DNA of 51,340 nucleotides, from positions 1 through 51,340 of the forward strand of contig JACQFV010000067.1 of assembly GCA_016199865.1 (NCBI GenBank). Reading direction: 5' to 3'. Below the pieces are notes generated by a model, which had not been told where the DNA came from, did not search any database, and worked only from the letters and a program-made list of their open reading frames with translations. Position numbers and translations under genes: made by a program. This document shows positions 1 through 51,340 of this stretch, piece after piece; positions within the stretch are counted from its first letter, which is position 1, and every line of letters begins with the position of its first letter. Source of the DNA: Candidatus Zixiibacteriota bacterium (GTDB lineage Bacteria; Zixibacteria; MSB-5A5; WJJR01).

Positions 1-1
1 C

Positions 2-691
2 GGCGCCCCCTTCATCAAGAAATTCCGCGAAGAGCGCGAACTGTTGGTGATGCTGCTCGTCGATCTGTCGGCCTCGGGGCATTTCGGCACCGTGAACCGC
101 GCCAAGAATCAGGTGGCCGCCGAGGCGGCGGCGATTCTCGCCTTCTCGGCGATCAAGAACAACGACAAAGTTGGGATGATCGTCTTCACCGACCAGATCG
201 AGCTCTTCATACCGCCCAAGAAGGGGCGCTCGCACGTGCTGCGGCTGATCCGCGAGATTCTGTATTTCGAGCCGAAGGGGCGGGGCACGAATATCACGCT
301 GGCCCTCGAGTTTCTCGGCAAGGTCGCCCGACGCAAGTCGGTGGCCTTCCTCATTTCCGATTTTTTCGACAAGGGCTATGAACGCAATCTGGCGGTGGCC
401 CACCGCCGCCACGACGTCATCGCCGTGCAGGTGACCGATCCACGCGAACGCTTGTGGGTCGACGTCGGCCTAATCGAGATGGAAGACTACGAAACCGGAC
501 GGCGGATGGTGATCGATACCTCAAACCCCCGCGCCCGATCGTCGTTCGAACGTACCGTCACCCTGACGGAACAACGGCGCAAACGATTCTTCGATTCGAT
601 CAGTCTGGACACGGTGACGGTCTCGACGGAACGCCCGATCGCCGACGGGCTGATTCGTTTTTTCCGCCAACGCGAGAGGCGGCGGCGATGA
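2..691 (+). CDS. DUF58 (vWA-like) protein of MoxR/Bat operon; 5' end lies outside the window
   Basis: The reading frame is open from nt 2 into the listed 44..691 ORF. 'ELLVMLLVDLSASGHFG', 'KVGMIVFTD' and 'VAFLISDFF' are typical of DUF58 proteins. Bat vWA genes follow. Confidence 0.85.
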   Translation, partial: GAPFIKKFREERELLVMLLVDLSASGHFGTVNRAKNQVAAEAAAILAFSAIKNNDKVGMIVFTDQIELFIPPKKGRSHVLRLIREILYFEPKGRGTNITLALEFLGKVARRKSVAFLISDFFDKGYERNLAVAHRRHDVIAVQVTDPRERLWVDVGLIEMEDYETGRRMVIDTSNPRARSSFERTVTLTEQRRKRFFDSISLDTVTVSTERPIADGLIRFFRQRERRRR

Positions 692-720
692 ATGACGTCT
701 CATACAACTGGCCGGACCCG

Positions 721-745
721 GGCAAGGGGCCTTCGGCCCCTTGCC
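721..745. other. GC-rich stem-loop between DUF58 gene and tatA (11-bp stem, 3-nt loop, no U-tract)
   Basis: ggcaaggggcc-ttc-ggccccttgcc is a perfect inverted repeat. Its function (attenuator or mRNA stabiliser) is unknown. Confidence 0.3.
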
Positions 746-797
746 GAGATAACTGGAGCGAACGTTTGCCAGTCAACCCTTTGACAAGGACAAAGCC

Positions 798-995
798 ATG
801 ATCGGTACATCCGAATGGTTGGTGATTGCGGTCGTCGGGGTGATACTTCTCTTCGGCGCCAAGAAGATTCCCGAACTGGCGCGCGGCCTGGGCCGCAGTG
901 TCAGCGAATTCAAGAAGGGTGTGCGCGAAGGCGAGGAACCCGAGGATAAATCCGGCGGCGCTCCGGCTGACAAACCCAAAGATGGCAAGTCGTAG
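798..995 (+). CDS. tatA: Twin-arginine translocase subunit TatA/E
   Basis: 65 aa. An N-terminal TM helix '[35 protein letters not shown]' (the canonical TatA hinge/amphipathic helix) is followed by an acidic/Pro-rich tail. Confidence 0.9.
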
Positions 996-2034
996 TCGAC
1001 GAATTGGGTTGTCATTGTCGCGGTTTGTGGCCGGGCTGGTTGCCTGTGCCGCTCTCACGCCTCTATTCGCTCTTGGCGCAGCGGCGGCAATCCCGCCCCC
1101 AGAAGTGACCATCTCCGCCGACCGTCAGTCGGCAACCGTTGGCGATCCGGTCAATTTCACCTTGACCGTCCGGTACGATTCGAGTTTGAAATTCTCGGCC
1201 CCGCCCCGCCGTCACGACTTGGGGCAGTTCGAGGTGCTGGGCGACACGACTCTACCCGATGCCGGCGGCAAGGATGGCTTACATCGCTACCAGCGCCGTT
1301 GGCGCGTCGCCGGCTTTCAAACCGGCGATCTGTGGATCCCCGCCCTCTCGGGGATTCTGATCGGCCCGACTGGCGACACGCTCACCTGGCAATCCGATTC
1401 AATCGCGATTACGATCGCCAGCGTGCTGACCGGAGGCGACACCACTGACATCCACGGCCTCAAGGGGCCATACGTCGCGGGGGAATCGGCTTGGATTGTG
1501 TGGCTGATCGGCGCTGTCGTTCTCGCGGCGGCACTGGGTTTGTGGTGGTGGCGTCGTAGTCGCCGACGTCGCGCCTCCGCTCCGGCCGCACCGTCCATTC
1601 CCGCCTGGGAAGCGGCGCTACACGCGCTGCAGACCATGCGCTCCGAACTTGATCCGGGCGCCGATGGCGGACGGGTTTGGTACTTTCGCCTCTCGGAGAT
1701 TCTGCGCCGTTATTGGGATGGTCGCTACGGCTGGCAATCCATCGATCAAACTACGCACGAAATCATCGAGAAGCTGCCGTTGGCGCCCTTTGAGGGTTCA
1801 CACCGCGGCCGTGCCCGCGAATTTCTCGAGATCGCCGATCAGGTGCGCTATGCCCGCTTGGCGGCGCGGTCGGGACGCCCCGAAGTCGATTGGGACTGGG
1901 TCCGCGCCTTCGTTGCTGACACCACGCCTCGCGTCATCTCTACCGACGGTGGCAATGCTGCAGGTAGTACTCGGCCGGAAGCCGGCGACCAACGGGTGTC
2001 AACGGAACCGACCCCGGAGAGGGGAGTGCAATAG
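982..2034 (+). CDS. Membrane protein with a BatD-like N-terminal ectodomain, a central TM segment and a DUF4381-like C-terminal part
   Basis: I prefer the ATG at 982 (signal-like '[36 protein letters not shown]') over the listed 898 start. TM segment '[28 protein letters not shown]'. C-terminal '[26 protein letters not shown]' resembles DUF4381 of Bat operons. Confidence 0.7.
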
Positions 2035-2037
2035 AGG

Positions 2038-3030
2038 ATGTTCCTGCGCTTTGCCGATCCCTGGTTTCTGACCGCCGGTCTGATTGTTGCCGTATTGGCG
2101 TGGTGGATGATCCGCACCCGCGGTCGCCGTGGCGCGGTGGCCTTTTCCCATCTGCCCCTGATCGGGGATGCCCCGCCCACGTGGCGTGTCCGCTTCCGCT
2201 GGCTCCCCTCGGCCGCGCGGATGACCGCGCTCACTGCCCTGGCGCTCGCCATCGCCCGTCCTCAGACGGGAACCGCCTCGCGCGAAGTCACCTCCGAGGG
2301 GATCGACATTGTCCTGGCCCTTGATGTGTCCGGTTCGATGAAGGCGGAGGATTTTCAGCCCCACAACCGTCTCTATGTCGCCAAGCAGACGATCCGTGAG
2401 TTCATTCAGGGGCGCACCAATGACCGGATCGGGTTGGTCGTCTTCGCCGGCGAGTCGTTTACGCAGTGTCCCTTGACCACGGACTACAGCGTGCTGATCA
2501 GTTTTCTCGACAAGATCGATTTCGGCATCGTCGAGGACGGCACCGCCATCGGCGTCGGCTTGGCCAATGCGGTCAACCGCCTGCGGGAATCCCACGCGAA
2601 AAGCAAGATCGTCATCCTGCTGACCGACGGTGTCAACAACCGGGGCCAGATTGAGCCCTTGACCGCGGCCGAAATCGCCAAGACGCTCGGCATCAAAGTC
2701 TACACCATCGGCGCCGGCAAACCGGGGAACGCCATGTACCCCGTGGAAGACCCGGTGTTCGGCAAACGCTACGTCAGTCTGCCCAATGAGATCGACGAGC
2801 AGCTGCTTCAGCAGATGGCCGACATGACCGGGGGACGGTATTACCGCGCCCAATCGGCGCAAATGCTCGAACGGATCTACAAGGAGATTAGCACGCTCGA
2901 AAAGACCGAGGTGAAGGTCAAGGAGTACGTTCAATATCGGGAATTGTTCGGGTACTTGGGGGCACTGGCGCTGGCGCTGACCGTCGTCGGAGTCGGACTC
3001 GATGGAACCTGGTTTCGCACTTTGCCGTAA
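2038..3030 (+). CDS. batA: vWA-domain membrane protein, BatA-like
   Basis: N-terminal TM segment. MIDAS 'DIVLALDVSGSM', 'IGLVVFAGESF', 'IVILLTDGVNN', 'VYTIGAG', and a C-terminal TM segment. Confidence 0.9.
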   Translation: MFLRFADPWFLTAGLIVAVLAWWMIRTRGRRGAVAFSHLPLIGDAPPTWRVRFRWLPSAARMTALTALALAIARPQTGTASREVTSEGIDIVLALDVSGSMKAEDFQPHNRLYVAKQTIREFIQGRTNDRIGLVVFAGESFTQCPLTTDYSVLISFLDKIDFGIVEDGTAIGVGLANAVNRLRESHAKSKIVILLTDGVNNRGQIEPLTAAEIAKTLGIKVYTIGAGKPGNAMYPVEDPVFGKRYVSLPNEIDEQLLQQMADMTGGRYYRAQSAQMLERIYKEISTLEKTEVKVKEYVQYRELFGYLGALALALTVVGVGLDGTWFRTLP

Positions 3031-3051
3031 GATTGCGAGAGGAACGTAAGG

Positions 3052-4086
3052 GTGCGATTCGGCTCATCACAATGGTTGTGGGCCCTCTGGGCAATCCCCT
3101 TGATCGTGGGGTTTCTGGTCTGGGTGACCCGCCGCCGTTTGCGACTGGCGACACTCTTTGCCGAACCGTCGCTGTGGAGTCGGCTGGCAGGCCCTGACCC
3201 GGCGTGGCCGCGCCGTTGGCGCCCCGTCCTGTTGGTCATCGCGCTGGTCTTTCTGATCGTCGGGGTGGCCGCCCCGCGTTGGGGCGCGCGCGCCGTGATG
3301 CTCAAACGGCGCGGCCTGGACATTGTGGTGGCGCTGGACGTCTCCAAATCAATGCTGTCGGCCGACGTGAAGCCGAATCGTCTCACCTTTGCCAAGCGGG
3401 AGATTGCCTCGGTCTTGGACCGGCTGTCGGGAGATCGCGTCGGGCTGGTGGTTTTTGCCGGTGATGCCTTCGTGCAATGTCCGCTCACGCTCGATGCCTC
3501 GGCGGCGCGGCTGCTTCTCGATGCCGTCGACGTTGGTTCCGGCGGACGGCCCGGCACCGAGTTGGACGAAGCCATCAAGTCCTCAGCCGGGATGTTTGAC
3601 CAGAATGAACGTCAATTCAAGATTCTGATTCTCGTGACCGACGGCGAAGGGACGGAAGGCGAACCGCTGGACGCCGCCAAGTCCGCCGCTCAGGAGGGGG
3701 TCCGCATCTACACGGTCGGGATCGGCACACCGGCGGGAGAGCCGATTCCCGATTTCGACGAGCAGGGGCATCCCACCGGTTTCAAAAAGGACGAGAATGG
3801 GCAGGTTGTCCTGTCCAAACTCGACGAAATCACGTTGGAAAAAATCGCCCTGGCCGCGGACGGCCAGTACTACCGCGCCGGGCCGTCGCAGATGGAACTG
3901 GACGCTCTGTTCAAGGAACTGTCCACGCTGGAAAAAAAGGAACTCGAGGGACGGCTGTTCACCGAATTTGAGGAGCGATTCCAGTACTTTCTCGTGCCCG
4001 CCTTCGTGTTCATGACCTTGGAAATGGCCCTGCCCCTCGTTCGCCGCAAGGATGGCGATGCGGGGAAGAACGGACGGGAAGTATGA
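3052..4086 (+). CDS. batB: vWA-domain membrane protein, BatB-like
   Basis: GTG start. Two N-terminal TM segments, 'DIVVALDVSKSM', 'VGLVVFAGDAF', 'ILILVTDGEG', 'IYTVGIGT', and a C-terminal TM segment. Confidence 0.9.
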   Translation: MRFGSSQWLWALWAIPLIVGFLVWVTRRRLRLATLFAEPSLWSRLAGPDPAWPRRWRPVLLVIALVFLIVGVAAPRWGARAVMLKRRGLDIVVALDVSKSMLSADVKPNRLTFAKREIASVLDRLSGDRVGLVVFAGDAFVQCPLTLDASAARLLLDAVDVGSGGRPGTELDEAIKSSAGMFDQNERQFKILILVTDGEGTEGEPLDAAKSAAQEGVRIYTVGIGTPAGEPIPDFDEQGHPTGFKKDENGQVVLSKLDEITLEKIALAADGQYYRAGPSQMELDALFKELSTLEKKELEGRLFTEFEERFQYFLVPAFVFMTLEMALPLVRRKDGDAGKNGREV

Positions 4087-4928
4087 CGACGCGTTTAATC
4101 AATCGGCTCCGTAGGGTGGGCTCCGCCCACCTCTTGTTCTCCCGGGCCCTGTCAATGCCCATCCTGACACTCGCCTTCCTGGCCATCGTCCGTCCCGTCG
4201 TTCACGCCGATCAATTCGCCAAACACAACAACACCGCCAACGATCTGGCCCGGAAGGGCGACTACAACCAAGCCCTCGACGAATACCAGGCCGCGCGCGT
4301 GGAACGCCCCACGTCCCCCGAGGTCATCTACAACATCGGCAACGTCTATCACGAACGGGGAGATTACGACACCGCGGCGGTCGAGTATCAAAACGCCCTC
4401 AGCCACTTGTCCGGGCCGCTTCTGCCCGATGCCTATTACAATCTTGGCAACACGCTGTATCGCAAACGGGACATGCAAGCCGCCATCGCGGCGTACAAGC
4501 GCTCCTTGATCGAGAATCCCGGCGATTTGGACGCCAAACACAATCTCGAACTGGCAACGCGATTTCTGCAGATGAAGGATTCCAGCCAAAAGGATCAACC
4601 AAAACAGCAGGACAAGAATCATCCCGACTCCAGCCAGCAGAATCAACAAAACCAGAAGAAGCAATCGTCCGATTCGACGCAAAACCAACAGAACACGCAG
4701 CAGCAGGACAAGGATCAGCCGGAGAACGATTCGTCATCGGCGTCCAATCCCAAGGATCAACAGAAGGACCGTCCGGATCAGCAACATCAGAAGCCCCGGC
4801 CAATGAAAGGGATGACCAAGGAAGACGCTGCCCGCCTGTTGGACGCGCTCAAGAACGACGAACTGGCCTTGCAGCGCCGACGGGCGATGCGCATCGTCGA
4901 AAACGCGAAGGTCACTAAGGACTGGTAA
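4083..4928 (+). CDS. batC: TPR-repeat protein with Q/N/K-rich low-complexity tail, BatC-like
   Basis: ATGA overlap with batB. TPR motifs ('YNIGNVYHERGDYDTAAVEYQNAL', 'YYNLGNTLYRKRDMQAAIAAYKRSL'). Q/N-rich tract encoded at about 4560-4800. Confidence 0.8.
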   Translation: MTTRLINRLRRVGSAHLLFSRALSMPILTLAFLAIVRPVVHADQFAKHNNTANDLARKGDYNQALDEYQAARVERPTSPEVIYNIGNVYHERGDYDTAAVEYQNALSHLSGPLLPDAYYNLGNTLYRKRDMQAAIAAYKRSLIENPGDLDAKHNLELATRFLQMKDSSQKDQPKQQDKNHPDSSQQNQQNQKKQSSDSTQNQQNTQQQDKDQPENDSSSASNPKDQQKDRPDQQHQKPRPMKGMTKEDAARLLDALKNDELALQRRRAMRIVENAKVTKDW

Positions 4929-4981
4929 GGGCGCAAAGACCGACTATGCGAGTGAGAGGGACATTGATCGGAGACAACAAA

Positions 4982-5027
4982 CCCCTCACCCTCCCCTCTC
5001 CCCAGCGGGGAGAGGGCCGGGGTGAGG
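4982..5027. repeat. REP-like imperfect palindrome (ccctcaccc..ccctctcccc-agc-ggggagaggg..ggggtgaggg)
   Basis: Read directly from the sequence. A related element lies at 50822-50924. Confidence 0.8.
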
Positions 5028-5049
5028 GTGCTTTCGAATCACGCCGGAG

Positions 5050-6912
5050 ATGCGTTCCTCGATGAGAGACCCGCTGACCAATCGAATAATGACCGCTCGC
5101 GTTCTACTGGCCGTGGCGCTCGCGGCCAGTTTCCTATCGTCTCCCGTGCTGGCCACCACGCGCCTGAGTGCAGACGTCCAACCCAAGAAGATCGCCATCA
5201 ACGAGAACGCGACACTCCGGGTCGTCCTTGAAAGCGAAGGGAAATCGCTGCCGGAGCCGCAACTTCCGCCCATCACAGACTTCCAGGTCTTCAGTTCCGG
5301 GCGCAACCAGAGCATTACATTTGTCAACGGCCGCCTCAGTTCTTCGGTAACGCACACCTATGTCCTCTCGCCGCGCAGCGCCGGGAGATTCACGATTGGT
5401 CCGGTCCATGTCCAAATCGGCGGCGTGGGCTACGCGACACCGCCCATGATCCTCACCGTCTCCGGCACGGCGGGGCCGGTCCCGTCACTGGCGGCGCCTC
5501 CCGCCCCTGGCGGTCGCCAGGACGAACGGGCCGCGGCGCGTGGCAGTAAACGCCATGTCTTCATTACGGCCAGTCTCGATAAGGATACCGTGTATGTCAA
5601 CGAACCGGTGACCTACATCTTCCGCTTCTACAATGCCGAGCGGTTGCTCTCCAGCCCGGACTATTCCCGCCCGTCGTTCACCAATTTCTGGGTGGAGGAT
5701 CTCCCGCCGCAGCGCAAGTTCTCGACGGTCGTCGATGGCGTCGCCTACGACGTCACCGAGATTCGCACCGCCTTGTTTCCCACCGACGCCGGTGAAAAGA
5801 CCATTCCCGCCGCCGAGGTCAAGGCGACCGTGCGCAGTCTGCAACGTCCCAATCCCCAGGATCCGTTCAGCGTTTTCCAGGACCCCTTCTTCGGCGGCTT
5901 CGGACAGGGCGAGGATCTCCACTTGGCGACCGACGCGCTCCGGCTGACCGTGCGCCCCCTGCCGCCCGTGTCAGCGCCCCTCGAGGCCACCGGGCTGGTT
6001 GGGAAATTCAGCATAGCGGCCCACACCGACGTCCACAGCGTTAACGTCGGTGATCCGGTCACCGTGTCGGTCACCGTATCGGGCGAAGGGAACATCAAGT
6101 CGATTCCGTCGCCCCAGGTCGACACGATCCCCAGTGTCCGCAGTTTTGCCGGCGGCACCAGCGAAGACGTCGGCACCGCGGACTATCGTGTGCAGGGGAA
6201 GAAAACGTTCGATCAGGTGTTCGTGCCGCAGCGGCCCGGCAGGTTTGATGTGCCGTCATTCGCCCTGACCTATTTTGATCCGACCCGACGCGCCTACCAG
6301 ACCGCCCGCACCGATTCGATCCCGATCACCGTGACCGGCGCGGCCGCCGATTTCACCATCCCGTCGTTCAAACTCGCCCCCGGCCAAATCTCCGATCTGG
6401 CCGCCGATGTCCGTTTTCTCAAGACCGACTCTGACCACCTCCGGCGCGCGGAGGATGCCGGGCTCTTCGGGTCGGCCTTCTGGGCCGGGCATGTGTTCCC
6501 GCTTCTGGGACTCTCCGTTCTACTGGGCTGGCGCCGTCGGACGCTGAAGGAAGCCGCCGATCCGGTCGGTCGCAAGCGTCGTCGCGCCTATCGCGCCGCC
6601 GTGGCCCAACTTCAGACGGTGGTCTCAGCGCTGGCTGGGCCCTCCTCCGGTGGCGCCGTGGAGGCCGTGCATCATGCCCTCTTGAATTACTACACCGATC
6701 GGTTCAACTGCCCGGCACAGGGCCAGACGCGTGCCGAAATGCGCGCCACCCTCAAACTGGAGCGCATCGCACCGGCGGCGATGGCGCAGTACTTCGAGTT
6801 GTTGGACGATTGCGACCGGCGCCGTTATGCGCCGGGACAGGATGGCGCCGAGGCCGCCGAACTGGCAACGCGAGCGCGATCGGTTCTCGAGGCATTGGAA
6901 ACAGCGTCATGA
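5050..6912 (+). CDS. batD: BatD-like oxygen-tolerance protein
   Basis: Signal peptide ('MTARVLLAVALAASFLSSPVLA'; the true start may be 5062 or 5089). Repeated Ig-like segments ('TIGPVHVQIGG', 'YRVQGKKTFDQVFVPQRPGRFDVPSF'), a late TM segment, and operon position after batC. Confidence 0.8.
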   Translation: MRSSMRDPLTNRIMTARVLLAVALAASFLSSPVLATTRLSADVQPKKIAINENATLRVVLESEGKSLPEPQLPPITDFQVFSSGRNQSITFVNGRLSSSVTHTYVLSPRSAGRFTIGPVHVQIGGVGYATPPMILTVSGTAGPVPSLAAPPAPGGRQDERAAARGSKRHVFITASLDKDTVYVNEPVTYIFRFYNAERLLSSPDYSRPSFTNFWVEDLPPQRKFSTVVDGVAYDVTEIRTALFPTDAGEKTIPAAEVKATVRSLQRPNPQDPFSVFQDPFFGGFGQGEDLHLATDALRLTVRPLPPVSAPLEATGLVGKFSIAAHTDVHSVNVGDPVTVSVTVSGEGNIKSIPSPQVDTIPSVRSFAGGTSEDVGTADYRVQGKKTFDQVFVPQRPGRFDVPSFALTYFDPTRRAYQTARTDSIPITVTGAAADFTIPSFKLAPGQISDLAADVRFLKTDSDHLRRAEDAGLFGSAFWAGHVFPLLGLSVLLGWRRRTLKEAADPVGRKRRRAYRAAVAQLQTVVSALAGPSSGGAVEAVHHALLNYYTDRFNCPAQGQTRAEMRATLKLERIAPAAMAQYFELLDDCDRRRYAPGQDGAEAAELATRARSVLEALETAS

Positions 6913-7706
6913 AGAGGGGATTTCACGTCGGCTTGATACGATTTCGGCATTGGTCCCCGGTTTTCTTGGCGCTCATGTTCATGATAACGCCGCGGCCGGC
7001 ACACGCGCAGGAACCATCCCGCCTCTTTGACGAATCGGTCTCCGCCTATCAGCGGGGGTTGTTTGATTCGGCCGCCTCGGGGTTTCTGCGGCTGGCCCAG
7101 GGCGGCATCGATGACCCCCGTGTCTGGTACAATCTCGGCAACGCACACTTCAAGTCAGGTCGAATCGGTTCCGCCCTGGTGTCCTATCGCCGCGGCCTCC
7201 GCTTGCAGCCGCGCGATGCCGATTTGCGGGCCAATTATCGCTACGTCCGGCTTTTCGCCGCCGACAAGATCGAGCCGGTCGGCGGATTTTTTCTGGAAAC
7301 GTGGTGGCGTGCCCTGGTGGACCGGATTGCCTTCCATGAAGCGCGCGCCCTGGCCGCGATGATCTTCTGGCTCGCCGTAGTTCTCACCGCTTGGCGCCTC
7401 TGGCCCGGTCCCATCCCAATCAGGCCGGTCGCGACTTGGGTGGTGACCCTCGCTTGGATCCTCTGGGTGGGCGCCACGGGGACAACCGCCACCTGCTATT
7501 TCCGCGATATCGGAAGTCGGGATGGCGCCGTGATCGCGCTCAAGACCGATGTCCGGGGCGGCCCGGGGGGGGAGTACGCACTGCAGTTTGTCGCCCACGA
7601 TGGCCTTGAAGGCACGGTCGAACGCTCCGAATCGGGTTGGTATCTCGCGCGCTTCCCCAATGGTCTCAAAGGGTGGATCGACGCCAGGGCATTCGAGATC
7701 ATCTAA
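6909..7706 (+). CDS. batE: TPR + C-terminal SH3-like domain protein, BatE-like
   Basis: ATG at 6909 overlaps the batD stop (ATGA). Signal peptide 'FLALMFMITPRPAHA', TPR 'VWYNLGNAHFKSGRIGSALVSYRRGL', TM helices, and C-terminal 'GWYLARFPNGLKGWIDARAFEII' (SH3b-like). Confidence 0.75.
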   Translation: MKRGFHVGLIRFRHWSPVFLALMFMITPRPAHAQEPSRLFDESVSAYQRGLFDSAASGFLRLAQGGIDDPRVWYNLGNAHFKSGRIGSALVSYRRGLRLQPRDADLRANYRYVRLFAADKIEPVGGFFLETWWRALVDRIAFHEARALAAMIFWLAVVLTAWRLWPGPIPIRPVATWVVTLAWILWVGATGTTATCYFRDIGSRDGAVIALKTDVRGGPGGEYALQFVAHDGLEGTVERSESGWYLARFPNGLKGWIDARAFEII

Positions 7707-7842
7707 GCCCGGAACACCGCGCGCGCCGCCATCCACAGTTTGCCTCATTTGAATCGCCGTTGACTGGTCCCCGGCGCCGGGCGATGTTCGTCCCGGTCGG
7801 CTGATGGTGGGATGTCAAGCGTCCCCATCCCGATCAGACGTG

Positions 7843-8937
7843 ATGCAGACACGTACCTGGCAGTGGATTCGCGTTTTGGCGCCGTTGGCGGCCGTGGGCC
7901 TATTGGTCTACATGTTCCGCGACACCGATCCGCGCGACATCTGGGCCGGCATCACTCACATGGACGCCCGCCAGTTGATCCCCGTGGTCATCGGCATGTT
8001 GGGCATGCCGGTGGCGAGGGCGCTGCGGCTCAAATACATCCTCGATCCCAAGCACCATGCGCCCGCGCGCCGTGTCTTCGCGGTCTACAATGTCGGCCAA
8101 TTCCTCAACGTCGCGCTGCCCGTCCTGACCGGGCAGGTGGCGCGCGTGATCTTGTTTTCGCGCACCTTGGGGGTCACCAAAGCGTTTGCGTTCGCGATGG
8201 TGGTGCTGGAGGTGCTATTCGACGGCCTGATTATGGTCGTCATGGTTTTTGCCACGTCGTTCTTGATCGTCATGCCGGGATGGATGGAAAGGGGAGAGGT
8301 GGTCATTCTGGTCGCCTGTCTCCTGCTCCTGGGTTTTTTCTATCTCATGCTGCACCGTCACACGGTTGCCGCCGGTCCGCGCGGTTGGCTGCGCCGCTAC
8401 CTTCCGGCCCGACTCGGACGCGAATGGGACAATCTGAAAGCGTCGTTCTTGGGCGGGCTGAACATGCTGCGCAGCACCCGGCACCTGTTGTTGGTGGTTC
8501 TCCTCTCCTGTGTTGCCTGGTTCTCGCATGCGCTCATCGTCCTATTCTTGCTGCGCGCCTTCGCCCTGGATGTGCCCTTTTGGGGCGCGGTGGTGATTCT
8601 GGTCGTGAACACCATCGTGATTATGGTCCCGATCAGCCCCGGCAACGTTGGCACATTCCAGCTCGCCTGTGTCGTCGGTCTCAAGTTCTTCGGTGTCGGC
8701 CGCGGCGAAGCCCTGAGTTTCTCCCTCTTGTTGCATCTGGTGGAGGTGGGGCCGGTTCTTGCCTTGGGGGCGCTCGCGGTGTTCTCCCAGCATGTCAGTC
8801 TCCGCGAGTATCGTGCCGCCGACCTGCGCAAGGAGCAGGAGCAATTGGCCACCCAAGCGCAGTCAATGGGGGCGCTGTACGACGGCGTGGTCGATGATGT
8901 GCCGCCGATTGCCCCGTCGGGCCATGATCCCCGGTGA
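7843..8937 (+). CDS. Flippase-like / lysylphosphatidylglycerol-synthase TM-region family (UPF0104) membrane protein
   Basis: About 8 predicted TM helices and 'VAWFSHALIVLFLLRAF..ISPGNVGTFQ' typical of the family. The listed 7804 start is possible; the ATG at 7843 is preferred. Confidence 0.7.
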   Translation: MQTRTWQWIRVLAPLAAVGLLVYMFRDTDPRDIWAGITHMDARQLIPVVIGMLGMPVARALRLKYILDPKHHAPARRVFAVYNVGQFLNVALPVLTGQVARVILFSRTLGVTKAFAFAMVVLEVLFDGLIMVVMVFATSFLIVMPGWMERGEVVILVACLLLLGFFYLMLHRHTVAAGPRGWLRRYLPARLGREWDNLKASFLGGLNMLRSTRHLLLVVLLSCVAWFSHALIVLFLLRAFALDVPFWGAVVILVVNTIVIMVPISPGNVGTFQLACVVGLKFFGVGRGEALSFSLLLHLVEVGPVLALGALAVFSQHVSLREYRAADLRKEQEQLATQAQSMGALYDGVVDDVPPIAPSGHDPR

Positions 8938-8960
8938 AACCACACACGTCGGAGTAAACA

Positions 8961-9866
8961 TTGGAAGGTCGCGTCATCAAAAGTTTTGGGAATCGCTTCA
9001 TCGTGCAGACCGAAATGGGCACGCTCGACTGCGGTCTGCGGGGACGGATGCGACTGGATGATTCTCACACCGGCACACCGGTCGCGGTCGGCGACAACGT
9101 CGTCGTCGCCTTGGAAGAGGCGCCCCATGGCGTCATCGAATCGGTGCTTCCCCGGCGCAACCGTTTGTCGCGTCCCGACGTGCACAATCCCGACTGCGAG
9201 CAGATTCTCGTCGCCAACTGCGACCAACTCGTTGTCGTGGCCGCCGTGGCCAAACCGCGGCTGAAGCATGGCGCCATCGACCGGTTTCTCTTGTGCGGGG
9301 AGAAGGCGGGGCTTCGCTGCCTCGTCGTGCTCAACAAGATCGATCTGGCCCCAGCGGATGATTTTGAGCCGACTCGCCAGGTATACGCCAACGCCGGGTA
9401 CCCGGTTCTTCTGACCTCCGCTTTGGAGGGTCTGGGGTTGGATGGCTTGAAGAGCGCGGTGCAGTCGAAAACATCGATTTTCGCCGGCCACTCCGGAGTC
9501 GGAAAATCATCCCTGCTCAATGCCCTACAGCCGGGGCTCAAACTGCGCACCCGGGAGGTCTCCTATGCGACCGCGCGCGGCACCCACACCACCACTCGGA
9601 TCGAATTGCATCCCCTCGATTTCGGCGGCTTCATCGCCGACACCCCGGGGCTGCGGGCGATCGGGCTATGGCAGTTGGCACCGGAAGAACTCCCCCATCT
9701 CTATCCGGAATTCACGTCGCATCTGGGAACATGCCGATTCGATAATTGCTGCCACGTCGCCGAGCCGGGCTGCGGTGTCAAAGAAGCCGTCGGGAGGGGC
9801 ACGATCAGTCCGGAGCGATATGAAGGCTACCTGCGCATCCGCGAGTCATTGCAGGACGGGGACTAA
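8961..9866 (+). CDS. rsgA: Ribosome small-subunit-dependent GTPase A
   Basis: TTG start preceded by ggag. 'VLNKIDL', 'GHSGVGKSSLLNAL', 'DTPG', and zinc knuckle 'CRFDNCCHVAEPGC'. Confidence 0.93.
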   Translation: MEGRVIKSFGNRFIVQTEMGTLDCGLRGRMRLDDSHTGTPVAVGDNVVVALEEAPHGVIESVLPRRNRLSRPDVHNPDCEQILVANCDQLVVVAAVAKPRLKHGAIDRFLLCGEKAGLRCLVVLNKIDLAPADDFEPTRQVYANAGYPVLLTSALEGLGLDGLKSAVQSKTSIFAGHSGVGKSSLLNALQPGLKLRTREVSYATARGTHTTTRIELHPLDFGGFIADTPGLRAIGLWQLAPEELPHLYPEFTSHLGTCRFDNCCHVAEPGCGVKEAVGRGTISPERYEGYLRIRESLQDGD

Positions 9867-10327
9867 TGGGCCGGACGGATCGCGCACTGTCAGGGAGAGC
9901 AAAGGTGCATGTCGGATCGCTCCTGCTGTTGTGCATCATGGTGATTGGTGTCTGGCAGACGGGGTGTGAGAAGCCAAGGGACCCGGTTCAGATTTTGAAA
10001 GGGTTTATCCCGCGCATCGAGCACGCCCTCAACCATCATGACTTCTCGGCATTACAATCGATGGGCATATCCCCTTTTGACGCCGGTCAGTTCATCACCG
10101 ACCTGCGTGGCCCCGTCGCTTCCGACACTGTGTCTCTGCGATTTGTGCGTGTCGTCTTCCCCCGACCGACGGAGGCGCAGCTGACCTTGAGAATGTCCAA
10201 GATGACACTCGAAGGCCATGCCGACCGTCCGGTCGAGATTCATTTGATTGAGGATGGGAAATGGCGGATCGATGGGTACTCAATCCCCCAGCCCCAGCCG
10301 GATTCGACCGGGGCCGACAGGAGGTGA
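9866..10327 (+). CDS. Hypothetical lipoprotein
   Basis: TAATG overlap with rsgA. Lipobox-like 'MVIGVWQTGC'. No recognisable domain. Confidence 0.6.
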   Translation: MGRTDRALSGRAKVHVGSLLLLCIMVIGVWQTGCEKPRDPVQILKGFIPRIEHALNHHDFSALQSMGISPFDAGQFITDLRGPVASDTVSLRFVRVVFPRPTEAQLTLRMSKMTLEGHADRPVEIHLIEDGKWRIDGYSIPQPQPDSTGADRR

Positions 10328-10431
10328 CTCAGCCGTGCTGAGGCCATCCGGAATAGGGCAAGTCGCGTATAAGCACCGTGCTTCCGCCGGGCTGAACGCC
10401 GTGCGGATCAAAGCGGCGGAATGAGAGGCAA

Positions 10432-10956
10432 GTGCGATCGCTCATAGGACAAATGGCGGTGTTTGTGATCGCGGCGGCGGCACTGGGAGCTGCGCGCAAT
10501 GCCATCGCCCCTGGAGGAATCGACTGGATCGGCCAATGGGCCGACCCCTTCATATCCTCCTCCGATTCGACCATTGCCCGCCCCACGTCTGCGCTGCCCA
10601 ACGACCCGCCCTTTCTCACCTTCGAGCAGGCCAAAGCCAAGCATTCCGACCCCAAGGTGATCTTCGTCGACGCCCGGTACCCCGAGGATTACCAGCAGGG
10701 TCACATGCCCGGCGCCATCCTGCTGCCGTTTGAGATGTTCGATGGCTTCTGGCCGGGCGTCGAGCCGCGCCTGCCGCGCGACCGCGAGATCGTCACATAC
10801 TGTGCCGGGACTGACTGCGAATTGTCTCTGTTTCTGGCCCGCCTCCTGCGCGACAAGGGGTACGAGCACGTCGAAATCTTCTATGGCGGCGCCGAGCTTT
10901 GGAAAGACAACCGAATGCCGATGGACACCACCGCTGCCCCGCCGCCGGGGGCGTAA
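10432..10956 (+). CDS. Rhodanese-like domain protein with N-terminal TM anchor
   Basis: 'VIFVDARYPEDYQQGHMPGAILLP' and 'IVTYCAGTDCELS' (rhodanese loop position). GTG at 10432 or ATG at 10453. Confidence 0.8.
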   Translation: MRSLIGQMAVFVIAAAALGAARNAIAPGGIDWIGQWADPFISSSDSTIARPTSALPNDPPFLTFEQAKAKHSDPKVIFVDARYPEDYQQGHMPGAILLPFEMFDGFWPGVEPRLPRDREIVTYCAGTDCELSLFLARLLRDKGYEHVEIFYGGAELWKDNRMPMDTTAAPPPGA

Positions 10957-10976
10957 CTGGAGGAGAGGCCCGCAAA

Positions 10977-11456
10977 GTGAAATTCCTGCGCAACGAATGG
11001 ATTTGCCTAATCGGGAGAGTGATACTCGGTGGCGTCTTTGTCTATGCGTCGTGGGACAAGATCCTACATCCCGACGGCTTTGCGCATGCCGTGCACAACT
11101 ACCGCGTCTTGCCGGATTCACTGATCAGTCTCTTTGCATTGATGCTGCCCTGGCTGGAATTGCTATGCGGCGTCTCTTTGATCCTGGGGCTGCGTTTCCA
11201 AGCCGCCGCCACACTCTCAGGTGGGCTCTTGGTGATCTTCCTTGTTGCGGTCTGCATCACGATCGCGCGCGGCATCAACATCGAGTGCGGCTGCTTCACG
11301 GTCTCGGCGCATGGACGCCAGGCCGGCCTGTCCGTCTTGATACAGGATGCCGGTCTTTTGCTCCTCACGCTGAATGCGCTCTTCAGCGGCGCGGGGAAGT
11401 GGGCGTTGGCATCCACACCCTCACCCGTCGCATCCACTCCCGCTCCTCTCGGTTGA
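10977..11456 (+). CDS. MauE/DoxX-family redox-associated membrane protein
   Basis: GTG at 10977 follows aggagag. Four TM helices, 'ALMLPWLELLCGVSLILG', 'CGCF'. The listed 10899 start overlaps the rhodanese gene and is unlikely. Confidence 0.75.
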   Translation: MKFLRNEWICLIGRVILGGVFVYASWDKILHPDGFAHAVHNYRVLPDSLISLFALMLPWLELLCGVSLILGLRFQAAATLSGGLLVIFLVAVCITIARGINIECGCFTVSAHGRQAGLSVLIQDAGLLLLTLNALFSGAGKWALASTPSPVASTPAPLG

Positions 11457-11514
11457 TTCGCTCTGACTCTGCCGGTCACAGCAAACTGAACGGTCTCGCT
11501 GTGCATTGAAAAAC

Positions 11515-11536
11515 GGGCGGCCACAGAGGGCCGCCC
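11515..11536 (-). terminator. Stem-loop gggcggcc-acagag-ggccgccc; the U-run (GTTTTTC) follows it only when read on the minus strand
   Basis: Perfect 8-bp GC stem. 'gaaaaac' precedes it on the plus strand. It could also serve the plus-strand MauE/DoxX gene. Confidence 0.45.
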
Positions 11537-11586
11537 CTACGGGTGTGTTCGACCCCATTTGTAGGGGCAGGCCTGTGTGCCTGCCC
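11534..11586. repeat. REP-like element: cccctac..gtagggg arms plus gggcaggc-ctgtgt-gcctgccc hairpin
   Basis: Read directly. It shares the 'gggtgtgttc..accc' lead-in and 'ggcag.c..g.ctgcc' hairpin design with 33008-33102. Confidence 0.7.
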
Positions 11587-12049
11587 TCTCCGGATTTCCC
11601 CGACCACAAACGACAAGGGCCTCGTCCCCGCGGCGAGGCCCATCTCCCAATCCGAACTCGACTACGATCTATCGTTCAGTACCGCATAATCAGGTGGGGT
11701 TGGCGCGCGCGCAATTCTTTGACCAGTCCCTTGGCTTGGGCTCTCATCCGTGAAAGGTCTCCGATTATCGTGTTCGCGCTCGCTCCAACCCCTGTGTCAC
11801 GACAAAGAGTCTTACAGGTCCGTGTGATTATGCTACAACCTACGTGCCAATGGATGCCAGGCTCAGTCTCTAAGCTGTATCTCTTTGGGATTCAGCATGA
11901 TACGGCCTAATGATCTTCCACATCACACGACGGCCACAGCCCATTCGGGCGCAGCAACTGCGAATGTCGGCCCTGCGCCTATCGATCAGATCATCTATCG
12001 ATCTGTATGCCAACGGCTTAGTAAACGCACACTGTGCGCCGCAGCAATG

Positions 12050-13087
12050 TCAATCGGAGAACGGCGCCGGCGTGAAGCAGAGAGCGAAGATGACAAAGGC
12101 CAGCCATCCCAGAATCCGACGCCCACGGCCAATCGGAATCTCATCGATCATCGTCGGTGGGTGTTGCGGCCGCATCAAGAGACCGATTCCCACCCAGATC
12201 AGCCACCACGGCCACCAGAATGAAATCGTCGCCAAGGCCGCAATTGCCGCTATACCCAACCACCGCTGGCCCCGGCCGAACAGGGCATAGGCAATGTGCC
12301 CACCGTCGAGTTGTCCGATCTGCAGGAGGTTGAACATCGTCACCAGCAGTCCCGCCCACCCGGCAAATGCAATCGGGTGGAGGATGACATCCTGATCGGG
12401 ACCCAGCCCCGGCAAAATCAGAGACGCCAAACCGCGAAACAGAAGCGACTCCCCGAGCATGAGCTTATCCGCGTGCGCCTCAGGTCCGACGATGGTCGAG
12501 TGCGCCAGCCCGACGATCAAGGCCGTGACCGCGATGACAAATCCCGCCAACGGCCCCGCCACGGCCATGTCAAACAGCGCGACACGGTCCCGGATCGGCG
12601 AGCGTAGCCGGATGAACGCCCCGAATGTGCCCAGTATCGTCGGCGCGGGGATGAAGTACGGCCAGCTCGCGTCGATCTTCCATTTCCGTGCCAGTATGAA
12701 ATGCCCGAATTCGTGGAAGAGTAGGATCGCCAGAAACCACACGGCAAATTTCGGCCCGCCCAACAATGTCGTCGATCCGACCGTGGCCAGGAACAGAGCC
12801 ACGTTGATCCATGGCACTGTCTCGGTCTGTTCCTCCCAATGCACTGTGACCAACGCCCGCGGTCCCACTTGGCCGGGGTTTAGTCCCGTCTCGACGGTCG
12901 ACCGATAACCCGCCGCCGTCAGGCGCGCCGATGCCGCGGCGGCGAAATCATTCGCGGGAACCAACGGCGCTCCCCGCAACACCACCGAACTGCGCGTGCT
13001 GTAGATGGCCTCCAGAATGAACAGGTCCTCGAGCAGACGCCGCACCTGCAACGTCTTCTCGTGAACCTCCTGGCGATTCAAAGCCAT
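12050..13087 (-). CDS. Site-2 protease family (peptidase M50) membrane metalloprotease
   Basis: 'FHEFGHFILARKW' (HExxH in a TM helix), multiple TM helices, and 'LLQIGQLDGGHIAYALFG' (the second conserved M50 motif). Confidence 0.88.
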   Translation of the reverse strand: MALNRQEVHEKTLQVRRLLEDLFILEAIYSTRSSVVLRGAPLVPANDFAAAASARLTAAGYRSTVETGLNPGQVGPRALVTVHWEEQTETVPWINVALFLATVGSTTLLGGPKFAVWFLAILLFHEFGHFILARKWKIDASWPYFIPAPTILGTFGAFIRLRSPIRDRVALFDMAVAGPLAGFVIAVTALIVGLAHSTIVGPEAHADKLMLGESLLFRGLASLILPGLGPDQDVILHPIAFAGWAGLLVTMFNLLQIGQLDGGHIAYALFGRGQRWLGIAAIAALATISFWWPWWLIWVGIGLLMRPQHPPTMIDEIPIGRGRRILGWLAFVIFALCFTPAPFSD

Positions 13088-13208
13088 AGCGTCGGGTCCC
13101 CCACAGCTTCCAGCGACGGGGGACGGTACTATACGCTGCCACGTCGAATCCGCATAGGTCCTAAGACCCTCTAACAGAATGAACGCGGCCAGCCAGACCG
13201 ATTTCGCT

Positions 13209-13300
13209 GTGGATGCCAGGCGTCCCCGCCTGGCCGTTGCTGCGCCGGGCGAGGACGCCCGGCGTCCACTGGCGCTTGGCTCATTGCGTCAGAAGGCCTT
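13209..13300. repeat. Copy A of a ~92-bp intergenic element with a 55-bp core identical to 39408-39462
   Basis: The core 13215-13269 (gccaggcgtccccgcctggccgttgctgcgccgggcgaggacgcccggcgtccac) contains two palindromes (ccaggcg-tccc-cgcctgg; ggacgcc-c-ggcgtcc). Confidence 0.9.
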
Positions 13301-13338
13301 GCAACCTCGTGCCGACGATTCGTCCCCCGGACCAACAT

Positions 13339-13371
13339 AAAAAAAGGGAGGAAGGCCTGCGCCTTCCTCCC
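13339..13371 (-). terminator. Rho-independent terminator of the 1539-aa gene
   Basis: gggaggaaggc-ctgc-gccttcctccc (11-bp stem), followed on the minus strand by TTTTTTT (plus-strand A-run 13339-13345). Confidence 0.75.
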
Positions 13372-13406
13372 TTGGTACTGCGTTCTGACGGACTACGTGT
13401 TCGAGC

Positions 13407-16400
13407 TTAGAACCGCCACTTGCCGGCCGGACGGGCCGCCGCGTTACCCGAGACATAGCTCATCAGTTGCGTGATGTCCGCACCGTCGTTCAATCCATCG
13501 GCGTTGACGTCGCCGCAGTAGGCCGCCGGATAGATCGGCAATGCACCGTTCTGCAACCACGCCACGTCGCACAGATTGACACAACCGTCGTCGTTCACGT
13601 CACCGCGGGCATAACCACCCCACCGTGCCGCGCGCTTCGCCACTGCCACCGCGTTCGCTTCGATCACAGCCGGATTGTTGGAGACGGCGCTGACTTCATA
13701 CAGCGTTTGATCCATCTCGTGCGATCCGTTGGGATTGAGATTGAACGACTTGTTGATCAGCAGGGTATTGGCGTCATAGTTGTTCACCGGGTCATCAACC
13801 AGTCGTGTCGGCTGCTCCTGCACGAGGTCAAACCAGACACGCCCGGTATCGCCGAGCGGCCAACTGTGGGGGGCGTTCTGACGGATCGAACCCCGGTAAA
13901 TGGCGATCCGGTACGGCGAATTGACCGTCGGATCCACTCCGCAGTAGGACGTCGGCTGGTTCGTTTCGAACATGCCGTAGGCGTTGCCCGGAGTGGCTCT
14001 GTCCCATGTGGCATACCCGTCGAAGTTGTCTGAGAAGAGGCCGCTGTTGTTCGATGCGTTACCGACGTCGAGGTCGAACCACGTGCCGGCGTACAGCGGT
14101 CCTTTGGCGACCGCGTCCCGGTTCATGATCTTCCAGTGGATCAACTTGAAGTCGCCATAGAGCGGATCATACGCCCCGACTTCGGTCTGAATGACCTCAA
14201 CGCCGATGGCCGCCTGCCGCGATCCGGCAACGGCCGCAACGTTGGTGTCGGCGAAGTCGTTGGTGATAATCTCACCCAAGATGTCCGCCGCGGTCCCTGG
14301 GCAGTCGACGCCGGTGCGCTTCTGGCCCAGCACGATGCCTTTCTGGGCGTCGAAGCCGCAAACATGCGACACCGGCGCGGCGTTACCAACGAACAGACCG
14401 TGCGCGCCGGTGCTGGCGTTGCGGTATGCCTCAGCTCGCACCAGAGCGCCGCCGGTGCTTGGCCCGCCCGAAATCGAGTCGTACGCGATGTAAAATCCAC
14501 CGTCGTAGTCGGGGTCCGAGGCATCGTCATGCCAGTGCATGTTCGTCGCGTTGGCGCTCTGGAACCCGAGGGCTCCGTAGCTGAACACGCGTTCGAAGTT
14601 CTTGTTGGCGCCGGCCGGGGCGTCGTTGAAGGTCAGCTCCTCGTGGGATTCCAGACATCCGCCGACGTACAGAACGTCGAGGGTGGCATGGGACGGCGGC
14701 CCACTGAAGCTGAAGTCCGGATCGTTGTTCTCGAAATCCAGGATGTTCAGATCAATTCCGCGCCCCAGACCCGTTCCATCGACATCCCACGACAGGTCGC
14801 CCGGATCGCCGGGGTTCATCACGACCGGCAGGGGCGAGCCGTTCAACTTGATGTTGGAAGTGCGCACAGCAGCGGCAGATGCAGCCGAGAAGGAGCGCGC
14901 ACCCGGATTCCCGTTGGTCAATTGGGCGGCCTGTTCCGTCCGTTTGATATCTCCGGACATGAACTCGCCGTCGACCAACTCGCCGTTGTACGATGCGATC
15001 TGCTGGGCTTTCGTCAAAGTCGCGCCTTCTTCGTAGAGATCCGCGCCCCTGAAGGCGCTTCTCATACGCTCCGTCCGATCCACGCCGGCACGATCCAGCC
15101 CACGCAGGACGGCCGCGGCGCTGGAGGGGAGAGGATCGGCTATGCCGACGCTGCTCATTGTCAGCGGCAGGTTGCCGATGTTCTCAAACACGCCCGGTTC
15201 GGCGTGCGGCTGCCCCGGACCGCTGTTGATCGGCACCGCGACGTCCGTGCTGAAGATATCCTGCTGCAGACGCGGCCGCGGACCGGTGTCCAGACGATAG
15301 ATTGACAGACGTCCGGCGCCGCTGGGCTCAGTCGAACGGAACGACACGGCGGCATAACGGTAGCCGTTGACCGAATGTGTCGCCAGGGCGGTACCGTTGG
15401 TGATGTCCGCGCCGGCGCTCGCCGGATACGACCGGTACCACTGCAGCGTCTGGTCGACGGCTTTGAAGAGCCACCACCGCGCATTGCGATCGCCGACAAA
15501 CAAGTAGGCGTCGCAGGACAGAGCGCAGGGCTCGGTCACGCCGGCAACACCCTCGTTGGCGAAGTTATGAACCGCCACGCCCGTCGCCTTGTCCACCATC
15601 AAAACCCCGGGACCACCGTCCATCGGGAAGTAGACAAAGCCACGGCCGATCGTCGGGCACGCGAGCCCGCGGCCTGAGCTGCCCTTCCAGGCGATAGAGG
15701 GTAAAGCGCCCGACTTGTCGAGTTTGTACACATGTCCGCCGGTGGAACCGTTGCTGGTTATGCCGTAGAGGAAGTTCCCCTCGACGGAGACACCACCGGG
15801 CCATCCCTCGGTCGCAACGTCGATGTAGTTCCAGTTCGTCGCGCCCGTCGCGGCGCTGATCGAATACAACGAACCCAGACTGGCCGTGCCGGCTTGCGCC
15901 GTACCGATGTACAGATTGGCGCCATCGGTGGCCGAGCCGCTGCGCACTCCCTTGTCCAACGTGATCGGGTTTATGGCCCAACCACCGTACAGAGCGCCGG
16001 TCGCCGCCACAAAGGCATACACGCGGCTTGTCCCGGACGACGGATTGGTCGTTACGAAGAGCACGTCCGTGCCGGCAACATTGACGATCGACGTGATGCC
16101 TTTCGATGTCGCCTGGGCCAATCCCGTCGGAATGTTCCCCGCGGTGCTGTAACTCCCGTTGTTCGACCAGATGAAGCCGCTGGTTTCGAGGTCGGGTCCC
16201 AATTTGCTCACGGCATTGAAGTTACCGCCGGTGCAGTAAACGCCACTGGCGTCCACTGTGGTCACGCCACGGTTTGCCGAACCCATTTCCGGCGCGCCCT
16301 GCAATTGGCCGAGCTGCGCACCGGGTGCGGCCAGATCATACACCCGCGTCTCTTGATCTGAAGACTGATACACGCGGTCGTTCGCGATCACCGGGCTGGT

Positions 16401-18026
16401 GAAATTCGTAACCCGTGCCGTGGGTGTCGTCCATTCGAGTTTGATCCCGTTCGGATCGCCCACGTTGACGTTGGAGGCGCCGGTGCGCTGGAAATCATGC
16501 GACGACGTCGGCCAGCTGTCCGGGCCGCCCGCGCTGCAATTGGTCTCGACGATCGGCACCTTCTCCTTGCAGATGAAGGCGTCCATCCACAATTCGCGTC
16601 GGCCGTTGGCGCAGCGCTCGTTCATGTAACGCCACTGCGGCCCGCCGGTCCCGTTGAAGTTCGGATAGAACGCGAGCGAATGCGTCGGCACGGTGCAATC
16701 CGGGGTACTCGTCGGATCACCACCCGCCACGATTGTGCCGTTCACGTGGTTGGAGTTGACCGCGTCAAACTCCAGGGAGACGATCAGGTATTTGATCGGA
16801 CCCCCGTTGAGCGTGCCCCACACTTGATCGGGTACCGTCACATCGAAGAAGCAGGGATCGTAGCAGATGTCCGCGAAGGGGATGGTCTGCGTCAGTCGCA
16901 GTGTCCCCGGGGTGGGCAGTGCGCAATTCGGGCTGGGCGGGCCATCCGCGTCCCAGATCCTGAGAGTCAGCCAGGTCTGATCACCCGGATCGTTGAAACC
17001 ATCATACAGACGGATACCCACCCTCTTCAGGGTATCCAGCCCGATGGCCTCAAATGCGACAGCGAGTTGTGTTCTGCCGCCGCATGACCCGTCCGGCAAC
17101 GGCACAATGCGCGACCAGCAGTCGGTCTGCCGTGTGCCGGCGCCAGGACAATTGGCCGGTTCGGTGCCATAATACCACCATTGGTAACCGCAGATGCCCG
17201 GGGTGCAATGAGTCAGCGGGTCACTCGGGGTGTACCCCTCGGACCAGACCAACTCGTTGGCGACGCCATACGTGGCGCCGTACCATCCCGACGAACCGCC
17301 TGTGCCATAGTAGTCGTTGGCAACGCAATAGCAGTCGTTCGGTGGCACCGGATCGTCAGCGGTGTTGCCGCTGGCCGCCAAGTCAAGCGACGGTCCCAAG
17401 TTACCATAGTTGATCGTCCCCGCCGGGTCGTACACAACGATCCCAGCGTAGTACGGGCCGGTTACGCAGGCCTCGATCTTGAACGGCAGACTCAGAATCG
17501 CCGTCGGGCCCGCGGGCCAATTCACACTGTAGACCGGGCCGGCGTGCCAGAGCGCTCCCGGGGCGGGGCAGGCGGGATTCGACATATCCGCGTGCCAGAT
17601 GACGGGCTGGAAGAGCCCGCCGACGATGTTGACGTTGGAGACGCGCCCCTGGAAATTTACCGCCGTCACGTCAAAGGTGTAGTTCGATCCGGGAGCGCAA
17701 GATCCCAGAGTGTTGGGATCTTGAAATGTGGCAAGGGCCTCCGGCTCGTAACTTTCGAACCAACCGCCGAAGCGCCAACCGCCCCAGGGCCCCTGCCATG
17801 TGTTATTGCAGAAGGTCCCCTGAACGACCCGCGGGGTGCCTGCCTGAATCGTCACCGTCGGCTCGACCGCTGACAGGTCATGCGCCGGCACGGTCCTCGG
17901 CTGGTGCGGCGCCAGCGCATTGACCCGCGCGTCGTCACCGGTATTAACCAGCTTCGCGGACACGGGGCTGAACGCCAGCAGGAGCAGTCCCAAGACGAGA
18001 ACTGCAATTAAGGGTTTTTTGTGCAT
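13407..18026 (-). CDS. 1539-aa secreted protein: signal peptide, central PQQ/BamB-like beta-propeller repeats, C-terminal dockerin-like module; no T9SS sorting domain
   Basis: Signal peptide 'MHKKPLIAVLVLGLLLLAFSPVSA'. Repeated 'V/LY.G...G.vYa.d..tG...W' blades (e.g. 'SRVYAFVAATGALYGGW', 'LYSISAATGATNWNY'). The C-terminus 'GDVNDDGCVNLCDVAWL..GDVNADGLNDGADITQLMSYVSG' forms two Ca-binding dockerin repeats. Confidence 0.85.
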   Translation of the reverse strand: MHKKPLIAVLVLGLLLLAFSPVSAKLVNTGDDARVNALAPHQPRTVPAHDLSAVEPTVTIQAGTPRVVQGTFCNNTWQGPWGGWRFGGWFESYEPEALATFQDPNTLGSCAPGSNYTFDVTAVNFQGRVSNVNIVGGLFQPVIWHADMSNPACPAPGALWHAGPVYSVNWPAGPTAILSLPFKIEACVTGPYYAGIVVYDPAGTINYGNLGPSLDLAASGNTADDPVPPNDCYCVANDYYGTGGSSGWYGATYGVANELVWSEGYTPSDPLTHCTPGICGYQWWYYGTEPANCPGAGTRQTDCWSRIVPLPDGSCGGRTQLAVAFEAIGLDTLKRVGIRLYDGFNDPGDQTWLTLRIWDADGPPSPNCALPTPGTLRLTQTIPFADICYDPCFFDVTVPDQVWGTLNGGPIKYLIVSLEFDAVNSNHVNGTIVAGGDPTSTPDCTVPTHSLAFYPNFNGTGGPQWRYMNERCANGRRELWMDAFICKEKVPIVETNCSAGGPDSWPTSSHDFQRTGASNVNVGDPNGIKLEWTTPTARVTNFTSPVIANDRVYQSSDQETRVYDLAAPGAQLGQLQGAPEMGSANRGVTTVDASGVYCTGGNFNAVSKLGPDLETSGFIWSNNGSYSTAGNIPTGLAQATSKGITSIVNVAGTDVLFVTTNPSSGTSRVYAFVAATGALYGGWAINPITLDKGVRSGSATDGANLYIGTAQAGTASLGSLYSISAATGATNWNYIDVATEGWPGGVSVEGNFLYGITSNGSTGGHVYKLDKSGALPSIAWKGSSGRGLACPTIGRGFVYFPMDGGPGVLMVDKATGVAVHNFANEGVAGVTEPCALSCDAYLFVGDRNARWWLFKAVDQTLQWYRSYPASAGADITNGTALATHSVNGYRYAAVSFRSTEPSGAGRLSIYRLDTGPRPRLQQDIFSTDVAVPINSGPGQPHAEPGVFENIGNLPLTMSSVGIADPLPSSAAAVLRGLDRAGVDRTERMRSAFRGADLYEEGATLTKAQQIASYNGELVDGEFMSGDIKRTEQAAQLTNGNPGARSFSAASAAAVRTSNIKLNGSPLPVVMNPGDPGDLSWDVDGTGLGRGIDLNILDFENNDPDFSFSGPPSHATLDVLYVGGCLESHEELTFNDAPAGANKNFERVFSYGALGFQSANATNMHWHDDASDPDYDGGFYIAYDSISGGPSTGGALVRAEAYRNASTGAHGLFVGNAAPVSHVCGFDAQKGIVLGQKRTGVDCPGTAADILGEIITNDFADTNVAAVAGSRQAAIGVEVIQTEVGAYDPLYGDFKLIHWKIMNRDAVAKGPLYAGTWFDLDVGNASNNSGLFSDNFDGYATWDRATPGNAYGMFETNQPTSYCGVDPTVNSPYRIAIYRGSIRQNAPHSWPLGDTGRVWFDLVQEQPTRLVDDPVNNYDANTLLINKSFNLNPNGSHEMDQTLYEVSAVSNNPAVIEANAVAVAKRAARWGGYARGDVNDDGCVNLCDVAWLQNGALPIYPAAYCGDVNADGLNDGADITQLMSYVSGNAAARPAGKWRF

Positions 18027-18623
18027 TTACAAAGTCCTCCTGAGTGAATCCACGATTTGAAGAACTGGTCTGGGTCGGAACAGTCGCGTCAACCGTTGCC
18101 GCCGACCGTTCGGGCCATGGCCTCTCGCCATGATCGTCTTATCGGCGTTTCCGGCTTTCAGGTTGCTTGCACTGGCTGCCATCGCTCGTTCCTGACCTTT
18201 CCATCTCTCCATTCTTTCGCAGGGCTCGGTTGCCAAATCGTCCATCCTCTTGTGGATCGTCTGACGTTCACCCGAATCGCCTGCTCGTTGCAGATCGTTT
18301 TCATCGGCTTACGCCGTAATGCGGGGAAACGGACATTCTTGAACGGGTTCGGAGGAGAACGTACTTACCCGCTCGGCTCGTACCCTTTCCCTCGCAGAAA
18401 GGGAGCACCGTTCGGTTGGTATTCTGGATCGAAGAGTCACCAGCGGCTTTTCTCAAACCACCGGCTTTAAACGCTCGATAATAAGATACTACGCGGCGCC
18501 TTCCTGTCAACGTTTTTTCCAAATTTTTTCTTGAAACCGCAAAATAAATTGGTCACCTTGAAGCCGGATCAGTCCTCGGCTGATTTCCCGAAGGCCCTGA
18601 CCCACGGAGAATCCAAGCCGATC

Positions 18624-20294
18624 ATGCGTCCCGGCGCCTTGTGTGGGGGGCTCGGTTCGATCCTGACGGTCCTCTGGGCGGCCAGTCTTGGGCTCATGTC
18701 CGCAGCCCACGCCGAATGCCCGCCGCCGATCGGGACTCAAGCCACCGCCTATCCCCAAGGTTCCGTCGCCGTCTCTTGGTTTCATCCCGCCCGATTCGCC
18801 GACACTCTAATCGCGCACAAAGGCCCGTTTCACAATGGGTTCCACATCGGCGGCGGCTTCGCCAACCCGCGCATCGCCATCCGCCTGCCCGGCGGAATGG
18901 CCGGAGAGATGCTCTACGCGGACTCTGCCTATTTCCTTGCCAAACAAGGCGTTTCCGGCGACGACTGGAGAGCGAAAGCGAGTTTCGACTGGTCAGTCTA
19001 CTCGGATTCTTCTGATCTCCCGGGACATCCCGTCATGGACAAAGTTACCTGTCCTCTGGGGGCAGACCCCGCCTTAGTTCTCGGCAACTGGTTCGTCCAG
19101 ATCATCGGCTGGCGAATCCCCGACTCCCTAACCGGGCCTCTGTGGCTGGTCGGACATTGGCCGGCACCAGCGGACAGCGTCGTCCTGATCGGCTCTGACA
19201 ATTTGGGGCCAGCCCTACCAACCCTGGCCGGTTACGTCGATCCCGTGTCGGGCCCCGTATGGAATTCCCTGACTCAGACGGGGTTACTCGTGCAGGTCGT
19301 CATGCTCCGTGATCGGAGGGATAGCACCACGGACATCGTCTATCTTGCTCCACCGAGCTTCCGCGTCATCGGCACGACCGTTTCCGGCCCCGATTCTCTT
19401 CGCAGTGACACGACAGATGGAGTCTTTGCAAGTGCGTGTCTCTGGGTCGACAGTGTTGTATCTTCTGGTCAGACAAGGGAATATGGCGTAATCACCGTAT
19501 GCGACGGCGACACCAGCCCAGTCAATACCAGCTCACCGGTTACCATTCCTGCGCTCTGGCCAATCTCGATCACTCCTGATGCCATCGATGCCTTCCTCTT
19601 GGCCGGTGCCGATTCAGTCCTCTATCTAAGCGTCAGGAATGACAGTGGCGATACCGTTTCGGTACATGTCGACCCATCTATCACATTGAATCCCATCTCA
19701 TTGGACAAATCATTTGGCAGCAACTCCTCCCTGGACATTTCCGTCAGTCCCGATCTTTTCATCCTGGCCCCCGATTCGGTTCAGCCGCTCCGTCTGCAGC
19801 CGGCATCCCATCCTCTCCCTCTGGGGACGTTTTCAGGCCGATTGCCGATCGAAGTCACCAAGACTGGGGATTCCGCCAAGGATCGGTATTTCGTTCGGAT
19901 CTTGCTTCGGATCGACGAACCCTTGGGGATTCCCGCCTCGGGAAATGACTCGGTGCCGGGCCAAGCCGGCAAGCCCAGAATCAGGGTCAGGCAATTGGGA
20001 GGTCAGAACGGAGGGGATATCCAAGTCAGTATGGAGCTCCCTCAGCCAAGACCGACCGACTCTCCCCAAGGGGGTGGATTTCTTGAAGCTCCCGAAGTGC
20101 CGGTCTCGATCCGGGTCAGTGACATCTTGGGCCGGACCATCTATGACGCAGAGCTCTCCGATCTTGGGACTAACGGGTCGCAAATTTCCACAATCAGTAT
20201 TTCCGGAAGCGCCCGGTGGCCATCGGGGGTATATTTCTGCAGGGTGAGGCAGGGGGGCAAATCCGGGTCGGCCCCAATGCTCCATGTAAAATGA
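18624..20294 (+). CDS. Secreted hypothetical protein with T9SS-type C-terminal sorting domain
   Basis: ATG at 18624 gives the signal peptide 'MRPGALCGGLGSILTVLWAASLGLMSAAHA'; the listed TTG at 18531 is less likely. C-terminus 'VSIRVSDILGRTIYDAEL..WPSGVYFCRVRQGGKSGSAPMLHVK'. Confidence 0.75.
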   Translation: MRPGALCGGLGSILTVLWAASLGLMSAAHAECPPPIGTQATAYPQGSVAVSWFHPARFADTLIAHKGPFHNGFHIGGGFANPRIAIRLPGGMAGEMLYADSAYFLAKQGVSGDDWRAKASFDWSVYSDSSDLPGHPVMDKVTCPLGADPALVLGNWFVQIIGWRIPDSLTGPLWLVGHWPAPADSVVLIGSDNLGPALPTLAGYVDPVSGPVWNSLTQTGLLVQVVMLRDRRDSTTDIVYLAPPSFRVIGTTVSGPDSLRSDTTDGVFASACLWVDSVVSSGQTREYGVITVCDGDTSPVNTSSPVTIPALWPISITPDAIDAFLLAGADSVLYLSVRNDSGDTVSVHVDPSITLNPISLDKSFGSNSSLDISVSPDLFILAPDSVQPLRLQPASHPLPLGTFSGRLPIEVTKTGDSAKDRYFVRILLRIDEPLGIPASGNDSVPGQAGKPRIRVRQLGGQNGGDIQVSMELPQPRPTDSPQGGGFLEAPEVPVSIRVSDILGRTIYDAELSDLGTNGSQISTISISGSARWPSGVYFCRVRQGGKSGSAPMLHVK

Positions 20295-20322
20295 TCCAGT
20301 CGGCCTGCCGATGGGAGTGTCA

Positions 20323-21018
20323 ATGAAGTGGGGTCACGCGCTCGTAATCATCTGCCTGGTAATGGTTTTCGCCCCGTCGCCGGAGGTCGCCGCGGCGCCG
20401 AAAATGCGATTCTCCGAACGGCTCTTCGATTTCGGCTACATGCCTGAGGGGCTGCGCGCCCAGCACCGCTATTGGCTCTACAACGTCGGGACGGACACCC
20501 TTTTCGTGAAGAGTGTCAAACCGTCCTGCGGTTGCACCACAGTGCCGTTGCCGCGAAAGCAGATCCGACCGGGCGATTCGGTTCCTTTGGATCTCTCATT
20601 CGACACCCACCGTTATCAGCTGCGGGTGAACAAATCGGTGACAGTCTACAGCGATGATACCACACAACCTGAAGCCAAGATTTACTTTACGGCCTACATC
20701 GGCGACTCGGCCCAAGCCATCCGGGTCGAGCCCAAGACGGCCTACCTCGACACCCTCGGCAAAGAGCAGCAGGTCATCACCGTCACCAATGCTTCGGATC
20801 GGGTCTACCGGGTTTCACTGACCTCACCCCCACCCGGCTACATGTCGGTCGACATCCCAGCCCCAGAGATTCCCGCCAACAGTAAGGCGCAATTGGTCTT
20901 GAAGGCAGGCCCGAAGACTCCCGTCGGTGAATACTCCGGCTCCCTGACACTGCGATTTGCCGGGCCGGACACGATCTCATTTACTGTCCCCATCTACGGG
21001 ATGGGCTATTATCATTGA
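20323..21018 (+). CDS. DUF1573 domain protein (two Ig-like modules), secreted
   Basis: Signal peptide 'MKWGHALVIICLVMVFAPSPEVAA' and the hallmark 'FDFGYMPEG..YWLYNVGTDTLFVKSVKPSCGCT'. Confidence 0.85.
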   Translation: MKWGHALVIICLVMVFAPSPEVAAAPKMRFSERLFDFGYMPEGLRAQHRYWLYNVGTDTLFVKSVKPSCGCTTVPLPRKQIRPGDSVPLDLSFDTHRYQLRVNKSVTVYSDDTTQPEAKIYFTAYIGDSAQAIRVEPKTAYLDTLGKEQQVITVTNASDRVYRVSLTSPPPGYMSVDIPAPEIPANSKAQLVLKAGPKTPVGEYSGSLTLRFAGPDTISFTVPIYGMGYYH

Positions 21019-21084
21019 CACGCCCGGACACGAGTGATCGCGATTGCTCGGTAGTTCTCAATCGCGGCCCTGATCGGGACGCTC

Positions 21085-21516
21085 ATGGTTTTCCGCTTCA
21101 ATTACTTGCCCGACATTGCCTTGGCCGATGCCGCCTTGGAGGTCTGGGCCGATAGTTGGGGCGAACTCTTGGCTGGCGCAACCGCGGCCATGACCGCACT
21201 CATGGTGGTGCCAGAAGATCTAAAGCCCCTCAAGCAGCAGACAGTCGAAGTCCGGGCTGAGTCCGTCGGGCAGCTTCTCTATGATTGGCTCTCGGAGTTG
21301 ATCTTTCTCAAGGACACAGTCGGCCTTCTCGTTGTCTCCGCACAAGTCGAAGTCGTTGCCGGAGAATCTTGGTGTGCCGCCAGCCGACTGCAAGGCGACA
21401 CGATCGATCCTGCCCGTCATCGGCTCGGGCGGGACGTCAAAGCCGTCACATACCATCGCTTCGAGGTGACTCAGCGAGGCTCAGAATTTTACGCCAAGAT
21501 CGTGTTGGACATATAG
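21085..21516 (+). CDS. Archease (RtcB activator)
   Basis: 143 aa. C-terminal 'VKAVTYHRFEVTQRGSEFYAKIVLDI' is the archease signature. It lies immediately upstream of rtcB. Confidence 0.85.
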   Translation: MVFRFNYLPDIALADAALEVWADSWGELLAGATAAMTALMVVPEDLKPLKQQTVEVRAESVGQLLYDWLSELIFLKDTVGLLVVSAQVEVVAGESWCAASRLQGDTIDPARHRLGRDVKAVTYHRFEVTQRGSEFYAKIVLDI

Positions 21517-21521
21517 ATAAC

Positions 21522-22973
21522 ATGAGAGAGCTGGCCAAGCAAATCAGCCCCAATGTCTGGGAGATTCCTCCCAGCGCCAAGACGGGGATGCGTGTACCAG
21601 CCCGGATTCTCGCCTCTCCCGGCATCTTCGCGACGATGGATGACGGAGTCTTTGAGCAAATTACGAATGTCGCGACTCTGCCCGGGATCCAGCGTCATGC
21701 CCTTTGCATGCCCGACGGACACTGGGGGTATGGTTTCCCCATCGGCGGCGTCGCTGCCTTCGATTTGGAAACCGGCGTAATTTCTCCCGGCGGAATTGGT
21801 TTCGACATCAACTGTGGTATGCGTTTGTTACGCACTAACTTAACGCTCGACGAAGTACGGCCACGCTTGGCGTCGCTCATGGACACCCTCTACTCCCTGG
21901 TTCCCTGTGGAGTCGGCTCCAAGGGTGTTCTCCGCCTCTCGGAGAGCGAGTATCGCCAGATGACGACTATGGGTGCGGGGTGGTGCGTCGAACGCGGCTA
22001 CGGCTGGCCAGAGGACCCAGATCACATCGAAGAGCAAGGGTGCATCCCCAGCGCCGACCCCGATCAATGTTCTTCCAAGGCGGTCCAGAGGGGGCTCAAT
22101 CAACTGGGAACTTTGGGATCGGGGAACCACTATCTGGAAGTCCAGGTAGTGCGCCCGGAGAATGTCTTTGATGCCCAAGTGGCACAATCGTTTGGGATTG
22201 GAATACAAGATCAGATCTGCGTGATGGTCCACTGTGGTTCGCGCGGCTTCGGGCATCAGGTCGCCACAGATTACCTGCGCGCATTTGGTCCAGTCATGAC
22301 GAAGCACGGCATCACAATGATCGACAAAGAACTGGCTTGTGCGCCATTCTCCACTCCTGAGGCGCGAAGTTATTTTGGCGCAATGAATTGCGCCGCCAAT
22401 TCCGCCTTTGCCAACCGCCAAGTGATCACCCATCGAATCCGGGAAGCGTTCGCTAAGACATTTGGCAAGAATGAGTTGGATATGGGGCTGGAGATCATCT
22501 ACGATGTTGCGCACAACATCGCCAAAGTCGAGCGCTATGAAATCGACGGTAAGACCAAAGACCTGCTGGTCCATCGCAAGGGGGCGACGCGCTCGTTCGG
22601 CCCCGGGCAGGTCCAATTGCCGGTCGACTATCGTGATATAGGACAGCCAGTTATCGTCGGCGGCTCGATGGAAACCGGGTCGTACTTGCTCGTCGGGACA
22701 CAACGGGCCATGGATGAGACATTTGGCTCCACTCTCCATGGTTCGGGCCGCACCATGTCACGTACCAAGGCGAAAACCATGATCAAAGGCGAGAAACTGC
22801 GCCAGAGTCTCTTGGATCGTGGTATCGCTATCCGCACCGCGTCACTTTCCGGCTTGGCAGAAGAAGCCGGGTTCGCCTACAAGGACATCTCCGAAGTTGT
22901 TGCCGCCGTTCACAATCTGGGCATCTCGCGGCGCGTGGTACGATTCCTGCCCATCGGCAACATCAAGGGCTGA
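21522..22973 (+). CDS. rtcB: RNA-splicing ligase RtcB
   Basis: 'GYGFPIGGVAAF', 'DINCGMRLL', 'GSGNHYLEVQ', 'HCGSRGFGHQVA', 'HRKGATR', 'LHGSGR'. The ATG at 21522 is used; the listed 21285 start would overlap archease. Confidence 0.95.
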   Translation: MRELAKQISPNVWEIPPSAKTGMRVPARILASPGIFATMDDGVFEQITNVATLPGIQRHALCMPDGHWGYGFPIGGVAAFDLETGVISPGGIGFDINCGMRLLRTNLTLDEVRPRLASLMDTLYSLVPCGVGSKGVLRLSESEYRQMTTMGAGWCVERGYGWPEDPDHIEEQGCIPSADPDQCSSKAVQRGLNQLGTLGSGNHYLEVQVVRPENVFDAQVAQSFGIGIQDQICVMVHCGSRGFGHQVATDYLRAFGPVMTKHGITMIDKELACAPFSTPEARSYFGAMNCAANSAFANRQVITHRIREAFAKTFGKNELDMGLEIIYDVAHNIAKVERYEIDGKTKDLLVHRKGATRSFGPGQVQLPVDYRDIGQPVIVGGSMETGSYLLVGTQRAMDETFGSTLHGSGRTMSRTKAKTMIKGEKLRQSLLDRGIAIRTASLSGLAEEAGFAYKDISEVVAAVHNLGISRRVVRFLPIGNIKG

Positions 22974-22993
22974 TCCCAAACCCCCAAAAACAA

Positions 22994-23022
22994 CCGCCCC
23001 GGTCCATAAAGGACCGGGGCGG
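22994..23022. terminator. Hairpin terminator in the convergent gap between rtcB and the 1027-aa gene
   Basis: ccgccccggtcc-ataaa-ggaccggggcgg (12-bp stem). On the minus strand it is followed by TTGTTTTTGGGGG. Confidence 0.7.
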
Positions 23023-23050
23023 AAGGACTTAAGACGAATGGGGCAGAGGG

Positions 23051-26000
23051 TTACTTCAACAGCGTCATCTTGCGGGTCGCCGTGAAATCAGCGGCCTGGA
23101 CACGGTAGAAGTAGACACCTGACGCCACATGCGTTCCGGCGTTGTCAGTGCCATCCCACGCGACTTGAGCGCGTCCGGCATCATGACCCGCAAAGGTCCG
23201 CACTGTCTGGCCGGCGATGTTGTAAATCGCCAGCGACCAATCCGTCTCCTGCTTCAAGTTGAAGGCGATAACCGTCCCCGCGTTGAACGGATTCGGATAG
23301 TTCTGCAACAGCGCATACTCCGTGGGCACAGCCGACTTGGCCGCGCTCGAGGACAGAAGGGCGCCGGAGGCATCCGACATTTGCACGTCGGCCAATTCGA
23401 TCGCGCCATCACCGGTCGTCGGGATGGTCAGGATCTCGTTGGCGCCGGCATTGACCCGGGCGCCTTTGTCCCAAGCATAGACCAACACGCGCAGTTCACC
23501 GTTCTCCGCATGGGACGCCATCCGCAAATTGGCGGCGGCCGGCGAGAGAACCGGTGTCCCGACGCCCATTCCAGAGTACCGGAAGACCAACAAGGCGCCG
23601 CCGAGCTCGACCGAGGAATTGGTCTGCACGTGGACGGTGTTGTTTTCAACCCGCATGTTCGCCGTGCCGCTGTTCAGGTAGGGCGACATCTTCGGATTGC
23701 CCGGATCGTTCGGGAAGGGCTGCGCGTCGCCGGTGATGACCCGGATCAGATAGATCAGGTCGGCCACCGTCAGCGGCACGCCGTCGTCGTTGACGTCGGA
23801 CGCGAGAATCTGGGACTCCCGATATCCACCCTGCGACTGCGGCAGCGTGAAGACGTCGGGACCATAGATGAAGTAGTTCGTGAACAACACCGCGTCACCG
23901 ACTTCGTTGGCGATGTTGTTCAGGTTGATGTCGCCGCGATCGTCATGCGGCGGAATGACGCAGATCCAGCCGTCGCACAGCGAGATGATGTCCCGGGCCA
24001 CGTGCTTGCGCGGGTCGATGCACGACTGATCCGAGCCGATCGGGATGAACAACGTGTCACCCGTCACGGAGGACAGCGTGTTGTCGCCGCAATCCAGCGT
24101 GCAGAAGGCCACGCGGAAACACTGGCCGATGAAGTTACGATCGCTGGAGACCAGGAACTTCAGCGCGATGATCTTGCCGTCCAGGTGGAAGTCCGCCGGC
24201 GCCGGGTGGATCGTTGAGCCATTGTTCAAGTCGGCAATGGCCACAACCCGGAGGTAGCCGGAGGGGCAGCCGCCCGTGCAGTTCGAATTGGCGCTGAACC
24301 GCCAGGTGAAGTATTCCCACTTCTTCAGGTTCCCCTCCGCGGTCGCGCCGAGGAAGGACATCCCGGACTTGTCGTAGCACAGAAGCAGGTCCAAACCACC
24401 CAACGGATAGCTGTTGCTAACCTTGACCCAGATCGTCGCCGTCTGGCCGCTCAGTACTTCCACGATGCTGTCGGTGCCAACTTCGTCGCCGACGCACAGC
24501 TTGTAGGACAGAACGGTGATGTCAAAGCAGCAGGTGTCCTTCTGTCCGCACTCGTCCGACCCGATGACGCAGGCGGTCCATACACCAGCATCGCACTCAT
24601 TCGCGGCAGAAGTCTGCCATGAGAAGTGGCCGGAATCATCGACCGTCGGAGCGTTGTCCGGACCGCAGGCCTGATGGCTGTCGGCGGTCTTGACAAAGCT
24701 CAACAGCGAGTAGTGGATCTTCCCGCCGTCGGCGTCTGTCCCGGTTGCCGTCCCCTTGATCAAGTCACCCAACAGTGCCAAAGGTATGGTCGGGCAGGTG
24801 ATCACGGGGGCCGGATTGACCACGGTCACGGTGAAGCAGCAGGTGTCGGCCTTTTCGCAGTCGAACACCCGCACGCAGATCGTGATCGGACCCTTGCCGA
24901 AATCGGCGCAATCCGGGTCAAACGTCAAGGTGCTGCCGCTGATCGTCGGGGCGTTTTGCGGCGCGGGAACGGCCGAAATCACCGTCCACGTCAACGGGCA
25001 CTTGCAATTGTCGTCCGTCGCGACCAGAGGCACGTTCGCATTCGCTGCATTCCAGTTGATCGTGATGTTGGCCGGATTGGTGCACACCGGCGCATTCTGG
25101 AACACGGTCACGTTGAACGTGCAGAGGACCGAATCGCAACCGTCGGAGGCGTAGAAAGAGATGACGTGTGTGCCGACGTCGGCGCACGTCGTGGCCCAGT
25201 TGTACACTCCGGCGGAAGTCACCGTGCCCGGCGATCCCGCAGCCAGTGAATAGCTGAACGGATTGCCGTCGGCATCGCTCGCATTCAACTGCTTGCCAAC
25301 CACTCCGGTCTGGAAATACACGGTCACGTCCGCGTTGGTGCCGCAAACCGGCGCGGTGTTGGTCACGGTCACAGTGAAGGTGCACTGAACCGACGCGCCG
25401 CACTGATCGGTGGCCCGGAAGGTCACCGTGTGTACGCCTTTGTCCTGGCAGGACGCGCAGTAGTTGAACTTTCCATCCAGGGAAACGGTCGCGCCATGCA
25501 GACCACCCGCGTTGGCCAGGGAATACGCCAACGGGTTGTCGCAGACGTCAGGATCCGAGGCGTTCAACTGCTTGTTCACGACGCACGCGGTGAAGTTACG
25601 TGATTCGTTGCTGTTCTGGCCACAAACCGGCGGTTTGTTTTCCAGCGGAAGCGTGCTTTTGAACCACTCGATGGTGTCCTTGCATGCACCGCAGTCGAAA
25701 GAGATGTATGCACCCGCTGGCGGGAAAAAGGCCGTGTCAATGACGATATCGCCTTGGCAAGTACTGGGGGTTTGGATCGTCAAGATCCAGAGAGCGGGAT
25801 AATTGCCTGGGGGCAGGCAACACCCGCTGAAATTCACAACACCCGTCGTCCCCGGAAAACCGCCCACGCCGGTCAAACAACCGGCCAGAGCAGCCGTCGG
25901 AGTCGCCGACAGAATCGTCGCTCCTCCGGAAATGGTCAGGGGTAAGCCCCAACCACCGATGGAACTCGTGGTGTTGAGAAAGATCGGCACCTGAATGGTC

Positions 26001-26134
26001 GCGCAGCGGGGTATCCCCTGGTTCTGCTGACCGTTCGGGTGACCGAGACCACCAGAATTGCTGGCAAAGGCGACACCGGATGAGAGAAGCAGGGCCAGAC
26101 CTACGCAGGCCAGTACTGTCAGTTTATGCTTCAT
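23051..26134 (-). CDS. 1027-aa secreted protein: signal peptide, about 4 Cys-rich Ig-like modules, cohesin-like module, dockerin-like module, T9SS C-terminal sorting domain
   Basis: Signal peptide 'MKHKLTVLACVGLALLLSSGVAFA'. Modules end in '..TFTVTVTNTAPVC', '..TFNVTVFQNAPVC', '..CFTVTVVNPAPVI'. Cohesin-like 'ATIWVKVSNSYPLGGLDLLLCYDKSGMSFLGA'. Dockerin-like 'GDINLNNIANEVGDAVLFTNYFIYG..SDVNDDGVPLTVADLIYLIRVITGD'. CTD 'LLQNYPNPFNAGTVIAF..SGVYFYRVQAADFTATRKMTLLK'. Confidence 0.88.
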   Translation of the reverse strand: MKHKLTVLACVGLALLLSSGVAFASNSGGLGHPNGQQNQGIPRCATIQVPIFLNTTSSIGGWGLPLTISGGATILSATPTAALAGCLTGVGGFPGTTGVVNFSGCCLPPGNYPALWILTIQTPSTCQGDIVIDTAFFPPAGAYISFDCGACKDTIEWFKSTLPLENKPPVCGQNSNESRNFTACVVNKQLNASDPDVCDNPLAYSLANAGGLHGATVSLDGKFNYCASCQDKGVHTVTFRATDQCGASVQCTFTVTVTNTAPVCGTNADVTVYFQTGVVGKQLNASDADGNPFSYSLAAGSPGTVTSAGVYNWATTCADVGTHVISFYASDGCDSVLCTFNVTVFQNAPVCTNPANITINWNAANANVPLVATDDNCKCPLTWTVISAVPAPQNAPTISGSTLTFDPDCADFGKGPITICVRVFDCEKADTCCFTVTVVNPAPVITCPTIPLALLGDLIKGTATGTDADGGKIHYSLLSFVKTADSHQACGPDNAPTVDDSGHFSWQTSAANECDAGVWTACVIGSDECGQKDTCCFDITVLSYKLCVGDEVGTDSIVEVLSGQTATIWVKVSNSYPLGGLDLLLCYDKSGMSFLGATAEGNLKKWEYFTWRFSANSNCTGGCPSGYLRVVAIADLNNGSTIHPAPADFHLDGKIIALKFLVSSDRNFIGQCFRVAFCTLDCGDNTLSSVTGDTLFIPIGSDQSCIDPRKHVARDIISLCDGWICVIPPHDDRGDINLNNIANEVGDAVLFTNYFIYGPDVFTLPQSQGGYRESQILASDVNDDGVPLTVADLIYLIRVITGDAQPFPNDPGNPKMSPYLNSGTANMRVENNTVHVQTNSSVELGGALLVFRYSGMGVGTPVLSPAAANLRMASHAENGELRVLVYAWDKGARVNAGANEILTIPTTGDGAIELADVQMSDASGALLSSSAAKSAVPTEYALLQNYPNPFNAGTVIAFNLKQETDWSLAIYNIAGQTVRTFAGHDAGRAQVAWDGTDNAGTHVASGVYFYRVQAADFTATRKMTLLK

Positions 26135-26534
26135 TCTCCTTTGCTCCTTTACGTTGTCACACTTGCAACGATGTCAGCACCAATGCTGACTTGATTTGCG
26201 TCCGCCATTCTTATTGCCTGGCGATCATGTCGCCGGTCGGCAACTGATGACGACGCAAAGAGTTAACGTACTACAGATGGAATTCTATCGGCAAAGGAAA
26301 TCCAAGACGCAGGACACCCTACGGTTTTTAGAATCTCTCTCGACTCCAACCCGAAGGCGTTCGATATTGCGGCACAACTTGTTAAGCAGTCAACAAACTG
26401 CTCAGCACGTGATAGTAGTTTACGTCCTTTTTTCAGATTGTCAAGAAAAAACAGAAGTTTTTTTCGAGGCGGAGTAGCCGGGCGAGTTCTCAATGGCCTG
26501 CCTTGGCCATCCAAATGGTGACGTGAATGTGCCG

Positions 26535-26593
26535 GTCAGCCCTTGGGCTGACGGCGAACGGGATCGTAGGAGGGTCAGCCCAAGGGCTGACCC
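26535..26593. repeat. Two copies of palindrome gtcagccc-(tt/aa)-gggctgac, 20 bp apart
   Basis: The copies are at 26535-26552 and 26572-26593. They lie just downstream of the minus-strand cysteine-synthase-family gene and are likely REP/terminator-like. Confidence 0.8.
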
Positions 26594-26635
26594 TCACGGT
26601 AGCGTCATCAGGTTATCGGGCCTCAGCAGTCGTTC

Positions 26636-27640
26636 TCAGAGACCTATCTTCGCCATCCAGTCATTGCTCAGGAATTTCGAGACATACCTCATGCCGCTGT
26701 CAGGGAGCACGGTCACAATATTGAGTGCCGGATTGCCCGCCTCCCGCTTGAGCCATCTTTCGATTCCCGCGATGGCGGACCCCGAAGACCCGCCCGTGAT
26801 CATGCCCTCTTCGATAACAAGTTGCCGCGCGGATGCAAATGACTCTCTATCATCGACTTGCACAATTTCTTCGATGACTGTCATGTCAAGAGCCCCACAG
26901 GGAGTATCGGAGCCGAGTCCTTCCACCAAGTAGCGGCCCGGGTCTTGTAGTTCATTGAACTTGAACAAATTATGGAAGACTGACCCAACCGGATCGATGG
27001 CGATGACGCGAATGTCCGGTTTCTTGCTCTTCAGAAAACGGGCTACACCGGAGAGGGTACCGCCCGTGCCTATTCCGGCCACGAATACATCGATCTTGCC
27101 ATCCGTCTGCTCCCAAATCTCCGGGCCGGTGGTCGCAAAGTGGCTCTCGATATTCAGTGGATTGTGATACTGGTCAATGAGATACCCGCCCCGTTCACGG
27201 GCCAGCCGTCGCGCCGATTCGTAATAGGACCGGGGATCGTCATGTGGGACATCGGTTGGGCAGACAACGACTTCGGCCCCAAGGGCTTTGATCAAATCGA
27301 TCTTCTCTTGTGATGTCTTGTCCGGCACGGTGAACAAAGAGCGATACCCCTTGACCGTAGCCACCATCGCGACGGAGATGGCGGTATTCCCCGACGAATT
27401 GTCGATCAGCAGATCGCCCGGCTTGATCCACCCCGACCGTTCCGCCGCCTCGATGATGTACAATGCCATCCGGTCTTTCACCGAACCCGAGGGGTTCAGG
27501 AATTCCAGTTTGGCTTGGATGTTGTGACCTAGACGATCGCTCAAACGCCGCAGGCGAACCAAGGGGGTGTTCCCGATTAGAGACAGAACCCCTTCTCGGA
27601 GCGGGTGCTTGGGAACGGTCGCACTTGGATGGGTCAACAC
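26636..27640 (-). CDS. PLP-dependent cysteine synthase / cystathionine beta-synthase family enzyme
   Basis: 'GNTPLVRL', 'KLEFLNPSGSVKDRMALYII' (PLP lysine motif), 'NSSGNTAISVAMVA', 'GIGTGGTLSGV', 'GGSSGSA'. Confidence 0.88.
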   Translation of the reverse strand: MLTHPSATVPKHPLREGVLSLIGNTPLVRLRRLSDRLGHNIQAKLEFLNPSGSVKDRMALYIIEAAERSGWIKPGDLLIDNSSGNTAISVAMVATVKGYRSLFTVPDKTSQEKIDLIKALGAEVVVCPTDVPHDDPRSYYESARRLARERGGYLIDQYHNPLNIESHFATTGPEIWEQTDGKIDVFVAGIGTGGTLSGVARFLKSKKPDIRVIAIDPVGSVFHNLFKFNELQDPGRYLVEGLGSDTPCGALDMTVIEEIVQVDDRESFASARQLVIEEGMITGGSSGSAIAGIERWLKREAGNPALNIVTVLPDSGMRYVSKFLSNDWMAKIGL

Positions 27641-27727
27641 TGCCGTATCGATTTGTCGTTCAAGGGATTGGAGCGACTTATAGGATCACAGATGTCGGTA
27701 TTGATGGCTGCCACTTCCGCCGGACCC

Positions 27728-29182
27728 TCAGATGATCCTGAAGTAATCGACCAGGGTGCAGCGCCGCGGCCGGGTGAATGTCGAAGCCCGGGTTAAACCC
27801 TCACCCGTGGTCCCGGCGATCGACATGGTCGTGAAGCCCTCGCCGCCATATCCCAAGCCAGCCAAATTGGCGCCGTTCTTGACGAAGATGTTGCCGTTGC
27901 AGCGTTGCGCCATCGCCGACATGTTGGCCACGTTCGTGGAATGCATGACAAATGTGTGCTGGAAGTCATGTTCGGCAATGATCGCCCAGTCCATCGCCTG
28001 TTCGAATGACCGGCAGCGGACCAAGGGGATGATCGGCATCAGTTGCTCGGCCATCACCAACGGATGATCCCAGCCAACCTCCATGATGCCGATACATGAG
28101 CCCGACGGCGGCTTGATGTTTATCTCCTGAAGTATCACTTCCAAGTTCTTGCCGACAAAGCGCTTGTGCAAGCGCAGGTGGCGGTGTCCCTTGCCGATTT
28201 TATCTTCCTCGACCAGAAGACGGGTCAGGCGATCCACATCGTTCCCTGTAATCTCATAGGCGCCGCTCGCCACCATCTCACGCTTCAACTGGCTCGCCAC
28301 TTTATCGACAACGAAGATCTCCTTCTCGTCGGTGCAAAGGATGTTGTTGTCGAACCCGCATCCGGTCACCAAATCCTTGGCCGCCTTGGGGATAATCGCG
28401 GTTTCATCCACTATCGCCGGCGGATTCCCCGGTCCGGCACAAATCGCGCGATTTCCTGATGTCATCGCCAGTCGTACAACGGGCATACCGCCCGTGACCA
28501 AGACGAGATCAATCTTCCGATGCTTCATCAGTGCCGCGGCTGACTCCTGAGTCGGCTCGGCGAGTATCGTGATCAGATTCTCCGGCCCGCCCGCAGCGAC
28601 AATTGCGTCATTGATTGCCATCGCCGCCGCCCGGCAGACATTCTTGGCGGCTGGGTGGGAGTTGAAAACGCAGCCGTTCCCGGCAGAGATGAGCGAAATC
28701 GAATTGTTGATCACCGTGGCGGTGGGATTGGTCGATGGGGTGATCACGCCAACCACCCCGAATGGCGCCAACTCTACGAGCGTCAGACCGTGATCGCCGG
28801 TGAACGACTCCGGTCGAAGATCCTCCGGTCCGGGAGTCTGGCGCGCTGAGAGGAGGTTTTTCTTCGTTTTGTCACCGACCCGCCCCATCCCGGTCTCGGA
28901 CTGCGCCATTTTGGCCCAGATTTCCGATGACGCCACGGAAACCTGCCTGATCCGCTCGATAATTTCAAATCGCTTGGACAGACCAAGATCGAGAAGCGAG
29001 CGTCGCGCACGGTGTGCCGCCTCAATCGCCTGATCGAGATCGGCGAAGACACACTTGCCTTCCCCGGAACGAGCGGCCGCTGTCAAGCCCGTCGCCGCTG
29101 GTGACTTAGCCGAGCCGGGTTCGCCGAGTTCATGGAGCACACGCCCGACAATGTCGGCTATCTCACTGTCAGGCAGAGGCAT
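27728..29182 (-). CDS. CoA-acylating aldehyde dehydrogenase (EutE/PduP family) with N-terminal encapsulation-peptide-like helix
   Basis: 'ITPSTNPTATVINN', 'VTGGMPVV', 'AGPGNPPAIVDETA', and 'DNNILCTDEKE' (catalytic Cys context of EutE/PduP). N-terminal 'SEIADIVGRVLHEL' followed by a Gly/Pro/Ala linker. Confidence 0.85.
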   Translation of the reverse strand: MPLPDSEIADIVGRVLHELGEPGSAKSPAATGLTAAARSGEGKCVFADLDQAIEAAHRARRSLLDLGLSKRFEIIERIRQVSVASSEIWAKMAQSETGMGRVGDKTKKNLLSARQTPGPEDLRPESFTGDHGLTLVELAPFGVVGVITPSTNPTATVINNSISLISAGNGCVFNSHPAAKNVCRAAAMAINDAIVAAGGPENLITILAEPTQESAAALMKHRKIDLVLVTGGMPVVRLAMTSGNRAICAGPGNPPAIVDETAIIPKAAKDLVTGCGFDNNILCTDEKEIFVVDKVASQLKREMVASGAYEITGNDVDRLTRLLVEEDKIGKGHRHLRLHKRFVGKNLEVILQEINIKPPSGSCIGIMEVGWDHPLVMAEQLMPIIPLVRCRSFEQAMDWAIIAEHDFQHTFVMHSTNVANMSAMAQRCNGNIFVKNGANLAGLGYGGEGFTTMSIAGTTGEGLTRASTFTRPRRCTLVDYFRII

Positions 29183-29350
29183 AGGATAGGGTTCTGCGGT
29201 TGAGAGTTAGAGTGGATTGGTAGACCGACGAAGCTCGGCGTTCATACTCCAAGAAACACAACCGCCGTGGCTCTCCGCACGACCCTCCAGGGCGCAAAGC
29301 ACGGCGGCTGGTAATTCCAGACGTTGAATCCCCCATAGGGGAGTGCAGGG

Positions 29351-29644
29351 CTATTTCCCCGGAACTTCTCCCGGCAGACGGGTCGGGAAAATGTCGTGGA
29401 CATTATTGTGTGGACGCGGGATCACGTGCACAGCCACCAATTCGCCGACTTTCTGCGCCGCAGCCGCGCCAGCGTCGGTCGCTGCCTTGCATGCTGCCAC
29501 GTCGCCGCGCACCAGCACCGTAACCAATCCGCCGCCGATCTTTTCATATCCCACCAGTGTCACTTTGGCGGCTTTCACCATCGCGTCGGCCGCCTCGATC
29601 AGCGCCACCAACCCTTTGGTTTCGATCATACCCAATGCTTCCAT
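29351..29644 (-). CDS. Bacterial microcompartment hexameric shell protein (BMC-H, PduA/EutM-like)
   Basis: 97 aa from the ATG at 29644 (GGAGG upstream). '[71 protein letters not shown]' is near-collinear with PduA. Confidence 0.92.
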
Positions 29645-29883
29645 AAGTTGGCCTCCGGCCGCGACTTGCAGCAGTCCTGTCCGATTACTGCCGCGACATC
29701 CGGTCGCGGCACGGGTCAATGGTAGGCGGGGTCGGTAATACTGTCAACAGGAAATCTTGATTCTTGGAGCGAAGCAGCCATGTGACCTGAGTTTTCGCGC
29801 CACTGTCGAGGGCGTCAGGCGCCATTTGCAATTTGGCACGGCCTCAAATGATTGGTATAATCGTCAAGAGGGGCTTCCGAACG

Positions 29884-31203
29884 ATGGCCAAAACATTGCG
29901 GACATTGGTGATCGGCGGCGGGGGGCGGGAACACGCCATCTGCTGGGCGTTACGACAATCCCCGCAGATCGAAGCTCTCTATTGTGCACCGGGCAATGCC
30001 GGCATCGCCGAATTGGCCACCATCGTAGAGCTGCCCGACCACGACCTGCGCGGTCTGGTCGATTTCGCGCGTAAAGAACGGATTGATCTGACCGTTGTCG
30101 GCCCGGAACGGCCCCTCGCCGAGGGAATTGTCGACGAGTTTGCCCGGGAAAAGCTCCGCGTGTTCGGTCCCACGGCCTCGGCCGCCCGCTTGGAATCATC
30201 GAAAGTCTTCGCCAAGGAATTCATGCGGCGCCACTACATCCCGACGACGCCCTATCGCGCCTTTGACCGCAGCGATGAAGCCCTGAAGTTCGTGGCCGAA
30301 TCCTCAGGACCACTGGTCGTCAAAGCCGATGGCCTGGCGGCCGGCAAAGGGGTCATTGTCTGCCGGAATTCCGACGAAGCCCACCTGGCCGTCAAGAAGA
30401 TCATGGTCGAACGCGCGTTCGGTTCGGCCGGAGAACGGATTATCGTCGAACGGCTCCTGATCGGCGAAGAAATGAGCGTCATGGCGTTCGCCGACGGGAC
30501 GCACGTCGTTCCCATGATCCCGGCGCGTGACTATAAGCGTGCTCAGGACGGTGATGAGGGGCCGAACACCGGCGGAATGGGCGCCTATGCCCCGGCGCGC
30601 TCCATGGAAGATGATCTGTTTCAGGAAATCTACGACCACATTCTGGAACCGGCCGTCCGCGGCATGAAGACGGAGGGGTCACCATTCGTCGGTATTCTTT
30701 ACGCCGGGCTGATGCTGACCGACGTTGGGCCGCGCGTGTTGGAGTTCAACGTTCGCTTTGGGGATCCCGAAACCCAGGTTGTGCTTCCATTGCTGAAGAC
30801 CGACTTGGTCAACGTCATCGGTGCTGCGCTCGCGGGCCAACTCGATTGGGAGCCCCTCTCTTGGCGGGAGGATGTTTGCGCCGGCGTGATTCTGACCGCG
30901 CGTGGCTATCCTGGCCGTTATGAAGGGGGCGTACCGATAGAAGGGGAGGTCCGCACGATGAACAATGGCGTCTTCTGCTTTCACGCGGGAACAGCGCGGG
31001 ACGGAGCCGGTGGGCTGGCCTCCTCGGGCGGGCGGATTCTCGGCCTATTTGCCCGCTCCGCCACACACGAGGGTGCGGTCGCAGCGGCCTACGCCGCGGT
31101 GGAACGGGTCCGCATCAAGGGGGCGCAGTATCGCACCGACATCGGATTGCGCGTGCGACGTGTCGTCAGGCAACGCCGGGAGGGCGTGGCCCGCATCACG
31201 TAA
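29884..31203 (+). CDS. purD: Phosphoribosylamine--glycine ligase
   Basis: 'LVIGGGGREHAICWAL', 'APGNAG', 'LVVKADGLAAGKGV', 'GPNTGGMGAY', 'LYAGLMLT..GPRVLEFNVRFGDPE'. Confidence 0.95.
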   Translation: MAKTLRTLVIGGGGREHAICWALRQSPQIEALYCAPGNAGIAELATIVELPDHDLRGLVDFARKERIDLTVVGPERPLAEGIVDEFAREKLRVFGPTASAARLESSKVFAKEFMRRHYIPTTPYRAFDRSDEALKFVAESSGPLVVKADGLAAGKGVIVCRNSDEAHLAVKKIMVERAFGSAGERIIVERLLIGEEMSVMAFADGTHVVPMIPARDYKRAQDGDEGPNTGGMGAYAPARSMEDDLFQEIYDHILEPAVRGMKTEGSPFVGILYAGLMLTDVGPRVLEFNVRFGDPETQVVLPLLKTDLVNVIGAALAGQLDWEPLSWREDVCAGVILTARGYPGRYEGGVPIEGEVRTMNNGVFCFHAGTARDGAGGLASSGGRILGLFARSATHEGAVAAAYAAVERVRIKGAQYRTDIGLRVRRVVRQRREGVARIT

Positions 31204-31277
31204 TATTGTGACAGCATTCGGCGGATTCGGATGAATCCACCGTCTTGTGAAACCCAAGGATGGGTGGTGAGGGACCG

Positions 31278-31613
31278 ATGGTAACGAAGATCAAAAGGAC
31301 CAAATTCTGCCGACGGTGCAACGCGGAGTTGCCGCTGTCGAAATTCTATGTCTACCGTTACAAGTCCGGCGATGGCGTGCGCGTCGTCCGCTCTGCCCTG
31401 TGCCGTACGCACCAGGTCGAATACAACTCGGAATGGTATCAACGCAACAAGAAGCGCTACGCCGATTACAAACGGCGCTACGGCACCGAGTACCGCAAGA
31501 AGCATCGCGAGCGGATCCGCACCTACAACCGGCTCTACCGTCGGGCCTACCGGGCGCGCAAGCGGCTCGAAGCCGAAGAGGCCCTGAAGTCCCGCAGGAG
31601 CCGACGTGCCTGA
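31278..31613 (+). CDS. Small, very basic zinc-ribbon-like protein (hypothetical)
   Basis: The pattern is 'CRRC..x26..CRTH' followed by a Tyr/Arg/Lys-periodic tail ('YQRNKKRYADYKRRYGTEYRKKHRERIRTYNRLYRRAYRARKR'). The ATG at 31278 follows ggtgaggga. It overlaps the purE start by 8 nt. Confidence 0.5.
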   Translation: MVTKIKRTKFCRRCNAELPLSKFYVYRYKSGDGVRVVRSALCRTHQVEYNSEWYQRNKKRYADYKRRYGTEYRKKHRERIRTYNRLYRRAYRARKRLEAEEALKSRRSRRA

Positions 31614-32073
31614 GAGCCAGAAGGCAACAGTCCGGGTTCTCATCTTGATCGGCTCCGAATCGGATCGCACGGTCATGTCCAAAACGGTCGACACGCTCAA
31701 CGAATTGGGGGTGGCATCGCGCTTGGAAGTGGCCTCCGCACACCGCACACCGGAACGGGTTCGGGAATTGGTGGCCTCTGGTGACCGCGATGGCGTGTGC
31801 GTCTACATCTGCGCCGCCGGGATGGCGGCGCATCTGGCTGGGACGGTGGCGGCGCACACAACCCGGCCGGTCATCGGCGTGCCCCTGGCCGGATCAACGC
31901 TCTTTGGGTTCGATTCACTTCTGTCAACCGTACAAATGCCCCGGGGCGTGCCGGTTGCGACCGTGGCAATCGGAGAACATGGCGCCGTCAACGCCGCCAT
32001 ACTCGCGGCGCAGATTCTCGCCGTCGGCGATCCGGCACTGGCCGAACGGGTCGCCAAGCGTCGCGCGGGGTAG
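31606..32073 (+). CDS. purE: 5-(carboxyamino)imidazole ribonucleotide mutase
   Basis: '[14 protein letters not shown]', '[11 protein letters not shown]', '[26 protein letters not shown]'. Confidence 0.93.
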
Positions 32074-32180
32074 TCGGCGGACGTGGCGCTGCATGACGCC
32101 TTGCGAAACTGAACTGGCTGTGACATTGTTACGCCGACGTTTTCGGTGGACACATTGGAACTGACAAGGAGGATGGGCTC

Positions 32181-32972
32181 TTGAAATCGCTGAGGACAGT
32201 CGGATTAGCCGGGCCAATCGGTCTGGGGATCTTGTGCCTTGCCGCATTACTGGTTGGATCGGGCCGCGTCTCGGCCGAAATCACCGAGGATGCCAAGAAG
32301 GACTTCAACCGCGGAGTGGAGCTGTCCAGGGCCAAAGAGCCCGATTCGGCCATCGCCGCCTACGAGGCGGCCATTGCCAAGTCGCCCGACTACCTGCAGG
32401 CGCACATCAACGTCGGCGCCCTCTACTATGATAAGAAACAATTGACCGATGCCGCCCGGCATCTGAAGGCGGCGGTCACTCTCGACTCCACCAACGTCGA
32501 GGCCTACAAGTCGCTCGGATTGATTCATCTTCAGGCGAAGGATTACGACGCTTCGATTGCGGCGTTCCAGCGTCTTCTGGTGCTCGACCCCAAGAGCAAG
32601 GGCGGCTGGGCTTCGCTCGCCCAGGCGCTCAAAGGCAAAGGCGATTCCAAAGGGGCTATCGACGCCTATACGCATGCCGCCGAGAGCGATCCCAAAGACC
32701 CGCGTCCGTACTGTAATATCGGCAACATTCACCAAAGCGCGGGACGGTTTGCCGAGGCCATTGCCGCCTACAAGAAGTCGATCGCGGCCGATCCCAGGTT
32801 CATCGACGCCTACTACAATCTGGCGATCTCATCGCAACAGTTGGATCAGGACAAATGCGTCCCCGATTATCAGGCGTTCATCAAAGTGGCGCAGGGGGCG
32901 CCCAAATGGAAAACGAAGGTCGCTGAAGTCCAGAAGATCGTGGGTGAGATTGCCAAGGGGGGCGGGCAATAG
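32181..32972 (+). CDS. Secreted TPR-repeat protein
   Basis: TTG start 8 nt after aaggagg, a signal peptide, and at least 5 TPR units (e.g. '[26 protein letters not shown]'). Confidence 0.8.
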
Positions 32973-33027
32973 AGTTTCCGCCTCAGTGAGTTGCTGAGGT
33001 CAGCGCTTGGGGTGTGTTCAAAGACCC

Positions 33028-33102
33028 GGCAGACAGGAATGTCTGCCCCACCAGTTCTTGGTAAGTCGTTTTCACTTGGTGGCGCAGACATTCTTGTCTG
33101 CG
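33028..33102. repeat. BIME-like pair of inverted REP units (ggcagaca-ggaa-tgtctgcc ..ccacca / tggtgg.. gcagaca-ttct-tgtctgc)
   Basis: Read directly. The two units are reverse complements of each other with a few mismatches. Confidence 0.8.
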
Positions 33103-33291
33103 TTTTACTTCCACAACGGTAGGAGTTTTAAGACGTCGCAACGACAGGCCCGCACCCCACGGTTACGTACGCGGCCATCCGTCCAATCGGCGAAACCACC
33201 ACTCACCCTTGATTGAAGCATTTGTTCCATCCGCGCCGGGGTAGTAGTTTGACATCGGCGCGGACCGCATGAGGGCGGGACCGCAGGACTC

Positions 33292-34263
33292 ATGCTCAAG
33301 ACGGTTTCGCACCTGACAGCAGATTCGCCGGGGACACGCCGGGCCGATGGCCTTTGCCTTTGGGTCGGCTTGGGGTCAAATGTGCTTCTGGCCATTGCGA
33401 AATTGGCCGCGGCGCTGGCCAGCCAGTCCCAGGCGCTGCTCGCCGACGGCTTGAATTCGCTGTTGGACGTCGTGGCCGGTACGATATCGCTGGTTGGCTT
33501 TCGAGTCGCCGCCAAGCCGCCGGACCGCGACCACCATTATGGGCATCAGAATGCCGAGACGCTCGCCGCGCTGGCCGTCGGCGTGGCGATTCTGGCGGCC
33601 GGGGGGATCATCATCCGTGACGCCGCCGTGTCTTTGTGGCACGGGGCGCCCCGTGTCCCCAGCGCCTGGGCCGCGGCGGTCGCCGCCGGTGTGATCGTGG
33701 TGAAAATGGCGCTCTATCTATACTCGCGCACCGTGGCGCGGCGGACCGGCAATCTCCTGGTGCGCGCCACCGCCGCCGATCACATCTCCGACGTTGTCGC
33801 CACCGGTGGGGCCTTCGTCGGCATTGCCGGAGCGCGGTTGGGCTGGCCAGTTCTGGACCCATTGGCGGCGGTCTGGGTGGCGTGTGTGATTCTGGTGAGC
33901 GCCTTGCGTATTCTGCGCGCCAACACTTTCGTTCTCCTCGGCGGTGCGCCGTCGGAGAGCACGATCCGTCAGATCACGGCGACTTTGTCCGCAGTCCCCG
34001 GTGTGCGCGGTCTGCACCGGACCAAGGTGCGCACCGCGGGGACACAGATTGTGGTCGACACCGAAGTGCTCGTCGATGGGACCCTGACCGTCGATGAGGC
34101 GCATCGGATCGCCAACGCAGCTGGCGATCAAGTTCTGGCGAGCCATCCTTCCGTCGCCGACGTCATCGTCCACGTGGAGCCGCATACCGAGAAGCGCGCC
34201 GCCGAGGGGCCCGATCCCTTGACGCCCCGCGCGCATCCCCGGCCCGGTGAGGCCCCGGCATGA
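33292..34263 (+). CDS. Cation diffusion facilitator (CDF) family transporter
   Basis: Six TM helices, 'LADGLNSLLDVV', 'PPDRDHHYGH', 'HISDVVATG', and a C-terminal cytoplasmic domain 'VRGLHRTKVRTAGTQIVVDTEV'. Confidence 0.88.
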   Translation: MLKTVSHLTADSPGTRRADGLCLWVGLGSNVLLAIAKLAAALASQSQALLADGLNSLLDVVAGTISLVGFRVAAKPPDRDHHYGHQNAETLAALAVGVAILAAGGIIIRDAAVSLWHGAPRVPSAWAAAVAAGVIVVKMALYLYSRTVARRTGNLLVRATAADHISDVVATGGAFVGIAGARLGWPVLDPLAAVWVACVILVSALRILRANTFVLLGGAPSESTIRQITATLSAVPGVRGLHRTKVRTAGTQIVVDTEVLVDGTLTVDEAHRIANAAGDQVLASHPSVADVIVHVEPHTEKRAAEGPDPLTPRAHPRPGEAPA

Positions 34264-35585
34264 ACCGCTGGCTCATTCTCGCGGAAGGGGAGAGCGCCGG
34301 CCGGCTGGCGCCGATTGACCTCGTGCGCCCGGCATTCATGCTGCGCCATGGGGCGTGGACTTTCGCCGATCGCTGGGCTGAACTTCTCCATCCCACGACG
34401 GTGCTCGGAGGCGTCCGGCCCTGGCTGGCGTCGTCTCTCGCCGAAGAAACCGGATGGACCGTGAATCGACTTCCGTCGGCTAAGCCGCCCGACGACGTGT
34501 GGATCATAATCGGCGCGGTCGCACCAACGGTCGACCCGCGCTGGGATCGTCTGGAGTTCCCGGCGGAGTTTCGCTGGTCCGACGCGGTGACGCGAATGAT
34601 GCGCGTGTCCGGGTCGTCGTGGAAGGCAGTGGCACGATCCGTGTCCGCCTGGCTGGAAAACGGGGCAACGGGCCCGCGGACATTCCTGCCACAGATCGCA
34701 CCTCTTGCTCTGCCCGTGTGCGCCGTCACGGCTCCATGGGATCTGATCACGCAACTGGGATCGATCCTCTCCTTCGACTGGGTTTTATGGAGCAATCGAC
34801 GCGGCGCCACCACCGACCCGATTGCCGATCCCGACCATGGCGTCTTCGTGGCCAATCCGAGCGCAGTGTGGCGAGGGGGCAACGTCCGCATCGATCCCCA
34901 TGTGTTCATCGATGCGCGCCACGGGCCGGTCTGGCTTGACGATGGCGTTGTCGTCGAATCGTTCACACGGATCGACGGCCCGGCGTACATTGGGAAGGGG
35001 ACTCGCTTACTCGGGGGCAAAATCACCGGTGGCTGCGCCATCGGGCCGGGATGCCGGATCGGCGGCGAGTGGGAGGCCGCGATCGCGCAGGCCTTCAGCA
35101 ACAAAGCCCACGCGGGCTTTTTCGGCCACGGTTACCTGGGCGAATGGGTGAATCTGGGCGCGATGACCACCAACAGCGATCTGAAGAACACGTATGGAAC
35201 CGTCCGTGTCGAGCGCGGGCATGGCCCCGAGGACACCGGGCAGATCAAGGTGGGTTCATACCTCGCCGATCATACGAAAACAGGGATCGGCACCCTGTTG
35301 CCGACCGGTTCGACATGGGGGGTCGGCGCCAATATCTTTGCCGGTGGGTGGGGTCCCAAGTTGGTCCCATCGTTTGTGTGGGGTGGCGACCAATACACCG
35401 AGCATCGTCTGGACCGCATGCTGCAAACCGCTGATATTGCGATCAGCCGCCGCGCCGAGATTCTGCAGGGACTGGGACGTCCCGGCCGACTGACCGACGC
35501 GCAGCGCGAACTCTTGCAGTCGGTCTTCGAACGCTCCGCAACGGAACGCCGTGATTTCCTCACGGCTCAGGGCTCACATCCATGA
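34260..35585 (+). CDS. Putative sugar nucleotidyltransferase-like protein with left-handed beta-helix (hexapeptide) C-terminal half
   Basis: ATGA overlap with the CDF gene. The N-terminus 'LILAEGESAGRLAPIDLVRPAFMLRHGAWTFADRW' resembles the 'LFDD..LLPLT.TRP..L..G' family. Hexapeptide-type turns occur in 'VFIDARHGPVWLDDGVVVESFTRIDGPAYIGKGTRLLGG'. Confidence 0.65.
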   Translation: MNRWLILAEGESAGRLAPIDLVRPAFMLRHGAWTFADRWAELLHPTTVLGGVRPWLASSLAEETGWTVNRLPSAKPPDDVWIIIGAVAPTVDPRWDRLEFPAEFRWSDAVTRMMRVSGSSWKAVARSVSAWLENGATGPRTFLPQIAPLALPVCAVTAPWDLITQLGSILSFDWVLWSNRRGATTDPIADPDHGVFVANPSAVWRGGNVRIDPHVFIDARHGPVWLDDGVVVESFTRIDGPAYIGKGTRLLGGKITGGCAIGPGCRIGGEWEAAIAQAFSNKAHAGFFGHGYLGEWVNLGAMTTNSDLKNTYGTVRVERGHGPEDTGQIKVGSYLADHTKTGIGTLLPTGSTWGVGANIFAGGWGPKLVPSFVWGGDQYTEHRLDRMLQTADIAISRRAEILQGLGRPGRLTDAQRELLQSVFERSATERRDFLTAQGSHP

Positions 35586-35645
35586 GCAATGCCACGCATC
35601 TCGCCCGAAGAGTGCTCTCTTCGGTTGACATCCACGGAGCCACGA

Positions 35646-36701
35646 ATGCCTGAACTGCGTCGCGATCCGGTCAGTGGCCGCTGGGTGATCATTGCCACCG
35701 AACGCGGCAAGCGCCCTTCGGATTATCCGTCGCCGCCCCCGCGCAAGATGGACAGCAAGTTCTGTCCCTTTTGCCCGGGGAATGAAGCCGCCACGCCGCC
35801 CGAGGTGTGGTCCCTCCGGGCACCCGGAACCGGACCGAATGAGCCGGGGTGGACCGTCCGGGCAATTCCCAACAAGTACCCCGCTTTACGCATCGAAGGA
35901 GAATTGAACCGGGAAGGTGTGGGCATCTACGACAAGATGAACGGGATCGGCGCGCATGAAGTGGTCATCGAAACGCCGCATCATCACGAGAACCTGGTCG
36001 ACTTGAGTACCTCGCGCATCGCCGACGTCATGGCGGTCTGCCAGGAACGGGTCAACGATCTGATCAAAGACGACCGTTTCCGCTATGTCATGCTGTTCAA
36101 GAATCAGGGCGAATCCGCGGGGGCGTCGCTGGAGCATTCGCACACGCAACTCATCGCCACCCCGGTGGTGCCCAAGCGGGTGCTCGAAGAAATGGAAGGC
36201 GCCAAGCGCTATTACGCCGACAAGGAACGCTGCATATTCTGCGACATTCTCAGGCAGGAGCGTTCCGACGGCGAACGGATCGTCGATCAGAGTGAGTCGT
36301 TTATCGCCTATGCGCCCTTTGCCTCGCGATTTCCCTTTGAAGTCTGGATTGTGCCGCGGCCGCACCAGCCCGTCTTTCGCTCCATGGGCGAGGCGCACCG
36401 TCTGGAATTCGCCGAGATTCTGCGCCGCACGCTTCTGCGCATCAAGTTCACCCTCAACAATCCGGACTACAATTACATGTTTCATTCGGCGCCGTTCGGC
36501 CACGAAACGACGTCCGAGTATCACTGGCACTTGGAAATCATCCCCAAGTTGACCCGTGTGGCAGGCTTCGAGTGGGGCACCGGTTTCTACATCAATCCCA
36601 CGTCGCCGGAAGAAGCGGCCGAATGCCTGCGCAATGCCCGCCTCGATGAGGGAACGACGGAGACGCCGGTGCCAGCTGGGGCCGCGGAAGGAATTCACTG
36701 A
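35646..36701 (+). CDS. galT: Galactose-1-phosphate uridylyltransferase family (HIT-type nucleotidyltransferase)
   Basis: 'RRDPVSGRWVIIATERGKRP', zinc motif 'CPFCPGNE', active site 'HSHTQLIA', 'CIFCDI'. The alternative ATG at 35589 would add 19 aa. Confidence 0.88.
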   Translation: MPELRRDPVSGRWVIIATERGKRPSDYPSPPPRKMDSKFCPFCPGNEAATPPEVWSLRAPGTGPNEPGWTVRAIPNKYPALRIEGELNREGVGIYDKMNGIGAHEVVIETPHHHENLVDLSTSRIADVMAVCQERVNDLIKDDRFRYVMLFKNQGESAGASLEHSHTQLIATPVVPKRVLEEMEGAKRYYADKERCIFCDILRQERSDGERIVDQSESFIAYAPFASRFPFEVWIVPRPHQPVFRSMGEAHRLEFAEILRRTLLRIKFTLNNPDYNYMFHSAPFGHETTSEYHWHLEIIPKLTRVAGFEWGTGFYINPTSPEEAAECLRNARLDEGTTETPVPAGAAEGIH

Positions 36702-38227
36702 TGAAACGGCCGCTGCGCGTTTTGTACCTCAGTTCCGAAGTCGTGCCGTTTTCCAAGACCGGGGGATTGGCGGATGTCGCCGGGGCGCTCCCGGAGGCGC
36801 TGGCGCAACTGGGTTGCGAAATCCGAGTCCTCTCGCCTCACTATTCCGGCCAAAAGGGAGGCAAGCAACGCACCGTTTCGGCCACCACGGTGCCGATCAC
36901 AGTTCCGATCAACGGTCGGCCGCAATCACTGACTCTACAAACCCTGGCCGATGGCTCCAGCAATGTCCGGCATTACTTCGCCGAACACGCGGGGTACTTT
37001 TCTCGCGCCTCGCTCTACGTCGATCCGGCCACTGGGCGGGATTATCCCGACAACGATGAACGGTTCGTCTTCCTGTCGCGCGGCGCTCTCGAATGGATGC
37101 GCGTCGATCGCTGGCGTCCGGATATCATCCATCTGAACGATTGGCAGACGGCGACCACGGCGGCATTTCTGGCATTGCTGTACCGTGATGATCCGGCGCT
37201 GGTACAGGCGCGCACCATACTGACCGTGCACAATCTGGCCTACCAGGGACTCTTCGACGCTGAACGATTCGAAGTCTTGGGCCTCGATCCCGGGCTGTTT
37301 TTTCCCACTTCCCCATTCGAGTTTTGGGGCAAGATCGGTTTCCTCAAGACCGGACTTGTCTACGCGGACAAGTTGAACACGGTCTCGCCGACTTATGCGC
37401 GGGAGATTCAATCTTCGCCCGAATTCGGCTGCGGACTGGAAGGATTGCTGCGCGAACGCAGAGCCGACCTCTCCGGCATTCTGAACGGCATCGATGATGC
37501 GGTCTGGAATCCCGCGACTGATTCTTTGATTCCGCAGACATTCACGCCGGCCGCCCCCGCGGGCAAAAAGGCCAACAAACGCTATCTACTCGAACTCTGT
37601 GGCTTCGCAAAATCGCGTCAGGACCGTCCCCTGATCGGAATGATCTCGCGTCTTGCCGACCAGAAGGGGTTCGACCTCGTTGCCGAAGCCGCCCAACGCA
37701 TTTTCGCGCTCGACGTCAATCTCGTCCTGCTGGGCACCGGCGATCCTGCCTTCCATACCCTGTTCGAAGAGTGGAACAAGCGCTTCGCCACGCAATTCCG
37801 GGCCTTCCTGACCTTTGACAACAAACTGGCGCATCAGATCGAGGCCGGCTCCGACATGTTTCTCATGCCGTCACGCTATGAGCCCTGTGGCTTGAACCAG
37901 ATGTACAGTCTGCGCTATGGCACCGTGCCGATCGTCCGCGCCACAGGCGGTCTGGCCGACACCGTGTTCGATGCCGATGACGACGCCAAGCGCGGCAATG
38001 GATTTGTCTTCGTCGACTACACAGCCGAGGCGATGCTGGCGGCTGTCCGCCGTGCCGTGACCGCTTATGGCGCGCCCAAACGGTGGGCCACGCTGATGAA
38101 ACGCGGCATGGAAACGGATTTTTCCTGGCGGCGTTCGGCGCAGGACTACATCGCTCTCTACGAGGCCGCGCTCGCGGCTCCTCCTAAAGAACGCTCGTCC
38201 CAGCCCGCCGTTGCCGTGGGGCGTTGA
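36701..38227 (+). CDS. glgA: Glycogen/starch synthase
   Basis: 'EVVPFSKTGGLADVAGALP', 'HLNDWQT', 'NGIDDAVWNP', 'SRLADQKG', 'MPSRYEPCGLNQMYSLRYGT'. The start overlaps the galT stop by 1 nt. Confidence 0.95.
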   Translation: MKRPLRVLYLSSEVVPFSKTGGLADVAGALPEALAQLGCEIRVLSPHYSGQKGGKQRTVSATTVPITVPINGRPQSLTLQTLADGSSNVRHYFAEHAGYFSRASLYVDPATGRDYPDNDERFVFLSRGALEWMRVDRWRPDIIHLNDWQTATTAAFLALLYRDDPALVQARTILTVHNLAYQGLFDAERFEVLGLDPGLFFPTSPFEFWGKIGFLKTGLVYADKLNTVSPTYAREIQSSPEFGCGLEGLLRERRADLSGILNGIDDAVWNPATDSLIPQTFTPAAPAGKKANKRYLLELCGFAKSRQDRPLIGMISRLADQKGFDLVAEAAQRIFALDVNLVLLGTGDPAFHTLFEEWNKRFATQFRAFLTFDNKLAHQIEAGSDMFLMPSRYEPCGLNQMYSLRYGTVPIVRATGGLADTVFDADDDAKRGNGFVFVDYTAEAMLAAVRRAVTAYGAPKRWATLMKRGMETDFSWRRSAQDYIALYEAALAAPPKERSSQPAVAVGR

Positions 38228-38343
38228 CAAACTCCCGAACGCGCGTCATACTATCCCGACGGGCTCCGTTGCTCGCGAACGGAGCAAGACGTGCGGTGCC
38301 CGTCTTTCCGTCGACGAAGACATAGAGCGCAAGGGTCCAAACC

Positions 38344-38832
38344 GTGGTCGACACCTCCGGATACATCTATCTGACCCCCGAAGGGCACAGCAAGATGAAG
38401 TCCGAACTCAAGCGGCTGAAGACCGTCGAGCGGCCGCAGATCGTCTCGGAAATCTCCCGCGCCCGCGACTTGGGCGATCTCTCCGAGAACGCCGAATACC
38501 ACGCCGCCAAGGAAAAGCAGGTCATCTTGGAGCGCAAAATCTCCGAACTGGAGGACAAACTCCGGCGCATCAAGATGATTCCGGAGGGGAACATCGATGG
38601 CGGCCGCGCCTACTTGTTGTCCTTCGTCACGGTGAAGGACTTGAAGTCCGGGGAGCAGATTCGCTACCAACTGGTCTCCCCGGAGGAAGCCGATTTCGAT
38701 CTGGACCGCATTTCCATTCACGCGCCGGTCGGGCAGGGTCTCTTGGGCAAGGCCAAGGGCGATCGCGTCAGCGTCAAAGTCCCCGCCGGCGAACTGCAGT
38801 ACGAAATCCTCGACGTGCAGCGGCCAAAGTAG
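38344..38832 (+). CDS. greA: Transcription elongation factor GreA
   Basis: 'LTPEGHSKMKSELKRLK..RPQIVSEISRARDLGDLSENAEYHAAKEKQ' and 'ISIHAPVGQGLLGKAKGDRVSVKVPAG'. GTG start. Confidence 0.92.
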   Translation: MVDTSGYIYLTPEGHSKMKSELKRLKTVERPQIVSEISRARDLGDLSENAEYHAAKEKQVILERKISELEDKLRRIKMIPEGNIDGGRAYLLSFVTVKDLKSGEQIRYQLVSPEEADFDLDRISIHAPVGQGLLGKAKGDRVSVKVPAGELQYEILDVQRPK

Positions 38833-38968
38833 CAGATTGCAAGGCATAATCATTGTTCGTACCTCTCAGCTCGAAGGCGATTGAGCCGAAATAGACCCTA
38901 CGGCCGCCGACTGTAGAAACGTATAATACAAGAAAATGGAAATACAATCTCAATAAGGAGCAACCCAG

Positions 38969-39232
38969 ATGGCCGCCGTCAAAGTCGGCGTCAGCCGGCA
39001 GATCGTCATCCCCAAGAAAGTCTATGATCAGCTCCGGCTTTCCTCAGGCGATTACCTCGAAGTCGAGCTCAAAGGGGATCGCCTCATTCTCACCCCCAAG
39101 GAACTCGTCGATAAGCGTCTGGCCGAAAGTCTCGAGGATCTGAAAAAGGGGCGTATCCACGGGCCCTTCGCGACGGCCAAGGAGACCGTTCGCGCGCTTC
39201 GCGGTAGGCGTCCCAACAAGAGAACCAAGTGA
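38969..39232 (+). CDS. AbrB/MazE/SpoVT-family antitoxin
   Basis: 'KVGVSRQIVIPKKVYDQLRLSSGDYLEVELKGDRLILTP' (swapped-hairpin motif). aaggag RBS. TATAAT at 38922-38927. Confidence 0.8.
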   Translation: MAAVKVGVSRQIVIPKKVYDQLRLSSGDYLEVELKGDRLILTPKELVDKRLAESLEDLKKGRIHGPFATAKETVRALRGRRPNKRTK

Positions 39233-39348
39233 GGCTCGCTTACACGGAGCGATTCCAGCGCAGCTTCGACGACGCACCGTCGACCGTACGGCGCGCGCTC
39301 GTACGAAGAACAACGGCTCGGCAGGGGCCTCGCCCTCCCAGGACATAG
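39229..39348 (+). pseudogene. Truncated RelE/ParE-type toxin remnant (39 codons)
   Basis: GTGA overlap with the antitoxin stop. 'VRLAYTERFQRSFDDAPSTVRRAL' has the N-terminal beta-strand and helix pattern of RelE/ParE-superfamily toxins, then runs into an unrelated Arg/Pro tail and a stop. Confidence 0.5.
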
Positions 39349-39401
39349 TCCAGTTAGCAGCGGAATCTCTTGATTGAGATTCCCAGACCTTCTACCGGCA
39401 T

Positions 39402-39493
39402 GTGGAGGCCAGGCGTCCCCGCCTGGCCGTTGCTGCGCCGGGCGAGGACGCCCGGCGTCCACGGTCTAACGAGTCATTGTGTTAGAAGGTCTT
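39402..39493. repeat. Copy B of the ~92-bp intergenic element (55-bp core identical to 13215-13269)
   Basis: The core is 39408-39462. Flanking 'gtgga', 'tcattg' and 'agaagg' strings are also shared with copy A. Confidence 0.9.
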
Positions 39494-39532
39494 AGAAATG
39501 TTTTGAGGGGCTGATTCGTGGGGGAAAGAGTA

Positions 39533-39562
39533 GAACCCCCCGATCGCACGATCAGGGGGTTC
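39533..39562 (-). terminator. Stem-loop 26 nt downstream of the giant gene stop
   Basis: gaaccccc-c-gatcg..cgatc-a-gggggttc. On the minus strand it is followed by TACTCTTTCCCC, a weak U-tract. Confidence 0.5.
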
Positions 39563-39587
39563 AAAGACACGCATGACTCGTTGTTAT

Positions 39588-42500
39588 CTACTTCAGCAGC
39601 GTCATCTTCTTGATCTGGATGCCCTGCTGGGTCTGCACGCGGTACAGGTAGATTCCCGACGCCAGCTGTACGCCGTTGTCGTTGCGGCCGTCCCACCGGA
39701 CTTCGACCCAGCCGCCTGCGGTTTCGCCCTCGCTGTACCAGATGCGCCGTCCGGTGATGTCGTAGATCGACACCGAGTATGGACCGGGCTGATCGAGACC
39801 GAAACGGATGACCGTGCCGGCGTTGAACGGGTTCGGGTAGTTTTGCTGCAGGTTGAATCCGGTCGGCAACGGCGCTCCGTGGGCGAGAGTCGCCGGCAGC
39901 ACCTCGCCGTCGCCGGTGGACAGATCATAGGTCGAGACTGAAGCCCGCGCCGCATTGGTCATGGGAATCGTCACGACCGTGTGTCGTCCTGCCGGAATCT
40001 GCCGGGCCGTGCGGCTGTAGACGAGCACGCGCAGCTGGTTTCCTTCCAGATTTGACCTGATCTCCATGTCCGCCACGTCCGGTGTCAAGGCCGGTGTGCC
40101 GATTTCAGCGTCGCTGGGGACGTCGATCACAAAATGCGCGCCTCCGACCGCGACATCCGATTGCCACCCCAGTTGCAGGGCGCCGTCGGCAACGGTCGCC
40201 ACCACGTGGGCCGGATCGAGCGCCAAAATCTTCGGATTGCCACCCGGCAGCAGGGGCTGCTGATCGCCGGTGATGATCCGGATGAGGAAGATCAAGTCGG
40301 CCACCGTCAGCACGATCCCGTCGTCGTTCACGTCCGACGCCAAGAGTTGCGCCGCCTTGTAGACCGGGTTCCAGACCTTGTCACCGTAGATGAAGTAGTT
40401 GGTATAGAGCACGGCGTCGCCGACTTCATTGGCAATGCCGTTCAGATTCACATCGCCGCGATCGTCGGGCGGCTCCTGGATGCAAATCTGCCCATCGGTA
40501 AAGCAGATGGCTGATATTGGGTTGACCTTCGCTTGGGATTGGCAGGTGTCGTAGCGGACGCCGACGCCGATGAATGTCGTGTCGCCCGTCTTGTCCGAAA
40601 TCGTGTTGTCGCCGCAATCCAGCCAGCAGAAACGGATCGGGAGGCACTGCCCGATGAAGTTGCGGTCCGTCGTCACGAGGAACTTGATGGTGGCAATCAC
40701 GCCGTCGGGCAAAAACTCCTCCGCCGGGGGATGCGACGAACCATTGTTCATGTCGGCGATGCCGATGATGCGGATCAATCCCGAGGGACAGCCGATACCG
40801 CAATCGCCGCGCGTGCCGAGCCGGTAGGTGAAGTACTCCCAGTTCGGGATGACGCTGCCCTTCTGAGCGGTGACGAAGTTGACTCCGGTCGGGTCAAAGC
40901 AGAGCAGGAAATCATATCCGCCCAACAGGGCATTGGTGTGGTCAATTAGGATCGGCACAGTCACTGTTTCGCCGTTTAAGACGTCGAGCTGCGTGCCGCC
41001 GTTGATCGACACCCGGATCCGGCATTCGCAATCCTGGCCGGGGACGACGATGATCACCACGGTGTCGGCGTCGGTGAACTGACAGGAGTCGGTCACGTTC
41101 GCCATGATGGTGAAGAATCCGGTTCCCGTCGGAGTGAAGCAGATCATGTTGGCCGCGGTGTCAATCGTGGCGCCAGCCGGTCCCGAGGCCAACGATTCCG
41201 TCAGTTTGCTGAACCCGTTCGGATCGGACACCGTGTACGTGACGCATATCTGCGCCGGCGTGCACTGCTGGACCGTCTGATCGGGACCCAGCACGATCTT
41301 CGGCGGGCTGTTTAGCGTGACGGTGTAAACGACCGTGTCGCGATCTTCGGACCCGCATGAATCGGTCACCTTGGCGATGATCGTGTAGGTTCCCGACGAC
41401 CCGGGCGTGAAGCAAACCCTGCGGTTTAGCGTGTCGAGGAAGGCCGCGGGCGGACCGGACAGGAGCATGTCGGTCAATTTGCCGGGGCCGTTGGGATCGG
41501 AGACGACATACGGCGCGCAGATCTGCGACGGGGTGCAGAGCGTGACCGATTGATCGGAACCGAAGTCGATTGTCGGCGGGCCATTGTAGGTGACATGCAC
41601 GACGGCCGTGTCCATGTCAAAGGCGCCGCAGGCATCCGTGACGATCACGACAATCGTGAAGTTGCCGCTCGTGCCCGGCGTGAAGCAGACCTTGTTTCCG
41701 GCCGTGTCGATCGCGGTGCCGGCCGGGCCGGAAAGCAAATGCTCACCCAATTTGCCGAGGCCGTTCGGATCGGAAACCGTGTACGGCACGCAGATCGGCG
41801 CCGTGGCGCAGAGGAAGACAGTCTTGTCGACACCCAGATCGATCACGGGCGGACTGTTGAGCGTGACGGTGACGACGATGGTGTCATAGTCGACAAAGTA
41901 GCACGGCTCTTCTTCCCTGGCGATGATCGTGTAACTGCCCGACGCCGTCGGCGTGAAGCAGATCTTGTTGCCCGCCGTGTCGATCGTCGCGCTCGGCGGC
42001 CCGGAGACCAACGTTTCGATGATACCCGCCAGACCGTCGGGATCGGTTACGGTATACGGCACGCAGATCGGCGTGAGCGTGCACTGGAAGACAGACGTGT
42101 CGCGGCCGAAATTGATCTGCGCCAGTTTGTTGAACTTGTAGGTGACGTGGAATGACCCCTCGCAAAATGCCCCGCAGGTGTCGGTGCAGCGGATTGTGAC
42201 GGTGAACGACGTGTCGACGCCTGAGGGCGTGTAACACCAGGCGCCCTGGGCCAGGGCACCCGGACCGCTGATCAGAGCGCAAGTCGGCTTATGATCGCCG
42301 GTGGCGGATACAGCCAGACAGACCTGTGCCGGTGCGCACCGGTTATAGGTCTGGTCGGTTGGCAGGTAGCAGACCGGCGGCACGGCGGGTATCACCGTGA
42401 CGACGATCGTGTCGAGATCGAACGCGCCGCAGGAATCGGTCACTTTGGCGATGATCGTGTAGTTGCCGGTTACCGTCGGCGTGAAGCAGATCTTATTGGC

Positions 42501-43853
42501 CACCGTGTCGATGGAAGCTCCGGCCGGCCCCGAGAACAAAGATTCAGTCAATTTCCGCGGCCCATTGGGGTCGGAGACTGAGTAACCGACGCACACGGGC
42601 ACGGGTGGATTGCAGAGGGTGACCGAGGTATCGTTGCCCAAGACGATCAGCGGCGGGTCATTCATGTCAAAGGCGACGTGGAATGTCCCCTCACACGACG
42701 TGCTGCAGGCATCGGTACAGCGGATCGTCACATCCACACTCTGTTCGCCGGTCGGGGTATAGCACCAATTTCCGTTGGTCACTGCCCCTGGGCCGCCCAC
42801 AACTTTACAGATCACCGGCGGATTCAAACTGGTCGCCGTGACCGGCAGGCAGGCCTGGCTGGGCGCGCACTGGAAGATCGTCGTGTCGCGCGGCAGGATG
42901 CACACGGGCGGCTGCTTGGACTTGAACGTCGTCGTGAATTCGATGGAACACGAGTCGCCGCAGGCGTCTTTGCAGCGGATGATGACATGGATCGTCTCGC
43001 CGCCCAGGGGAGTGTAGCGGTACAGGTTGCCGCTGAGAATGCCTGGGCCGTACAAGACGCAGCTGGTCGCGCCCCCCTCCGGATCGACGTCGGTGAACGG
43101 CAGGATGAATTCGGCATTGGCGCAGATACTGGGCGCGACGGGCAGGAAATTGCAGACCGGCGGCTGGTTCAACGTCTTGGTCACGATCACCGTGTCCTTG
43201 TCCACCACGCCGCAGGAGTCGATCACCGTGACGATGATCGTGTCGGGCGCGCCGGTCGTGGCGGTGTAGCAGACCGTGTCGTTCGCCAGGGTCCCTTTGT
43301 TCACCGACTTGGTCTTGATGTTGTGGTCCGGATCGCTGAACCCGAAGGGTCCGACGCAGATCGACGCCGGCACACGGCAGAGCCAGACAGTCGTGTCGGG
43401 CGGGCCGGTCACGTTCGGCGGGTCATTGACGTCCACGGTCACCTTGACCGTGTCGCAGACCTTGACGCCGCATGAGTCGACGTCGCAGTCGATCAGCGAG
43501 TACGTTCCCGAGGTGTCGGGGACAAAACAGATGCTGGCGCCGTGAATGAAGCCAAACGGCACCTGCACCAGCACGATATTGTGGTCCAGATCGCCCTCGA
43601 TCCACGGCCCCCGGCAGATCGTGTCGCCGAGGCAGATGCGGACCGATGTATCGGCCGGCCCAATCACAAAGGGCGGCCGGTTGAAGTTGACGCAGACGGA
43701 GATCGTGTCGTAATCGCCGGCGCCGCAGGCGTCGGTCACTTTGGCGATGATCGTCCGGCACCCGGTCGCCGTCGGCGTGAAACAGACTTTGTTGTTGGCC
43801 GTGTCGATGGTCACGCCCGTGCCGGAGATCAACGATTCCGTGAGTTTCCCCAA
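39588..43853 (-). CDS. C-terminal 1421-aa part of a split giant surface protein: 11 Cys-rich ~95-aa modules, cohesin-like, dockerin-like, T9SS sorting domain; no signal peptide
   Basis: The listed TTG start is the Leu of the module motif 'SDPNGLGKLTE'. Cohesin-like 'VTVPILIDHTNALLGGYDFLLCFDPTGVNFVTA'. Dockerin-like 'GDVNLNGIANEVGDAVLYTNYFIYG..SDVNDDGIVLTVADLIFLIRIITGD'. CTD 'LQQNYPNPFNAGTVIRF..SGIYLYRVQTQQGIQIKKMTLLK'. Confidence 0.85.
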   Translation of the reverse strand: MGKLTESLISGTGVTIDTANNKVCFTPTATGCRTIIAKVTDACGAGDYDTISVCVNFNRPPFVIGPADTSVRICLGDTICRGPWIEGDLDHNIVLVQVPFGFIHGASICFVPDTSGTYSLIDCDVDSCGVKVCDTVKVTVDVNDPPNVTGPPDTTVWLCRVPASICVGPFGFSDPDHNIKTKSVNKGTLANDTVCYTATTGAPDTIIVTVIDSCGVVDKDTVIVTKTLNQPPVCNFLPVAPSICANAEFILPFTDVDPEGGATSCVLYGPGILSGNLYRYTPLGGETIHVIIRCKDACGDSCSIEFTTTFKSKQPPVCILPRDTTIFQCAPSQACLPVTATSLNPPVICKVVGGPGAVTNGNWCYTPTGEQSVDVTIRCTDACSTSCEGTFHVAFDMNDPPLIVLGNDTSVTLCNPPVPVCVGYSVSDPNGPRKLTESLFSGPAGASIDTVANKICFTPTVTGNYTIIAKVTDSCGAFDLDTIVVTVIPAVPPVCYLPTDQTYNRCAPAQVCLAVSATGDHKPTCALISGPGALAQGAWCYTPSGVDTSFTVTIRCTDTCGAFCEGSFHVTYKFNKLAQINFGRDTSVFQCTLTPICVPYTVTDPDGLAGIIETLVSGPPSATIDTAGNKICFTPTASGSYTIIAREEEPCYFVDYDTIVVTVTLNSPPVIDLGVDKTVFLCATAPICVPYTVSDPNGLGKLGEHLLSGPAGTAIDTAGNKVCFTPGTSGNFTIVVIVTDACGAFDMDTAVVHVTYNGPPTIDFGSDQSVTLCTPSQICAPYVVSDPNGPGKLTDMLLSGPPAAFLDTLNRRVCFTPGSSGTYTIIAKVTDSCGSEDRDTVVYTVTLNSPPKIVLGPDQTVQQCTPAQICVTYTVSDPNGFSKLTESLASGPAGATIDTAANMICFTPTGTGFFTIMANVTDSCQFTDADTVVIIVVPGQDCECRIRVSINGGTQLDVLNGETVTVPILIDHTNALLGGYDFLLCFDPTGVNFVTAQKGSVIPNWEYFTYRLGTRGDCGIGCPSGLIRIIGIADMNNGSSHPPAEEFLPDGVIATIKFLVTTDRNFIGQCLPIRFCWLDCGDNTISDKTGDTTFIGVGVRYDTCQSQAKVNPISAICFTDGQICIQEPPDDRGDVNLNGIANEVGDAVLYTNYFIYGDKVWNPVYKAAQLLASDVNDDGIVLTVADLIFLIRIITGDQQPLLPGGNPKILALDPAHVVATVADGALQLGWQSDVAVGGAHFVIDVPSDAEIGTPALTPDVADMEIRSNLEGNQLRVLVYSRTARQIPAGRHTVVTIPMTNAARASVSTYDLSTGDGEVLPATLAHGAPLPTGFNLQQNYPNPFNAGTVIRFGLDQPGPYSVSIYDITGRRIWYSEGETAGGWVEVRWDGRNDNGVQLASGIYLYRVQTQQGIQIKKMTLLK

Positions 43854-45745
43854 ACCGTTGGGATCAGAGAACGACGACCGTATCCAGATCAGAGGCGCCG
43901 CACCCGTTGGTCACCTTGGCGATGATCGTGTTGCACCCGGACCCAGCGGGTGTAAAGCAGATTTTGTTGGCGACCGTGTCGATACTGGCGTTCGCCGGTC
44001 CGGAGACGAGCGCTTCGGTCAGGGGTTGCGATCCGGACACGGTGTAGGTGACGCAAATCGCCGACGCCGCGCATTGGATCGCGTTTTGATCGGGCCCCAG
44101 ATCGATCGAAGGCGGCGTGCCTTGATTAATCGTGTAGACGATCGTATCGCGGTCTTCCGCGCCGCATGAATCCGTCACTTTGGCGATGATCGTGTAGGCG
44201 CCCGACCCCGACGGCGTGAAGCAGACCTTGTTGTTGAGAGTGTCGAGGAAGGCCGCGGGCGGACCGGACAACAGCAGTTCGCTCAGATGGCTCAGCCCGT
44301 TCGGATCGGAAATCGTATAGGACGCGCAGATCTGAACTGGCGTGCATTGCGTGAGGGTCGAATCGTGGCCGAAGGCGATGTCCGGCGGGGCGTTGAGCGT
44401 CACGCAAACGACGGTCGTGTCGTAGTCGTTCACCCCGCACGAATCGATCGCTTTGGCGATGATTGTCTGGCAACCGGAACCAGTGGGCGTAAAGCAAATC
44501 TTGTTGTTGAGCGTGTCAATGAACGCCCCCGATGGACCCGCGATCAGAAACTCGGACAGTTTGCCAAGACCGTTCGGATCGGAAACCGTGTACGGGCAGC
44601 AAATCTGTCCCGCCGTGCATTGGGCAATGTTCTTGTCGGCGCCCAGATCAATCGTCGGCGGGCCGTTGACTGTGACCGTGAAGTTGATCGTGTCGCGATC
44701 TTCGGCGCCGCAGGAATCGCTGACCTTGGCGATGATCGTGTAGATGCCGGAGATCGTCGGCGTAAAGCAGACCTTGTTATTGAGCGTGTCGAGGCGGGCC
44801 GCGGGCGGACCGGACAAAAGCATTTCGGTCAAATGGCCCAGCTCGTTCGGATCGGAAATCGTGTAAGGCGCGCAAATCTGAGACGGCGTGCACTGGACAA
44901 TCGTCGAATCATTGCCGAAGGCGATGTCCGGCGGTCCGTTCAAGGTCACATGGACGACGGACGTGTCGTAATCGGCCTGGTCGCACGGATCGATCACCCG
45001 AACGATGATCGAGTAATCACCTGATGCGGTCGGCGTGAAGCAGACCTTGTTGCCCGCGGTGTCGATAGACGCATTCGGTGGACCGGAAATCAGCGATTCG
45101 ATCAGTCCGTCCAGGCCATCGGGATCGGCGACGCTGTAGAAACAGCAGATCGGCGCCTGAGTGCATTGGGTGATCGTCTTGTCGGGCCCCAGATCGATCG
45201 TCGGCGGGTGATTGAGCAAGGCGTTGATTACGATGGTGTCGGAGTCGACGGCCCCGCAGTGATCGGTGACTGTCACGATCACCGTGTCCTTGCCCGAGAC
45301 TGTTGGGGTGAAGCAGACTTTATTGAGCGCCGTGTCGATGGTCGCACCCGGCGGGCCCCAGACCAGATACTCGGTCAGCCCGGCCAAACCGTCGGGATCG
45401 GAGACCGTGTACGGCAGACAGATCGGCACAGACGAGCACAGTACGAACGTCGTGTCGTTGCCCAGCGCGATATCCGGCTTCCGATTCAAGGTCACCGTCA
45501 CGTACATTGTGTCGCAACCCTGCAGGCCGCAGGCGTCGACCGCGCAGCAGATGATCTGGTAGACACCGGCGGTGTCCACCACGAAGCAAATCCTGCCGGA
45601 GGCGGGCATGAACCCGAACGGGATGAAGAAACTCATAATGTTGCCGTCGGGATCGGTCTCACTCCACGGGAACGTGCAGATCGTGTCTCCCTCACAGGCG
45701 GAGATCGCGAAATCCGGCGGCGCGAAGGTCACCGGTGGCCGGTTG
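41030..45745 (-). repeat. Array of 18 tandem coding modules (~95 aa each) spanning both ORFs of the split gene
   Basis: I counted the recurring core '..NK[VI]CFTPT.SG.YTIIAKVTDSCGA.D.DT.VV.VTLN.PP.I..G.D....QC....IC.PYTVSDPNG..KL.E.L.SGP': 7 in ORF 43864-46632 and 11 in ORF 39588-43853. An exact 31-nt identity links 41432-41462 and 44240-44270. Confidence 0.85.
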
Positions 45746-46632
45746 CCGCAGCACGGAGTATTGGCTTCGAATTTCTGGCACAGATTCGCCGACGAAAGGT
45801 TGGTGCACCGCTTGTTGGCATCCCCGTCGTTCGGGTCACAGGCGTTGTTGCCGGGGAGGGGGCAGGGGTCGGGCGGATCCTCGCCGCGGAATTTCGCCCG
45901 CAGCGTATAGGTGCCTGGCGCCAGAGGGATGGCGAGACGGTCGCAGGCCACTCCGAACGCGTCCGTGATCGCCGTGTCTTCTGCTACCTGACCGACGTTC
46001 GCACCACAATTGCCGGGATTGACGAAGAAGATGACTTCCCGTCCCGGCAGCGGCTGATCGGGATCGACATTGCACGATTGCGTCAGTGTGACGCAGACGT
46101 CGATCGAGTCGCCGGCGCTGCCGCACAGCGTGTCGCGGAGTGCCGAACTGAGCGTCAAATTCGTGTTGGCGCTCGTGAAGCCGGCCAGCCCCCACTCGCC
46201 GGATGCTGTGCCGGTGGCGGCAACCACGAGCGAGTCGTTGATGTACCCGGCCGGAATCACCCATTGTGTCGTGATGGCGCCATTCGGTGCGGCTACGGTC
46301 CACGCGTCCAGATTCTGACTGCCGGACTTGAGATTGGACTGGAGCGCAATGCGCAGCTTGACCGATTCACTGGGGGCGAACCCCGAGCCGGTGATCTGCA
46401 CCACTTGGCCCGGCGCATATCTGGCCTTGTCGGTCGCCAAGTTCGCAGTGCTGACGGGTGGATTCCCATCCACCGGATTTCCCGATCGGATGGCCGGGCG
46501 CCCCGGTGCCGCCCCCGCCGGCAGCGCGTACAATAGCGACGTCAAGAACAGGGCAACCGCACCGGCGGCATGGATTGACCAGCCCATCCACCGTTTGTTC
46601 CCCTTGGTAACGGCGACGTTCATGGAGATCAT
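43864..46632 (-). CDS. N-terminal 922-aa part of the split giant surface protein: signal peptide, ~300-aa N-terminal region, 7 Cys-rich modules; no sorting domain
   Basis: Signal/TM segment 'WMGWSIHAAGAVALFLTSLLYALPAGAAPG'. It ends abruptly inside a module ('..CGASDLDTVVVL*'). Confidence 0.85.
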   Translation of the reverse strand: MISMNVAVTKGNKRWMGWSIHAAGAVALFLTSLLYALPAGAAPGRPAIRSGNPVDGNPPVSTANLATDKARYAPGQVVQITGSGFAPSESVKLRIALQSNLKSGSQNLDAWTVAAPNGAITTQWVIPAGYINDSLVVAATGTASGEWGLAGFTSANTNLTLSSALRDTLCGSAGDSIDVCVTLTQSCNVDPDQPLPGREVIFFVNPGNCGANVGQVAEDTAITDAFGVACDRLAIPLAPGTYTLRAKFRGEDPPDPCPLPGNNACDPNDGDANKRCTNLSSANLCQKFEANTPCCGNRPPVTFAPPDFAISACEGDTICTFPWSETDPDGNIMSFFIPFGFMPASGRICFVVDTAGVYQIICCAVDACGLQGCDTMYVTVTLNRKPDIALGNDTTFVLCSSVPICLPYTVSDPDGLAGLTEYLVWGPPGATIDTALNKVCFTPTVSGKDTVIVTVTDHCGAVDSDTIVINALLNHPPTIDLGPDKTITQCTQAPICCFYSVADPDGLDGLIESLISGPPNASIDTAGNKVCFTPTASGDYSIIVRVIDPCDQADYDTSVVHVTLNGPPDIAFGNDSTIVQCTPSQICAPYTISDPNELGHLTEMLLSGPPAARLDTLNNKVCFTPTISGIYTIIAKVSDSCGAEDRDTINFTVTVNGPPTIDLGADKNIAQCTAGQICCPYTVSDPNGLGKLSEFLIAGPSGAFIDTLNNKICFTPTGSGCQTIIAKAIDSCGVNDYDTTVVCVTLNAPPDIAFGHDSTLTQCTPVQICASYTISDPNGLSHLSELLLSGPPAAFLDTLNNKVCFTPSGSGAYTIIAKVTDSCGAEDRDTIVYTINQGTPPSIDLGPDQNAIQCAASAICVTYTVSGSQPLTEALVSGPANASIDTVANKICFTPAGSGCNTIIAKVTNGCGASDLDTVVVL

Positions 46633-46975
46633 GCAGGCCTACCTCGTTTCACATCGTGGACGTTCACGCGGAGATCCTCACGCGTCTTCGTATCACCGCA
46701 CTCGTTCATCATGACGCCATGCTCCGTTGCAGACTTGGCGTCATCCTGACGCTATGCCATCCTTCAATTTGAAGAATGGACCGGCAAACCGTCCCGTTTG
46801 CCGTTATGGAAAACCCGTTGAAATTCCGCCTTGCGGGTACAATGGGACCCGTCGGGCCGACCTGCCCCGACGACTGCAAAAATACCTGTTTTTCGTTTCC
46901 TGTCAAGGAGTTATCCCCGGTTTCACAGAGCCGTAAACACCTGAATTCTTCCGCATTGTCAGCGATTCATCATTA

Positions 46976-47212
46976 TCACTTCAAAAGCAACATCTTGCGA
47001 CTGGCGGCGAATCCGCCCGCCTGAAGCCGGGCAAAATAGATTCCGCTTCCCAACGGCCCGCCATCGGCGTCATCTCCGTGCCACGATCTTCTTGGGACGC
47101 TCCCGCACCTTTCGCGAGGGGCGAGATTTGCGACTTGTCCAGCCGCCCTTTGAATGCAACCCGCGACGCGGGCCTTCCGACGGTTACCTGAGTTTGTCCT
47201 GAGCCAGGTCGT
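46976..47212 (-). pseudogene. Decayed remnant of a T9SS C-terminal sorting domain (no start codon, frame broken upstream)
   Basis: The minus-strand translation ends '..RRSWHGDDADGGPLGSGIYFARLQAGGFAASRKMLLLK*' (compare 'VRWDGRNDNGVQLASGIYLYRVQ..KKMTLLK'). This frame has an in-frame stop 78 codons upstream and no plausible initiator. Confidence 0.5.
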
Positions 47213-47669
47213 TCACGATTCGCCTGGCGACCAATCGTTCGGGGTACAGGGGTGGTGGGGAGGATTCTCCTTAATACTTTGATACTTGGGCGGTCAATCC
47301 GCTCAGGACACCTAATACTAACATGTAAGTGCCGAATTGTCAAGCACCATTCCGCCGGACCGCTCCCGTGAACAAAGTGCGCAACCGGCCGCAACAATCG
47401 GACTGGGGCCGGAGAGAGAACTCCACGGCCTCGTCCTTCCGAATCCACCAAGTGCTTTGATCCCATCACATTACTTCATGCCTCACTACGCACCACGCAC
47501 ACCCCTGGTGACCTAAAGTAATGCTTTAACGCAAACCCTGTACCGCCCCCAATTCACCGGCTCAACCGTTCAATGAATGACGATTTCTTCGCTGAGCTGT
47601 CCAAAAGTGAACTGATTCACATGCTAAATGCGACCTGACAGGCCTTCTTAACATACTCCAAGTCCATGT

Positions 47670-47683
47670 TATTCAATTGAATA
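47670..47683. promoter_or_regulatory. Perfect 14-bp palindrome TATTCAATTGAATA, 26 bp upstream of the sigma-54 -24 element (candidate regulator or IHF-type site)
   Basis: Read directly. It is A/T-rich within a GC-rich genome. Confidence 0.35.
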
Positions 47684-47709
47684 CGGAATCTCAAGCGCGT
47701 GCCGGCGGC

Positions 47710-47724
47710 TGGCACAGGCCTTGC
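47710..47724 (+). promoter_or_regulatory. Sigma-54 (-24/-12) promoter candidate TGGCAC-aggcc-TTGC
   Basis: It matches the TGGCAC-N5-TTGC consensus with correct GG-N10-GC spacing. It lies ~290 nt upstream of the HTH/kinase/NtrC genes, whose last member is a sigma-54 activator. Confidence 0.55.
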
Positions 47725-48016
47725 CGAATACAGGGTAACCAGCGGCGAGTCGTCCGCAAAAGATGTCGAAAATCGATGAGCGCCGTGGCGAAACGAGGGG
47801 CCAATTGGGTGAACAGGCCCGCATTGCTGGGCCCGCATCGACGCCTCCGGCGAACCCTTGGGGTCGGTGGCGTCAACGGATCAGGGCCGCGGCAAGAACC
47901 GCGGCCGGATTCCGACCGGAGCGGGACGGACGCATGAATAGCCGCCCGTGGCGATCTGACAATGAAACGATGTGCAGAATAACGAGGAATCCCAAACCGA
48001 ACACAGGGAGGAACAC

Positions 48017-48193
48017 ATGAATCGCAAAGAACGTCTGGAAATCGTGCGGCGCTACTGGTGGACCAACCGACAGATGCCCATGACGGAGATCGCCAGGTTG
48101 TCCGGCGTCTCCTTGCGGACGACCTACCGTGACGTCCACTCGGTCCTGTCGCGACCGATGAATTTTAGTGACTCGCTGTTGGCCAGGCAGTAG
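48017..48193 (+). CDS. Small (58-aa) helix-turn-helix protein
   Basis: The ATG at 48017 follows gggaggaa. 'MTEIARLSGVSLRTTYRDV' is a classic HTH. Confidence 0.6.
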   Translation: MNRKERLEIVRRYWWTNRQMPMTEIARLSGVSLRTTYRDVHSVLSRPMNFSDSLLARQ

Positions 48194-48337
48194 ACCAAAA
48201 TCGGGCCGTTGCCCGGATCGATCGGATCAACCCGACTCGATTCCGACATTGTCCCGCCGGCCGCCGTAGACCAGATTGCTGGTCGTGGCGGCCGGGTTCG
48301 TTATCCGCTCGAATCCCCACGCGTCCGCTGCAGGGCG

Positions 48338-49336
48338 ATGCCATCCTCGATTCCCATGTCCTTGGACCCGGGTCTGCGACGCCGGTTGTATTTGTTGCGG
48401 CTCCTGATCGTGCTGCCGGTCCTCGTTGCCGGTGGCTTTGCGTATTGGTCGTACAACTTGTTTCCCACCCCCAGCGGAGCGTCCGGCGTCTGGGGTGAAT
48501 GGCGGCTTTTCACTCTGTTGTTGCTGATTGGCCTTGTCGCGGCGGGAGCCGGCGTGGTTATGTCCCTGGTCAATCGTGTCGTGCGCGCCCTGGAGGACCG
48601 TGAAGCCGACTTGTCCACCTCGCAGCAGCAGTTGATCACCGCCGATCGCCTGGCCTCGGTCGGGATGATGGCGGCCTCGGTGGCGCACGAGGTCAACAAT
48701 CCTCTGACGACGATCAAAGTGCTCATCCATACGGTCCACGAAAAGTTGCCCAAGACCGATCCCCGGCGGGCGGATCTGGACATCGTGCTGACGGAAATCG
48801 ACAAGATCAAGGTCCTGATCCTGCGTCTCCTGCAGTTTGCCCGTCCGCGCGAGCCGGAGTTTTCCGCGGTCGATTTGAACAGTATATTATCGCGCGTGGT
48901 CGACTTGATCCGTCCGCAGGCGCAGGCCCAGAAATTGTCGGTGCGCGAGCGCTACACGCCGCTGTCGCCGTTGCGCGCCGACGGCCCCCTTCTCGGGCAG
49001 GCCATTCTCAACATCCTGCTCAATGCCCTCGACGCCACGCCCGCGGGCGGCACGATCCGGGTCTCGACCGACGGTGGCTCAGACGGCCTGATCCACGCCA
49101 CGATCCACAACACCGGTGACGGGCTGGCCGCGGGGTTGGAGGAGAGGGTCTTCGACCCATTTTTTACGACCAAGGCCGCCGGGACCGGGTTGGGATTGTC
49201 GATCGGCCGCATGATTGTCGACAAACACGCTGGGACCATCCGCGCGGTCGGACATGGCGCCAATGGCACCAGTTTCGAAATCTCACTCCCTTCCCAACCG
49301 GGTGACACTGGCGATGCCGCGCATCCTCATCGTTGA
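48338..49336 (+). CDS. Sensor histidine kinase (two TM helices with a short external loop, HisKA + HATPase_c)
   Basis: H-box 'SVAHEVNNPLTTI', N-box 'ILNILLNALDAT', G-boxes 'HNTGDGL' and 'GTGLGLSIGRMIV'. The start is uncertain (48338 or 48356; the listed 48209 is TTG). Confidence 0.88.
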   Translation: MPSSIPMSLDPGLRRRLYLLRLLIVLPVLVAGGFAYWSYNLFPTPSGASGVWGEWRLFTLLLLIGLVAAGAGVVMSLVNRVVRALEDREADLSTSQQQLITADRLASVGMMAASVAHEVNNPLTTIKVLIHTVHEKLPKTDPRRADLDIVLTEIDKIKVLILRLLQFARPREPEFSAVDLNSILSRVVDLIRPQAQAQKLSVRERYTPLSPLRADGPLLGQAILNILLNALDATPAGGTIRVSTDGGSDGLIHATIHNTGDGLAAGLEERVFDPFFTTKAAGTGLGLSIGRMIVDKHAGTIRAVGHGANGTSFEISLPSQPGDTGDAAHPHR

Positions 49337-50753
49337 CGATGACACCAATCTGCGCTTCGCGTTGAAGCGGATTCTCGCTTCCCGGGTCTACGACGTCGAC
49401 GAGGCCGGAACCGGGGAGGAGGCCCTGGCGATGATCGCCCGGCAGCCGTATGCCGTGGTCTTCCTCGATCTGCGCATGCCCGGCTTGTCTGGATTGGAAG
49501 TCTTGGATCGTCTCAGGAAGTTCGACAGCAAGGTCCCGGTGATCATCATGACCGCGTATGGCACCACCGACACCGCGATCGAGGCGGTCAAGCGCGGCGC
49601 GTATGATTTCATATTGAAACCCTTCGAAGTGGAAGACATCGAACGGCTGACCGAGCAGGCCGTGACGGCTTATCGGCTCATGACCCGCAGGGTCGATCTG
49701 CCCGCAGCCGACGATGCGCCGGCCGCGGCGGACAGCGATACACTGGTAGGACGATCGCGCGCGATGCAGGAGGTTTACAAGGAGATCGGCCGGGTGGCGA
49801 CTTCCGACGCGACCGTGCTGATCACCGGCCCCTCCGGCTCCGGCAAAGAACTGGTGGCGCGGGCGATCTATCATCATTCCCGCCGTTCCGACAAGCCCTT
49901 TCTGGCCGTCAACTGCGCCGCCATTCCCGAGGGGCTTCTGGAAAGCGATCTGTTCGGCCACGAGCGTGGCTCGTTCACCTCAGCCGAACACCGCCGTCTG
50001 GGGAAATTCGAGCGGGCCTCAGGCGGCACCTTGTTTCTCGACGAGATCGGCGACATGAGCGCGGTCACGCAGGCCAAGATTCTGCGCGTGCTGCAAAATG
50101 GCGTGATCGAACGCGTCGGCGGCGGCGAATCGATCCAGGTCGACGTGCGCATCATCGCCGCGACGCACCGCGACCTGCCGGCTCTGGTGCGGCAGGGGAC
50201 CTTCCGCGAGGATTTGTATTTCCGTCTTAATGTCTTCACCATCGCGCTGCCGTCTCTGGACCAGCGGCGTGAGGACATCCCGTTCTTGGCCCGCCACTTT
50301 GTCGAACGGGAAAGCCGCCGCACGGGGCACGGCCCGATCAACATCCTACCGGAGACACTGGAAAAACTCGCCGCCCACAATTGGCGCGGCAATGTCCGCG
50401 AATTGGAGAATGTCATCGAACGGGCTCTGATTGTTTCGACGGGCGCGACGTTGTTGCCCGAGTCCGTTCGTTTTGACGAATCCGGTTCACCCCCACCGGA
50501 GTCCGGCGACTCAGGCGACCAAGCAGCCCTGCTGGACACTCTGTTTACGCGCCTCGCAGCCCGGGCCGAACACGATCCCGCTGAGTCCATCCTCTCTGTA
50601 CTTGAGCACGAGATGCTGCTGCGCGCCCTCCGTTTCACCAAAGGGAATCAGGTCCACGCCGCCCGTTTGCTGGGCATCTCGCGGCAGACTCTCCGCAACC
50701 GTCTCGCCGACGAGGATTCCGGCGGCACGCCCCTGTCTGATGAGGGGATTTGA
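49314..50753 (+). CDS. Sigma-54-dependent response regulator (NtrC family: REC + AAA+ + Fis-type HTH)
   Basis: 'ILIVDDDTNLR..VFLDLRMPGLSG', Walker A 'GPSGSGKELVA', 'GSFTSA' at the GAFTGA position, 'FLDEIGDM', 'RVIAATHRDL', 'FREDLYFRLNV', and C-terminal 'GNQVHAARLLGISRQTLRNRL'. Confidence 0.93.
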   Translation: MPRILIVDDDTNLRFALKRILASRVYDVDEAGTGEEALAMIARQPYAVVFLDLRMPGLSGLEVLDRLRKFDSKVPVIIMTAYGTTDTAIEAVKRGAYDFILKPFEVEDIERLTEQAVTAYRLMTRRVDLPAADDAPAAADSDTLVGRSRAMQEVYKEIGRVATSDATVLITGPSGSGKELVARAIYHHSRRSDKPFLAVNCAAIPEGLLESDLFGHERGSFTSAEHRRLGKFERASGGTLFLDEIGDMSAVTQAKILRVLQNGVIERVGGGESIQVDVRIIAATHRDLPALVRQGTFREDLYFRLNVFTIALPSLDQRREDIPFLARHFVERESRRTGHGPINILPETLEKLAAHNWRGNVRELENVIERALIVSTGATLLPESVRFDESGSPPPESGDSGDQAALLDTLFTRLAARAEHDPAESILSVLEHEMLLRALRFTKGNQVHAARLLGISRQTLRNRLADEDSGGTPLSDEGI

Positions 50754-50821
50754 TGTTGCAATTGGAGAGGGATTATCTCCTTAATTCAGAAAATCTAACG
50801 GTATGAACGGAAACCACGAGA

Positions 50822-50924
50822 ACCCTCACCTCGAAGATCCCGCACAGCGGGGCCAGCCCTCCCTAAAAGGGAGAGGGGGCAAACTTTTCCCCTCTCCCCA
50901 TCGGGGGAGAGGGTAGGGTGAGGG
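50822..50924. repeat. Composite REP-like element of the ccctctcccc/ggggagaggg/gggtgaggg family
   Basis: It contains cccctctcccc-atc-gggggagaggg-ta-gggtgaggggg plus an inner ccctccct-aaaa-gggagaggg hairpin and an outer ccctcacc arm. It is related to 4982-5027. Confidence 0.8.
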
Positions 50925-50958
50925 GGAACCTGAATTACGGGGATGGAGGAATGACTCA

Positions 50959-51340
50959 ATGAAAACAGCATCACAAGTCGTGAGAGGCATCGCCCTGCTA
51001 TTCCTGCTGGCCCTCGGGACGGAGGTCGCGATGCCCGGGTGGTATCTGGATTCCATGAAGGACACGAAAATCCTCGAAATCCGCGGCGAGACGGCCGACT
51101 CAACCAAATTGGGGAAGGACCGGTACATCGTTGATAACCTCGATTACGTCCTGGCCCATCATGAATGGGTCGTCGTCAACTTCTCCGCCTACTGGTGCGG
51201 CGATTCGCACCGCTATCTACCGGATTATCAGAAAGCCGCGGCCTTGCCGGAGTACGCCGGAATCTTCTGGACCTACGCCGAGATCGACGGCACCGTCGGC
51301 AATGAGAATTTCCGCTCCCGGTTCAACTTGCCGGGTATTC
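50959..51340 (+). CDS. Thioredoxin-fold (TlpA-like) secreted protein; 3' end lies outside the window
   Basis: The ATG at 50959 follows ggaggaa. Signal peptide 'MKTASQVVRGIALLFLLALG'. 'WVVVNFSAYWCGDSHRYLP' occupies the WCxxC position with a CxxS variant. The frame is open to the window end, so it is absent from the ORF track. Confidence 0.7.
   Translation, partial: MKTASQVVRGIALLFLLALGTEVAMPGWYLDSMKDTKILEIRGETADSTKLGKDRYIVDNLDYVLAHHEWVVVNFSAYWCGDSHRYLPDYQKAAALPEYAGIFWTYAEIDGTVGNENFRSRFNLPGI

Follow-up and report, generated by a model that had tools for sequence, protein, structure and literature searches.

The minus-strand gene at positions 13407-18026 of the window (the whole stretch of 51,340 nucleotides that was analysed) encodes a large secreted protein, P0001, with a genuine dockerin at its C-terminal end. 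We put the chances at about even that this Sec-exported protein docks by its tail on a cohesin of T9SS cassette proteins at the cell surface. The dockerin would bind, in a Ca2+-dependent manner, a cohesin module that comes chiefly from a cohesin-dockerin-cohesin-CTD cassette; P0001 would cross the outer membrane, possibly with the help of a T2SS-like system, and one or several cassette proteins would then keep it on the cell surface, beside dockerin-tailed peptidases. Such a cohesin-dockerin display on T9SS cargo is plausible, and the data single out none of the cassette proteins as the partner of P0001.

The reading frame of 1539 amino acids was confirmed, and the same is true for the Sec signal peptide proposed in the initial annotation (residues 1-24, 17955-18026, minus strand), which has a basic n-region, an h-region rich in Leu and a cleavage-like site, VSA/K. 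It is kept across the family and present in 22 of 22 full-length homologues, thus fixing the start codon. The signal peptide is followed by a Cys-rich N-terminal region (residues ~25-495, 16542-17954, minus strand) with one or more DUF7451-like or lectin-like beta-sandwiches. Residues ~97-197 score 25.7 bits for DUF7451, under the cut-off, and the homologue P0160 scores 39 bits, over the cut-off; Atlas leads for this region were DUF7451, Lectin_like and DUF7901, and a profile search against the PDB returned chance T-cell-receptor matches only. The central run of PQQ/BamB-like propeller blades that had been described (residues ~496-925, 15252-16541, minus strand) is backed by homologues and by a family profile, P0001 itself having no Pfam PQQ match even at E<=10. 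PF13360 and PF13570 were found in homologues, and the family profile of the propeller matched PQQ alcohol dehydrogenase (E=5.6e-5), BamB (E=0.014) and also designed propellers in the PDB.

The C-terminal all-beta region (residues ~926-1468, 13623-15251, minus strand) has no Pfam match, and its profile search against the PDB yielded dockerins only. In its AF2 model (pTM 0.77), a small beta module is joined through a linker of low confidence to a putative mutarotase-like supersandwich. Foldseek matched the model to GH15, GH94 and GH116 enzymes, copper amine oxidase and aldose 1-epimerase, with probability 1.0 and E values as low as 8e-8, at a TM of only 0.2-0.3 and an rmsd of 9-13 A. By our own reading of this predicted model, the matched parts of these enzymes would be their galactose-mutarotase-like supersandwich domains. 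Pfam and NCBIfam searches with the whole protein and with residues 1-520, 500-950 and 930-1475 identified the dockerin only. The flanks, said to be without recognisable motif, contain no domain above cut-off but do hold the sub-threshold DUF7451 match and a putative mutarotase-like fold. No catalytic domain was recognised in the family, and we regard P0001 as a secreted binding protein composed of beta-rich modules whose counterparts elsewhere bind ligands; P0001 would have a ligand as well.

Members of the P0001 family were found in 138 of the 251 genomes of the phylum (Zixibacteria by NCBI labels), in at least ten families. All members scanned have the same architecture, with DUF7451-like beta-sandwiches, a PQQ/BamB-like propeller, the mutarotase-like supersandwich and a terminal dockerin. 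The C-terminal dockerin is retained in eight full-length relatives (Pfam-scanned or named as such in the database) and is also apparent in the C-terminal sequences of further distant relatives. A pattern-based contig scan detected 11 loci only and was too insensitive to describe the distribution. A homologue labelled Ca. Deferrimicrobium is located on a 7.7-kb contig and might be mis-binned; it was excluded as evidence for a spread beyond the phylum.

The dockerin and its conserved flanks comprise residues 1469-1539 (13410-13622, minus strand). The match of Pfam Dockerin_1 (PF00404) to residues 1475-1525 (13452-13604) scores 25.2 bits with the whole protein, 30.0 bits with the tail excised and 29.8 bits when the genome is scanned; the gathering threshold is 22.9 bits, and the C-terminal segment thus does score as a dockerin. 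Both 12-residue Ca-loop repeats are canonical (DVNDDGCVNLCD and DVNADGLNDGAD). The AF2 model places a helix after each Ca loop, with pLDDT values mostly between 80 and 92 for the dockerin, and the family profile matches dockerins in the PDB. The claim that the protein ends exactly with a canonical two-repeat dockerin was right about the repeats, but a conserved extension of ~12 residues runs past the dockerin and ends in W-R-F. Throughout the family the module is flanked by K/R-W-x-G-F/Y-x-R-G-D upstream and, at the C-terminus or close to it, by P-x-G-x-W-x-F. No other part of the family is as well conserved as the dockerin (mean column identity 68%, compared to 37-55% for the other regions), and beyond the Ca-binding loops the conservation takes in the helices as well as the linker and the two flanks. 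This tail most likely serves to dock the protein on a cohesin module in a Ca2+-dependent way. A T9SS CTD, reported to be missing from P0001, was indeed not detected with Pfam, NCBIfam or a whole-genome TIGR04183 scan (TIGR04183 / PF18962). The genome has a T9SS, with PorU and 33 CTD matches, which include P0002 and P0003 and not this ORF.

P0002 and P0003 carry the modules on which such a tail could dock. The cohesin-dockerin-cohesin cassette of P0002 (gene 23051-26134) is located at 23315-24502 (minus strand) and is followed by the T9SS CTD; the same type of cassette is found at 39858-41003 (minus strand) in P0003 (ORF 39588-43853), apparently the C-terminal half of a gene that is broken. The AF2 models of cassette modules A and B reach a pLDDT of ~90. 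Module A is predicted to have a cohesin-type beta-sandwich fold, its model matching the type I cohesins 3ul4, 5nrm, 2vn6 and 6kgf in Foldseek with probability 1.0 and a TM of 0.75-0.81. For module B, the support consists of a fold match to a cohesin dyad; profile searches of module B and of the N-terminal module of P0002 against the PDB gave nothing meaningful, and neither is recognisable as a cohesin by sequence. Pfam Cohesin (PF00963) had no match in P0002 and 16.5-20.2 bits in P0003, below the gathering threshold of 24.1. Paralogous cassettes on contigs C16 and C92 pass this cut-off: they reach 37 bits when the genome is scanned, and the complete C16 protein scores 69.9 bits. The genome of P0001 contains at least six cassette matches, and six of its eight cohesin matches are located in ORFs that also bear a T9SS CTD match. 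The cassette also contains a conserved dockerin of its own that might occupy its cohesins.

The cassette was found in 238 of 251 genomes of the phylum. The P0001 family is absent from all 13 genomes of this sample that lack the cassette, whereas many families with the cassette are without P0001. This asymmetry is expected if a cargo needs an anchor; since the cassette is nearly universal and the genomes lacking it belong to only three or four clades, the argument from co-occurrence is a weak one. The proposed check for co-occurring orthologues hardly discriminates in the case of the cassette, and P0002 has a far narrower distribution than P0001.

Besides P0001, six proteins encoded in the genome carry a dockerin at the C-terminus and lack a CTD match; three are peptidases (two subtilases and one M28). 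The seven other dockerin ORFs that were scanned include S8 and M28 peptidases, Ig/fn3-repeat proteins and one protein with a sub-threshold BNR_2 match; no glycoside hydrolase family was detected among them. Genomes of the genus g73 encode 22-42 dockerins each and have no cassette, showing that cassette cohesins are not the sole possible partners of dockerins.

Downstream of the P0001 gene a Peptidase_M50 gene is located (12050-13087, minus strand, Pfam 69.4 bits). In a hand comparison of the 64 genomes with both positions listed, 53 have it on the same strand and within ~3 kb, and the adjacency extends to distant subfamilies that share no other neighbour. The linkage with this inner-membrane protease is the most widely conserved gene linkage found, and it does not involve a cohesin gene. 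This raises the alternative that the dockerin-like tail has no cohesin partner and serves as a Ca2+-stabilising module or as a module for another ligand, in a periplasmic or free exoprotein that is perhaps tied to M50. P0001 being without a CTD fits this idea, BamB-like propellers are typically periplasmic, and most non-cellulosomal dockerins are said to lack a demonstrated partner. However, the M50 gene is single-copy and also present in families without P0001, and the hairpin noted after the P0001 gene turned out to be a strong intrinsic terminator between the two genes (13344-13373, minus strand; a 13-bp stem with 8 G-C pairs and a T-run, ~34 nt past the stop). In addition, the conservation in helices, linker and flanks is what would be expected of a protein-binding surface, and cohesin-fold modules are plentiful in the same genomes. 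Taken together, we consider a tail without a cohesin partner rather unlikely.

Docking on cassette proteins had been proposed in the initial annotation in a specific form, in which the genes at 23-26 kb and 39.6-46.6 kb, that is P0002 and P0004/P0003, encode dedicated anchors that display P0001. The underlying cohesin-dockerin logic is plausible, with a real dockerin, a predicted cohesin fold and CTD cassettes, but the pairing with these two neighbours is not supported. Both neighbours do have a cassette and a CTD, and P0002 orthologues are located 5-10 kb from the P0001 gene in every contig of families f1 and f2 examined. However, the conserved block also includes RtcB, archease, PALP and M50, and with housekeeping genes among its members it looks like inherited gene order. 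P0002 orthologues are restricted to one order and the P0002 passenger region to f1 and f2, with weak repeat-level matches in f16 and one f3 genome, whereas the P0001 family is distributed far more widely; no cassette protein was called in the 10 kb around the gene in distant relatives. The 39.6-46.6 kb locus looks, judged by its sequence, like a broken gene: it consists of two ORFs, and the downstream one, P0003, starts in the middle of a repeat and without a signal peptide, as fits such a break.

The features said to be common to the three genes do not connect them either. All three are located on the minus strand and their leaders are A/T-rich (GC 0.51-0.535 compared to 0.61 for the window), but the leaders are unrelated, ruling out a common regulatory element, and the leader motif of the P0001 gene is single-copy. 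The REP-like 61-bp palindromic repeat at 13209-13269 is not gene-specific; it occurs ~35 times in the genome, on many contigs, which rules out the 55-61-bp palindrome as a link between the P0001 gene and P0003. That the two neighbours are dedicated anchors is thus distinctly unlikely.

The P0001 gene comes with its own promoter-like site, a leader RNA specific to its family and the strong terminator. The sigma-70-like promoter TTGACA-16/17-TATCTT (18483-18510, minus strand) agrees with the consensus at 10 of 12 positions, and both hexamers are invariant across nine aligned loci of different genomes. It is followed by the core of a putative structured 5' leader RNA (model R1, 18335-18478, minus strand), the conserved block reaching to ~18240. 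The leader has ~73% nucleotide identity upstream of homologues whose proteins share only 36-47%. The 33 pairs of model R1 are 92.9% paired, compared to 37-59% in slid controls, with compensatory changes in seven pairs; a search of Rfam gave no match. The motif was found in all eight sampled f1 genomes and the one f2 genome and in none of 91 genomes elsewhere. In the genome analysed here it is private to the P0001 gene, and where the gene occurs as tandem paralogues (genome G046) each has a copy of the leader. We propose it as a candidate cis-regulatory motif of a new kind, with one clearly defined target gene. A Shine-Dalgarno motif, AGGAGG, can be read in the sequence at 18036-18041 (minus strand), nine nucleotides upstream of the ATG. 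No RNA run was found to contain this DNA; in a sediment metatranscriptome, only fragments from relatives matched the region that codes for P0001, its leader and the cassette of P0002.

The divergent neighbour (18624-20294, plus strand) encodes a secreted protein that has a signal peptide and a weak T9SS CTD-like end (TIGR04183 21.1 bits, under the cut-off), and its position is kept in the related contigs examined. It has no similarity to cassette cohesin module A and no cohesin signal. Atlas gave leads only for this protein.

The passage of a CTD-less protein across the outer membrane had been recognised as a weakness of surface display. The absence of the CTD stands, but the difficulty is softened by a T2SS-like cluster on contig C42 (GspF, three pseudopilins and a secretin), a possible export route for P0001; the cluster ends at the contig edge and no GspE was detected next to it. 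Two further secretins were rejected as T2SS components: the one on C159 is part of a pilMNOPQ cluster for a type IV pilus, and the cluster of the one on C43 was read as Tad-like. That the dockerin already binds a cassette cohesin in the periplasm, with P0001 leaving through the T9SS on its CTD-bearing partner, is most improbable: the T9SS exports folded cargo, CTD-less dockerin-tailed proteins coexist with cohesin-bearing CTD cargo and the T2SS evidence is incomplete, but we know of no precedent for T9SS piggy-backing and the T2SS-like cluster provides a simpler route. A broader proposal, for which we see a slim chance, is that the Zixibacteria cassette might be a general adaptor that captures CTD-less dockerin-tailed proteins, peptidases included, for surface display or T9SS hitchhiking, with the leader RNA, as a new class of structured leader, gating expression of the family.

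If docking on cassette proteins is true, a phylum that is uncultured and widespread in the environment would build its surface from a modular cohesin-dockerin kit on type IX secretion. The cellulosome principle would then apply not only to Gram-positive polysaccharide degraders but also to peptidases and to binding proteins without catalytic function in diderms, and the question arises how CTD-less partners pass the outer membrane. The strongly conserved dockerin and the compact cassette provide well-defined pairs for in vitro work.

The P0001 family profile matches the type I dockerins of C. thermocellum Xyn10B (1ohz) and of C. cellulolyticum (2vn5/2vn6). Like type I cellulosomal dockerins, the P0001 dockerin has two tandem 12-residue EF-hand-like Ca loops with helices and is located at the C-terminus of a secreted protein. 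In contrast to them, it is attached to a carrier without recognisable enzyme domain, in a diderm T9SS host, and the family has an invariant Trp-containing helix upstream as well as the P-x-G-x-W-x-F end. A cellulosome proper was rejected, since no glycoside hydrolase was found among the seven other dockerin ORFs scanned, but the system may work like one. Compared to BamB and PQQ_2 (PF13360), the propeller of P0001 is below detection and embedded in a secreted multi-domain protein of 1539 amino acids; we found no indication of PQQ binding or of a role in the BAM complex. Cohesins and dockerins reportedly occur also in non-cellulolytic organisms, often in one polypeptide, and the cassette fold matches the cohesin of Archaeoglobus fulgidus (2xdh, TM 0.78). 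Unlike such non-cellulosomal modules, the Zixibacteria cassette is fixed and fused to a T9SS sorting domain, and a large family carries the dockerin only.

A cellulosome-like surface display has been proposed for Ca. Stygibacter of the Cloacimonadota (Williams et al. 2021, PMC8542988). There, too, proteins with a signal peptide and a C-terminal dockerin, S8 peptidases among them, are found together with a cohesin protein that has a T9SS CTD, and both models are purely genomic. Ca. Stygibacter has one giant scaffoldin with tandem cohesins and CBMs, whereas the Zixibacteria have a compact, phylum-wide cassette on many cargo proteins.

The minus-strand gene at 13407-18026 encodes a protein of 1539 aa, P0001. 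Its dockerin tail is real, and P0001 belongs to a new family that spans the phylum. The N-terminal sequence of P0001 looks like a Sec signal peptide and includes a VSA|K site; because all 22 full-length homologues keep this peptide, the start codon is fixed, and AGGAGG lies 9 nt before the start. The sole Pfam match is Dockerin_1 at residues 1475-1525, scoring 25.2 bits with the whole protein and 30.0 bits with the isolated tail (cut-off 22.9), and the NCBIfam search gave no match. A T9SS CTD was detected in P0001 neither with Pfam or NCBIfam nor in the genome scan; the same searches readily find the CTDs of its neighbours P0002 (23051-26134, minus strand) and P0003 (39588-43853, minus strand). 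The initial annotation was therefore right to describe a secreted, dockerin-bearing protein without a CTD. It was wrong to let the protein end exactly with the dockerin, since about 12 conserved residues ending in W-R-F come after the second repeat. The signal peptides of the P0001 and P0002 families (window positions 18026 and 26134) are unusually conserved and mutually alike (MHKKP.IAVL.LGLLL and MKHKLTVLACVGLALLL, respectively); a distant subfamily of the P0001 family carries MLKRLLIAVFVLGL.

The 22 full-length relatives (1393-1620 aa), obtained in a word-seeded search, are 36-44% identical to P0001 by BLASTP and 37-47% identical in a later alignment; those with a taxon label are assigned to Zixibacteria. 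With a profile of the C-terminal region, 203 matches were obtained among 1.8 billion representative proteins. Six more distant full-length matches were scanned and keep the architecture of P0001, with a PQQ-like propeller (6/6), the C-terminal region and a terminal Dockerin_1; DUF7451 was present in one of them. Inspection of further distant relatives showed C-termini that look dockerin-like. In our phylum sample the family is present in 138 of 251 genomes, with close orthologues in families f1 (12/13 genomes) and f2 (3/3) and relatives of 1650-1740 aa in f3, f4, f5, f9, f10, f11, f18 and f19; none was found in f6-f8, f12-f15 and f17. Mean column identity is 37% for the N-terminal region, 47% for the C-terminal region, 55% for the propeller and 68% for the dockerin tail. 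Conservation of the tail extends past the Ca-binding loops: the helix ahead of the dockerin, which has an invariant Trp, the I-Y-P linker and the terminal P-x-G-x-W-x-F are conserved as well, and the distant subfamily retains both K-W-x-G-F-G-R-G-D and P-x-G-x-W-x-F. Such a pattern would be expected if the surface bound a conserved protein partner.

The central PQQ/BamB-like propeller described initially is supported only at family level; P0001 itself has no Pfam match there. Residues 97-197 (approximately) match DUF7451 weakly (25.7 bits, below the cut-off), the match being significant in the homologue P0160, and Atlas leads for the N-terminal region are lectin-like sandwiches. The AF2 model of the C-terminal region (22 sequences, pTM 0.77) is nearly all beta; a linker of about 80 residues has low confidence. 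Foldseek matched it to GH15, GH94 and GH116 enzymes, copper amine oxidase and aldose 1-epimerase with probability 1.0, at a TM of only 0.2-0.3. In our reading of this model the matched parts of those enzymes would be their beta-supersandwich domains; because the model is all beta, the (alpha/alpha)6 catalytic barrel is absent from this region. We infer that P0001 is a non-catalytic binding protein, perhaps glycan-binding. Near a distant homologue, at 18776-20956 of locus L007, a 726-aa protein combines DUF7451 with a C-terminal Dockerin_1, suggesting that this combination recurs in smaller proteins.

P0002 and P0003 share about 480 aa at their C-termini, including a cassette of cohesin-, dockerin- and cohesin-like modules. 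The AF2 model of P0002 residues 545-940 (29 sequences) contains two confident beta modules, A and B (pLDDT about 90), with a low-confidence helical, dockerin-like segment between them. In the Foldseek comparison of this predicted model, module A matches type I cohesins (TM 0.75-0.81) and the whole block matches a cohesin dyad. The module A sequences of P0002 and P0003 are below the Pfam Cohesin cut-off, and paralogous cassettes on contigs C16 and C92 are above it. More than 410 proteins carry the cassette, and it is present in 238 of the 251 genomes, mostly in multiple copies, with six matches in the genome of the window.

It had been proposed that the two neighbouring genes at 23-26 kb and 39.6-46.6 kb display P0001, and this specific pairing is not supported. 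Four other contigs carry, in this order, Aldedh, PALP, a P0002 orthologue, an opposite-strand block (RtcB, archease, DUF1573 and a hypothetical gene), a P0001 orthologue and M50, as does the window; by coordinates, this arrangement holds throughout f1 and f2. Since housekeeping genes lie within the block, inherited gene order explains the synteny. The P0002 passenger region was found in 7/8 f1 genomes and 1/1 f2 genome, with only weak repeat-level matches elsewhere; being nearly confined to these families, P0002 cannot be the family-wide partner. The proposed second scaffold at 39.6-46.6 kb consists of two ORFs (43864-46632 and 39588-43853) that look like halves of one split gene, the latter beginning mid-repeat without a signal peptide, and the three A/T-rich leaders regarded as a common feature show no similarity to each other. 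A REP-like palindrome of 61 bp lies downstream of P0001 (13209-13269) and P0003 (39402-39462); about 35 copies (87-100% identity) on many contigs of this genome show that it is not gene-specific and does not link the two.

All 138 genomes with the P0001 family contain the cassette, and none of the 13 cassette-less genomes contains the family. This is weak as support, since the cassette-less genomes belong to just three or four clades. Genus g73, with neither cassette nor P0001 family, has 45-60 CTDs and 22-42 dockerins per genome, so cassette cohesins are not the sole possible dockerin partners. A search for RNA runs matching this DNA found none. Fragments from relatives in a sediment metatranscriptome match the P0001 coding sequence, its leader and the P0002 cassette, showing at most that the relatives are transcribed.

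Upstream of P0001, at 18240-18510 (minus strand), lie a conserved promoter-like site and a structured 5' leader RNA with covariation. The site (TTGACA/TATCTT) is invariant, and the conserved block of about 200 nt downstream of it is shared with eight other genomes at about 73% nucleotide identity; the proteins of those genomes are only 36-47% identical. The predicted structure comprises 33 pairs, 92.9% paired compared with 37-59% in slid controls, with compensatory changes at seven pairs; the Rfam search gave no match. The covariance model finds a single copy in the genome of the window. By family, it detects the motif in 8/8 f1 genomes, 1/1 f2 genome and 0/91 genomes of other families. The leader RNA is private to the P0001 family, within one order. 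In genome G046 it is duplicated along with the gene, two copies each preceding one tandem paralogue. An RNA-library contig of 299 nt spans 18172-18464 with about 92% identity and begins directly downstream of the predicted -10 box. CUCCUCC is conserved in the leader and could, speculatively, pair with the ribosome-binding site.

Immediately downstream of P0001 is a Peptidase_M50 gene (12050-13087, minus strand); among 64 genomes with both positions listed, 53 have it there in the same orientation (hand comparison), distant subfamilies included. M50 also occurs in families without the P0001 family, and in the window's genome a strong terminator stands between P0001 and M50. The divergent neighbour (18624-20294, plus strand) is secreted and has a degenerate T9SS CTD (21 bits); other genomes of the order have a gene at the same position. 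In the divergent operon, the DUF1573 protein (20311-21018, plus strand) scores 63.7 bits with the NCBIfam OS_HP2 family (seleno)protein domain model (cut-off 100).

For export, the secretin on contig C159 sits in a pilMNOPQ cluster, and we read the secretin cluster on C43 as Tad-like. A T2SS-like cluster on C42 (about 7690-14948) contains a GspF-family gene, at which the contig ends, three genes with prepilin N-methylation motifs (pseudopilin-like) and a secretin. Judged from these genes, a T2SS-like route for P0001 is plausible, not established.

The genome of the window contains PorU and 33 CTD matches. For seven of its 10 dockerin matches the domain is C-terminal and the ORF lacks a CTD match: P0001, two subtilases, an M28 peptidase, a Big_9 repeat protein (2566 aa), an fn3 protein and a 390-aa protein. 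Six of eight cohesin matches fall in ORFs also bearing a CTD match. If T9SS cargo displayed proteins through cohesin-dockerin pairs, this layout would be expected. On contig C177, two genes for dockerin-tailed, CTD-less proteins, an fn3 protein (450-2195) and an S8 subtilase (5106-7610), are located a few kb from the gene for PorU, the T9SS sortase (8940-12215). We found no paper tying Zixibacteria to dockerins, or to cohesin or T9SS. Display of P0001 by putative cohesin-dockerin binding is a reasonable idea and is better founded than before. A similar display model has been proposed from genomes for Ca. Stygibacter, Cloacimonadota (PMC8542988).

Follow-up and report, generated by a model that had tools for sequence, protein, structure and literature searches.

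How does a dockerin behave when it is built into the same chain as cohesins, on a protein that appears to be bound for the cell surface? The question is raised by two giant proteins encoded in a 51,340-nucleotide stretch of DNA from a Zixibacteria-like bacterium (hereafter, the window), which end in a common block of cohesin-like, dockerin-like and sorting modules. Cohesin–dockerin pairing is a textbook case of modular, ultra-strong assembly, widely used in synthetic biology and known mostly from Gram-positive cellulosomes. The cohesin (PF00963) is a nine-stranded jelly-roll beta-sandwich of ~140 aa that contacts the dockerin through its 8-3-6-5 sheet. The type I dockerin (PF00404) consists of two tandem repeats of ~22 residues with a 12-residue Ca loop, in which the acidic ligands occupy positions 1 and 12.

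Two giant proteins with a common C-terminal cassette

The first of the two proteins, encoded by ORF A (23051..26134, minus strand), has 1027 aa and runs from a signal peptide through Cys-rich Ig/cadherin-like repeats (Big_9, Cadherin_4) to the C-terminal cassette. The second, ORF B, comes in two parts on the minus strand. The proximal part (43864..46632; 922 aa) holds a signal peptide and the same repeat family as the distal part (39588..43853; 1421 aa), in which ~93-aa PKD/Ig-like repeats lead into the cassette and which lacks a signal peptide itself. The N-termini of ORF A and of the proximal part of ORF B are hydrophobic. Since a frame break at ~43853-43866, within a repeat unit, divides the proximal from the distal part, ORF B may be a pseudogene.

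The preliminary description of this DNA, whose quoted peptide strings were all found in the ORFs, had regarded the last ~480 aa of both giants as collinear paralogues, and the alignment agrees. The blocks at 23054-24511 and 39591-41030 (both minus strand), of 486 aa in ORF A and 480 aa in ORF B, align end to end with 46% identity over 476 aa, 16 gaps and an E-value of 7e-135. A small correction concerns the start of the ORF A block, which had been set at nt 24510 and lies in frame at nt 24511. Each block has the order Coh1–Doc–Coh2–CTD, where Doc is an internal dockerin, and the copies are called here cassette A and cassette B after their ORFs. Exactly two full cassettes were found when the six-frame translation of the window was searched with family HMMs built from relatives; a degenerate CTD remnant at 46979-47212 also appeared in this search. 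The surroundings are housekeeping genes (Bat operon, RsgA, RtcB, PurD, and an M50 peptidase), and for this reason the idea that the cassette ORFs form part of a specialised gene island was rejected.

The last module of the cassette is a type A T9SS CTD, located on the minus strand at 23054..23311 in cassette A (cassette aa 401-486) and at 39591..39851 in cassette B. The check with TIGR04183 that had been proposed for it gave 40.7 and 42.7 bits, respectively, against a cut-off of 23 bits. Por_Secre_tail and FlgD_ig also match the copy in cassette A, and Por_Secre_tail is matched by 58/58 relatives. T9SS core genes were looked for among the window ORFs scanned, and none was recognised. Judging from their sequences, ORFs A and B are predicted to be T9SS-exported cell-surface proteins of a Zixibacteria-like bacterium. 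Cleavage of the CTD and surface attachment are expected for type A cargo (PMC4804311). Following the Bacteroidota T9SS paradigm, the CTD would move the folded protein through the outer membrane and would then be cleaved, and the new C-terminus, which is the end of Coh2, would become attached to the cell surface. Since the Coh2 end would then be surface-fixed, the Coh1–Doc–Coh2 triad would act as a membrane-proximal pedestal, with the variable Ig/cadherin-like arrays reaching outward.

Two predicted cohesin folds around a divergent dockerin

Coh1 lies on the minus strand at 23954..24511 in cassette A (cassette aa 1-186) and at 40476..41030 in cassette B. Its predicted structure is that of a cohesin, an enlarged, Cys-rich jelly-roll with the family motifs GG.DLL..YD, WEYFT.R, NC...CP.G, and DCGDNT. 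In Foldseek searches with the AF2 model of cassette A (pLDDT 88.7, with a whole-cassette pTM of only 0.63), cohesins came out on top for this module, with E-values of 1e-8 to 1e-9, a probability of 1.0 and TM scores of 0.77-0.82 to type I cohesins; the match to 2vn5_A reached 0.82. The Coh1 profile also matches cohesin sequences in the PDB. The cohesin-like segment described earlier is thus upheld by the predicted fold (TM up to 0.82), but not by the PF00963 HMM in the window copies: at a gathering score of 24.1 bits, cassette A Coh1 gave no match and cassette B Coh1, which scores 230 bits with the family HMM, stayed below with 21.8 bits (E 2e-4). Pfam Cohesin was found in 16/58 relatives, with a best E-value of 1.2e-8. 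A further cohesin had been suspected near the N-terminus of ORF A, and this candidate was discarded as unsupported, with no Pfam match and, in hhalign against Coh1, an E-value of 0.05 and a probability of 1%.

The ~130-aa segment behind the dockerin, formerly taken for a spacer, is modelled as a second cohesin-fold module, Coh2, which is cohesin-like by predicted fold only. Together with its linker it occupies 23312..23707 (minus strand, cassette aa 269-400) in cassette A, where AF2 and Foldseek give a short cohesin-fold beta-sandwich, and it lies at 39852..40244 (minus strand; family HMM 106 bits) in cassette B. Both copies share 30% identity. The AF2 model of Doc together with Coh2 has a pLDDT of 89.6 and a pTM of 0.86. 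The best 26 Foldseek matches of Coh2 were all cohesins, with TM scores of 0.60-0.66, and the best of them was the Archaeoglobus fulgidus cohesin 2xdh (E 9.5e-7, TM 0.66), which also matches Coh1 at a TM of 0.77; CBM2-like folds followed further down the list. At the sequence level, none of 25 Coh2 segments scanned against Pfam matched a cohesin, the Coh2 profile found none among PDB sequences, and in hhalign of the Coh2 and Coh1 profiles the alignment was limited to a 15-residue motif (E 0.15). In the relatives P0142 and P0166, with whole-protein Pfam Cohesin scores of 77.8 and 68.4 bits, the best Pfam Cohesin stretch begins 18-27 residues past the internal dockerin.

The module between them, Doc, is a divergent dockerin, found on the minus strand at 23708..23953 in cassette A (cassette aa 187-268) and at 40245..40475 in cassette B (family HMM 130 bits), with 70% identity between the copies. 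It shows the two-repeat layout typical of type I dockerins, an F-hand pair in which each Ca loop is followed by a helix, where the loops are read from the sequence and the helices are predicted. In cassette A, the repeats begin DINLNNIANEVGD and DVNDDGVPLTVAD; the loops, of the form D.N.N/D…D, span residues 194-206 and 239-251 of the cassette, and the thirteenth position of each carries the acidic ligand. The AF2 models contain three main helices (204-216, 230-237 as the linker helix, and 249-260 in cassette numbering) and a four-residue turn. A D1-D13 spacing in both Ca loops, 13 residues and not 12, was present in 233/233 triads, and the canonical 12-residue loop with acidic ligands at 1 and 12 was absent from Doc in all of them; in the HMMER alignments of Doc to 3ul4_B and 4fl4_A a one-residue gap is required in the loop.

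The Doc profile had four matches among PDB sequences, the clearest three of which are dockerins (3ul4_B, E 0.019). Dockerin_1 was the commonest Pfam match in the Doc of relatives, found in 14/27 segments, all subthreshold and with a best E-value of 3e-4. The two-repeat dockerin-like segment of the earlier account can therefore be kept as a divergent member, whereas the PF00404 HMM check was negative in both window copies: the gathering score is 22.9 bits, cassette A Doc gave no match and cassette B Doc reached 13.4 bits (E 0.09). A dockerin fold was not among the 50 best Foldseek matches in either search, all of which were beta-sandwiches, mostly cohesins. Conservation is highest in Doc (63% mean pairwise identity) and lowest in Coh2 (34%), an odd pattern if Coh2 is the main partner of Doc.

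Besides the two internal copies, a third dockerin-like module had been counted in the window, and it was located at the C-terminus of ORF C (13407..18026, minus strand). This protein of 1539 aa has a signal peptide and a PQQ-like propeller region, lacks a T9SS CTD and is a candidate external ligand. Its terminal dockerin (nt 13452-13604, minus strand; aa 1475-1525) is a canonical two-repeat module with Ca loops of the usual 12 residues, and passes the Dockerin_1 cut-off (25.2 versus 22.9 bits). All of the full-length orthologues read (12/12) finish with the same dockerin and an xWRF tail, mostly GAWRF. Similarly, at the loci L002, L005, and L006, genes adjoining cassette genes lack a CTD and have a two-repeat dockerin-like module at their end. 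A cellulosome reading of the window was rejected, as a search of ORFs A, B, and C and their neighbours turned up neither a glycoside hydrolase nor a CBM family, ORF C offering only its PQQ-like propeller.

The triad as a family unit and the contacts of its dockerin

A very large family of proteins has Coh1–Doc–Coh2 as its conserved unit. The triad was matched by 1,521 protein clusters (50% identity), those with a name being mostly from Zixibacteria, and it nearly always stands ~90 aa from the C-terminus. In most triads read, Coh1 comes directly before Doc and a cohesin-fold module directly after it; the linker from Coh1 to Doc measures 7 or 9 residues in 220/233. The architectures built from these modules include cassette-only proteins (P0017 and L008 9854-11410), minimal Doc–Coh2–CTD proteins (L008 6807-7652 and 7663-8553), tandem [Coh1–Doc–Coh2]x3 arrays followed by the CTD (P0201 and P0179), and proteins with unequal copy numbers, where Coh1 exceeds Doc (Coh1x4 in P0151, Coh1x3 in P0142). 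At the C-terminus of tandem-triad relatives stands a CTD in some and a Pfam-positive dockerin in others (35.7 bits in P0155, 25.6 bits in P0142). The C-terminal type-b dockerins of relatives exceed the Dockerin_1 cut-off, whereas the internal Doc stays under it. A single region can hold more than one cassette protein, with two in the window, two in L002, and four adjacent ones in L008. In the genome scan, which was swamped by the CTD pattern, the full cassette was present in ~10/80 loci.

Contacts between the modules were studied by DCA on 233 triads, with 213 effective sequences for 389 columns; cis and trans contacts are indistinguishable in such data. As 46/50 of the top pairs are intra-module, the method has signal in this family. 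The sole clustered inter-module signal connects Doc columns 256, 257, 260, and 264 with Coh2 columns 315, 312, 311, and 310 (cluster test P ~0.07), and for 8/11 of the Doc residues 255-265 the best non-dockerin partner is in Coh2. A weaker signal, noticed post hoc, has the residues of Doc helix 1 favouring Coh1 columns 123-150. On the dockerin side, the Doc–Coh2 stripe falls on loop positions 11-12, which are the counterparts of canonical positions 10-11, the established determinants of cohesin specificity; on the other side, it falls on the Coh2 strand equivalent to cohesin strand 3.

From these signals, and with a geometry drawn only from pTM and coevolution, we infer that Doc helix 3 rests on the central (third) strand of Coh2, while helix 1 probably rests on the conserved Coh1 strands. 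Doc and Coh2 are modelled as one rigid body, which is not what a free ligand would look like. Since Doc would lie on both Coh2 and Coh1, the cassette is predicted to hold a single Doc clamped between its flanking cohesins, as a surface pedestal, a reading to which we give an even chance. The clamp would most likely form within one chain, providing adhesin-like proteins with a compact, Ca-dependent, load-bearing base. Alternatively, the same contacts might be swapped between adjacent chains and link surface proteins as chains or a layer; as a secondary possibility, proteins that end in a dockerin and lack a CTD, ORF C among them, might be captured. The clamp can also be extended into a more specific proposal, which is conceivable although on the unlikely side. 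Both pseudo-symmetric faces of Doc would be used at once on cohesins of the same chain, in an intramolecular sandwich whose opening under load or partner swapping would yield a Ca-dependent pedestal with sacrificial bonds or a surface layer able to self-assemble. The open state could then carry ORF C-like proteins outward, possibly hitch-hiking via T9SS. A single dockerin bound to two cohesins at once has reportedly been observed, which was not used as evidence here.

The preliminary description had instead put forward self-association, besides a recruitment of dockerin-bearing partners; in self-association, a free Coh1 receptor and a free Doc ligand would bind between neighbours and give rise to chains or a two-dimensional lattice. 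Receptor-like and ligand-like modules do share one anchored chain, several cassette proteins occur per region, Coh1 outnumbers Doc in P0151 and P0142, and the DCA contacts could be intermolecular; the conservation of Doc above all other modules is likewise expected if all paralogues must cross-react. The notion of a free ligand, on the other hand, does not fit the AF2 monomer models, which pack Doc onto Coh2 with a high pTM, or the coevolution of helix 3 with Coh2. The fixed 7- or 9-residue linker and the directly flanking cohesin folds resemble a folding unit, and tandem 1:1:1 triads would self-saturate. Given that the triad is repeated as a unit in relatives, a self-contained clamp fits at least as well as a lattice, which appears rather unlikely.

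A different role for the same cohesins would be to hold CTD-less, dockerin-ended proteins at the surface, such as ORF C or those with Cys-flanked type-b dockerins, in the manner of anchoring or adaptor scaffoldins and without a role in cellulose degradation. ORF C, with its Pfam-passing ending kept in orthologues, and the CTD-less neighbours of cassette genes at L002, L005, and L006 are what such a scaffold would hold; the tandem-triad relatives ending in CTD or dockerin (P0155, P0142) suggest a tiered architecture, and a comparable inference has been made in Cloacimonadota (PMC8542988). We consider this scaffold unlikely: no site would be free if the internal Doc occupies both cohesin faces, a dockerin-bearing enzyme was not found in the window, and the crossing of the outer membrane by a CTD-less protein is left unexplained. 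More improbable still is that the cassette is a stalk of generic beta-sandwich spacers with a Ca-binding connector, placed before the CTD and devoid of any cohesin–dockerin contact. The scores of the window copies under the Pfam cut-offs, the lack of sequence signal in Coh2 and the 13-residue loops of Doc would all agree with it, and beta-sandwich or Ig-like domains before the CTD are common in T9SS cargo. Such a stalk does not account for the fact that the best folds of both sandwiches are specifically cohesins, that relatives exceed the Pfam Cohesin cut-off and their C-terminal type-b dockerins that of Dockerin_1, that the coevolution stripe joins specificity-equivalent Doc positions to the strand-3 equivalent, or that the three modules are strictly conserved as neighbours.

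Relation to known cohesin and dockerin systems

No literature linking Zixibacteria with cohesin or dockerin was found, which agrees with the earlier remark that these modules are uncharacterised in T9SS-bearing lineages. For such lineages in general, the remark needs qualifying, as cohesin scaffolds anchored by way of the T9SS were inferred earlier in Cloacimonadota (PMC8542988). The cellulosome-like system of the cloacimonadotal 'Ca. Stygibacter' comes, as the cassette does, from the FCB group; unlike the cassette, it combines tandem cohesins and CBMs with dockerin-bearing hydrolases, and its description mentions neither a Coh–Doc–Coh triad nor an internal dockerin (PMC8542988).

Non-cellulosomal modules, among them the cohesin 2xdh, are a second point of comparison, as they also lie outside cellulose degradation and sometimes share the same polypeptide. 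Non-cellulosomal cohesin and dockerin modules are said to have been surveyed by Peer et al. in 2009. In contrast to these, the cassette has a fixed Coh–Doc–Coh triad, a T9SS fusion, a host in a diderm candidate phylum, tandem repeats, and 13-residue loops. Adaptor and anchoring scaffoldins, such as ScaA/ScaB/ScaC from Acetivibrio cellulolyticus or ScaA/ScaB from Ruminococcus flavefaciens, likewise carry cohesins and a dockerin on one chain (PMC3413522), and have a tiered architecture with anchored and dockerin-ended members. However, scaffoldins, which in Gram-positives are attached through SLH or sortase, hold runs of cohesins and a single terminal (X-)dockerin for binding to another protein, and CAZymes are their cargo. 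Here the dockerin is internal, with cohesins on both sides at ~1:1:1, a T9SS CTD would serve as the anchor, and neither the three ORFs nor their neighbours revealed any CAZymes.

The X-module–dockerin dyads of types II and III (2b59, 4iu3) also present a beta-sandwich that is rigidly packed on a dockerin and stabilises it; a rigid packing is likewise predicted here, with a pTM of 0.86 for Doc and Coh2. They differ in that here Doc precedes the sandwich, and in that this sandwich has a cohesin fold and not the Ig-like X fold; the position of the coevolving Doc residues at the cohesin-recognition sites suggests true docking and not a lateral support like that of the X-module. With T9SS type A cargo, such as gingipain RgpB or the SprB-type adhesins of Flavobacterium, the proteins share a signal peptide at the N-terminus, long arrays of Ig-like repeats and a TIGR04183 CTD, although their host belongs to the Zixibacteria and not to the Bacteroidota. 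A cohesin–dockerin–cohesin unit before the CTD is, to our knowledge, undescribed in T9SS cargo.

The combination of Coh1–Doc–Coh2 with a T9SS CTD varies the "molecular Lego" of cellulosomes in a way that is undescribed and very widespread. What is new is a fixed Coh–Doc–Coh unit fused to a T9SS signal in more than 1,500 clusters from an uncultured diderm phylum; the unit can stand by itself, form the base of giant adhesin-like proteins, or be repeated in tandem. Should the clamp in cis be true, the pair would have a new use, as an internal clasp instead of an intermolecular plug, and would supply a building block that is compact and Ca-switchable. The clamp would also provide a testable idea for how dockerin-ended proteins without a T9SS signal may be held at, or brought to, the surface, and a first handle on the cell-surface organisation of Zixibacteria.

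Two proteins with a common C-terminal block

ORF A (23051..26134, minus strand) encodes 1027 aa, while ORF B is split by a frame break within a repeat unit into a proximal part of 922 aa (43864..46632, minus strand) and a distal part of 1421 aa (39588..43853, minus strand). Their C-terminal blocks, cassette A and cassette B, are collinear: window positions 23054-24511 and 39591-41030, both on the minus strand, align by BLASTP with 46% identity over 476 aa, 16 gaps, and an E-value of 7e-135. This is far above chance and bears out the paralogy proposed in the preliminary description. The N-terminal array of ORF A is formed by Cys-rich Big_9/cadherin-like repeats, and the unlike array of ORF B by PKD/Ig-like repeats of ~93 aa. 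Searched in all six frames with HMMs built from relatives, the window yields two full cassettes and no more. The second cohesin once suspected near the N-terminus of ORF A is unsupported.

At the break in ORF B (43853-43870, minus strand), a repeat unit ends at '…DLDTVVVL' with a stop and the next frame restarts mid-unit at 'SDPNGLGKLTE', as if ~95 nt of repeat DNA, not a multiple of three, had been lost. This is either a genuine frameshifted pseudogene or the collapse of near-identical repeats during assembly. A degenerate T9SS sorting domain, ending in '…WHGDDADGGPLGSGIYFARLQAGGFAASRKMLLLK' and a stop, lies at 46979-47212 (minus strand; family HMM, 34 bits), with stops throughout all frames upstream of it, and looks like the debris of a third cargo gene directly upstream of ORF B.

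At 898-7706 (plus strand), the window also holds a Bat-type aerotolerance operon (DUF4381-like, two VWA/BatA-BatB, TPR proteins, and BatD), behind which come an LPG-synthase-like membrane protein and RsgA; the cassette genes are thus surrounded by housekeeping genes and are not part of an island. Between the dockerin-ended ORF C and RtcB, at 18531-21018 (plus strand), a 587-aa ORF with only a faint Por_Secre_tail match (E 0.01), which may encode a further surface or T9SS protein, is directly followed by a DUF1573/HYDIN-type Ig-like protein.

Identity of the modules

Each cassette is a unit of fixed order, in which a cohesin-fold module (Coh1), an internal dockerin (Doc), and a second cohesin-fold module (Coh2) form a triad that precedes a type A T9SS sorting domain (CTD). 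The CTD had been recognized correctly, as both copies pass TIGR04183 (40.7 and 42.7 bits for cassettes A and B; cut-off 23 bits).

The cohesin-like nature of Coh1 holds at the level of fold and family, but the window copies stay below the Pfam Cohesin cut-off of 24.1 bits, with no match in cassette A and 21.8 bits in cassette B. Pfam Cohesin matches 16 of the 58 family members (best E 1.2e-8), and a profile of the family, aligned with 56 homologues, matches cohesins among PDB chains (E 7e-4 to 0.4). The AF2 model containing Coh1 (pLDDT 88.7, pTM 0.63) finds cohesins as its best Foldseek matches, such as 2vn5_A (TM 0.82, E 1e-8 to 1e-9, probability 1.0). The module spans ~185 aa, above the usual cohesin size, and the family shares the invariant motifs GG.DLL..YD, WEYFT.R, NC...CP.G, and DCGDNT, together with several conserved cysteines. 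In the window copies (23954-24511 and 40476-41030), several invariant features are odd for a cohesin: the E of WEYF, the C and D-N of 'DCGDNT', two further Cys, and the conserved insert 'NC…CP.G'. They might engage in disulfides or bind a metal.

Doc consists of two loop-plus-helix repeats, in line with its description as dockerin-like. Dockerin_1 is by far the commonest Pfam family among isolated Doc segments of relatives (14 of 27, best E 3e-4), while the window copies score weakly (13.4 bits, cassette B) or do not match (cassette A). Three of the four matches of the Doc profile among PDB sequences are dockerins (3ul4_B, E 0.019; 4fl4_A, 0.098; 4dh2_B, 1.8), the remaining one being a cytochrome P450 (E 0.94). 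The alignments to PDB dockerins require a one-residue gap, and in all 233 copies examined the distal acidic ligand of both Ca loops is found at position 13, not 12. By its sequence, Doc is a divergent dockerin rather than a canonical member.

The stretch after Doc, formerly taken for a ~130-aa spacer, was modelled alone with Doc because its motif 'VELGGALLVFRYSG…GELRVLVY…' recalls the strand-3 region of cohesins. The model (pLDDT 89.6, pTM 0.86) has cohesins as all of its top 26 Foldseek matches, the best being the non-cellulosomal Archaeoglobus cohesin 2xdh (E 9.5e-7, TM 0.66), with CBM2-type sandwiches only further down. Sequence methods detected no cohesin similarity in Coh2. In two divergent relatives, P0142 and P0166 (whole-protein Pfam Cohesin scores of 77.8 and 68.4 bits), the best Cohesin stretch begins 18-27 residues past an internal dockerin. 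On the basis of the model and these relatives, the supposed spacer is read as a second cohesin-fold module, giving the order Coh1–Doc–Coh2–CTD.

Predicted contacts between modules and candidate partners

Doc is the most conserved module, with a mean pairwise identity of 63%, followed by the CTD (53%), Coh1 (39%), and Coh2 (34%). Between Coh1 and Doc, the linker is fixed at 7 or 9 residues in 220 of the 233 triads; between Doc and Coh2, it ranges from 5 to 13. Mean-field DCA, run on 233 non-identical triads (effectively 213), carries signal, since intra-module pairs make up 46 of the top 50, where 36% would be expected. The sole clustered inter-module signal, in a method that does not distinguish cis from trans contacts, ties the Coh2 strand 'IGAALLV' to Doc, at the end of loop 2 and in helix 3, pairing Doc columns 256, 257, 260, and 264 with columns 315, 312, 311, and 310. 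Columns 256, 260, and 264 are spaced i, i+4, i+8, a single helix face, and for 8 of the 11 residues 255-265 the best non-dockerin partner lies in Coh2 (base rate 39%; cluster test P ~0.07). In the loop, columns 256 and 257 occupy positions 11 and 12; allowing for the one-residue insertion, these would be the canonical positions 10 and 11, which we take to be the classical specificity pair. In the AF2 model the Coh2 strand is the third of the sandwich, which in cohesins is part of the dockerin-binding sheet. Doc helix 1 shows a weaker link, spotted post hoc, to the conserved strands of Coh1 columns 123-150 ('FIGQC…RFFW.DCGDNT…GDTLFI'; 9 of ~30 residues, base rate 9%).

Everything said here on binding is a prediction. 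AF2 and DCA suggest that Coh2 would hold the dockerin by its helix-3 face and Coh1 probably by its helix-1 face, and the pTM of 0.86 means that Doc and Coh2 are positioned in the model as a single rigid body. The favoured reading is a cis clamp, a compact, Ca-dependent pedestal, because the modules are kept adjacent at 1:1:1, the unit is tandemly repeated and also stands alone, and in the AF2 model it is packed inside a single chain. Swapped between chains, these interfaces could build a chain or lattice, as proposed earlier, which is possible but not favoured. Free cohesin faces could instead hold CTD-less, dockerin-ended proteins. ORF C (13407..18026, minus strand, 1539 aa) is a candidate ligand: it has a signal peptide, contains a PQQ-like propeller, lacks a CTD, and ends in a canonical dockerin that passes Pfam (25.2 against 22.9 bits) and is kept in 12 of 12 full-length orthologues read out; at three other loci (L002, L005, and L006), CTD-less neighbours of cassette genes likewise end in two-repeat dockerin-like modules. 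In the T9SS paradigm, the CTD is an export signal that is removed, and a surface anchor takes its place (PMC4804311); by analogy, the triad would come to lie beside the outer membrane, and the variable arrays would point outward.

ORF C belongs to a conserved Zixibacteria family of ~1,530 aa, with the N-terminus 'MHKKPLIAVL…' and a PQQ-like propeller (PF13360, PF24248). All orthologues read lack a T9SS CTD and end in the same canonical dockerin and an xWRF tail (GAWRF in most cases). A second C-terminal dockerin class, with two Cys-flanked repeats ('…D.N.DG…D..YL..YLF.GGP.P.C'), is found on CTD-less proteins adjoining cassette genes (L002 3-866; L005 809-2287, minus strand; L006 5216-6355) and as the last module of multi-triad proteins, its members including the C-termini of P0155, P0142, P0163, and P0166. 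In L002 and L006, the proteins with this dockerin also contain a Coh1-like segment ('WEYL/WEFL…').

Distribution and formats of the triad

It is normal for adaptor scaffoldins to carry cohesins and dockerins on the same chain (PMC3413522), non-cellulosomal modules such as 2xdh are already known, and for Cloacimonadota a cohesin scaffold that bears a CTD has been inferred together with dockerin enzymes (PMC8542988). Scans of ORFs A, B, and C and their neighbours turned up neither CAZymes nor CBMs, and a cellulosome reading was rejected. No description was found in the literature of a fixed unit in which two cohesin-fold modules enclose an internal dockerin, of its fusion to a T9SS CTD, or of invariant 13-residue dockerin loops and the scale of the triad in Zixibacteria; nor was any paper found on Zixibacteria with cohesin or dockerin, or any NCBIfam model covering the triad.

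With the CTD-less cassette as query, a word-indexed search matched 269 proteins, those named being from Zixibacteria. Exhaustive phmmer of the triad against 1.84 billion cluster representatives matched 1,521 clusters at E ≤ 1e-3, 1,181 at ≤ 1e-10, and 511 at ≤ 1e-30, in proteins of 320-3,600 aa where the triad nearly always stops ~90 aa short of the C-terminus. Among species-representative genomes, the full cassette occurs in Zixibacteria MAGs and a few labelled Ignavibacteria or Calditrichaeota.

The triad forms the tail of giant proteins, as in ORFs A and B, or cassette-only proteins of ~520 aa (P0017; L008 9854-11410). Minimal proteins of 281-296 aa consist of signal peptide, Doc, Coh2, and CTD, and one Coh1–Doc–Coh2 protein lacks the CTD. 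Tandem arrays include P0201 and P0179, with three triads before the CTD; P0155, with three triads, Doc–Coh2, and a different, Pfam-positive dockerin as C-terminus in a protein without CTD; and P0151, with four consecutive Coh1. In the complete Zixibacteria genome OY760907.1 (L008 6807-11410), four small adjacent genes with lipoprotein-like signal peptides ('…LLSCSD') encode two Doc–Coh2–CTD proteins (281 and 296 aa), a Coh1–Doc–Coh2 protein (434 aa), and a Coh1–Doc–Coh2–CTD protein (518 aa), a natural dissection series of the cassette. The triad is a very common, compact, and unusual architecture.

Follow-up and report, generated by a model that had tools for sequence, protein, structure and literature searches.

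A BMC-H shell-protein gene (BMC-H1) and the adjoining gene of a CoA-acylating aldehyde dehydrogenase (AldDH) form a satellite locus of a dispersed microcompartment of the FRAG class in a Candidatus Zixiibacteriota bacterium. The pair is probably the aldehyde-oxidising module of a dispersed metabolosome, whose likely route leads from deoxyribose-5-phosphate through acetaldehyde to acetyl-CoA. The window analysed here is a stretch of 51,340 nucleotides (contig JACQFV010000067.1), and the genome to which it belongs is a Zixibacteria metagenome-assembled genome (MAG) that is 94% complete.

The gene pair and its products

Both genes of the pair lie on the minus strand with intact open reading frames (ORFs), and the AldDH gene is found downstream of BMC-H1 after a gap of 168 nt. 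The features in and around the pair are as follows.

29719-29747, minus strand: candidate promoter of the sigma-70 type, with TTGACA and TACCAT separated by 17 nt, some 75 nt before the start of BMC-H1
29351-29644, minus strand: BMC-H1, 97 aa, single-domain hexamer-type shell protein of the EutM/PduA/HO BMC-H type
29260-29309, minus strand: conserved RNA hairpin between BMC-H1 and AldDH, with the invariant apical core GGAGGGTCGTGC
27728-29182, minus strand: CoA-acylating AldDH of the EutE/PduP family, 484 aa
29123-29170, minus strand: encapsulation-peptide (EP) helix, AldDH residues 5-20
29051-29122, minus strand: Gly/Pro/Ala/Ser-rich linker, AldDH residues 21-44
26636-27640, minus strand: cysteine-synthase/CBS-family PLP enzyme (PF00291), a neighbour outside the organelle gene set

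The promoter candidate agrees with the consensus at 10 of 12 positions in a consensus scan, which is a match to the consensus alone. Whole-genome profile searches give no further PF00936, PF03319 or PF06130 match on the contig of the window. The flanking ORFs that were scanned, a set that does not include all of the window's four longest ORFs, encode housekeeping functions (purD, purE, RtcB, glycogen genes, GreA, and T9SS proteins).

BMC-H1 covers the entire PF00936 profile (positions 1-75 of 75, E 3.6e-30) and scores 156.6 bits against the EutM equivalog of NCBIfam, where the cut-off is 133. Its PDB matches are EutM (E 7e-42), PduA, and the HO BMC-H (HO-5815). When aligned with the last of these (6ner), the segments of the hexamer edge and pore are kept, including the lysine of the AMVKAAKV segment. 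The VIPRPH motif is conserved, and the pore loop reads KIGGGL in BMC-H1 and KTGGGY in 6ner. Its predicted hexamers would form the facets of the shell. Across Zixibacteria, BMC-H1 is 85-96% identical and AldDH always adjoins it.

AldDH scores 586 bits against NCBIfam NF011927 (cut-off 403), also matches PF00171, and shares 48% identity with E. coli EutE. In the PDB it is matched best by acylating AldDHs of microcompartments (5jfl, E 5e-116). Cys283, part of the motif NNILCTDEKE, does not vary among 34 sequences and aligns with ...NNLPCVAEKE... of 5jfl. In an AlphaFold2 model built from a 34-sequence alignment, residues 5-20 form a helix and the catalytic core begins around residue 45. Between them lies the linker, with pLDDT below 50 at residues 19-33 and 35-40, which differs in both length and sequence among orthologues. 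The helix has a hydrophobic face made of I8, I11, V12, V15, L16, and L19, and the helical hydrophobic moment at residues 6-21 (0.66; shuffle frequency 0.0004) is the maximum of the whole protein.

This N-terminus aligns to the N-terminal peptide of 5jfl. The EP motif is present in AldDH and in all 31 further shell-locus AldDHs whose N-termini were read, and the extension is missing in two non-microcompartment homologues (from Vibrio and Oscillospiraceae) that have no shell genes within 6 kb. Searched with an EP-helix profile, the 50,937 N-termini of the genome's ORFs gave only AldDH and an ACT-domain protein described below, both of which belonged to the training set of the profile; the next best score, 11.6 bits among these N-termini and 9,587 C-termini, is noise. 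The amphipathic peptide would draw the enzyme into the shell lumen, where AldDH would convert aldehyde, CoA, and NAD+ to acyl-CoA and NADH.

The original prediction had described a 97-aa shell protein nearly collinear with PduA/EutM and, 168 bp downstream on the same strand, an EutE/PduP-family AldDH with an amphipathic-helix-like N-terminus and a linker. The profile and PDB matches and the ORF coordinates bear this out, the residue strings quoted for the N-terminus are exact, and the check proposed for it, that the segment be helical and amphipathic, came out in its favour by both the AlphaFold2 model and the hydrophobic moment. The absence of BMC-P, BMC-T, and PduL genes near the pair, which had also been predicted, agrees with the profile searches of the contig.

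Shell genes dispersed in the genome and across the phylum

PF00936 and PF03319 searches of the genome give two BMC-H and five BMC-P genes, which occupy four loci. Apart from the pair, the loci are as follows.

Contigs C179 and C16, which overlap and are joined as one locus: prmC, BMC-H2 (extended at its C-terminus), BMC-P, an ACT protein whose N-terminus is EP-like (EP-ACT), and DUF711
Contig C89, 23672-24689: BMC-P triplet, three tandem PF03319 genes
Contig C21: deoB, cdd, BMC-P, and DERA

[quoted passage not shown] The pair is on a different contig from BMC-H2 and BMC-P of the main locus (C179/C16). In a genome of the same genus that is assembled in two contigs (G001), the same pieces are separated by 53-63 kb or lie on the other contig. 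Since G001 shows the same dispersal, the scattering is not an assembly artefact, and the FRAG assignment is made on this ground. In another genome, of four contigs, the pair is on one contig and the main locus on another (G037, C3 and C1).

Some of what was predicted from the window has to be revised at the scale of the genome. The genome-wide search for shell genes that had been proposed finds one more BMC-H, five BMC-P genes, and three further loci, so that the pair is not the orphan it was called, and the suggested satellite reading is right, but without a large main cluster. A single BMC-H was said to be unable to close a shell. While no BMC-P gene is in the window, a closed shell is possible because such genes exist elsewhere in the genome.

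Among 61 Zixibacteria genomes, the AldDH orthologue is found in 19 of 20 with BMC-P and in none of 41 without it, as raw counts in which shared ancestry is ignored. Its gene and the BMC-P locus are apart in every one of those genomes but G025, which has a compact locus. Synteny maps across the genomes were based on tblastn. In other families a WYL regulator and a QueT transporter are encoded 5' of the pair; this genome has a homologue of neither.

In a tree with homologues from outside microcompartment loci as the outgroup, 16 AldDHs of Zixibacteria pairs form a single clade (support 100/100). Its sister, with weak support (84/66), consists of 16 AldDHs from compact, SPU-like loci of six phyla, in which the gene order is RpiB-DERA-BMC-H-BMC-P-AldDH-BMC-P-BMC-P. 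A 17th compact-locus AldDH, from Myxococcales, branches below both groups. The phylogenetic placement that had been suggested as a check thus groups the enzyme with shell-locus AldDHs, apart from the two non-BMC homologues.

The source of the aldehyde

The DERA on contig C21 is the sole DERA of the genome and passes the deoC equivalog. Its gene adjoins BMC-P and comes after deoB and cdd. The protein has an N-terminal extension of about 65 aa (residues 1-69 extra), in which residues 6-45 align to residues 2-46 of E. coli EutQ (E 8e-6), as they do in the G001 orthologue. This likeness is one of pairwise E-values, about 1e-5 to 1e-4. Pfam and PDB sequence searches give nothing for the extension, which gives a match only when compared directly with EutQ and EutT of E. 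coli, and a search against its own genome gives as the sole match a spurious 71-aa ORF on contig C58. In EutQ, the region of helices H1 and H2 binds the shell (PMC12487888).

From these parts the following route is proposed. [quoted passage not shown] It would be the chemistry of the SPU microcompartment run from a fragmented gene set, with all the scattered pieces presumably contributing to one organelle. Neither PduL (PF06130) nor acetate kinase (PF00871) was found in the MAG, and a route of NAD+ and CoA recycling is presumed. No BMC-T was found, as both PF00936 matches of the genome are single-domain, and without a tandem-BMC gene the genome cannot have a PduS/PduT pair. RpiB, on contig C168, has unrelated genes around it, no shell neighbours, and no EP-like N-terminus. 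Note that the DERAs of two other families (f7 and f9) have no N-terminal extension. These families keep the pair with a plain DERA only and a single BMC-P, so an encapsulated DERA is not needed by the pair in every lineage.

The genomes of these two families also give grounds for another source, although on balance an unlikely one: in the same dispersed organelle, the aldehyde would come from ACT/DUF711 or another enzyme, and DERA would be a family-specific add-on. Together with the pair, f7 and f9 have a sigma-54 activator, BMC-H2, BMC-P, PduS, PduT, EP-ACT, and DUF711. Of 61 Zixibacteria genomes, the 16 with EP-ACT are also the 16 with DUF711, and all of them have BMC-P. At its N-terminus the ACT protein has a helical hairpin and a linker, which are missing in its solved 91-aa homologue (1zpv), and a tag on the small subunit has parallels in EutC and PduD. 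DUF711 belongs to a ten-stranded barrel superfamily together with pyruvate formate-lyase and ribonucleotide reductase; no activity is known for it. Three species of the genus (G001, G002, and G005) have moreover lost ACT and DUF711 and keep the pair, the triplet, and BMC-P-DERA. In a second phylum (Bacteroidota/Ignavibacteria), genomes have the extended ACT protein with BMC-P, but such an AldDH is found in only 2 of 81. The extended ACT protein thus does without this AldDH, and its DUF711 partner presumably does so as well. As an observation in its own right, the presence of the extended protein follows that of BMC-P in both phyla.

The independent gain and loss of both modules across genomes, and the ACT module without AldDH in the second-phylum sample, could also mean that there are two organelles, one of BMC-H1, AldDH, the triplet, and BMC-P-DERA, and the other of BMC-H2, BMC-P, EP-ACT, and DUF711. 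This is improbable. The f7 and f9 genomes have one BMC-P gene for both BMC-H types, and BMC-H2 is retained in species without ACT/DUF711. In addition, the N-termini of AldDH and ACT in this genome share M1, P2, L3, D5, I8, I11, G13, V15, and L19, and these shared residues suggest a common docking partner.

It is very doubtful that the pair is a relic, or that BMC-H1 has a non-shell role (sheets or scaffold) beside a cytosolic AldDH. No main cluster lies nearby, and the searches for PduL and acetate kinase found no cofactor-recycling enzymes, as such a reading would have it. On the other side, the ORFs of the pair are intact in 19 genomes, BMC-H1 keeps its high identity, the catalytic residues are invariant, the genome has five BMC-P genes, and the pair is absent from all 41 sampled genomes without BMC-P.

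That AldDH shares a pathway with the cysteine-synthase/CBS-like PLP enzyme is hardly credible, even though the two genes share a strand, no terminator is predicted between them, and they adjoin each other in four genera of the family, since the adjacency is missing outside the family and the enzyme has no EP. It falls below the NCBIfam cut-offs for both CBS and CysK. As predicted, its gene is the next one downstream; the gap is 87 nt with the GTG start at 27640, and not 88 bp. In three genomes of the same family without organelle genes (G004, G008, and G011), the PLP gene is directly beside purD and the pair is absent. With these empty sites it is a backbone gene and was rejected as an organelle partner, and the caution of the original prediction in linking it to the pair was justified. 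Natural empty sites in close relatives can thus tell which neighbours belong to a locus.

The RNA hairpin between BMC-H1 and AldDH also occurs in relatives without the pair, where it precedes the cysteine-synthase-like gene by 111-162 nt, and it therefore belongs to the backbone. In an alignment of 12 genomes of the family, 12 of its 17 predicted pairs show compensatory changes, and in most copies a U-rich tract then follows. Rfam gives no credible match in 26000-30500. As a search for a shared regulatory motif, the exact 14-nt core was found once in this genome, and copies with one or two mismatches are not beside other shell genes.

Relation to known microcompartments and significance

The arrangement has shell genes at several genomic places and a BMC-P triplet in common with the FRAG class (PMC8217296). 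With individual FRAG types it shares a DeoC aldolase adjoining BMC-P (FRAG3; PMC8217296, Supplementary file 6), an ACT-domain protein with a unique N-terminus (FRAG4), and an AldDH with an N-terminal EP (FRAG7). No single catalogued type, however, unites all of the features found here. The one Zixibacteria genome of the catalogue is labelled 'fragmented (omitted)', and EP searches in FRAG genomes are given there as negative (PMC8217296), whereas here two proteins bear an EP and DERA has a EutQ-like tag.

SPU microcompartments (PMC8217296; Dwyer et al. 2024, PMC11585597) are similar in that a DERA with an N-terminal extension, which ordinary DERAs do not have, supplies the aldehyde, as it probably does here. 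They too have an acylating AldDH that bears its EP at the N-terminus and a BMC-P triplet, and the sister group of the AldDH clade comes from compact RpiB-DERA loci. Three features of SPU, namely an EP-bearing RpiB beside DERA (in most subtypes), at least one BMC-T, and one consolidated locus, are lacking in this genome, where the genes are scattered and RpiB is unlinked and without an EP. An N-terminal extension of DERA is found in both, but of different kinds, helix-plus-strands in the compact SPU loci and EutQ-like here. The co-location of deoB and cdd with DERA is a further difference.

The Eut and Pdu systems (EutM/EutE and PduA/PduP) share with the pair the EutM-equivalog shell protein, the acylating chemistry, and the layout of N-terminal EP and linker. 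They differ in that neither a signature enzyme for ethanolamine or propanediol, nor B12 genes, PduL, or EutD were found here, and there is no single operon. The AldDH satellite locus of acidobacterial ACI in the catalogue is likewise a two-gene set of BMC-H and AldDH. Its AldDH has a C-terminal EP or tail (PMC8217296), while the one here has an N-terminal EP and falls in an SPU-like clade.

The organelle chassis appears modular. The pair and BMC-H2 may, tentatively, be a constant chassis (BMC-H1, BMC-H2, and AldDH) that takes lineage-specific substrate modules, either a shell-tethered DERA with deoB and cdd or the widespread pair UPF0237 (ACT)/UPF0210 (DUF711), in which the helical hairpin of the small ACT subunit would serve for targeting. 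If this is true, DUF711 would count as a new cargo or signature enzyme of microcompartments, and the 'shell-only' FRAG organelles in Ignavibacteria and relatives would have in it a candidate for their missing content. There is no mention of DUF711 at least in the text of the supplementary files of the catalogue (PMC8217296).

Microcompartment gene sets of the fragmented kind are widespread among uncultured phyla, and their function was called enigmatic in the 2021 catalogue (PMC8217296). This genome adds a parts list, namely an EP-bearing AldDH, a sole DERA with a EutQ-like module by a vertex gene, and EP-ACT with DUF711. One fragmented type thereby gains a hypothesis, the salvage of DNA-derived deoxyribose with containment of acetaldehyde, and the phylum-wide pattern of presence and absence provides a functional lead for DUF711/UPF0210.

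Shell protein and aldehyde dehydrogenase pair

The pair lies on one strand of the window, with a structured element in its spacer:

27728-29182, minus strand: AldDH, a CoA-acylating aldehyde dehydrogenase (484 aa), 168 nt downstream of BMC-H1
29260-29309, minus strand: RNA hairpin in the 168-nt BMC-H1/AldDH spacer, invariant apical core GGAGGGTCGTGC
29351-29644, minus strand: BMC-H1, a full-length single-domain BMC-H (97 aa)

The original prediction of a BMC-H and AldDH pair with a 168-nt gap is borne out by the open reading frames and by profile searches. BMC-H1 matches PF00936 (E 3.6e-30) and scores 156.6 bits on the NCBIfam EutM equivalog (cut-off 133); its PDB relatives are EutM, PduA, and the Haliangium HO BMC-H. 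AldDH scores 586 bits on NF011927 (cut-off 403) and is 48% identical to E. coli EutE. Its closest solved structures are microcompartment AldDHs (5jfl, E 5e-116, PDB sequence search), and Cys283 does not vary across a 34-sequence alignment. The proposed encapsulation-peptide (EP)-like N-terminus and linker also held up. AlphaFold2, run with a 34-sequence alignment, predicts a helix at residues 5-20, pLDDT below 50 at 19-33 and 35-40, and the core from about residue 45. The peak hydrophobic moment of the whole protein is at residues 6-21 (equalled by 0.04% of shuffles), and the N-terminal peptide of 5jfl can be aligned to this segment (phmmer). The predicted N-terminus thus fits an EP. The other open reading frames scanned in the window are housekeeping genes. 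Taken alone, the pair is ordinary for a metabolosome.

Four genera of the taxonomic family of the source MAG (G000) retain the order purD, divergent BMC-H1-AldDH-PLP enzyme. In G004 (same genus), G008, and G011, which have neither BMC-P (the vertex protein, PF03319) nor AldDH, genes for DUF1573, RtcB, a T9SS protein, and the PLP enzyme directly adjoin purD, purE, and TPR genes. These empty sites imply that the cysteine-synthase-like PLP gene belongs to the backbone. The PLP enzyme was rejected as an organelle member because it is present beside purD where the pair is absent; the original prediction had rightly been unable to link the two. Outside the source family this order is not kept. There, a WYL-domain regulator (HTH_11-WYL-WCX) precedes the pair on the same strand, often with a QueT transporter as well (L034:4000-5533 and L043:4405-5541, loci of other Zixibacteria families). 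No homologue of either is found in G000.

The empty sites contain the hairpin as well, with 111-162 nt between it and the downstream PLP gene. Copies in relatives without the pair are as follows:

L081:7870-7971: hairpin copy
L082:7713-7814: hairpin copy
L083:3310-3411: hairpin copy

Most copies are followed by a U-rich tract, and 12 of the 17 predicted base pairs show compensatory changes among 12 genomes. G000 has a single exact copy of the 14-nt core, and an Rfam search gave no match for the hairpin. It is a structured element specific to the source family, and in G000 the pair straddles this backbone RNA element. Here the hairpin could lower read-through from BMC-H1 into AldDH.

Dispersed shell loci in Zixibacteria

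G000 is 2.24 Mb and 94% complete, and the window is its contig C98. Its whole-genome profile search yields two PF00936 and five PF03319 genes. A further BMC-H and five BMC-P genes thus exist at three other loci, supporting the earlier suggestion of a satellite locus:

C21 locus: phosphopentomutase, cytidine deaminase, BMC-P, DERA
C89 locus: three tandem BMC-P genes
Joined C179/C16 locus: prfA, prmC, BMC-H2, BMC-P, EP-ACT (an ACT-domain protein with an EP-like N-terminus, ~176 aa), DUF711/UPF0210 (454 aa; on the C16 side)

Contigs C179 (L010:3-497, minus) and C16 (L069:8687-10288, minus) overlap inside the ACT gene and so form a single locus. BMC-H2 has 190 aa with a C-terminal extension. The N-termini of AldDH and ACT have M1, P2, L3, D5, I8, I11, G13, V15, and L19 in common.

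The scattered layout is real and conserved. In G001 (same genus, two contigs), C1 carries the pair, while C2 carries the DERA locus, BMC-H2, and the triplet, separated by 53 and 63 kb. BMC-H2 of G001 is followed not by BMC-P, ACT, and DUF711 but by a 527-aa AdhE-type acylating acetaldehyde dehydrogenase (L025:9509-11092). Among 61 sampled Zixibacteria genomes, 20 have BMC-P; the AldDH orthologue is found in 19 of these and is absent from the remaining 41. It adjoins BMC-H1 (85-96% identity) at all loci examined, and is distant from the BMC-P locus in every carrier genome except G025. G025 belongs to the same class and carries a compact locus (L028, G025:C6:203000-222900) resembling that of the sugar-phosphate utilising (SPU) microcompartment, with an RpiB-DERA fusion. 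Its AldDH clusters with a Phycisphaerales sequence outside the Zixibacteria pair clade, which hints that the compact locus was acquired horizontally.

The ACT/DUF711 module

In genomes of f9, another Zixibacteria family keeping the pair, and in one MAG labelled Calditrichaeota, a locus contains genes for a sigma-54 activator, BMC-H2, BMC-P, PduS, PduT, EP-ACT, and DUF711. The f9 main locus is semi-compact (L071-L074), with a TPR-containing sigma-54 activator, a PduS-like flavoprotein, and a PduT-like BMC-T; these genomes have only one BMC-P gene each. The next gene after the locus in L071 and L072 belongs to the isocitrate/isopropylmalate-dehydrogenase family.

DUF711 matches 2ha9 (E 1e-155) and belongs, according to ECOD, to the ten-stranded barrel superfamily together with PFL and RNR. 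The 91-aa 1zpv covers residues 88-175 only of the ACT protein, whose extra N-terminus has predicted helices at 5-19 and 25-41, then a disordered linker. EP-ACT and DUF711 share one distribution in the Zixibacteria sample: both are confined to an identical set of 16 genomes out of 61, and each of these has BMC-P. A sample of 81 genomes from a second phylum (inferred to be Bacteroidota including Ignavibacteria) has extended ACT in 13 of 21 genomes with BMC-P and 0 of 60 without, often megabases from the shell genes; AldDH of the pair type is found in only two of the 81. The ACT/BMC-P association has Fisher P values, ignoring shared ancestry, of 2e-11 (Zixibacteria) and 5e-10 (second phylum). DUF711 is not mentioned in the supplementary text files of the microcompartment catalogue of Sutter et al. 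2021 (PMC8217296), and a literature search on DUF711/UPF0210 found no paper dealing with microcompartments.

Several public ACT annotations among proteins P0100-P0107 are 99-106 aa long, while the same DNA has an open frame of ~188 aa (e.g., G065:C1); automatic start calling cuts off the targeting extension. The same problem is known for SPU enzymes (Dwyer et al. 2024, PMC11585597). Large Ig-domain proteins (~1000 aa) with T9SS sorting tails follow both the pair (window 23051-26134, minus) and ACT/DUF711 (L069:4884-7844, minus), probably by coincidence.

Proposed chemistry and relation to known microcompartments

L009:4751-5611, minus strand: DERA, the sole one of G000, above the deoC equivalog cut-off

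The G000 DERA has ~65 additional N-terminal residues. Every SPU DERA has an N-terminal extension missing from ordinary DERAs (Dwyer et al. 2024, PMC11585597), but that of G000 is unlike those of compact SPU-locus DERAs. In pairwise comparison, its residues 6-45 match residues 2-46 of E. coli EutQ (36% identity, E 8e-6), as does the G001 orthologue; the E. coli EutT N-terminus is also alignable (E 5e-5). DERAs of f9 and f7 (a further family keeping the pair) have no extension. Residues 1-99 of Salmonella EutQ are enough to direct GFP into the organelle; the part of EutQ that binds the EutL/EutM interface is helices H1/H2 (PMC12487888). A sole DERA with an EutQ-like extension, together with these targeting data, suggests that the substrate route in G000 is likely from deoxyribose-5-P to acetyl-CoA. 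Deoxynucleosides would be converted to deoxyribose-5-P by a putative nucleoside phosphorylase and DeoB. DERA, tethered to the shell, would cleave it to glyceraldehyde-3-P and acetaldehyde, and AldDH would convert acetaldehyde to acetyl-CoA. RpiB is unlinked to shell genes and lacks an EP; a genome search of the 94%-complete MAG gave no match for PduL or acetate kinase.

The 16 Zixibacteria pair AldDHs form a single clade (100/100, maximum-likelihood tree). Its sister, with weak support (84/66), consists of 16 AldDHs from Chloroflexota, Gemmatimonadota, Fidelibacterota, Planctomycetota, Myxococcota, and Acidobacteriota, encoded in compact loci (RpiB-DERA-BMC-H-BMC-P-AldDH-BMC-P-BMC-P) whose gene content is that of SPU loci. 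A 17th compact-locus AldDH (Myxococcales) branches below both groups.

The catalogue defines satellite loci and a fragmented (FRAG) class, whose sets occupy up to six genomic places, have a BMC-P triplet, and are termed enigmatic in function (PMC8217296). According to its supplement, DeoC adjoins BMC-P in FRAG3, which also has a C-terminally extended BMC-H; the ACT protein of FRAG4 has a unique N-terminus, and the AldDH of FRAG7 bears an N-terminal EP; the sole Zixibacteria genome there is 'fragmented (omitted)' (PMC8217296). The G000 set unites these separate features. It is therefore a variant of the known fragmented class, not catalogued before in this combination, for which SPU-like chemistry is the best-supported function. 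It is of interest for its modular, scattered architecture and for the ACT/DUF711 lead.

Follow-up and report, generated by a model that had tools for sequence, protein, structure and literature searches.

Two adjacent reading frames in a Zixibacteria genome as the probable front and back of one T9SS surface-protein gene

Related adhesins and the layout of the locus

Giant, repeat-rich adhesins that are cargo of the T9SS and carry a type A C-terminal sorting domain (CTD) are known, Flavobacterium johnsoniae SprB being an example. Such cargo must carry a signal peptide for the CTD to reach the secretion system. We analyzed a window of 51,340 nucleotides (contig JACQFV010000067.1, assembly GCA_016199865.1) from the MAG of an uncultured member of the Zixibacteria, in which the following two open reading frames (ORFs) lie side by side.

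43864-46632, minus strand: ORF A, 922 aa, 5' half of the ancestral gene
39588-43853, minus strand: ORF B, 1421 aa, 3' half of the ancestral gene

Joined and restored, A and B share with the SprB-type adhesins a Sec signal at the N-terminus, an extended array of Ig-like/cadherin-like modules, a C-terminal TIGR04183 domain and a host of the FCB group. The restored protein is not a sequence orthologue of SprB, from which it also differs in a cohesin-like and dockerin-like cassette placed ahead of the CTD. Unlike the SprB-type adhesins, the copy here is split, and neither ORF has both export signals. The repeat module of 91 aa has the same fold as that of SraP from Staphylococcus aureus (PDB 4m02 and 4m00; TM 0.72, rmsd 2.5 over 92 columns; 24–26% identity by Foldseek) and matches cadherins as well. 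SraP, however, is a serine-rich-repeat adhesin of a Gram-positive organism with another anchoring system, and the modules described here carry four conserved cysteines. With the cellulosomal modules (cohesin of Acetivibrio cellulolyticus ScaB, 5nrk), ORF B shares the cohesin fold and a duplicated dockerin-like calcium-loop motif, the difference being that both predicted modules belong to a single T9SS cargo protein and that the phylum is not a cellulosomal one.

The NCBI annotation gives ORF A as HY304_03450, a "hypothetical protein" of 919 aa with an ATG at 46623, and ORF B as a "T9SS type A sorting domain-containing protein". Stops are otherwise absent across the 922 codons of ORF A and the 1421 codons of ORF B. 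The two exact proteins are found in NCBI records only, on one contig apiece, and the junction between them is known from one contig. The annotation as two genes, the length and intactness of both ORFs and the spacing of 10 nt between the ORF A stop and the ORF B TTG favor a functional two-gene arrangement, in which A would be exported as a soluble or periplasmic protein and B would be used separately from its TTG, for example by termination–reinitiation. The evidence from the orthologues, the module structure and the export signals, given below, runs against this arrangement, which we regard as very improbable.

Intact orthologues and the module array

Used separately as database queries, the two halves missed the intact orthologues, and only a fused A+B query found them. 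They are the single polypeptides P0068 (2101 aa, GCA_035559435.1), P0070 (2091 aa) and P0075 (2157 aa). In all three, ORF A matches the N-terminal 900 residues and residues 3/4–1421 of ORF B match 679/690 to the end, in collinear order and at 38–48% identity. Residues 65–921 of ORF A correspond to 70–911 of P0068 (42% identity), residues 16–921 align with 1–901 of P0070, and residues 4–1421 of ORF B correspond to 690–2101 of P0068 (48% identity). The orthologues have the same N-terminal domain, strong/weak order of modules, C-terminal cassette and neighbors as A+B. Whereas each of them is an uninterrupted single ORF, the gene here has three more modules, which make up the length difference of ~274 aa, and an apparent deletion of 95 nt.

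The flanking genes are more highly conserved (59–72% identity) than the gene itself. On the upstream side, identity is 67–70% for a small HTH gene, 59% for a histidine kinase and 68% for a sigma54 regulator; on the downstream side it is 72% for GreA, 64% for GlgA and 66% for GalT, and genes for an NTP transferase and a CDF transporter come next. These neighbors enclose one gene in the orthologous loci L002 and L003, and A+B in the present window. The original prediction, which took the two ORFs for halves of one protein and pointed to orthologues as a check, was thus borne out by single ORFs in the same slot.

45745-46509, minus strand: N-terminal non-repeat domain, ORF A residues 42–296, common to P0068, P0070, P0075 and the same-MAG paralogue P0072
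43870-45744, minus strand: seven cadherin-like/Big_9 modules of ORF A, one divergent and six regular (module HMM, Pfam, AF2 and Foldseek)
43680-43853, minus strand: truncated first module of ORF B, residues 1–58, module-HMM positions 42–99
41043-43697, minus strand: remaining modules of ORF B (module HMM), in the same strong/weak order as in P0068 after its module 647–745

The module period is 91 aa (273 nt), as marked by the CFTP anchors at residues 440, 531, 622, 713, 804 and 892 of ORF A and at 24, 456, 632, 723, 814 and 905 of ORF B. Pfam Big_9 (PF17963) matched ORF A at 33.8 bits, against a cut-off of 23.6. The AF2 model of the module (pLDDT 91.6) is a complete beta-sandwich that extends from "PP.I" through "DT.VV.V". 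Among the modules the DNA identity is 50–83%, and those that adjoin the break are the most degenerate of the regular ones: in the last module of ORF A, SGSQP replaces SDPNG and N replaces the near-invariant D82, and in the first module of ORF B the invariant P52 is lost. This degeneracy favors a real deletion over a collapse of repeats.

The collinear, syntenic orthologues, each a single polypeptide, together with the module HMM and the structural model, strongly support the reading of ORF A and ORF B as the front and back of one ancestral surface-protein gene. A different origin would be the joining of two paralogous genes, by a real deletion that fused two tandem paralogues or by a chimeric assembly of separate loci, such that A and B were never one gene. 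Complete members of the family with 1417–1609 aa exist (P0007, P0010, P0011, P0015 and P0019), so ORF B alone has the size of a complete gene, and the MAG holds paralogues (P0072; window positions 23051-26134). The proteins of 1417–1609 aa, however, have another N-terminus, of the DUF4114 type, whereas those with the N-terminal domain of ORF A and both syntenic flanks are single genes of 2091–2157 aa. The unbroken synteny over the junction also argues against a chimera with a distant locus. We consider such a join of paralogues to be scarcely probable. That the syntenic orthologues are single ORFs counts likewise against the functional two-gene arrangement.

As an ancestral product, the single gene would have encoded a T9SS-exported surface protein of ~2,379 residues (~7.1 kb), in agreement with the size of ~7 kb first proposed. 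Its order would have been a Sec signal peptide, the N-terminal domain, ~17 cadherin-like modules, the cohesin-like and dockerin-like segments, a beta-sandwich and the type A CTD.

The breakpoint and the missing segment

43864-43872, minus strand: breakpoint, placed by frame comparison and two-module alignments
43854-43868, minus strand: codons for SDPNG in the ORF B frame, 5' of the TTG; module coding that lies outside both annotated ORFs

The C-terminus of ORF A is ...CGASDLDTVVVL, which reads DTVVVL ahead of the TGA at 43864-43866. GTT (43870-43872) is the final in-register codon of ORF A, and TCT (43866-43868), for the S of SDPNG, is the earliest in-register codon of the ORF B frame. Between them lies an orphan C at 43869, and the ORF B frame is offset by +1 from that of ORF A. 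The called start of ORF B is a TTG (43851-43853) within the module motif SDPNGLGKLTE, directly after SDPNG. The frame remains open 5' of this TTG as far as a TGA at 43911-43913, reading ...IRSSFSDPNG, and its TCT-GAT overlaps the TGA of ORF A. The position of the TTG in the motif, the in-frame SDPNG, the overlap and the offset had all been noted and are confirmed. With the residues 5' of the TTG included, this first module scored 81.7 rather than 67.5 bits against the module HMM, an increase which indicates that the upstream match is not due to chance, and counting the upstream in-frame codons moved the HMM start from 42 to 35. More than 50 module matches begin at HMM positions 1–10, and the sole exception among the orthologues, in P0075, begins at position 23.

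The spacing from CFTP to CFTP over the junction is 59 aa, compared to the usual 91. Pairwise alignments with intact two-module stretches of the same gene, of P0068 and of P0065 gave an exact gap of 32 aa at the junction, close to the ~33-residue linker originally reported absent. This gap corresponds to 95 missing nt, possibly plus 273n. The original prediction had also placed the break at a boundary between modules, and structurally this is not the case. The final module of ORF A (43870-44142) reaches only position 94 of the 100 in the module HMM, 5–6 residues before the end of the domain, and ORF B begins ~34 residues into the next domain. The join is therefore out of register, module position ~94 onto ~35. 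According to the structural model, the missing part comprises strands 12–14, 19–23, 29–32 and 34–36 (strands A–B of the cadherin-like beta-sandwich). As called from the TTG, ORF B opens within a beta-sandwich, and its first module is without strands A–B' (four strands) and two conserved cysteines, which is a further point against its use as a separate gene.

In the mechanism that we propose, an out-of-register deletion of 95 nt would have removed the last residues of one module and strands A–B of the next, with a +1 shift. As a result of the shift, ORF A would stop at the TGA 6 nt past the breakpoint. What follows would remain only as an ORF, which the gene caller opens at the first in-frame TTG.

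A programmed +1 ribosomal frameshift at CUC-UGA, in the manner of prfB, would instead join A to B, with the junction peptide ...DTVVVLDPNGLGK. The direction fits, since moving into the +1 frame at the UGA would give ...VVVL-DPNGLGKL, and prfB (RF2) shares the +1 offset at an in-frame UGA. In contrast to the slippery CUU-U of prfB, the step from CUC to UCU allows no re-pairing; a stimulator resembling the Shine-Dalgarno sequence, present in prfB, is absent from the sequence upstream (GTCGTCGTT). The product would still miss 32 residues of the domain, and the orthologues have no such site but a continuous module. With no slippery codon, stimulator or conservation and a truncated-domain product, we reject recoding, which had already been ranked last among the explanations at the outset.

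More serious is an artefact of the assembly or consensus, in which the gene is intact and the gap of 95 nt (or 95 + 273n) arose from the assembler, gap closing, polishing or a minority path. The contig is recorded from a single source, and both ORFs are otherwise fully open. Searches of JGI contigs and GTDB representatives found 0 matches to the junction or to a nearby unique motif, and look-ups of the contigs that encode the exact proteins had no entry; these collections thus contained neither an independent copy of the junction nor a second assembly of the population. Contig ends very often truncate members of the family (P0003, P0004, P0005 and P0008), which shows that assemblers struggle with such genes. 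Against an artefact, a mis-join by k-mer or overlap needs a shared word, and the ORF A and ORF B contexts share at most ~5 nt, with no exact repeat of at least 14 nt touching the junction. A collapse between homologous repeats would yield an in-register chimeric module rather than a join of 94 to 35 with a +1 shift. The modest identity among module sequences also speaks against it, as does the absence of Ns in the contig. The collapse of a repeat array by the assembler, one of the explanations offered initially, is consequently less likely than was implied: the join breaks register, and no exact repeat of the gene, the longest of which is 31 nt, touches it. Overall, an artefact is a minority possibility that deserves weight, and we hold it less likely than a real deletion.

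We judge it probable that the sampled population really carries the deletion and that the locus is an ordinary broken gene. A deletion by recombination between modules had been proposed. The deletion itself is the favored reading; homologous recombination is not, given the out-of-register join and the lack of a repeat of at least 14 nt. As neither half contains any other stop, the break would be recent if real; if not, the genome is intact.

Export signals, the C-terminal cassette and implications for the family

46510-46632, minus strand: predicted Sec signal peptide, ORF A residues 1 to ~41, with basic KGNKR, hydrophobic AAGAVALFLTSLLYAL, then AGA/AP
40671-40973, minus strand: cohesin-like beta-sandwich, ORF B residues ~961–1061, assigned by fold match
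40263-40466, minus strand: dockerin-like duplicated calcium loop, ORF B residues 1130–1197, D.N.NG/D.N.DG motif recognized by eye
39603-39839, minus strand: T9SS type A C-terminal sorting domain, ORF B residues 1339–1417 (TIGR04183, 42.7 bits, cut-off 23)

The expectation that only ORF A carries a signal peptide held. Its Kyte-Doolittle maximum is 2.0, at residues 23–37 after KGNKR, compared to only 1.0 within the first 60 residues of ORF B, which has no hydrophobic N-terminus. The orthologues carry equivalent signal-like N-terminal segments. The sorting domain of ORF B had further matches to Pfam FlgD_ig (32.3 bits), Por_Secre_tail (26.6 bits) and the PorU CTD (6za2_A); no T9SS C-terminal sorting domain (TIGR04183 or PF18962) was found in ORF A. 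Of the cohesin/dockerin/CTD cassette first read in ORF B, the sorting domain and the cohesin fold stood. The top 19 Foldseek matches for residues ~946–1090 were all cohesins (5nrk_A, E 2.7e-7, TMt 0.69; domain pLDDT ~66–88), although Pfam Cohesin (PF00963) scored 19.4 bits in ORF B, under its cut-off of 24.1. The dockerin-like stretch is more tentative, a motif with a weak profile match to 3ul4_B (E 0.015), a pLDDT below 50 over model residues 191–275 and no match to Pfam dockerin (PF00404) in ORF B.

Neither ORF A alone nor ORF B alone places a Sec signal and a sorting domain on one polypeptide; only the restored A+B does. ORF A could cross the inner membrane, and would be without the C-terminal domain for T9SS export and anchoring. 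No sequence resembling a Shine-Dalgarno precedes the TTG of ORF B, its first 120 codons hold no ATG, and a search of 43500-44500 for promoter-like or terminator-like sites found none. Without a signal peptide, Shine-Dalgarno or ATG, ORF B, if made at all, would be confined to the cytoplasm, and its CTD would be out of reach of the secretion system. These points count against separate functional genes. The data show one ancestral gene, the exact position of the break, and how large the missing piece is and what it contained. We infer that the deletion exists in the sampled population, beyond the assembly, and that both halves are non-functional; the locus as written would be a pseudogene.

The locus offers no new mechanism and has no bearing on open mechanistic questions. 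It is unlikely, if somewhat less so than a join of paralogues or a pair of functional genes, that the real deletion is one allele, and that intragenic deletions in the module array switch off or shorten the giant adhesin in the population. Were this true, it would amount to surface variation that cannot be reversed, under pressure from phages or predators, and the N-terminal half with its signal peptide might persist as a periplasmic or released fragment.

For practice, the lesson is that a fused query may be needed to find the intact orthologues of a split giant gene. For the annotation, HY304_03450 and its neighbor should be treated as one disrupted T9SS surface-protein gene of ~2,380 residues. 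The family to which this gene belongs is a large, uncharacterized Zixibacteria group, with cadherin-like repeats and a cohesin-like/dockerin-like cassette before the T9SS sorting domain.

Two open reading frames and their shared junction

Two open reading frames account for the locus, both on the minus strand of the window, a whole, N-free contig of 51,340 nt from a MAG labelled 'candidate division Zixibacteria bacterium'. The NCBI protein of each ORF is recorded on a single contig of this length.

43864-46632 (minus): ORF A, 922 aa, listed in NCBI as HY304_03450 (P0001 here; 919 aa, 'hypothetical protein'; HY304_ locus tags)
39588-43853 (minus): ORF B, 1421 aa (P0002; 'T9SS type A sorting domain-containing protein')

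The C-terminal end of ORF A is CGASDLDTVVVL, followed by a TGA at 43864-43866, and ORF B is called from a TTG at 43851-43853. Upstream of this TTG the B frame stays open to a TGA at 43911-43913 and reads IRSSF-SDPNG. The conserved motif SDPNGLGKLTE spans the called start of B and overlaps the stop codon of A. The two frames are offset by +1. The last A-frame module codon is GTT (43870-43872) and the first B-frame module codon is TCT (43866-43868), with a single orphan C (43869) between them. All features of the ORFs and junction described in the original prediction are present in the sequence.

Cargo of the type IX secretion system (T9SS) reaches the periplasm by a Sec signal, and its C-terminal domain directs outer-membrane crossing and anchoring. 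Neither ORF holds both elements. The N-terminus of ORF A is signal-like (basic KGNKR, then a hydrophobic stretch with a Kyte-Doolittle value of 2.0) and its C-terminus is devoid of a sorting domain. ORF B carries TIGR04183 at residues 1339-1417 (42.7 bits, cut-off 23) and has no hydrophobic N-terminus. The predicted division of the signal peptide to A and the sorting domain to B thus holds. No Shine-Dalgarno-like sequence precedes the TTG of B, several other genes on the contig having one, and there is no ATG within its first 120 codons. The 500 nt on either side of the junction contain no promoter-like or terminator-like site. A functional two-gene arrangement was rejected, as B begins inside a domain, is devoid of export and start signals, and corresponds to part of a single ORF in the orthologues.

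On either side of the junction the repeat module recurs with a period of 91 aa (273 nt); it falls in Big_9 and related Ig-like families of Pfam. One 100-residue module, modeled with AlphaFold2 on an alignment of 40 modules, gave a confident model (pLDDT 91.6), a single predicted β-sandwich that opens at 'PP.I' and closes at 'DT.VV.V' and in which the SDPNG loop lies between strands four and five. Among solved structures, this fold most resembles the cadherin-like modules of SraP, an adhesin of staphylococci (TM 0.72), with Rib and cadherin domains next. When the junction was aligned with intact two-module stretches from ORF A, ORF B and the homologues P0068 and P0065, every alignment contained one gap, always exactly 32 residues long. 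Together with the frame offset, this gap means that 95 nt, or 95 + 273n, are missing.

We scanned ORF A, ORF B and the three intact orthologues described below (P0068, P0070, P0075) with a module profile HMM. All matches start at HMM positions 1-10, with the exception of one in P0075 (position 23) and the first in ORF B. The latter starts at position 42; including the in-frame codons that precede the TTG moves this start to 35 and raises the score from 67.5 to 81.7 bits. The last module of ORF A ends at position 94. Read against the model, the lesion takes away the tail of the final strand in one domain and strands A-B' in the domain after it, with two of the four conserved cysteines within the lost part. 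The original prediction had placed the break at a module junction; a break there is, but inside a domain (HMM positions ~94 to ~35).

Intact orthologues and gene order

With ORF A by itself as query, or a 517-aa stretch spanning the junction, the searches returned distant matches of at most 50% identity. As the protein searches covered matches of ~0.55-1.75x the query length, half-gene queries missed every intact orthologue of more than 2,000 aa. Reaching these needed a fused query of A, SDPNG and B (2,348 aa), which also corrected a family size of 1,400-1,600 aa suggested by the short queries. It retrieved single polypeptides of 2,091-2,157 aa (the Zixibacteria orthologues P0068, P0070 and P0075) and of 2,682-2,686 aa (P0065 and P0066), as well as P0072 (HY304_02535), a paralogue of 2,491 aa that is intact in the same MAG. 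P0065 and P0066 (2,682 and 2,686 aa) had the best scores, but were rejected as positional orthologues for their different, DUF4114-type N-terminus; they are family members. Another homologue, P0008, was considered as a second split gene; it has no signal peptide, but is cut by a contig end.

P0068, P0070 and P0075 each hold the N-terminal non-repeat domain of ORF A and the C-terminal cassette of ORF B within one ORF, and have an ordinary continuous module at the position of the junction. By BLASTP, residues 65-921 of A correspond to 70-911 of P0068, and residues 4-1421 of B to 690-2101; the results for P0070 and P0075 were equivalent. Three extra modules in the gene of the window account for both the ~220-residue overlap and the ~274-residue difference in length, and the module HMM counts the same number. 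Past the junction, strong and weak modules succeed one another as they do in P0068 past its module 647-745. These comparisons support the principal claim of the original prediction, that A and B are halves of one broken gene.

The gene order agrees. At the P0068 locus (L003, GCA_035559435.1), the gene is directly followed by those for GreA, GlgA, GalT, an NTP transferase and a CDF transporter. At the P0075 locus (L002), small ORFs, a cupin, a histidine kinase and a sigma54 response regulator lie upstream and divergent. These flanking genes were found by tblastn at corresponding places in the window, at 53-72% identity; the L002 cupin gene alone had no match there.

36713-38173: GlgA, with the remaining downstream genes next, in order
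38350-38823: GreA
48017-48157: small HTH gene
48590-49291: histidine kinase
49314-50750: sigma54 response regulator

ORF A and ORF B therefore together fill the place of a single gene. The family also has shorter members, of 1,417-1,609 aa, so that two separate genes might have been brought together at the junction, but these members have the different, DUF4114-type N-terminus. The single-gene slot and the synteny, unbroken across the junction, rule out a join of two unrelated loci or of tandem paralogues.

Two features of the intergenic DNA are also of note. Upstream of ORF A lie ~1.4 kb of apparently non-coding DNA (46633-48016), and in L003 and L002 the orthologues likewise have spacers of 1.2-1.4 kb ahead of them. 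The spacer contains three short conserved patches collinear with L003, of which that at ~46889-46915 is promoter-like (TTGACA-N16-TATTTTTG), with a -10 region resembling the Bacteroidetes-type TAnnTTTG motif. An Rfam scan of the whole window gave no match. An 87-aa MazE/AbrB-type antitoxin-like ORF (38969-39232, plus strand; PF04014, 39.1 bits) separates GreA from the 3' end of ORF B; L003 lacks a counterpart there, and no obvious toxin partner adjoins the ORF.

Nature of the lesion

Recoding had been ranked as the least likely explanation, and the sequence at the site leads us to reject it. The direction is right for a programmed +1 frameshift, but CUC-UGA allows no re-pairing and an upstream stimulator is absent. 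One domain of the product would still be 32 residues short, and in the orthologues an ordinary module runs on through that point.

We lean toward a genuine deletion in the genome. The junction links module position ~94 to ~35, out of register and with a +1 shift, whereas collapse of homologous repeats by the assembler would yield a chimeric module that stays in register. The stretch 43830-43900 is untouched by any exact repeat of at least 14 nt, and exact repeats in the whole 7-kb gene reach 31 nt at most. The modules are 50-83% identical in DNA, and a few bases at most are common to the two sequences brought together at the junction; repeat collapse found no support in these values. The two regular modules beside the break are the most degenerate of the regular ones. 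In the upstream module (43870-44142) SDPNG has become SGSQP with a 3-aa deletion and the near-invariant D82 is replaced by N, its HMM score being 108 bits against 131-150 for its neighbours; the downstream module (43680-43853) lacks the invariant P52 and shows a 1-aa deletion. This degeneracy counts against an artefact and would fit a region already under relaxed constraint.

That the junction was created in assembly is a reading we consider rather unlikely, though not negligible. The junction is carried by a single MAG contig, both halves are open throughout apart from the break, and assemblies often break at relatives of this family. No independent copy emerged when JGI metagenome contigs and GTDB representative genomes were scanned: a 30-mer of the junction had no match in the former, and a degenerate motif 250 nt downstream had none in either. 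Exact look-ups of the contigs encoding ORF A, P0002 and P0072 gave no record. Assembly of such genes is possible, as P0075 is intact on contigs of more than 1 Mb, among the 47 blocks of the collection in which it is recorded. Of the two leading explanations offered originally, assembly collapse is thus the less likely. Deletion is favoured, as a 95-nt, non-homologous, out-of-register event in place of the inter-module recombination proposed.

The C-terminal cassette and the surface-protein family

ORF B had been credited with a cohesin/dockerin/T9SS-CTD cassette, of which the T9SS domain is established by its TIGR04183 match. The cohesin match lies below the Pfam cut-off (19.4 against 24.1 bits). 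An AlphaFold2 model of residues 937-1336 was partly usable (mean pLDDT 62.5; ~66-88 in the first β-domain), and every Foldseek match to that domain was a cohesin (5nrk_A, E 2.7e-7, TMt 0.69). The predicted fold thus supports the cohesin assignment. The dockerin is tentative: a motif and a profile match to 3ul4_B (E 0.015) suggest it weakly, in a stretch where the model is unreliable.

The contig holds further large surface-protein genes, namely a 1539-aa ORF at 13407-18026 (minus) ending in Pfam Dockerin_1 (25.2 bits, cut-off 22.9) and, at 23051-26134 (minus), a Big_9/Cadherin_4 protein of 1027 aa that has a T9SS C-terminal domain. On another contig of the MAG, P0072 has the N-terminal domain of ORF A and ends in a dockerin-like repeat in place of the sorting domain. 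Among the papers in the library searched, none ties Zixibacteria to T9SS, cohesin or dockerin. The dockerin-bearing proteins and the modeled cohesin fold of ORF B hint that cohesin-dockerin assembly on T9SS-anchored scaffolds may occur in Zixibacteria. The locus itself is an ordinary disrupted gene within this family, a large, uncharacterised set of Zixibacteria T9SS surface proteins.
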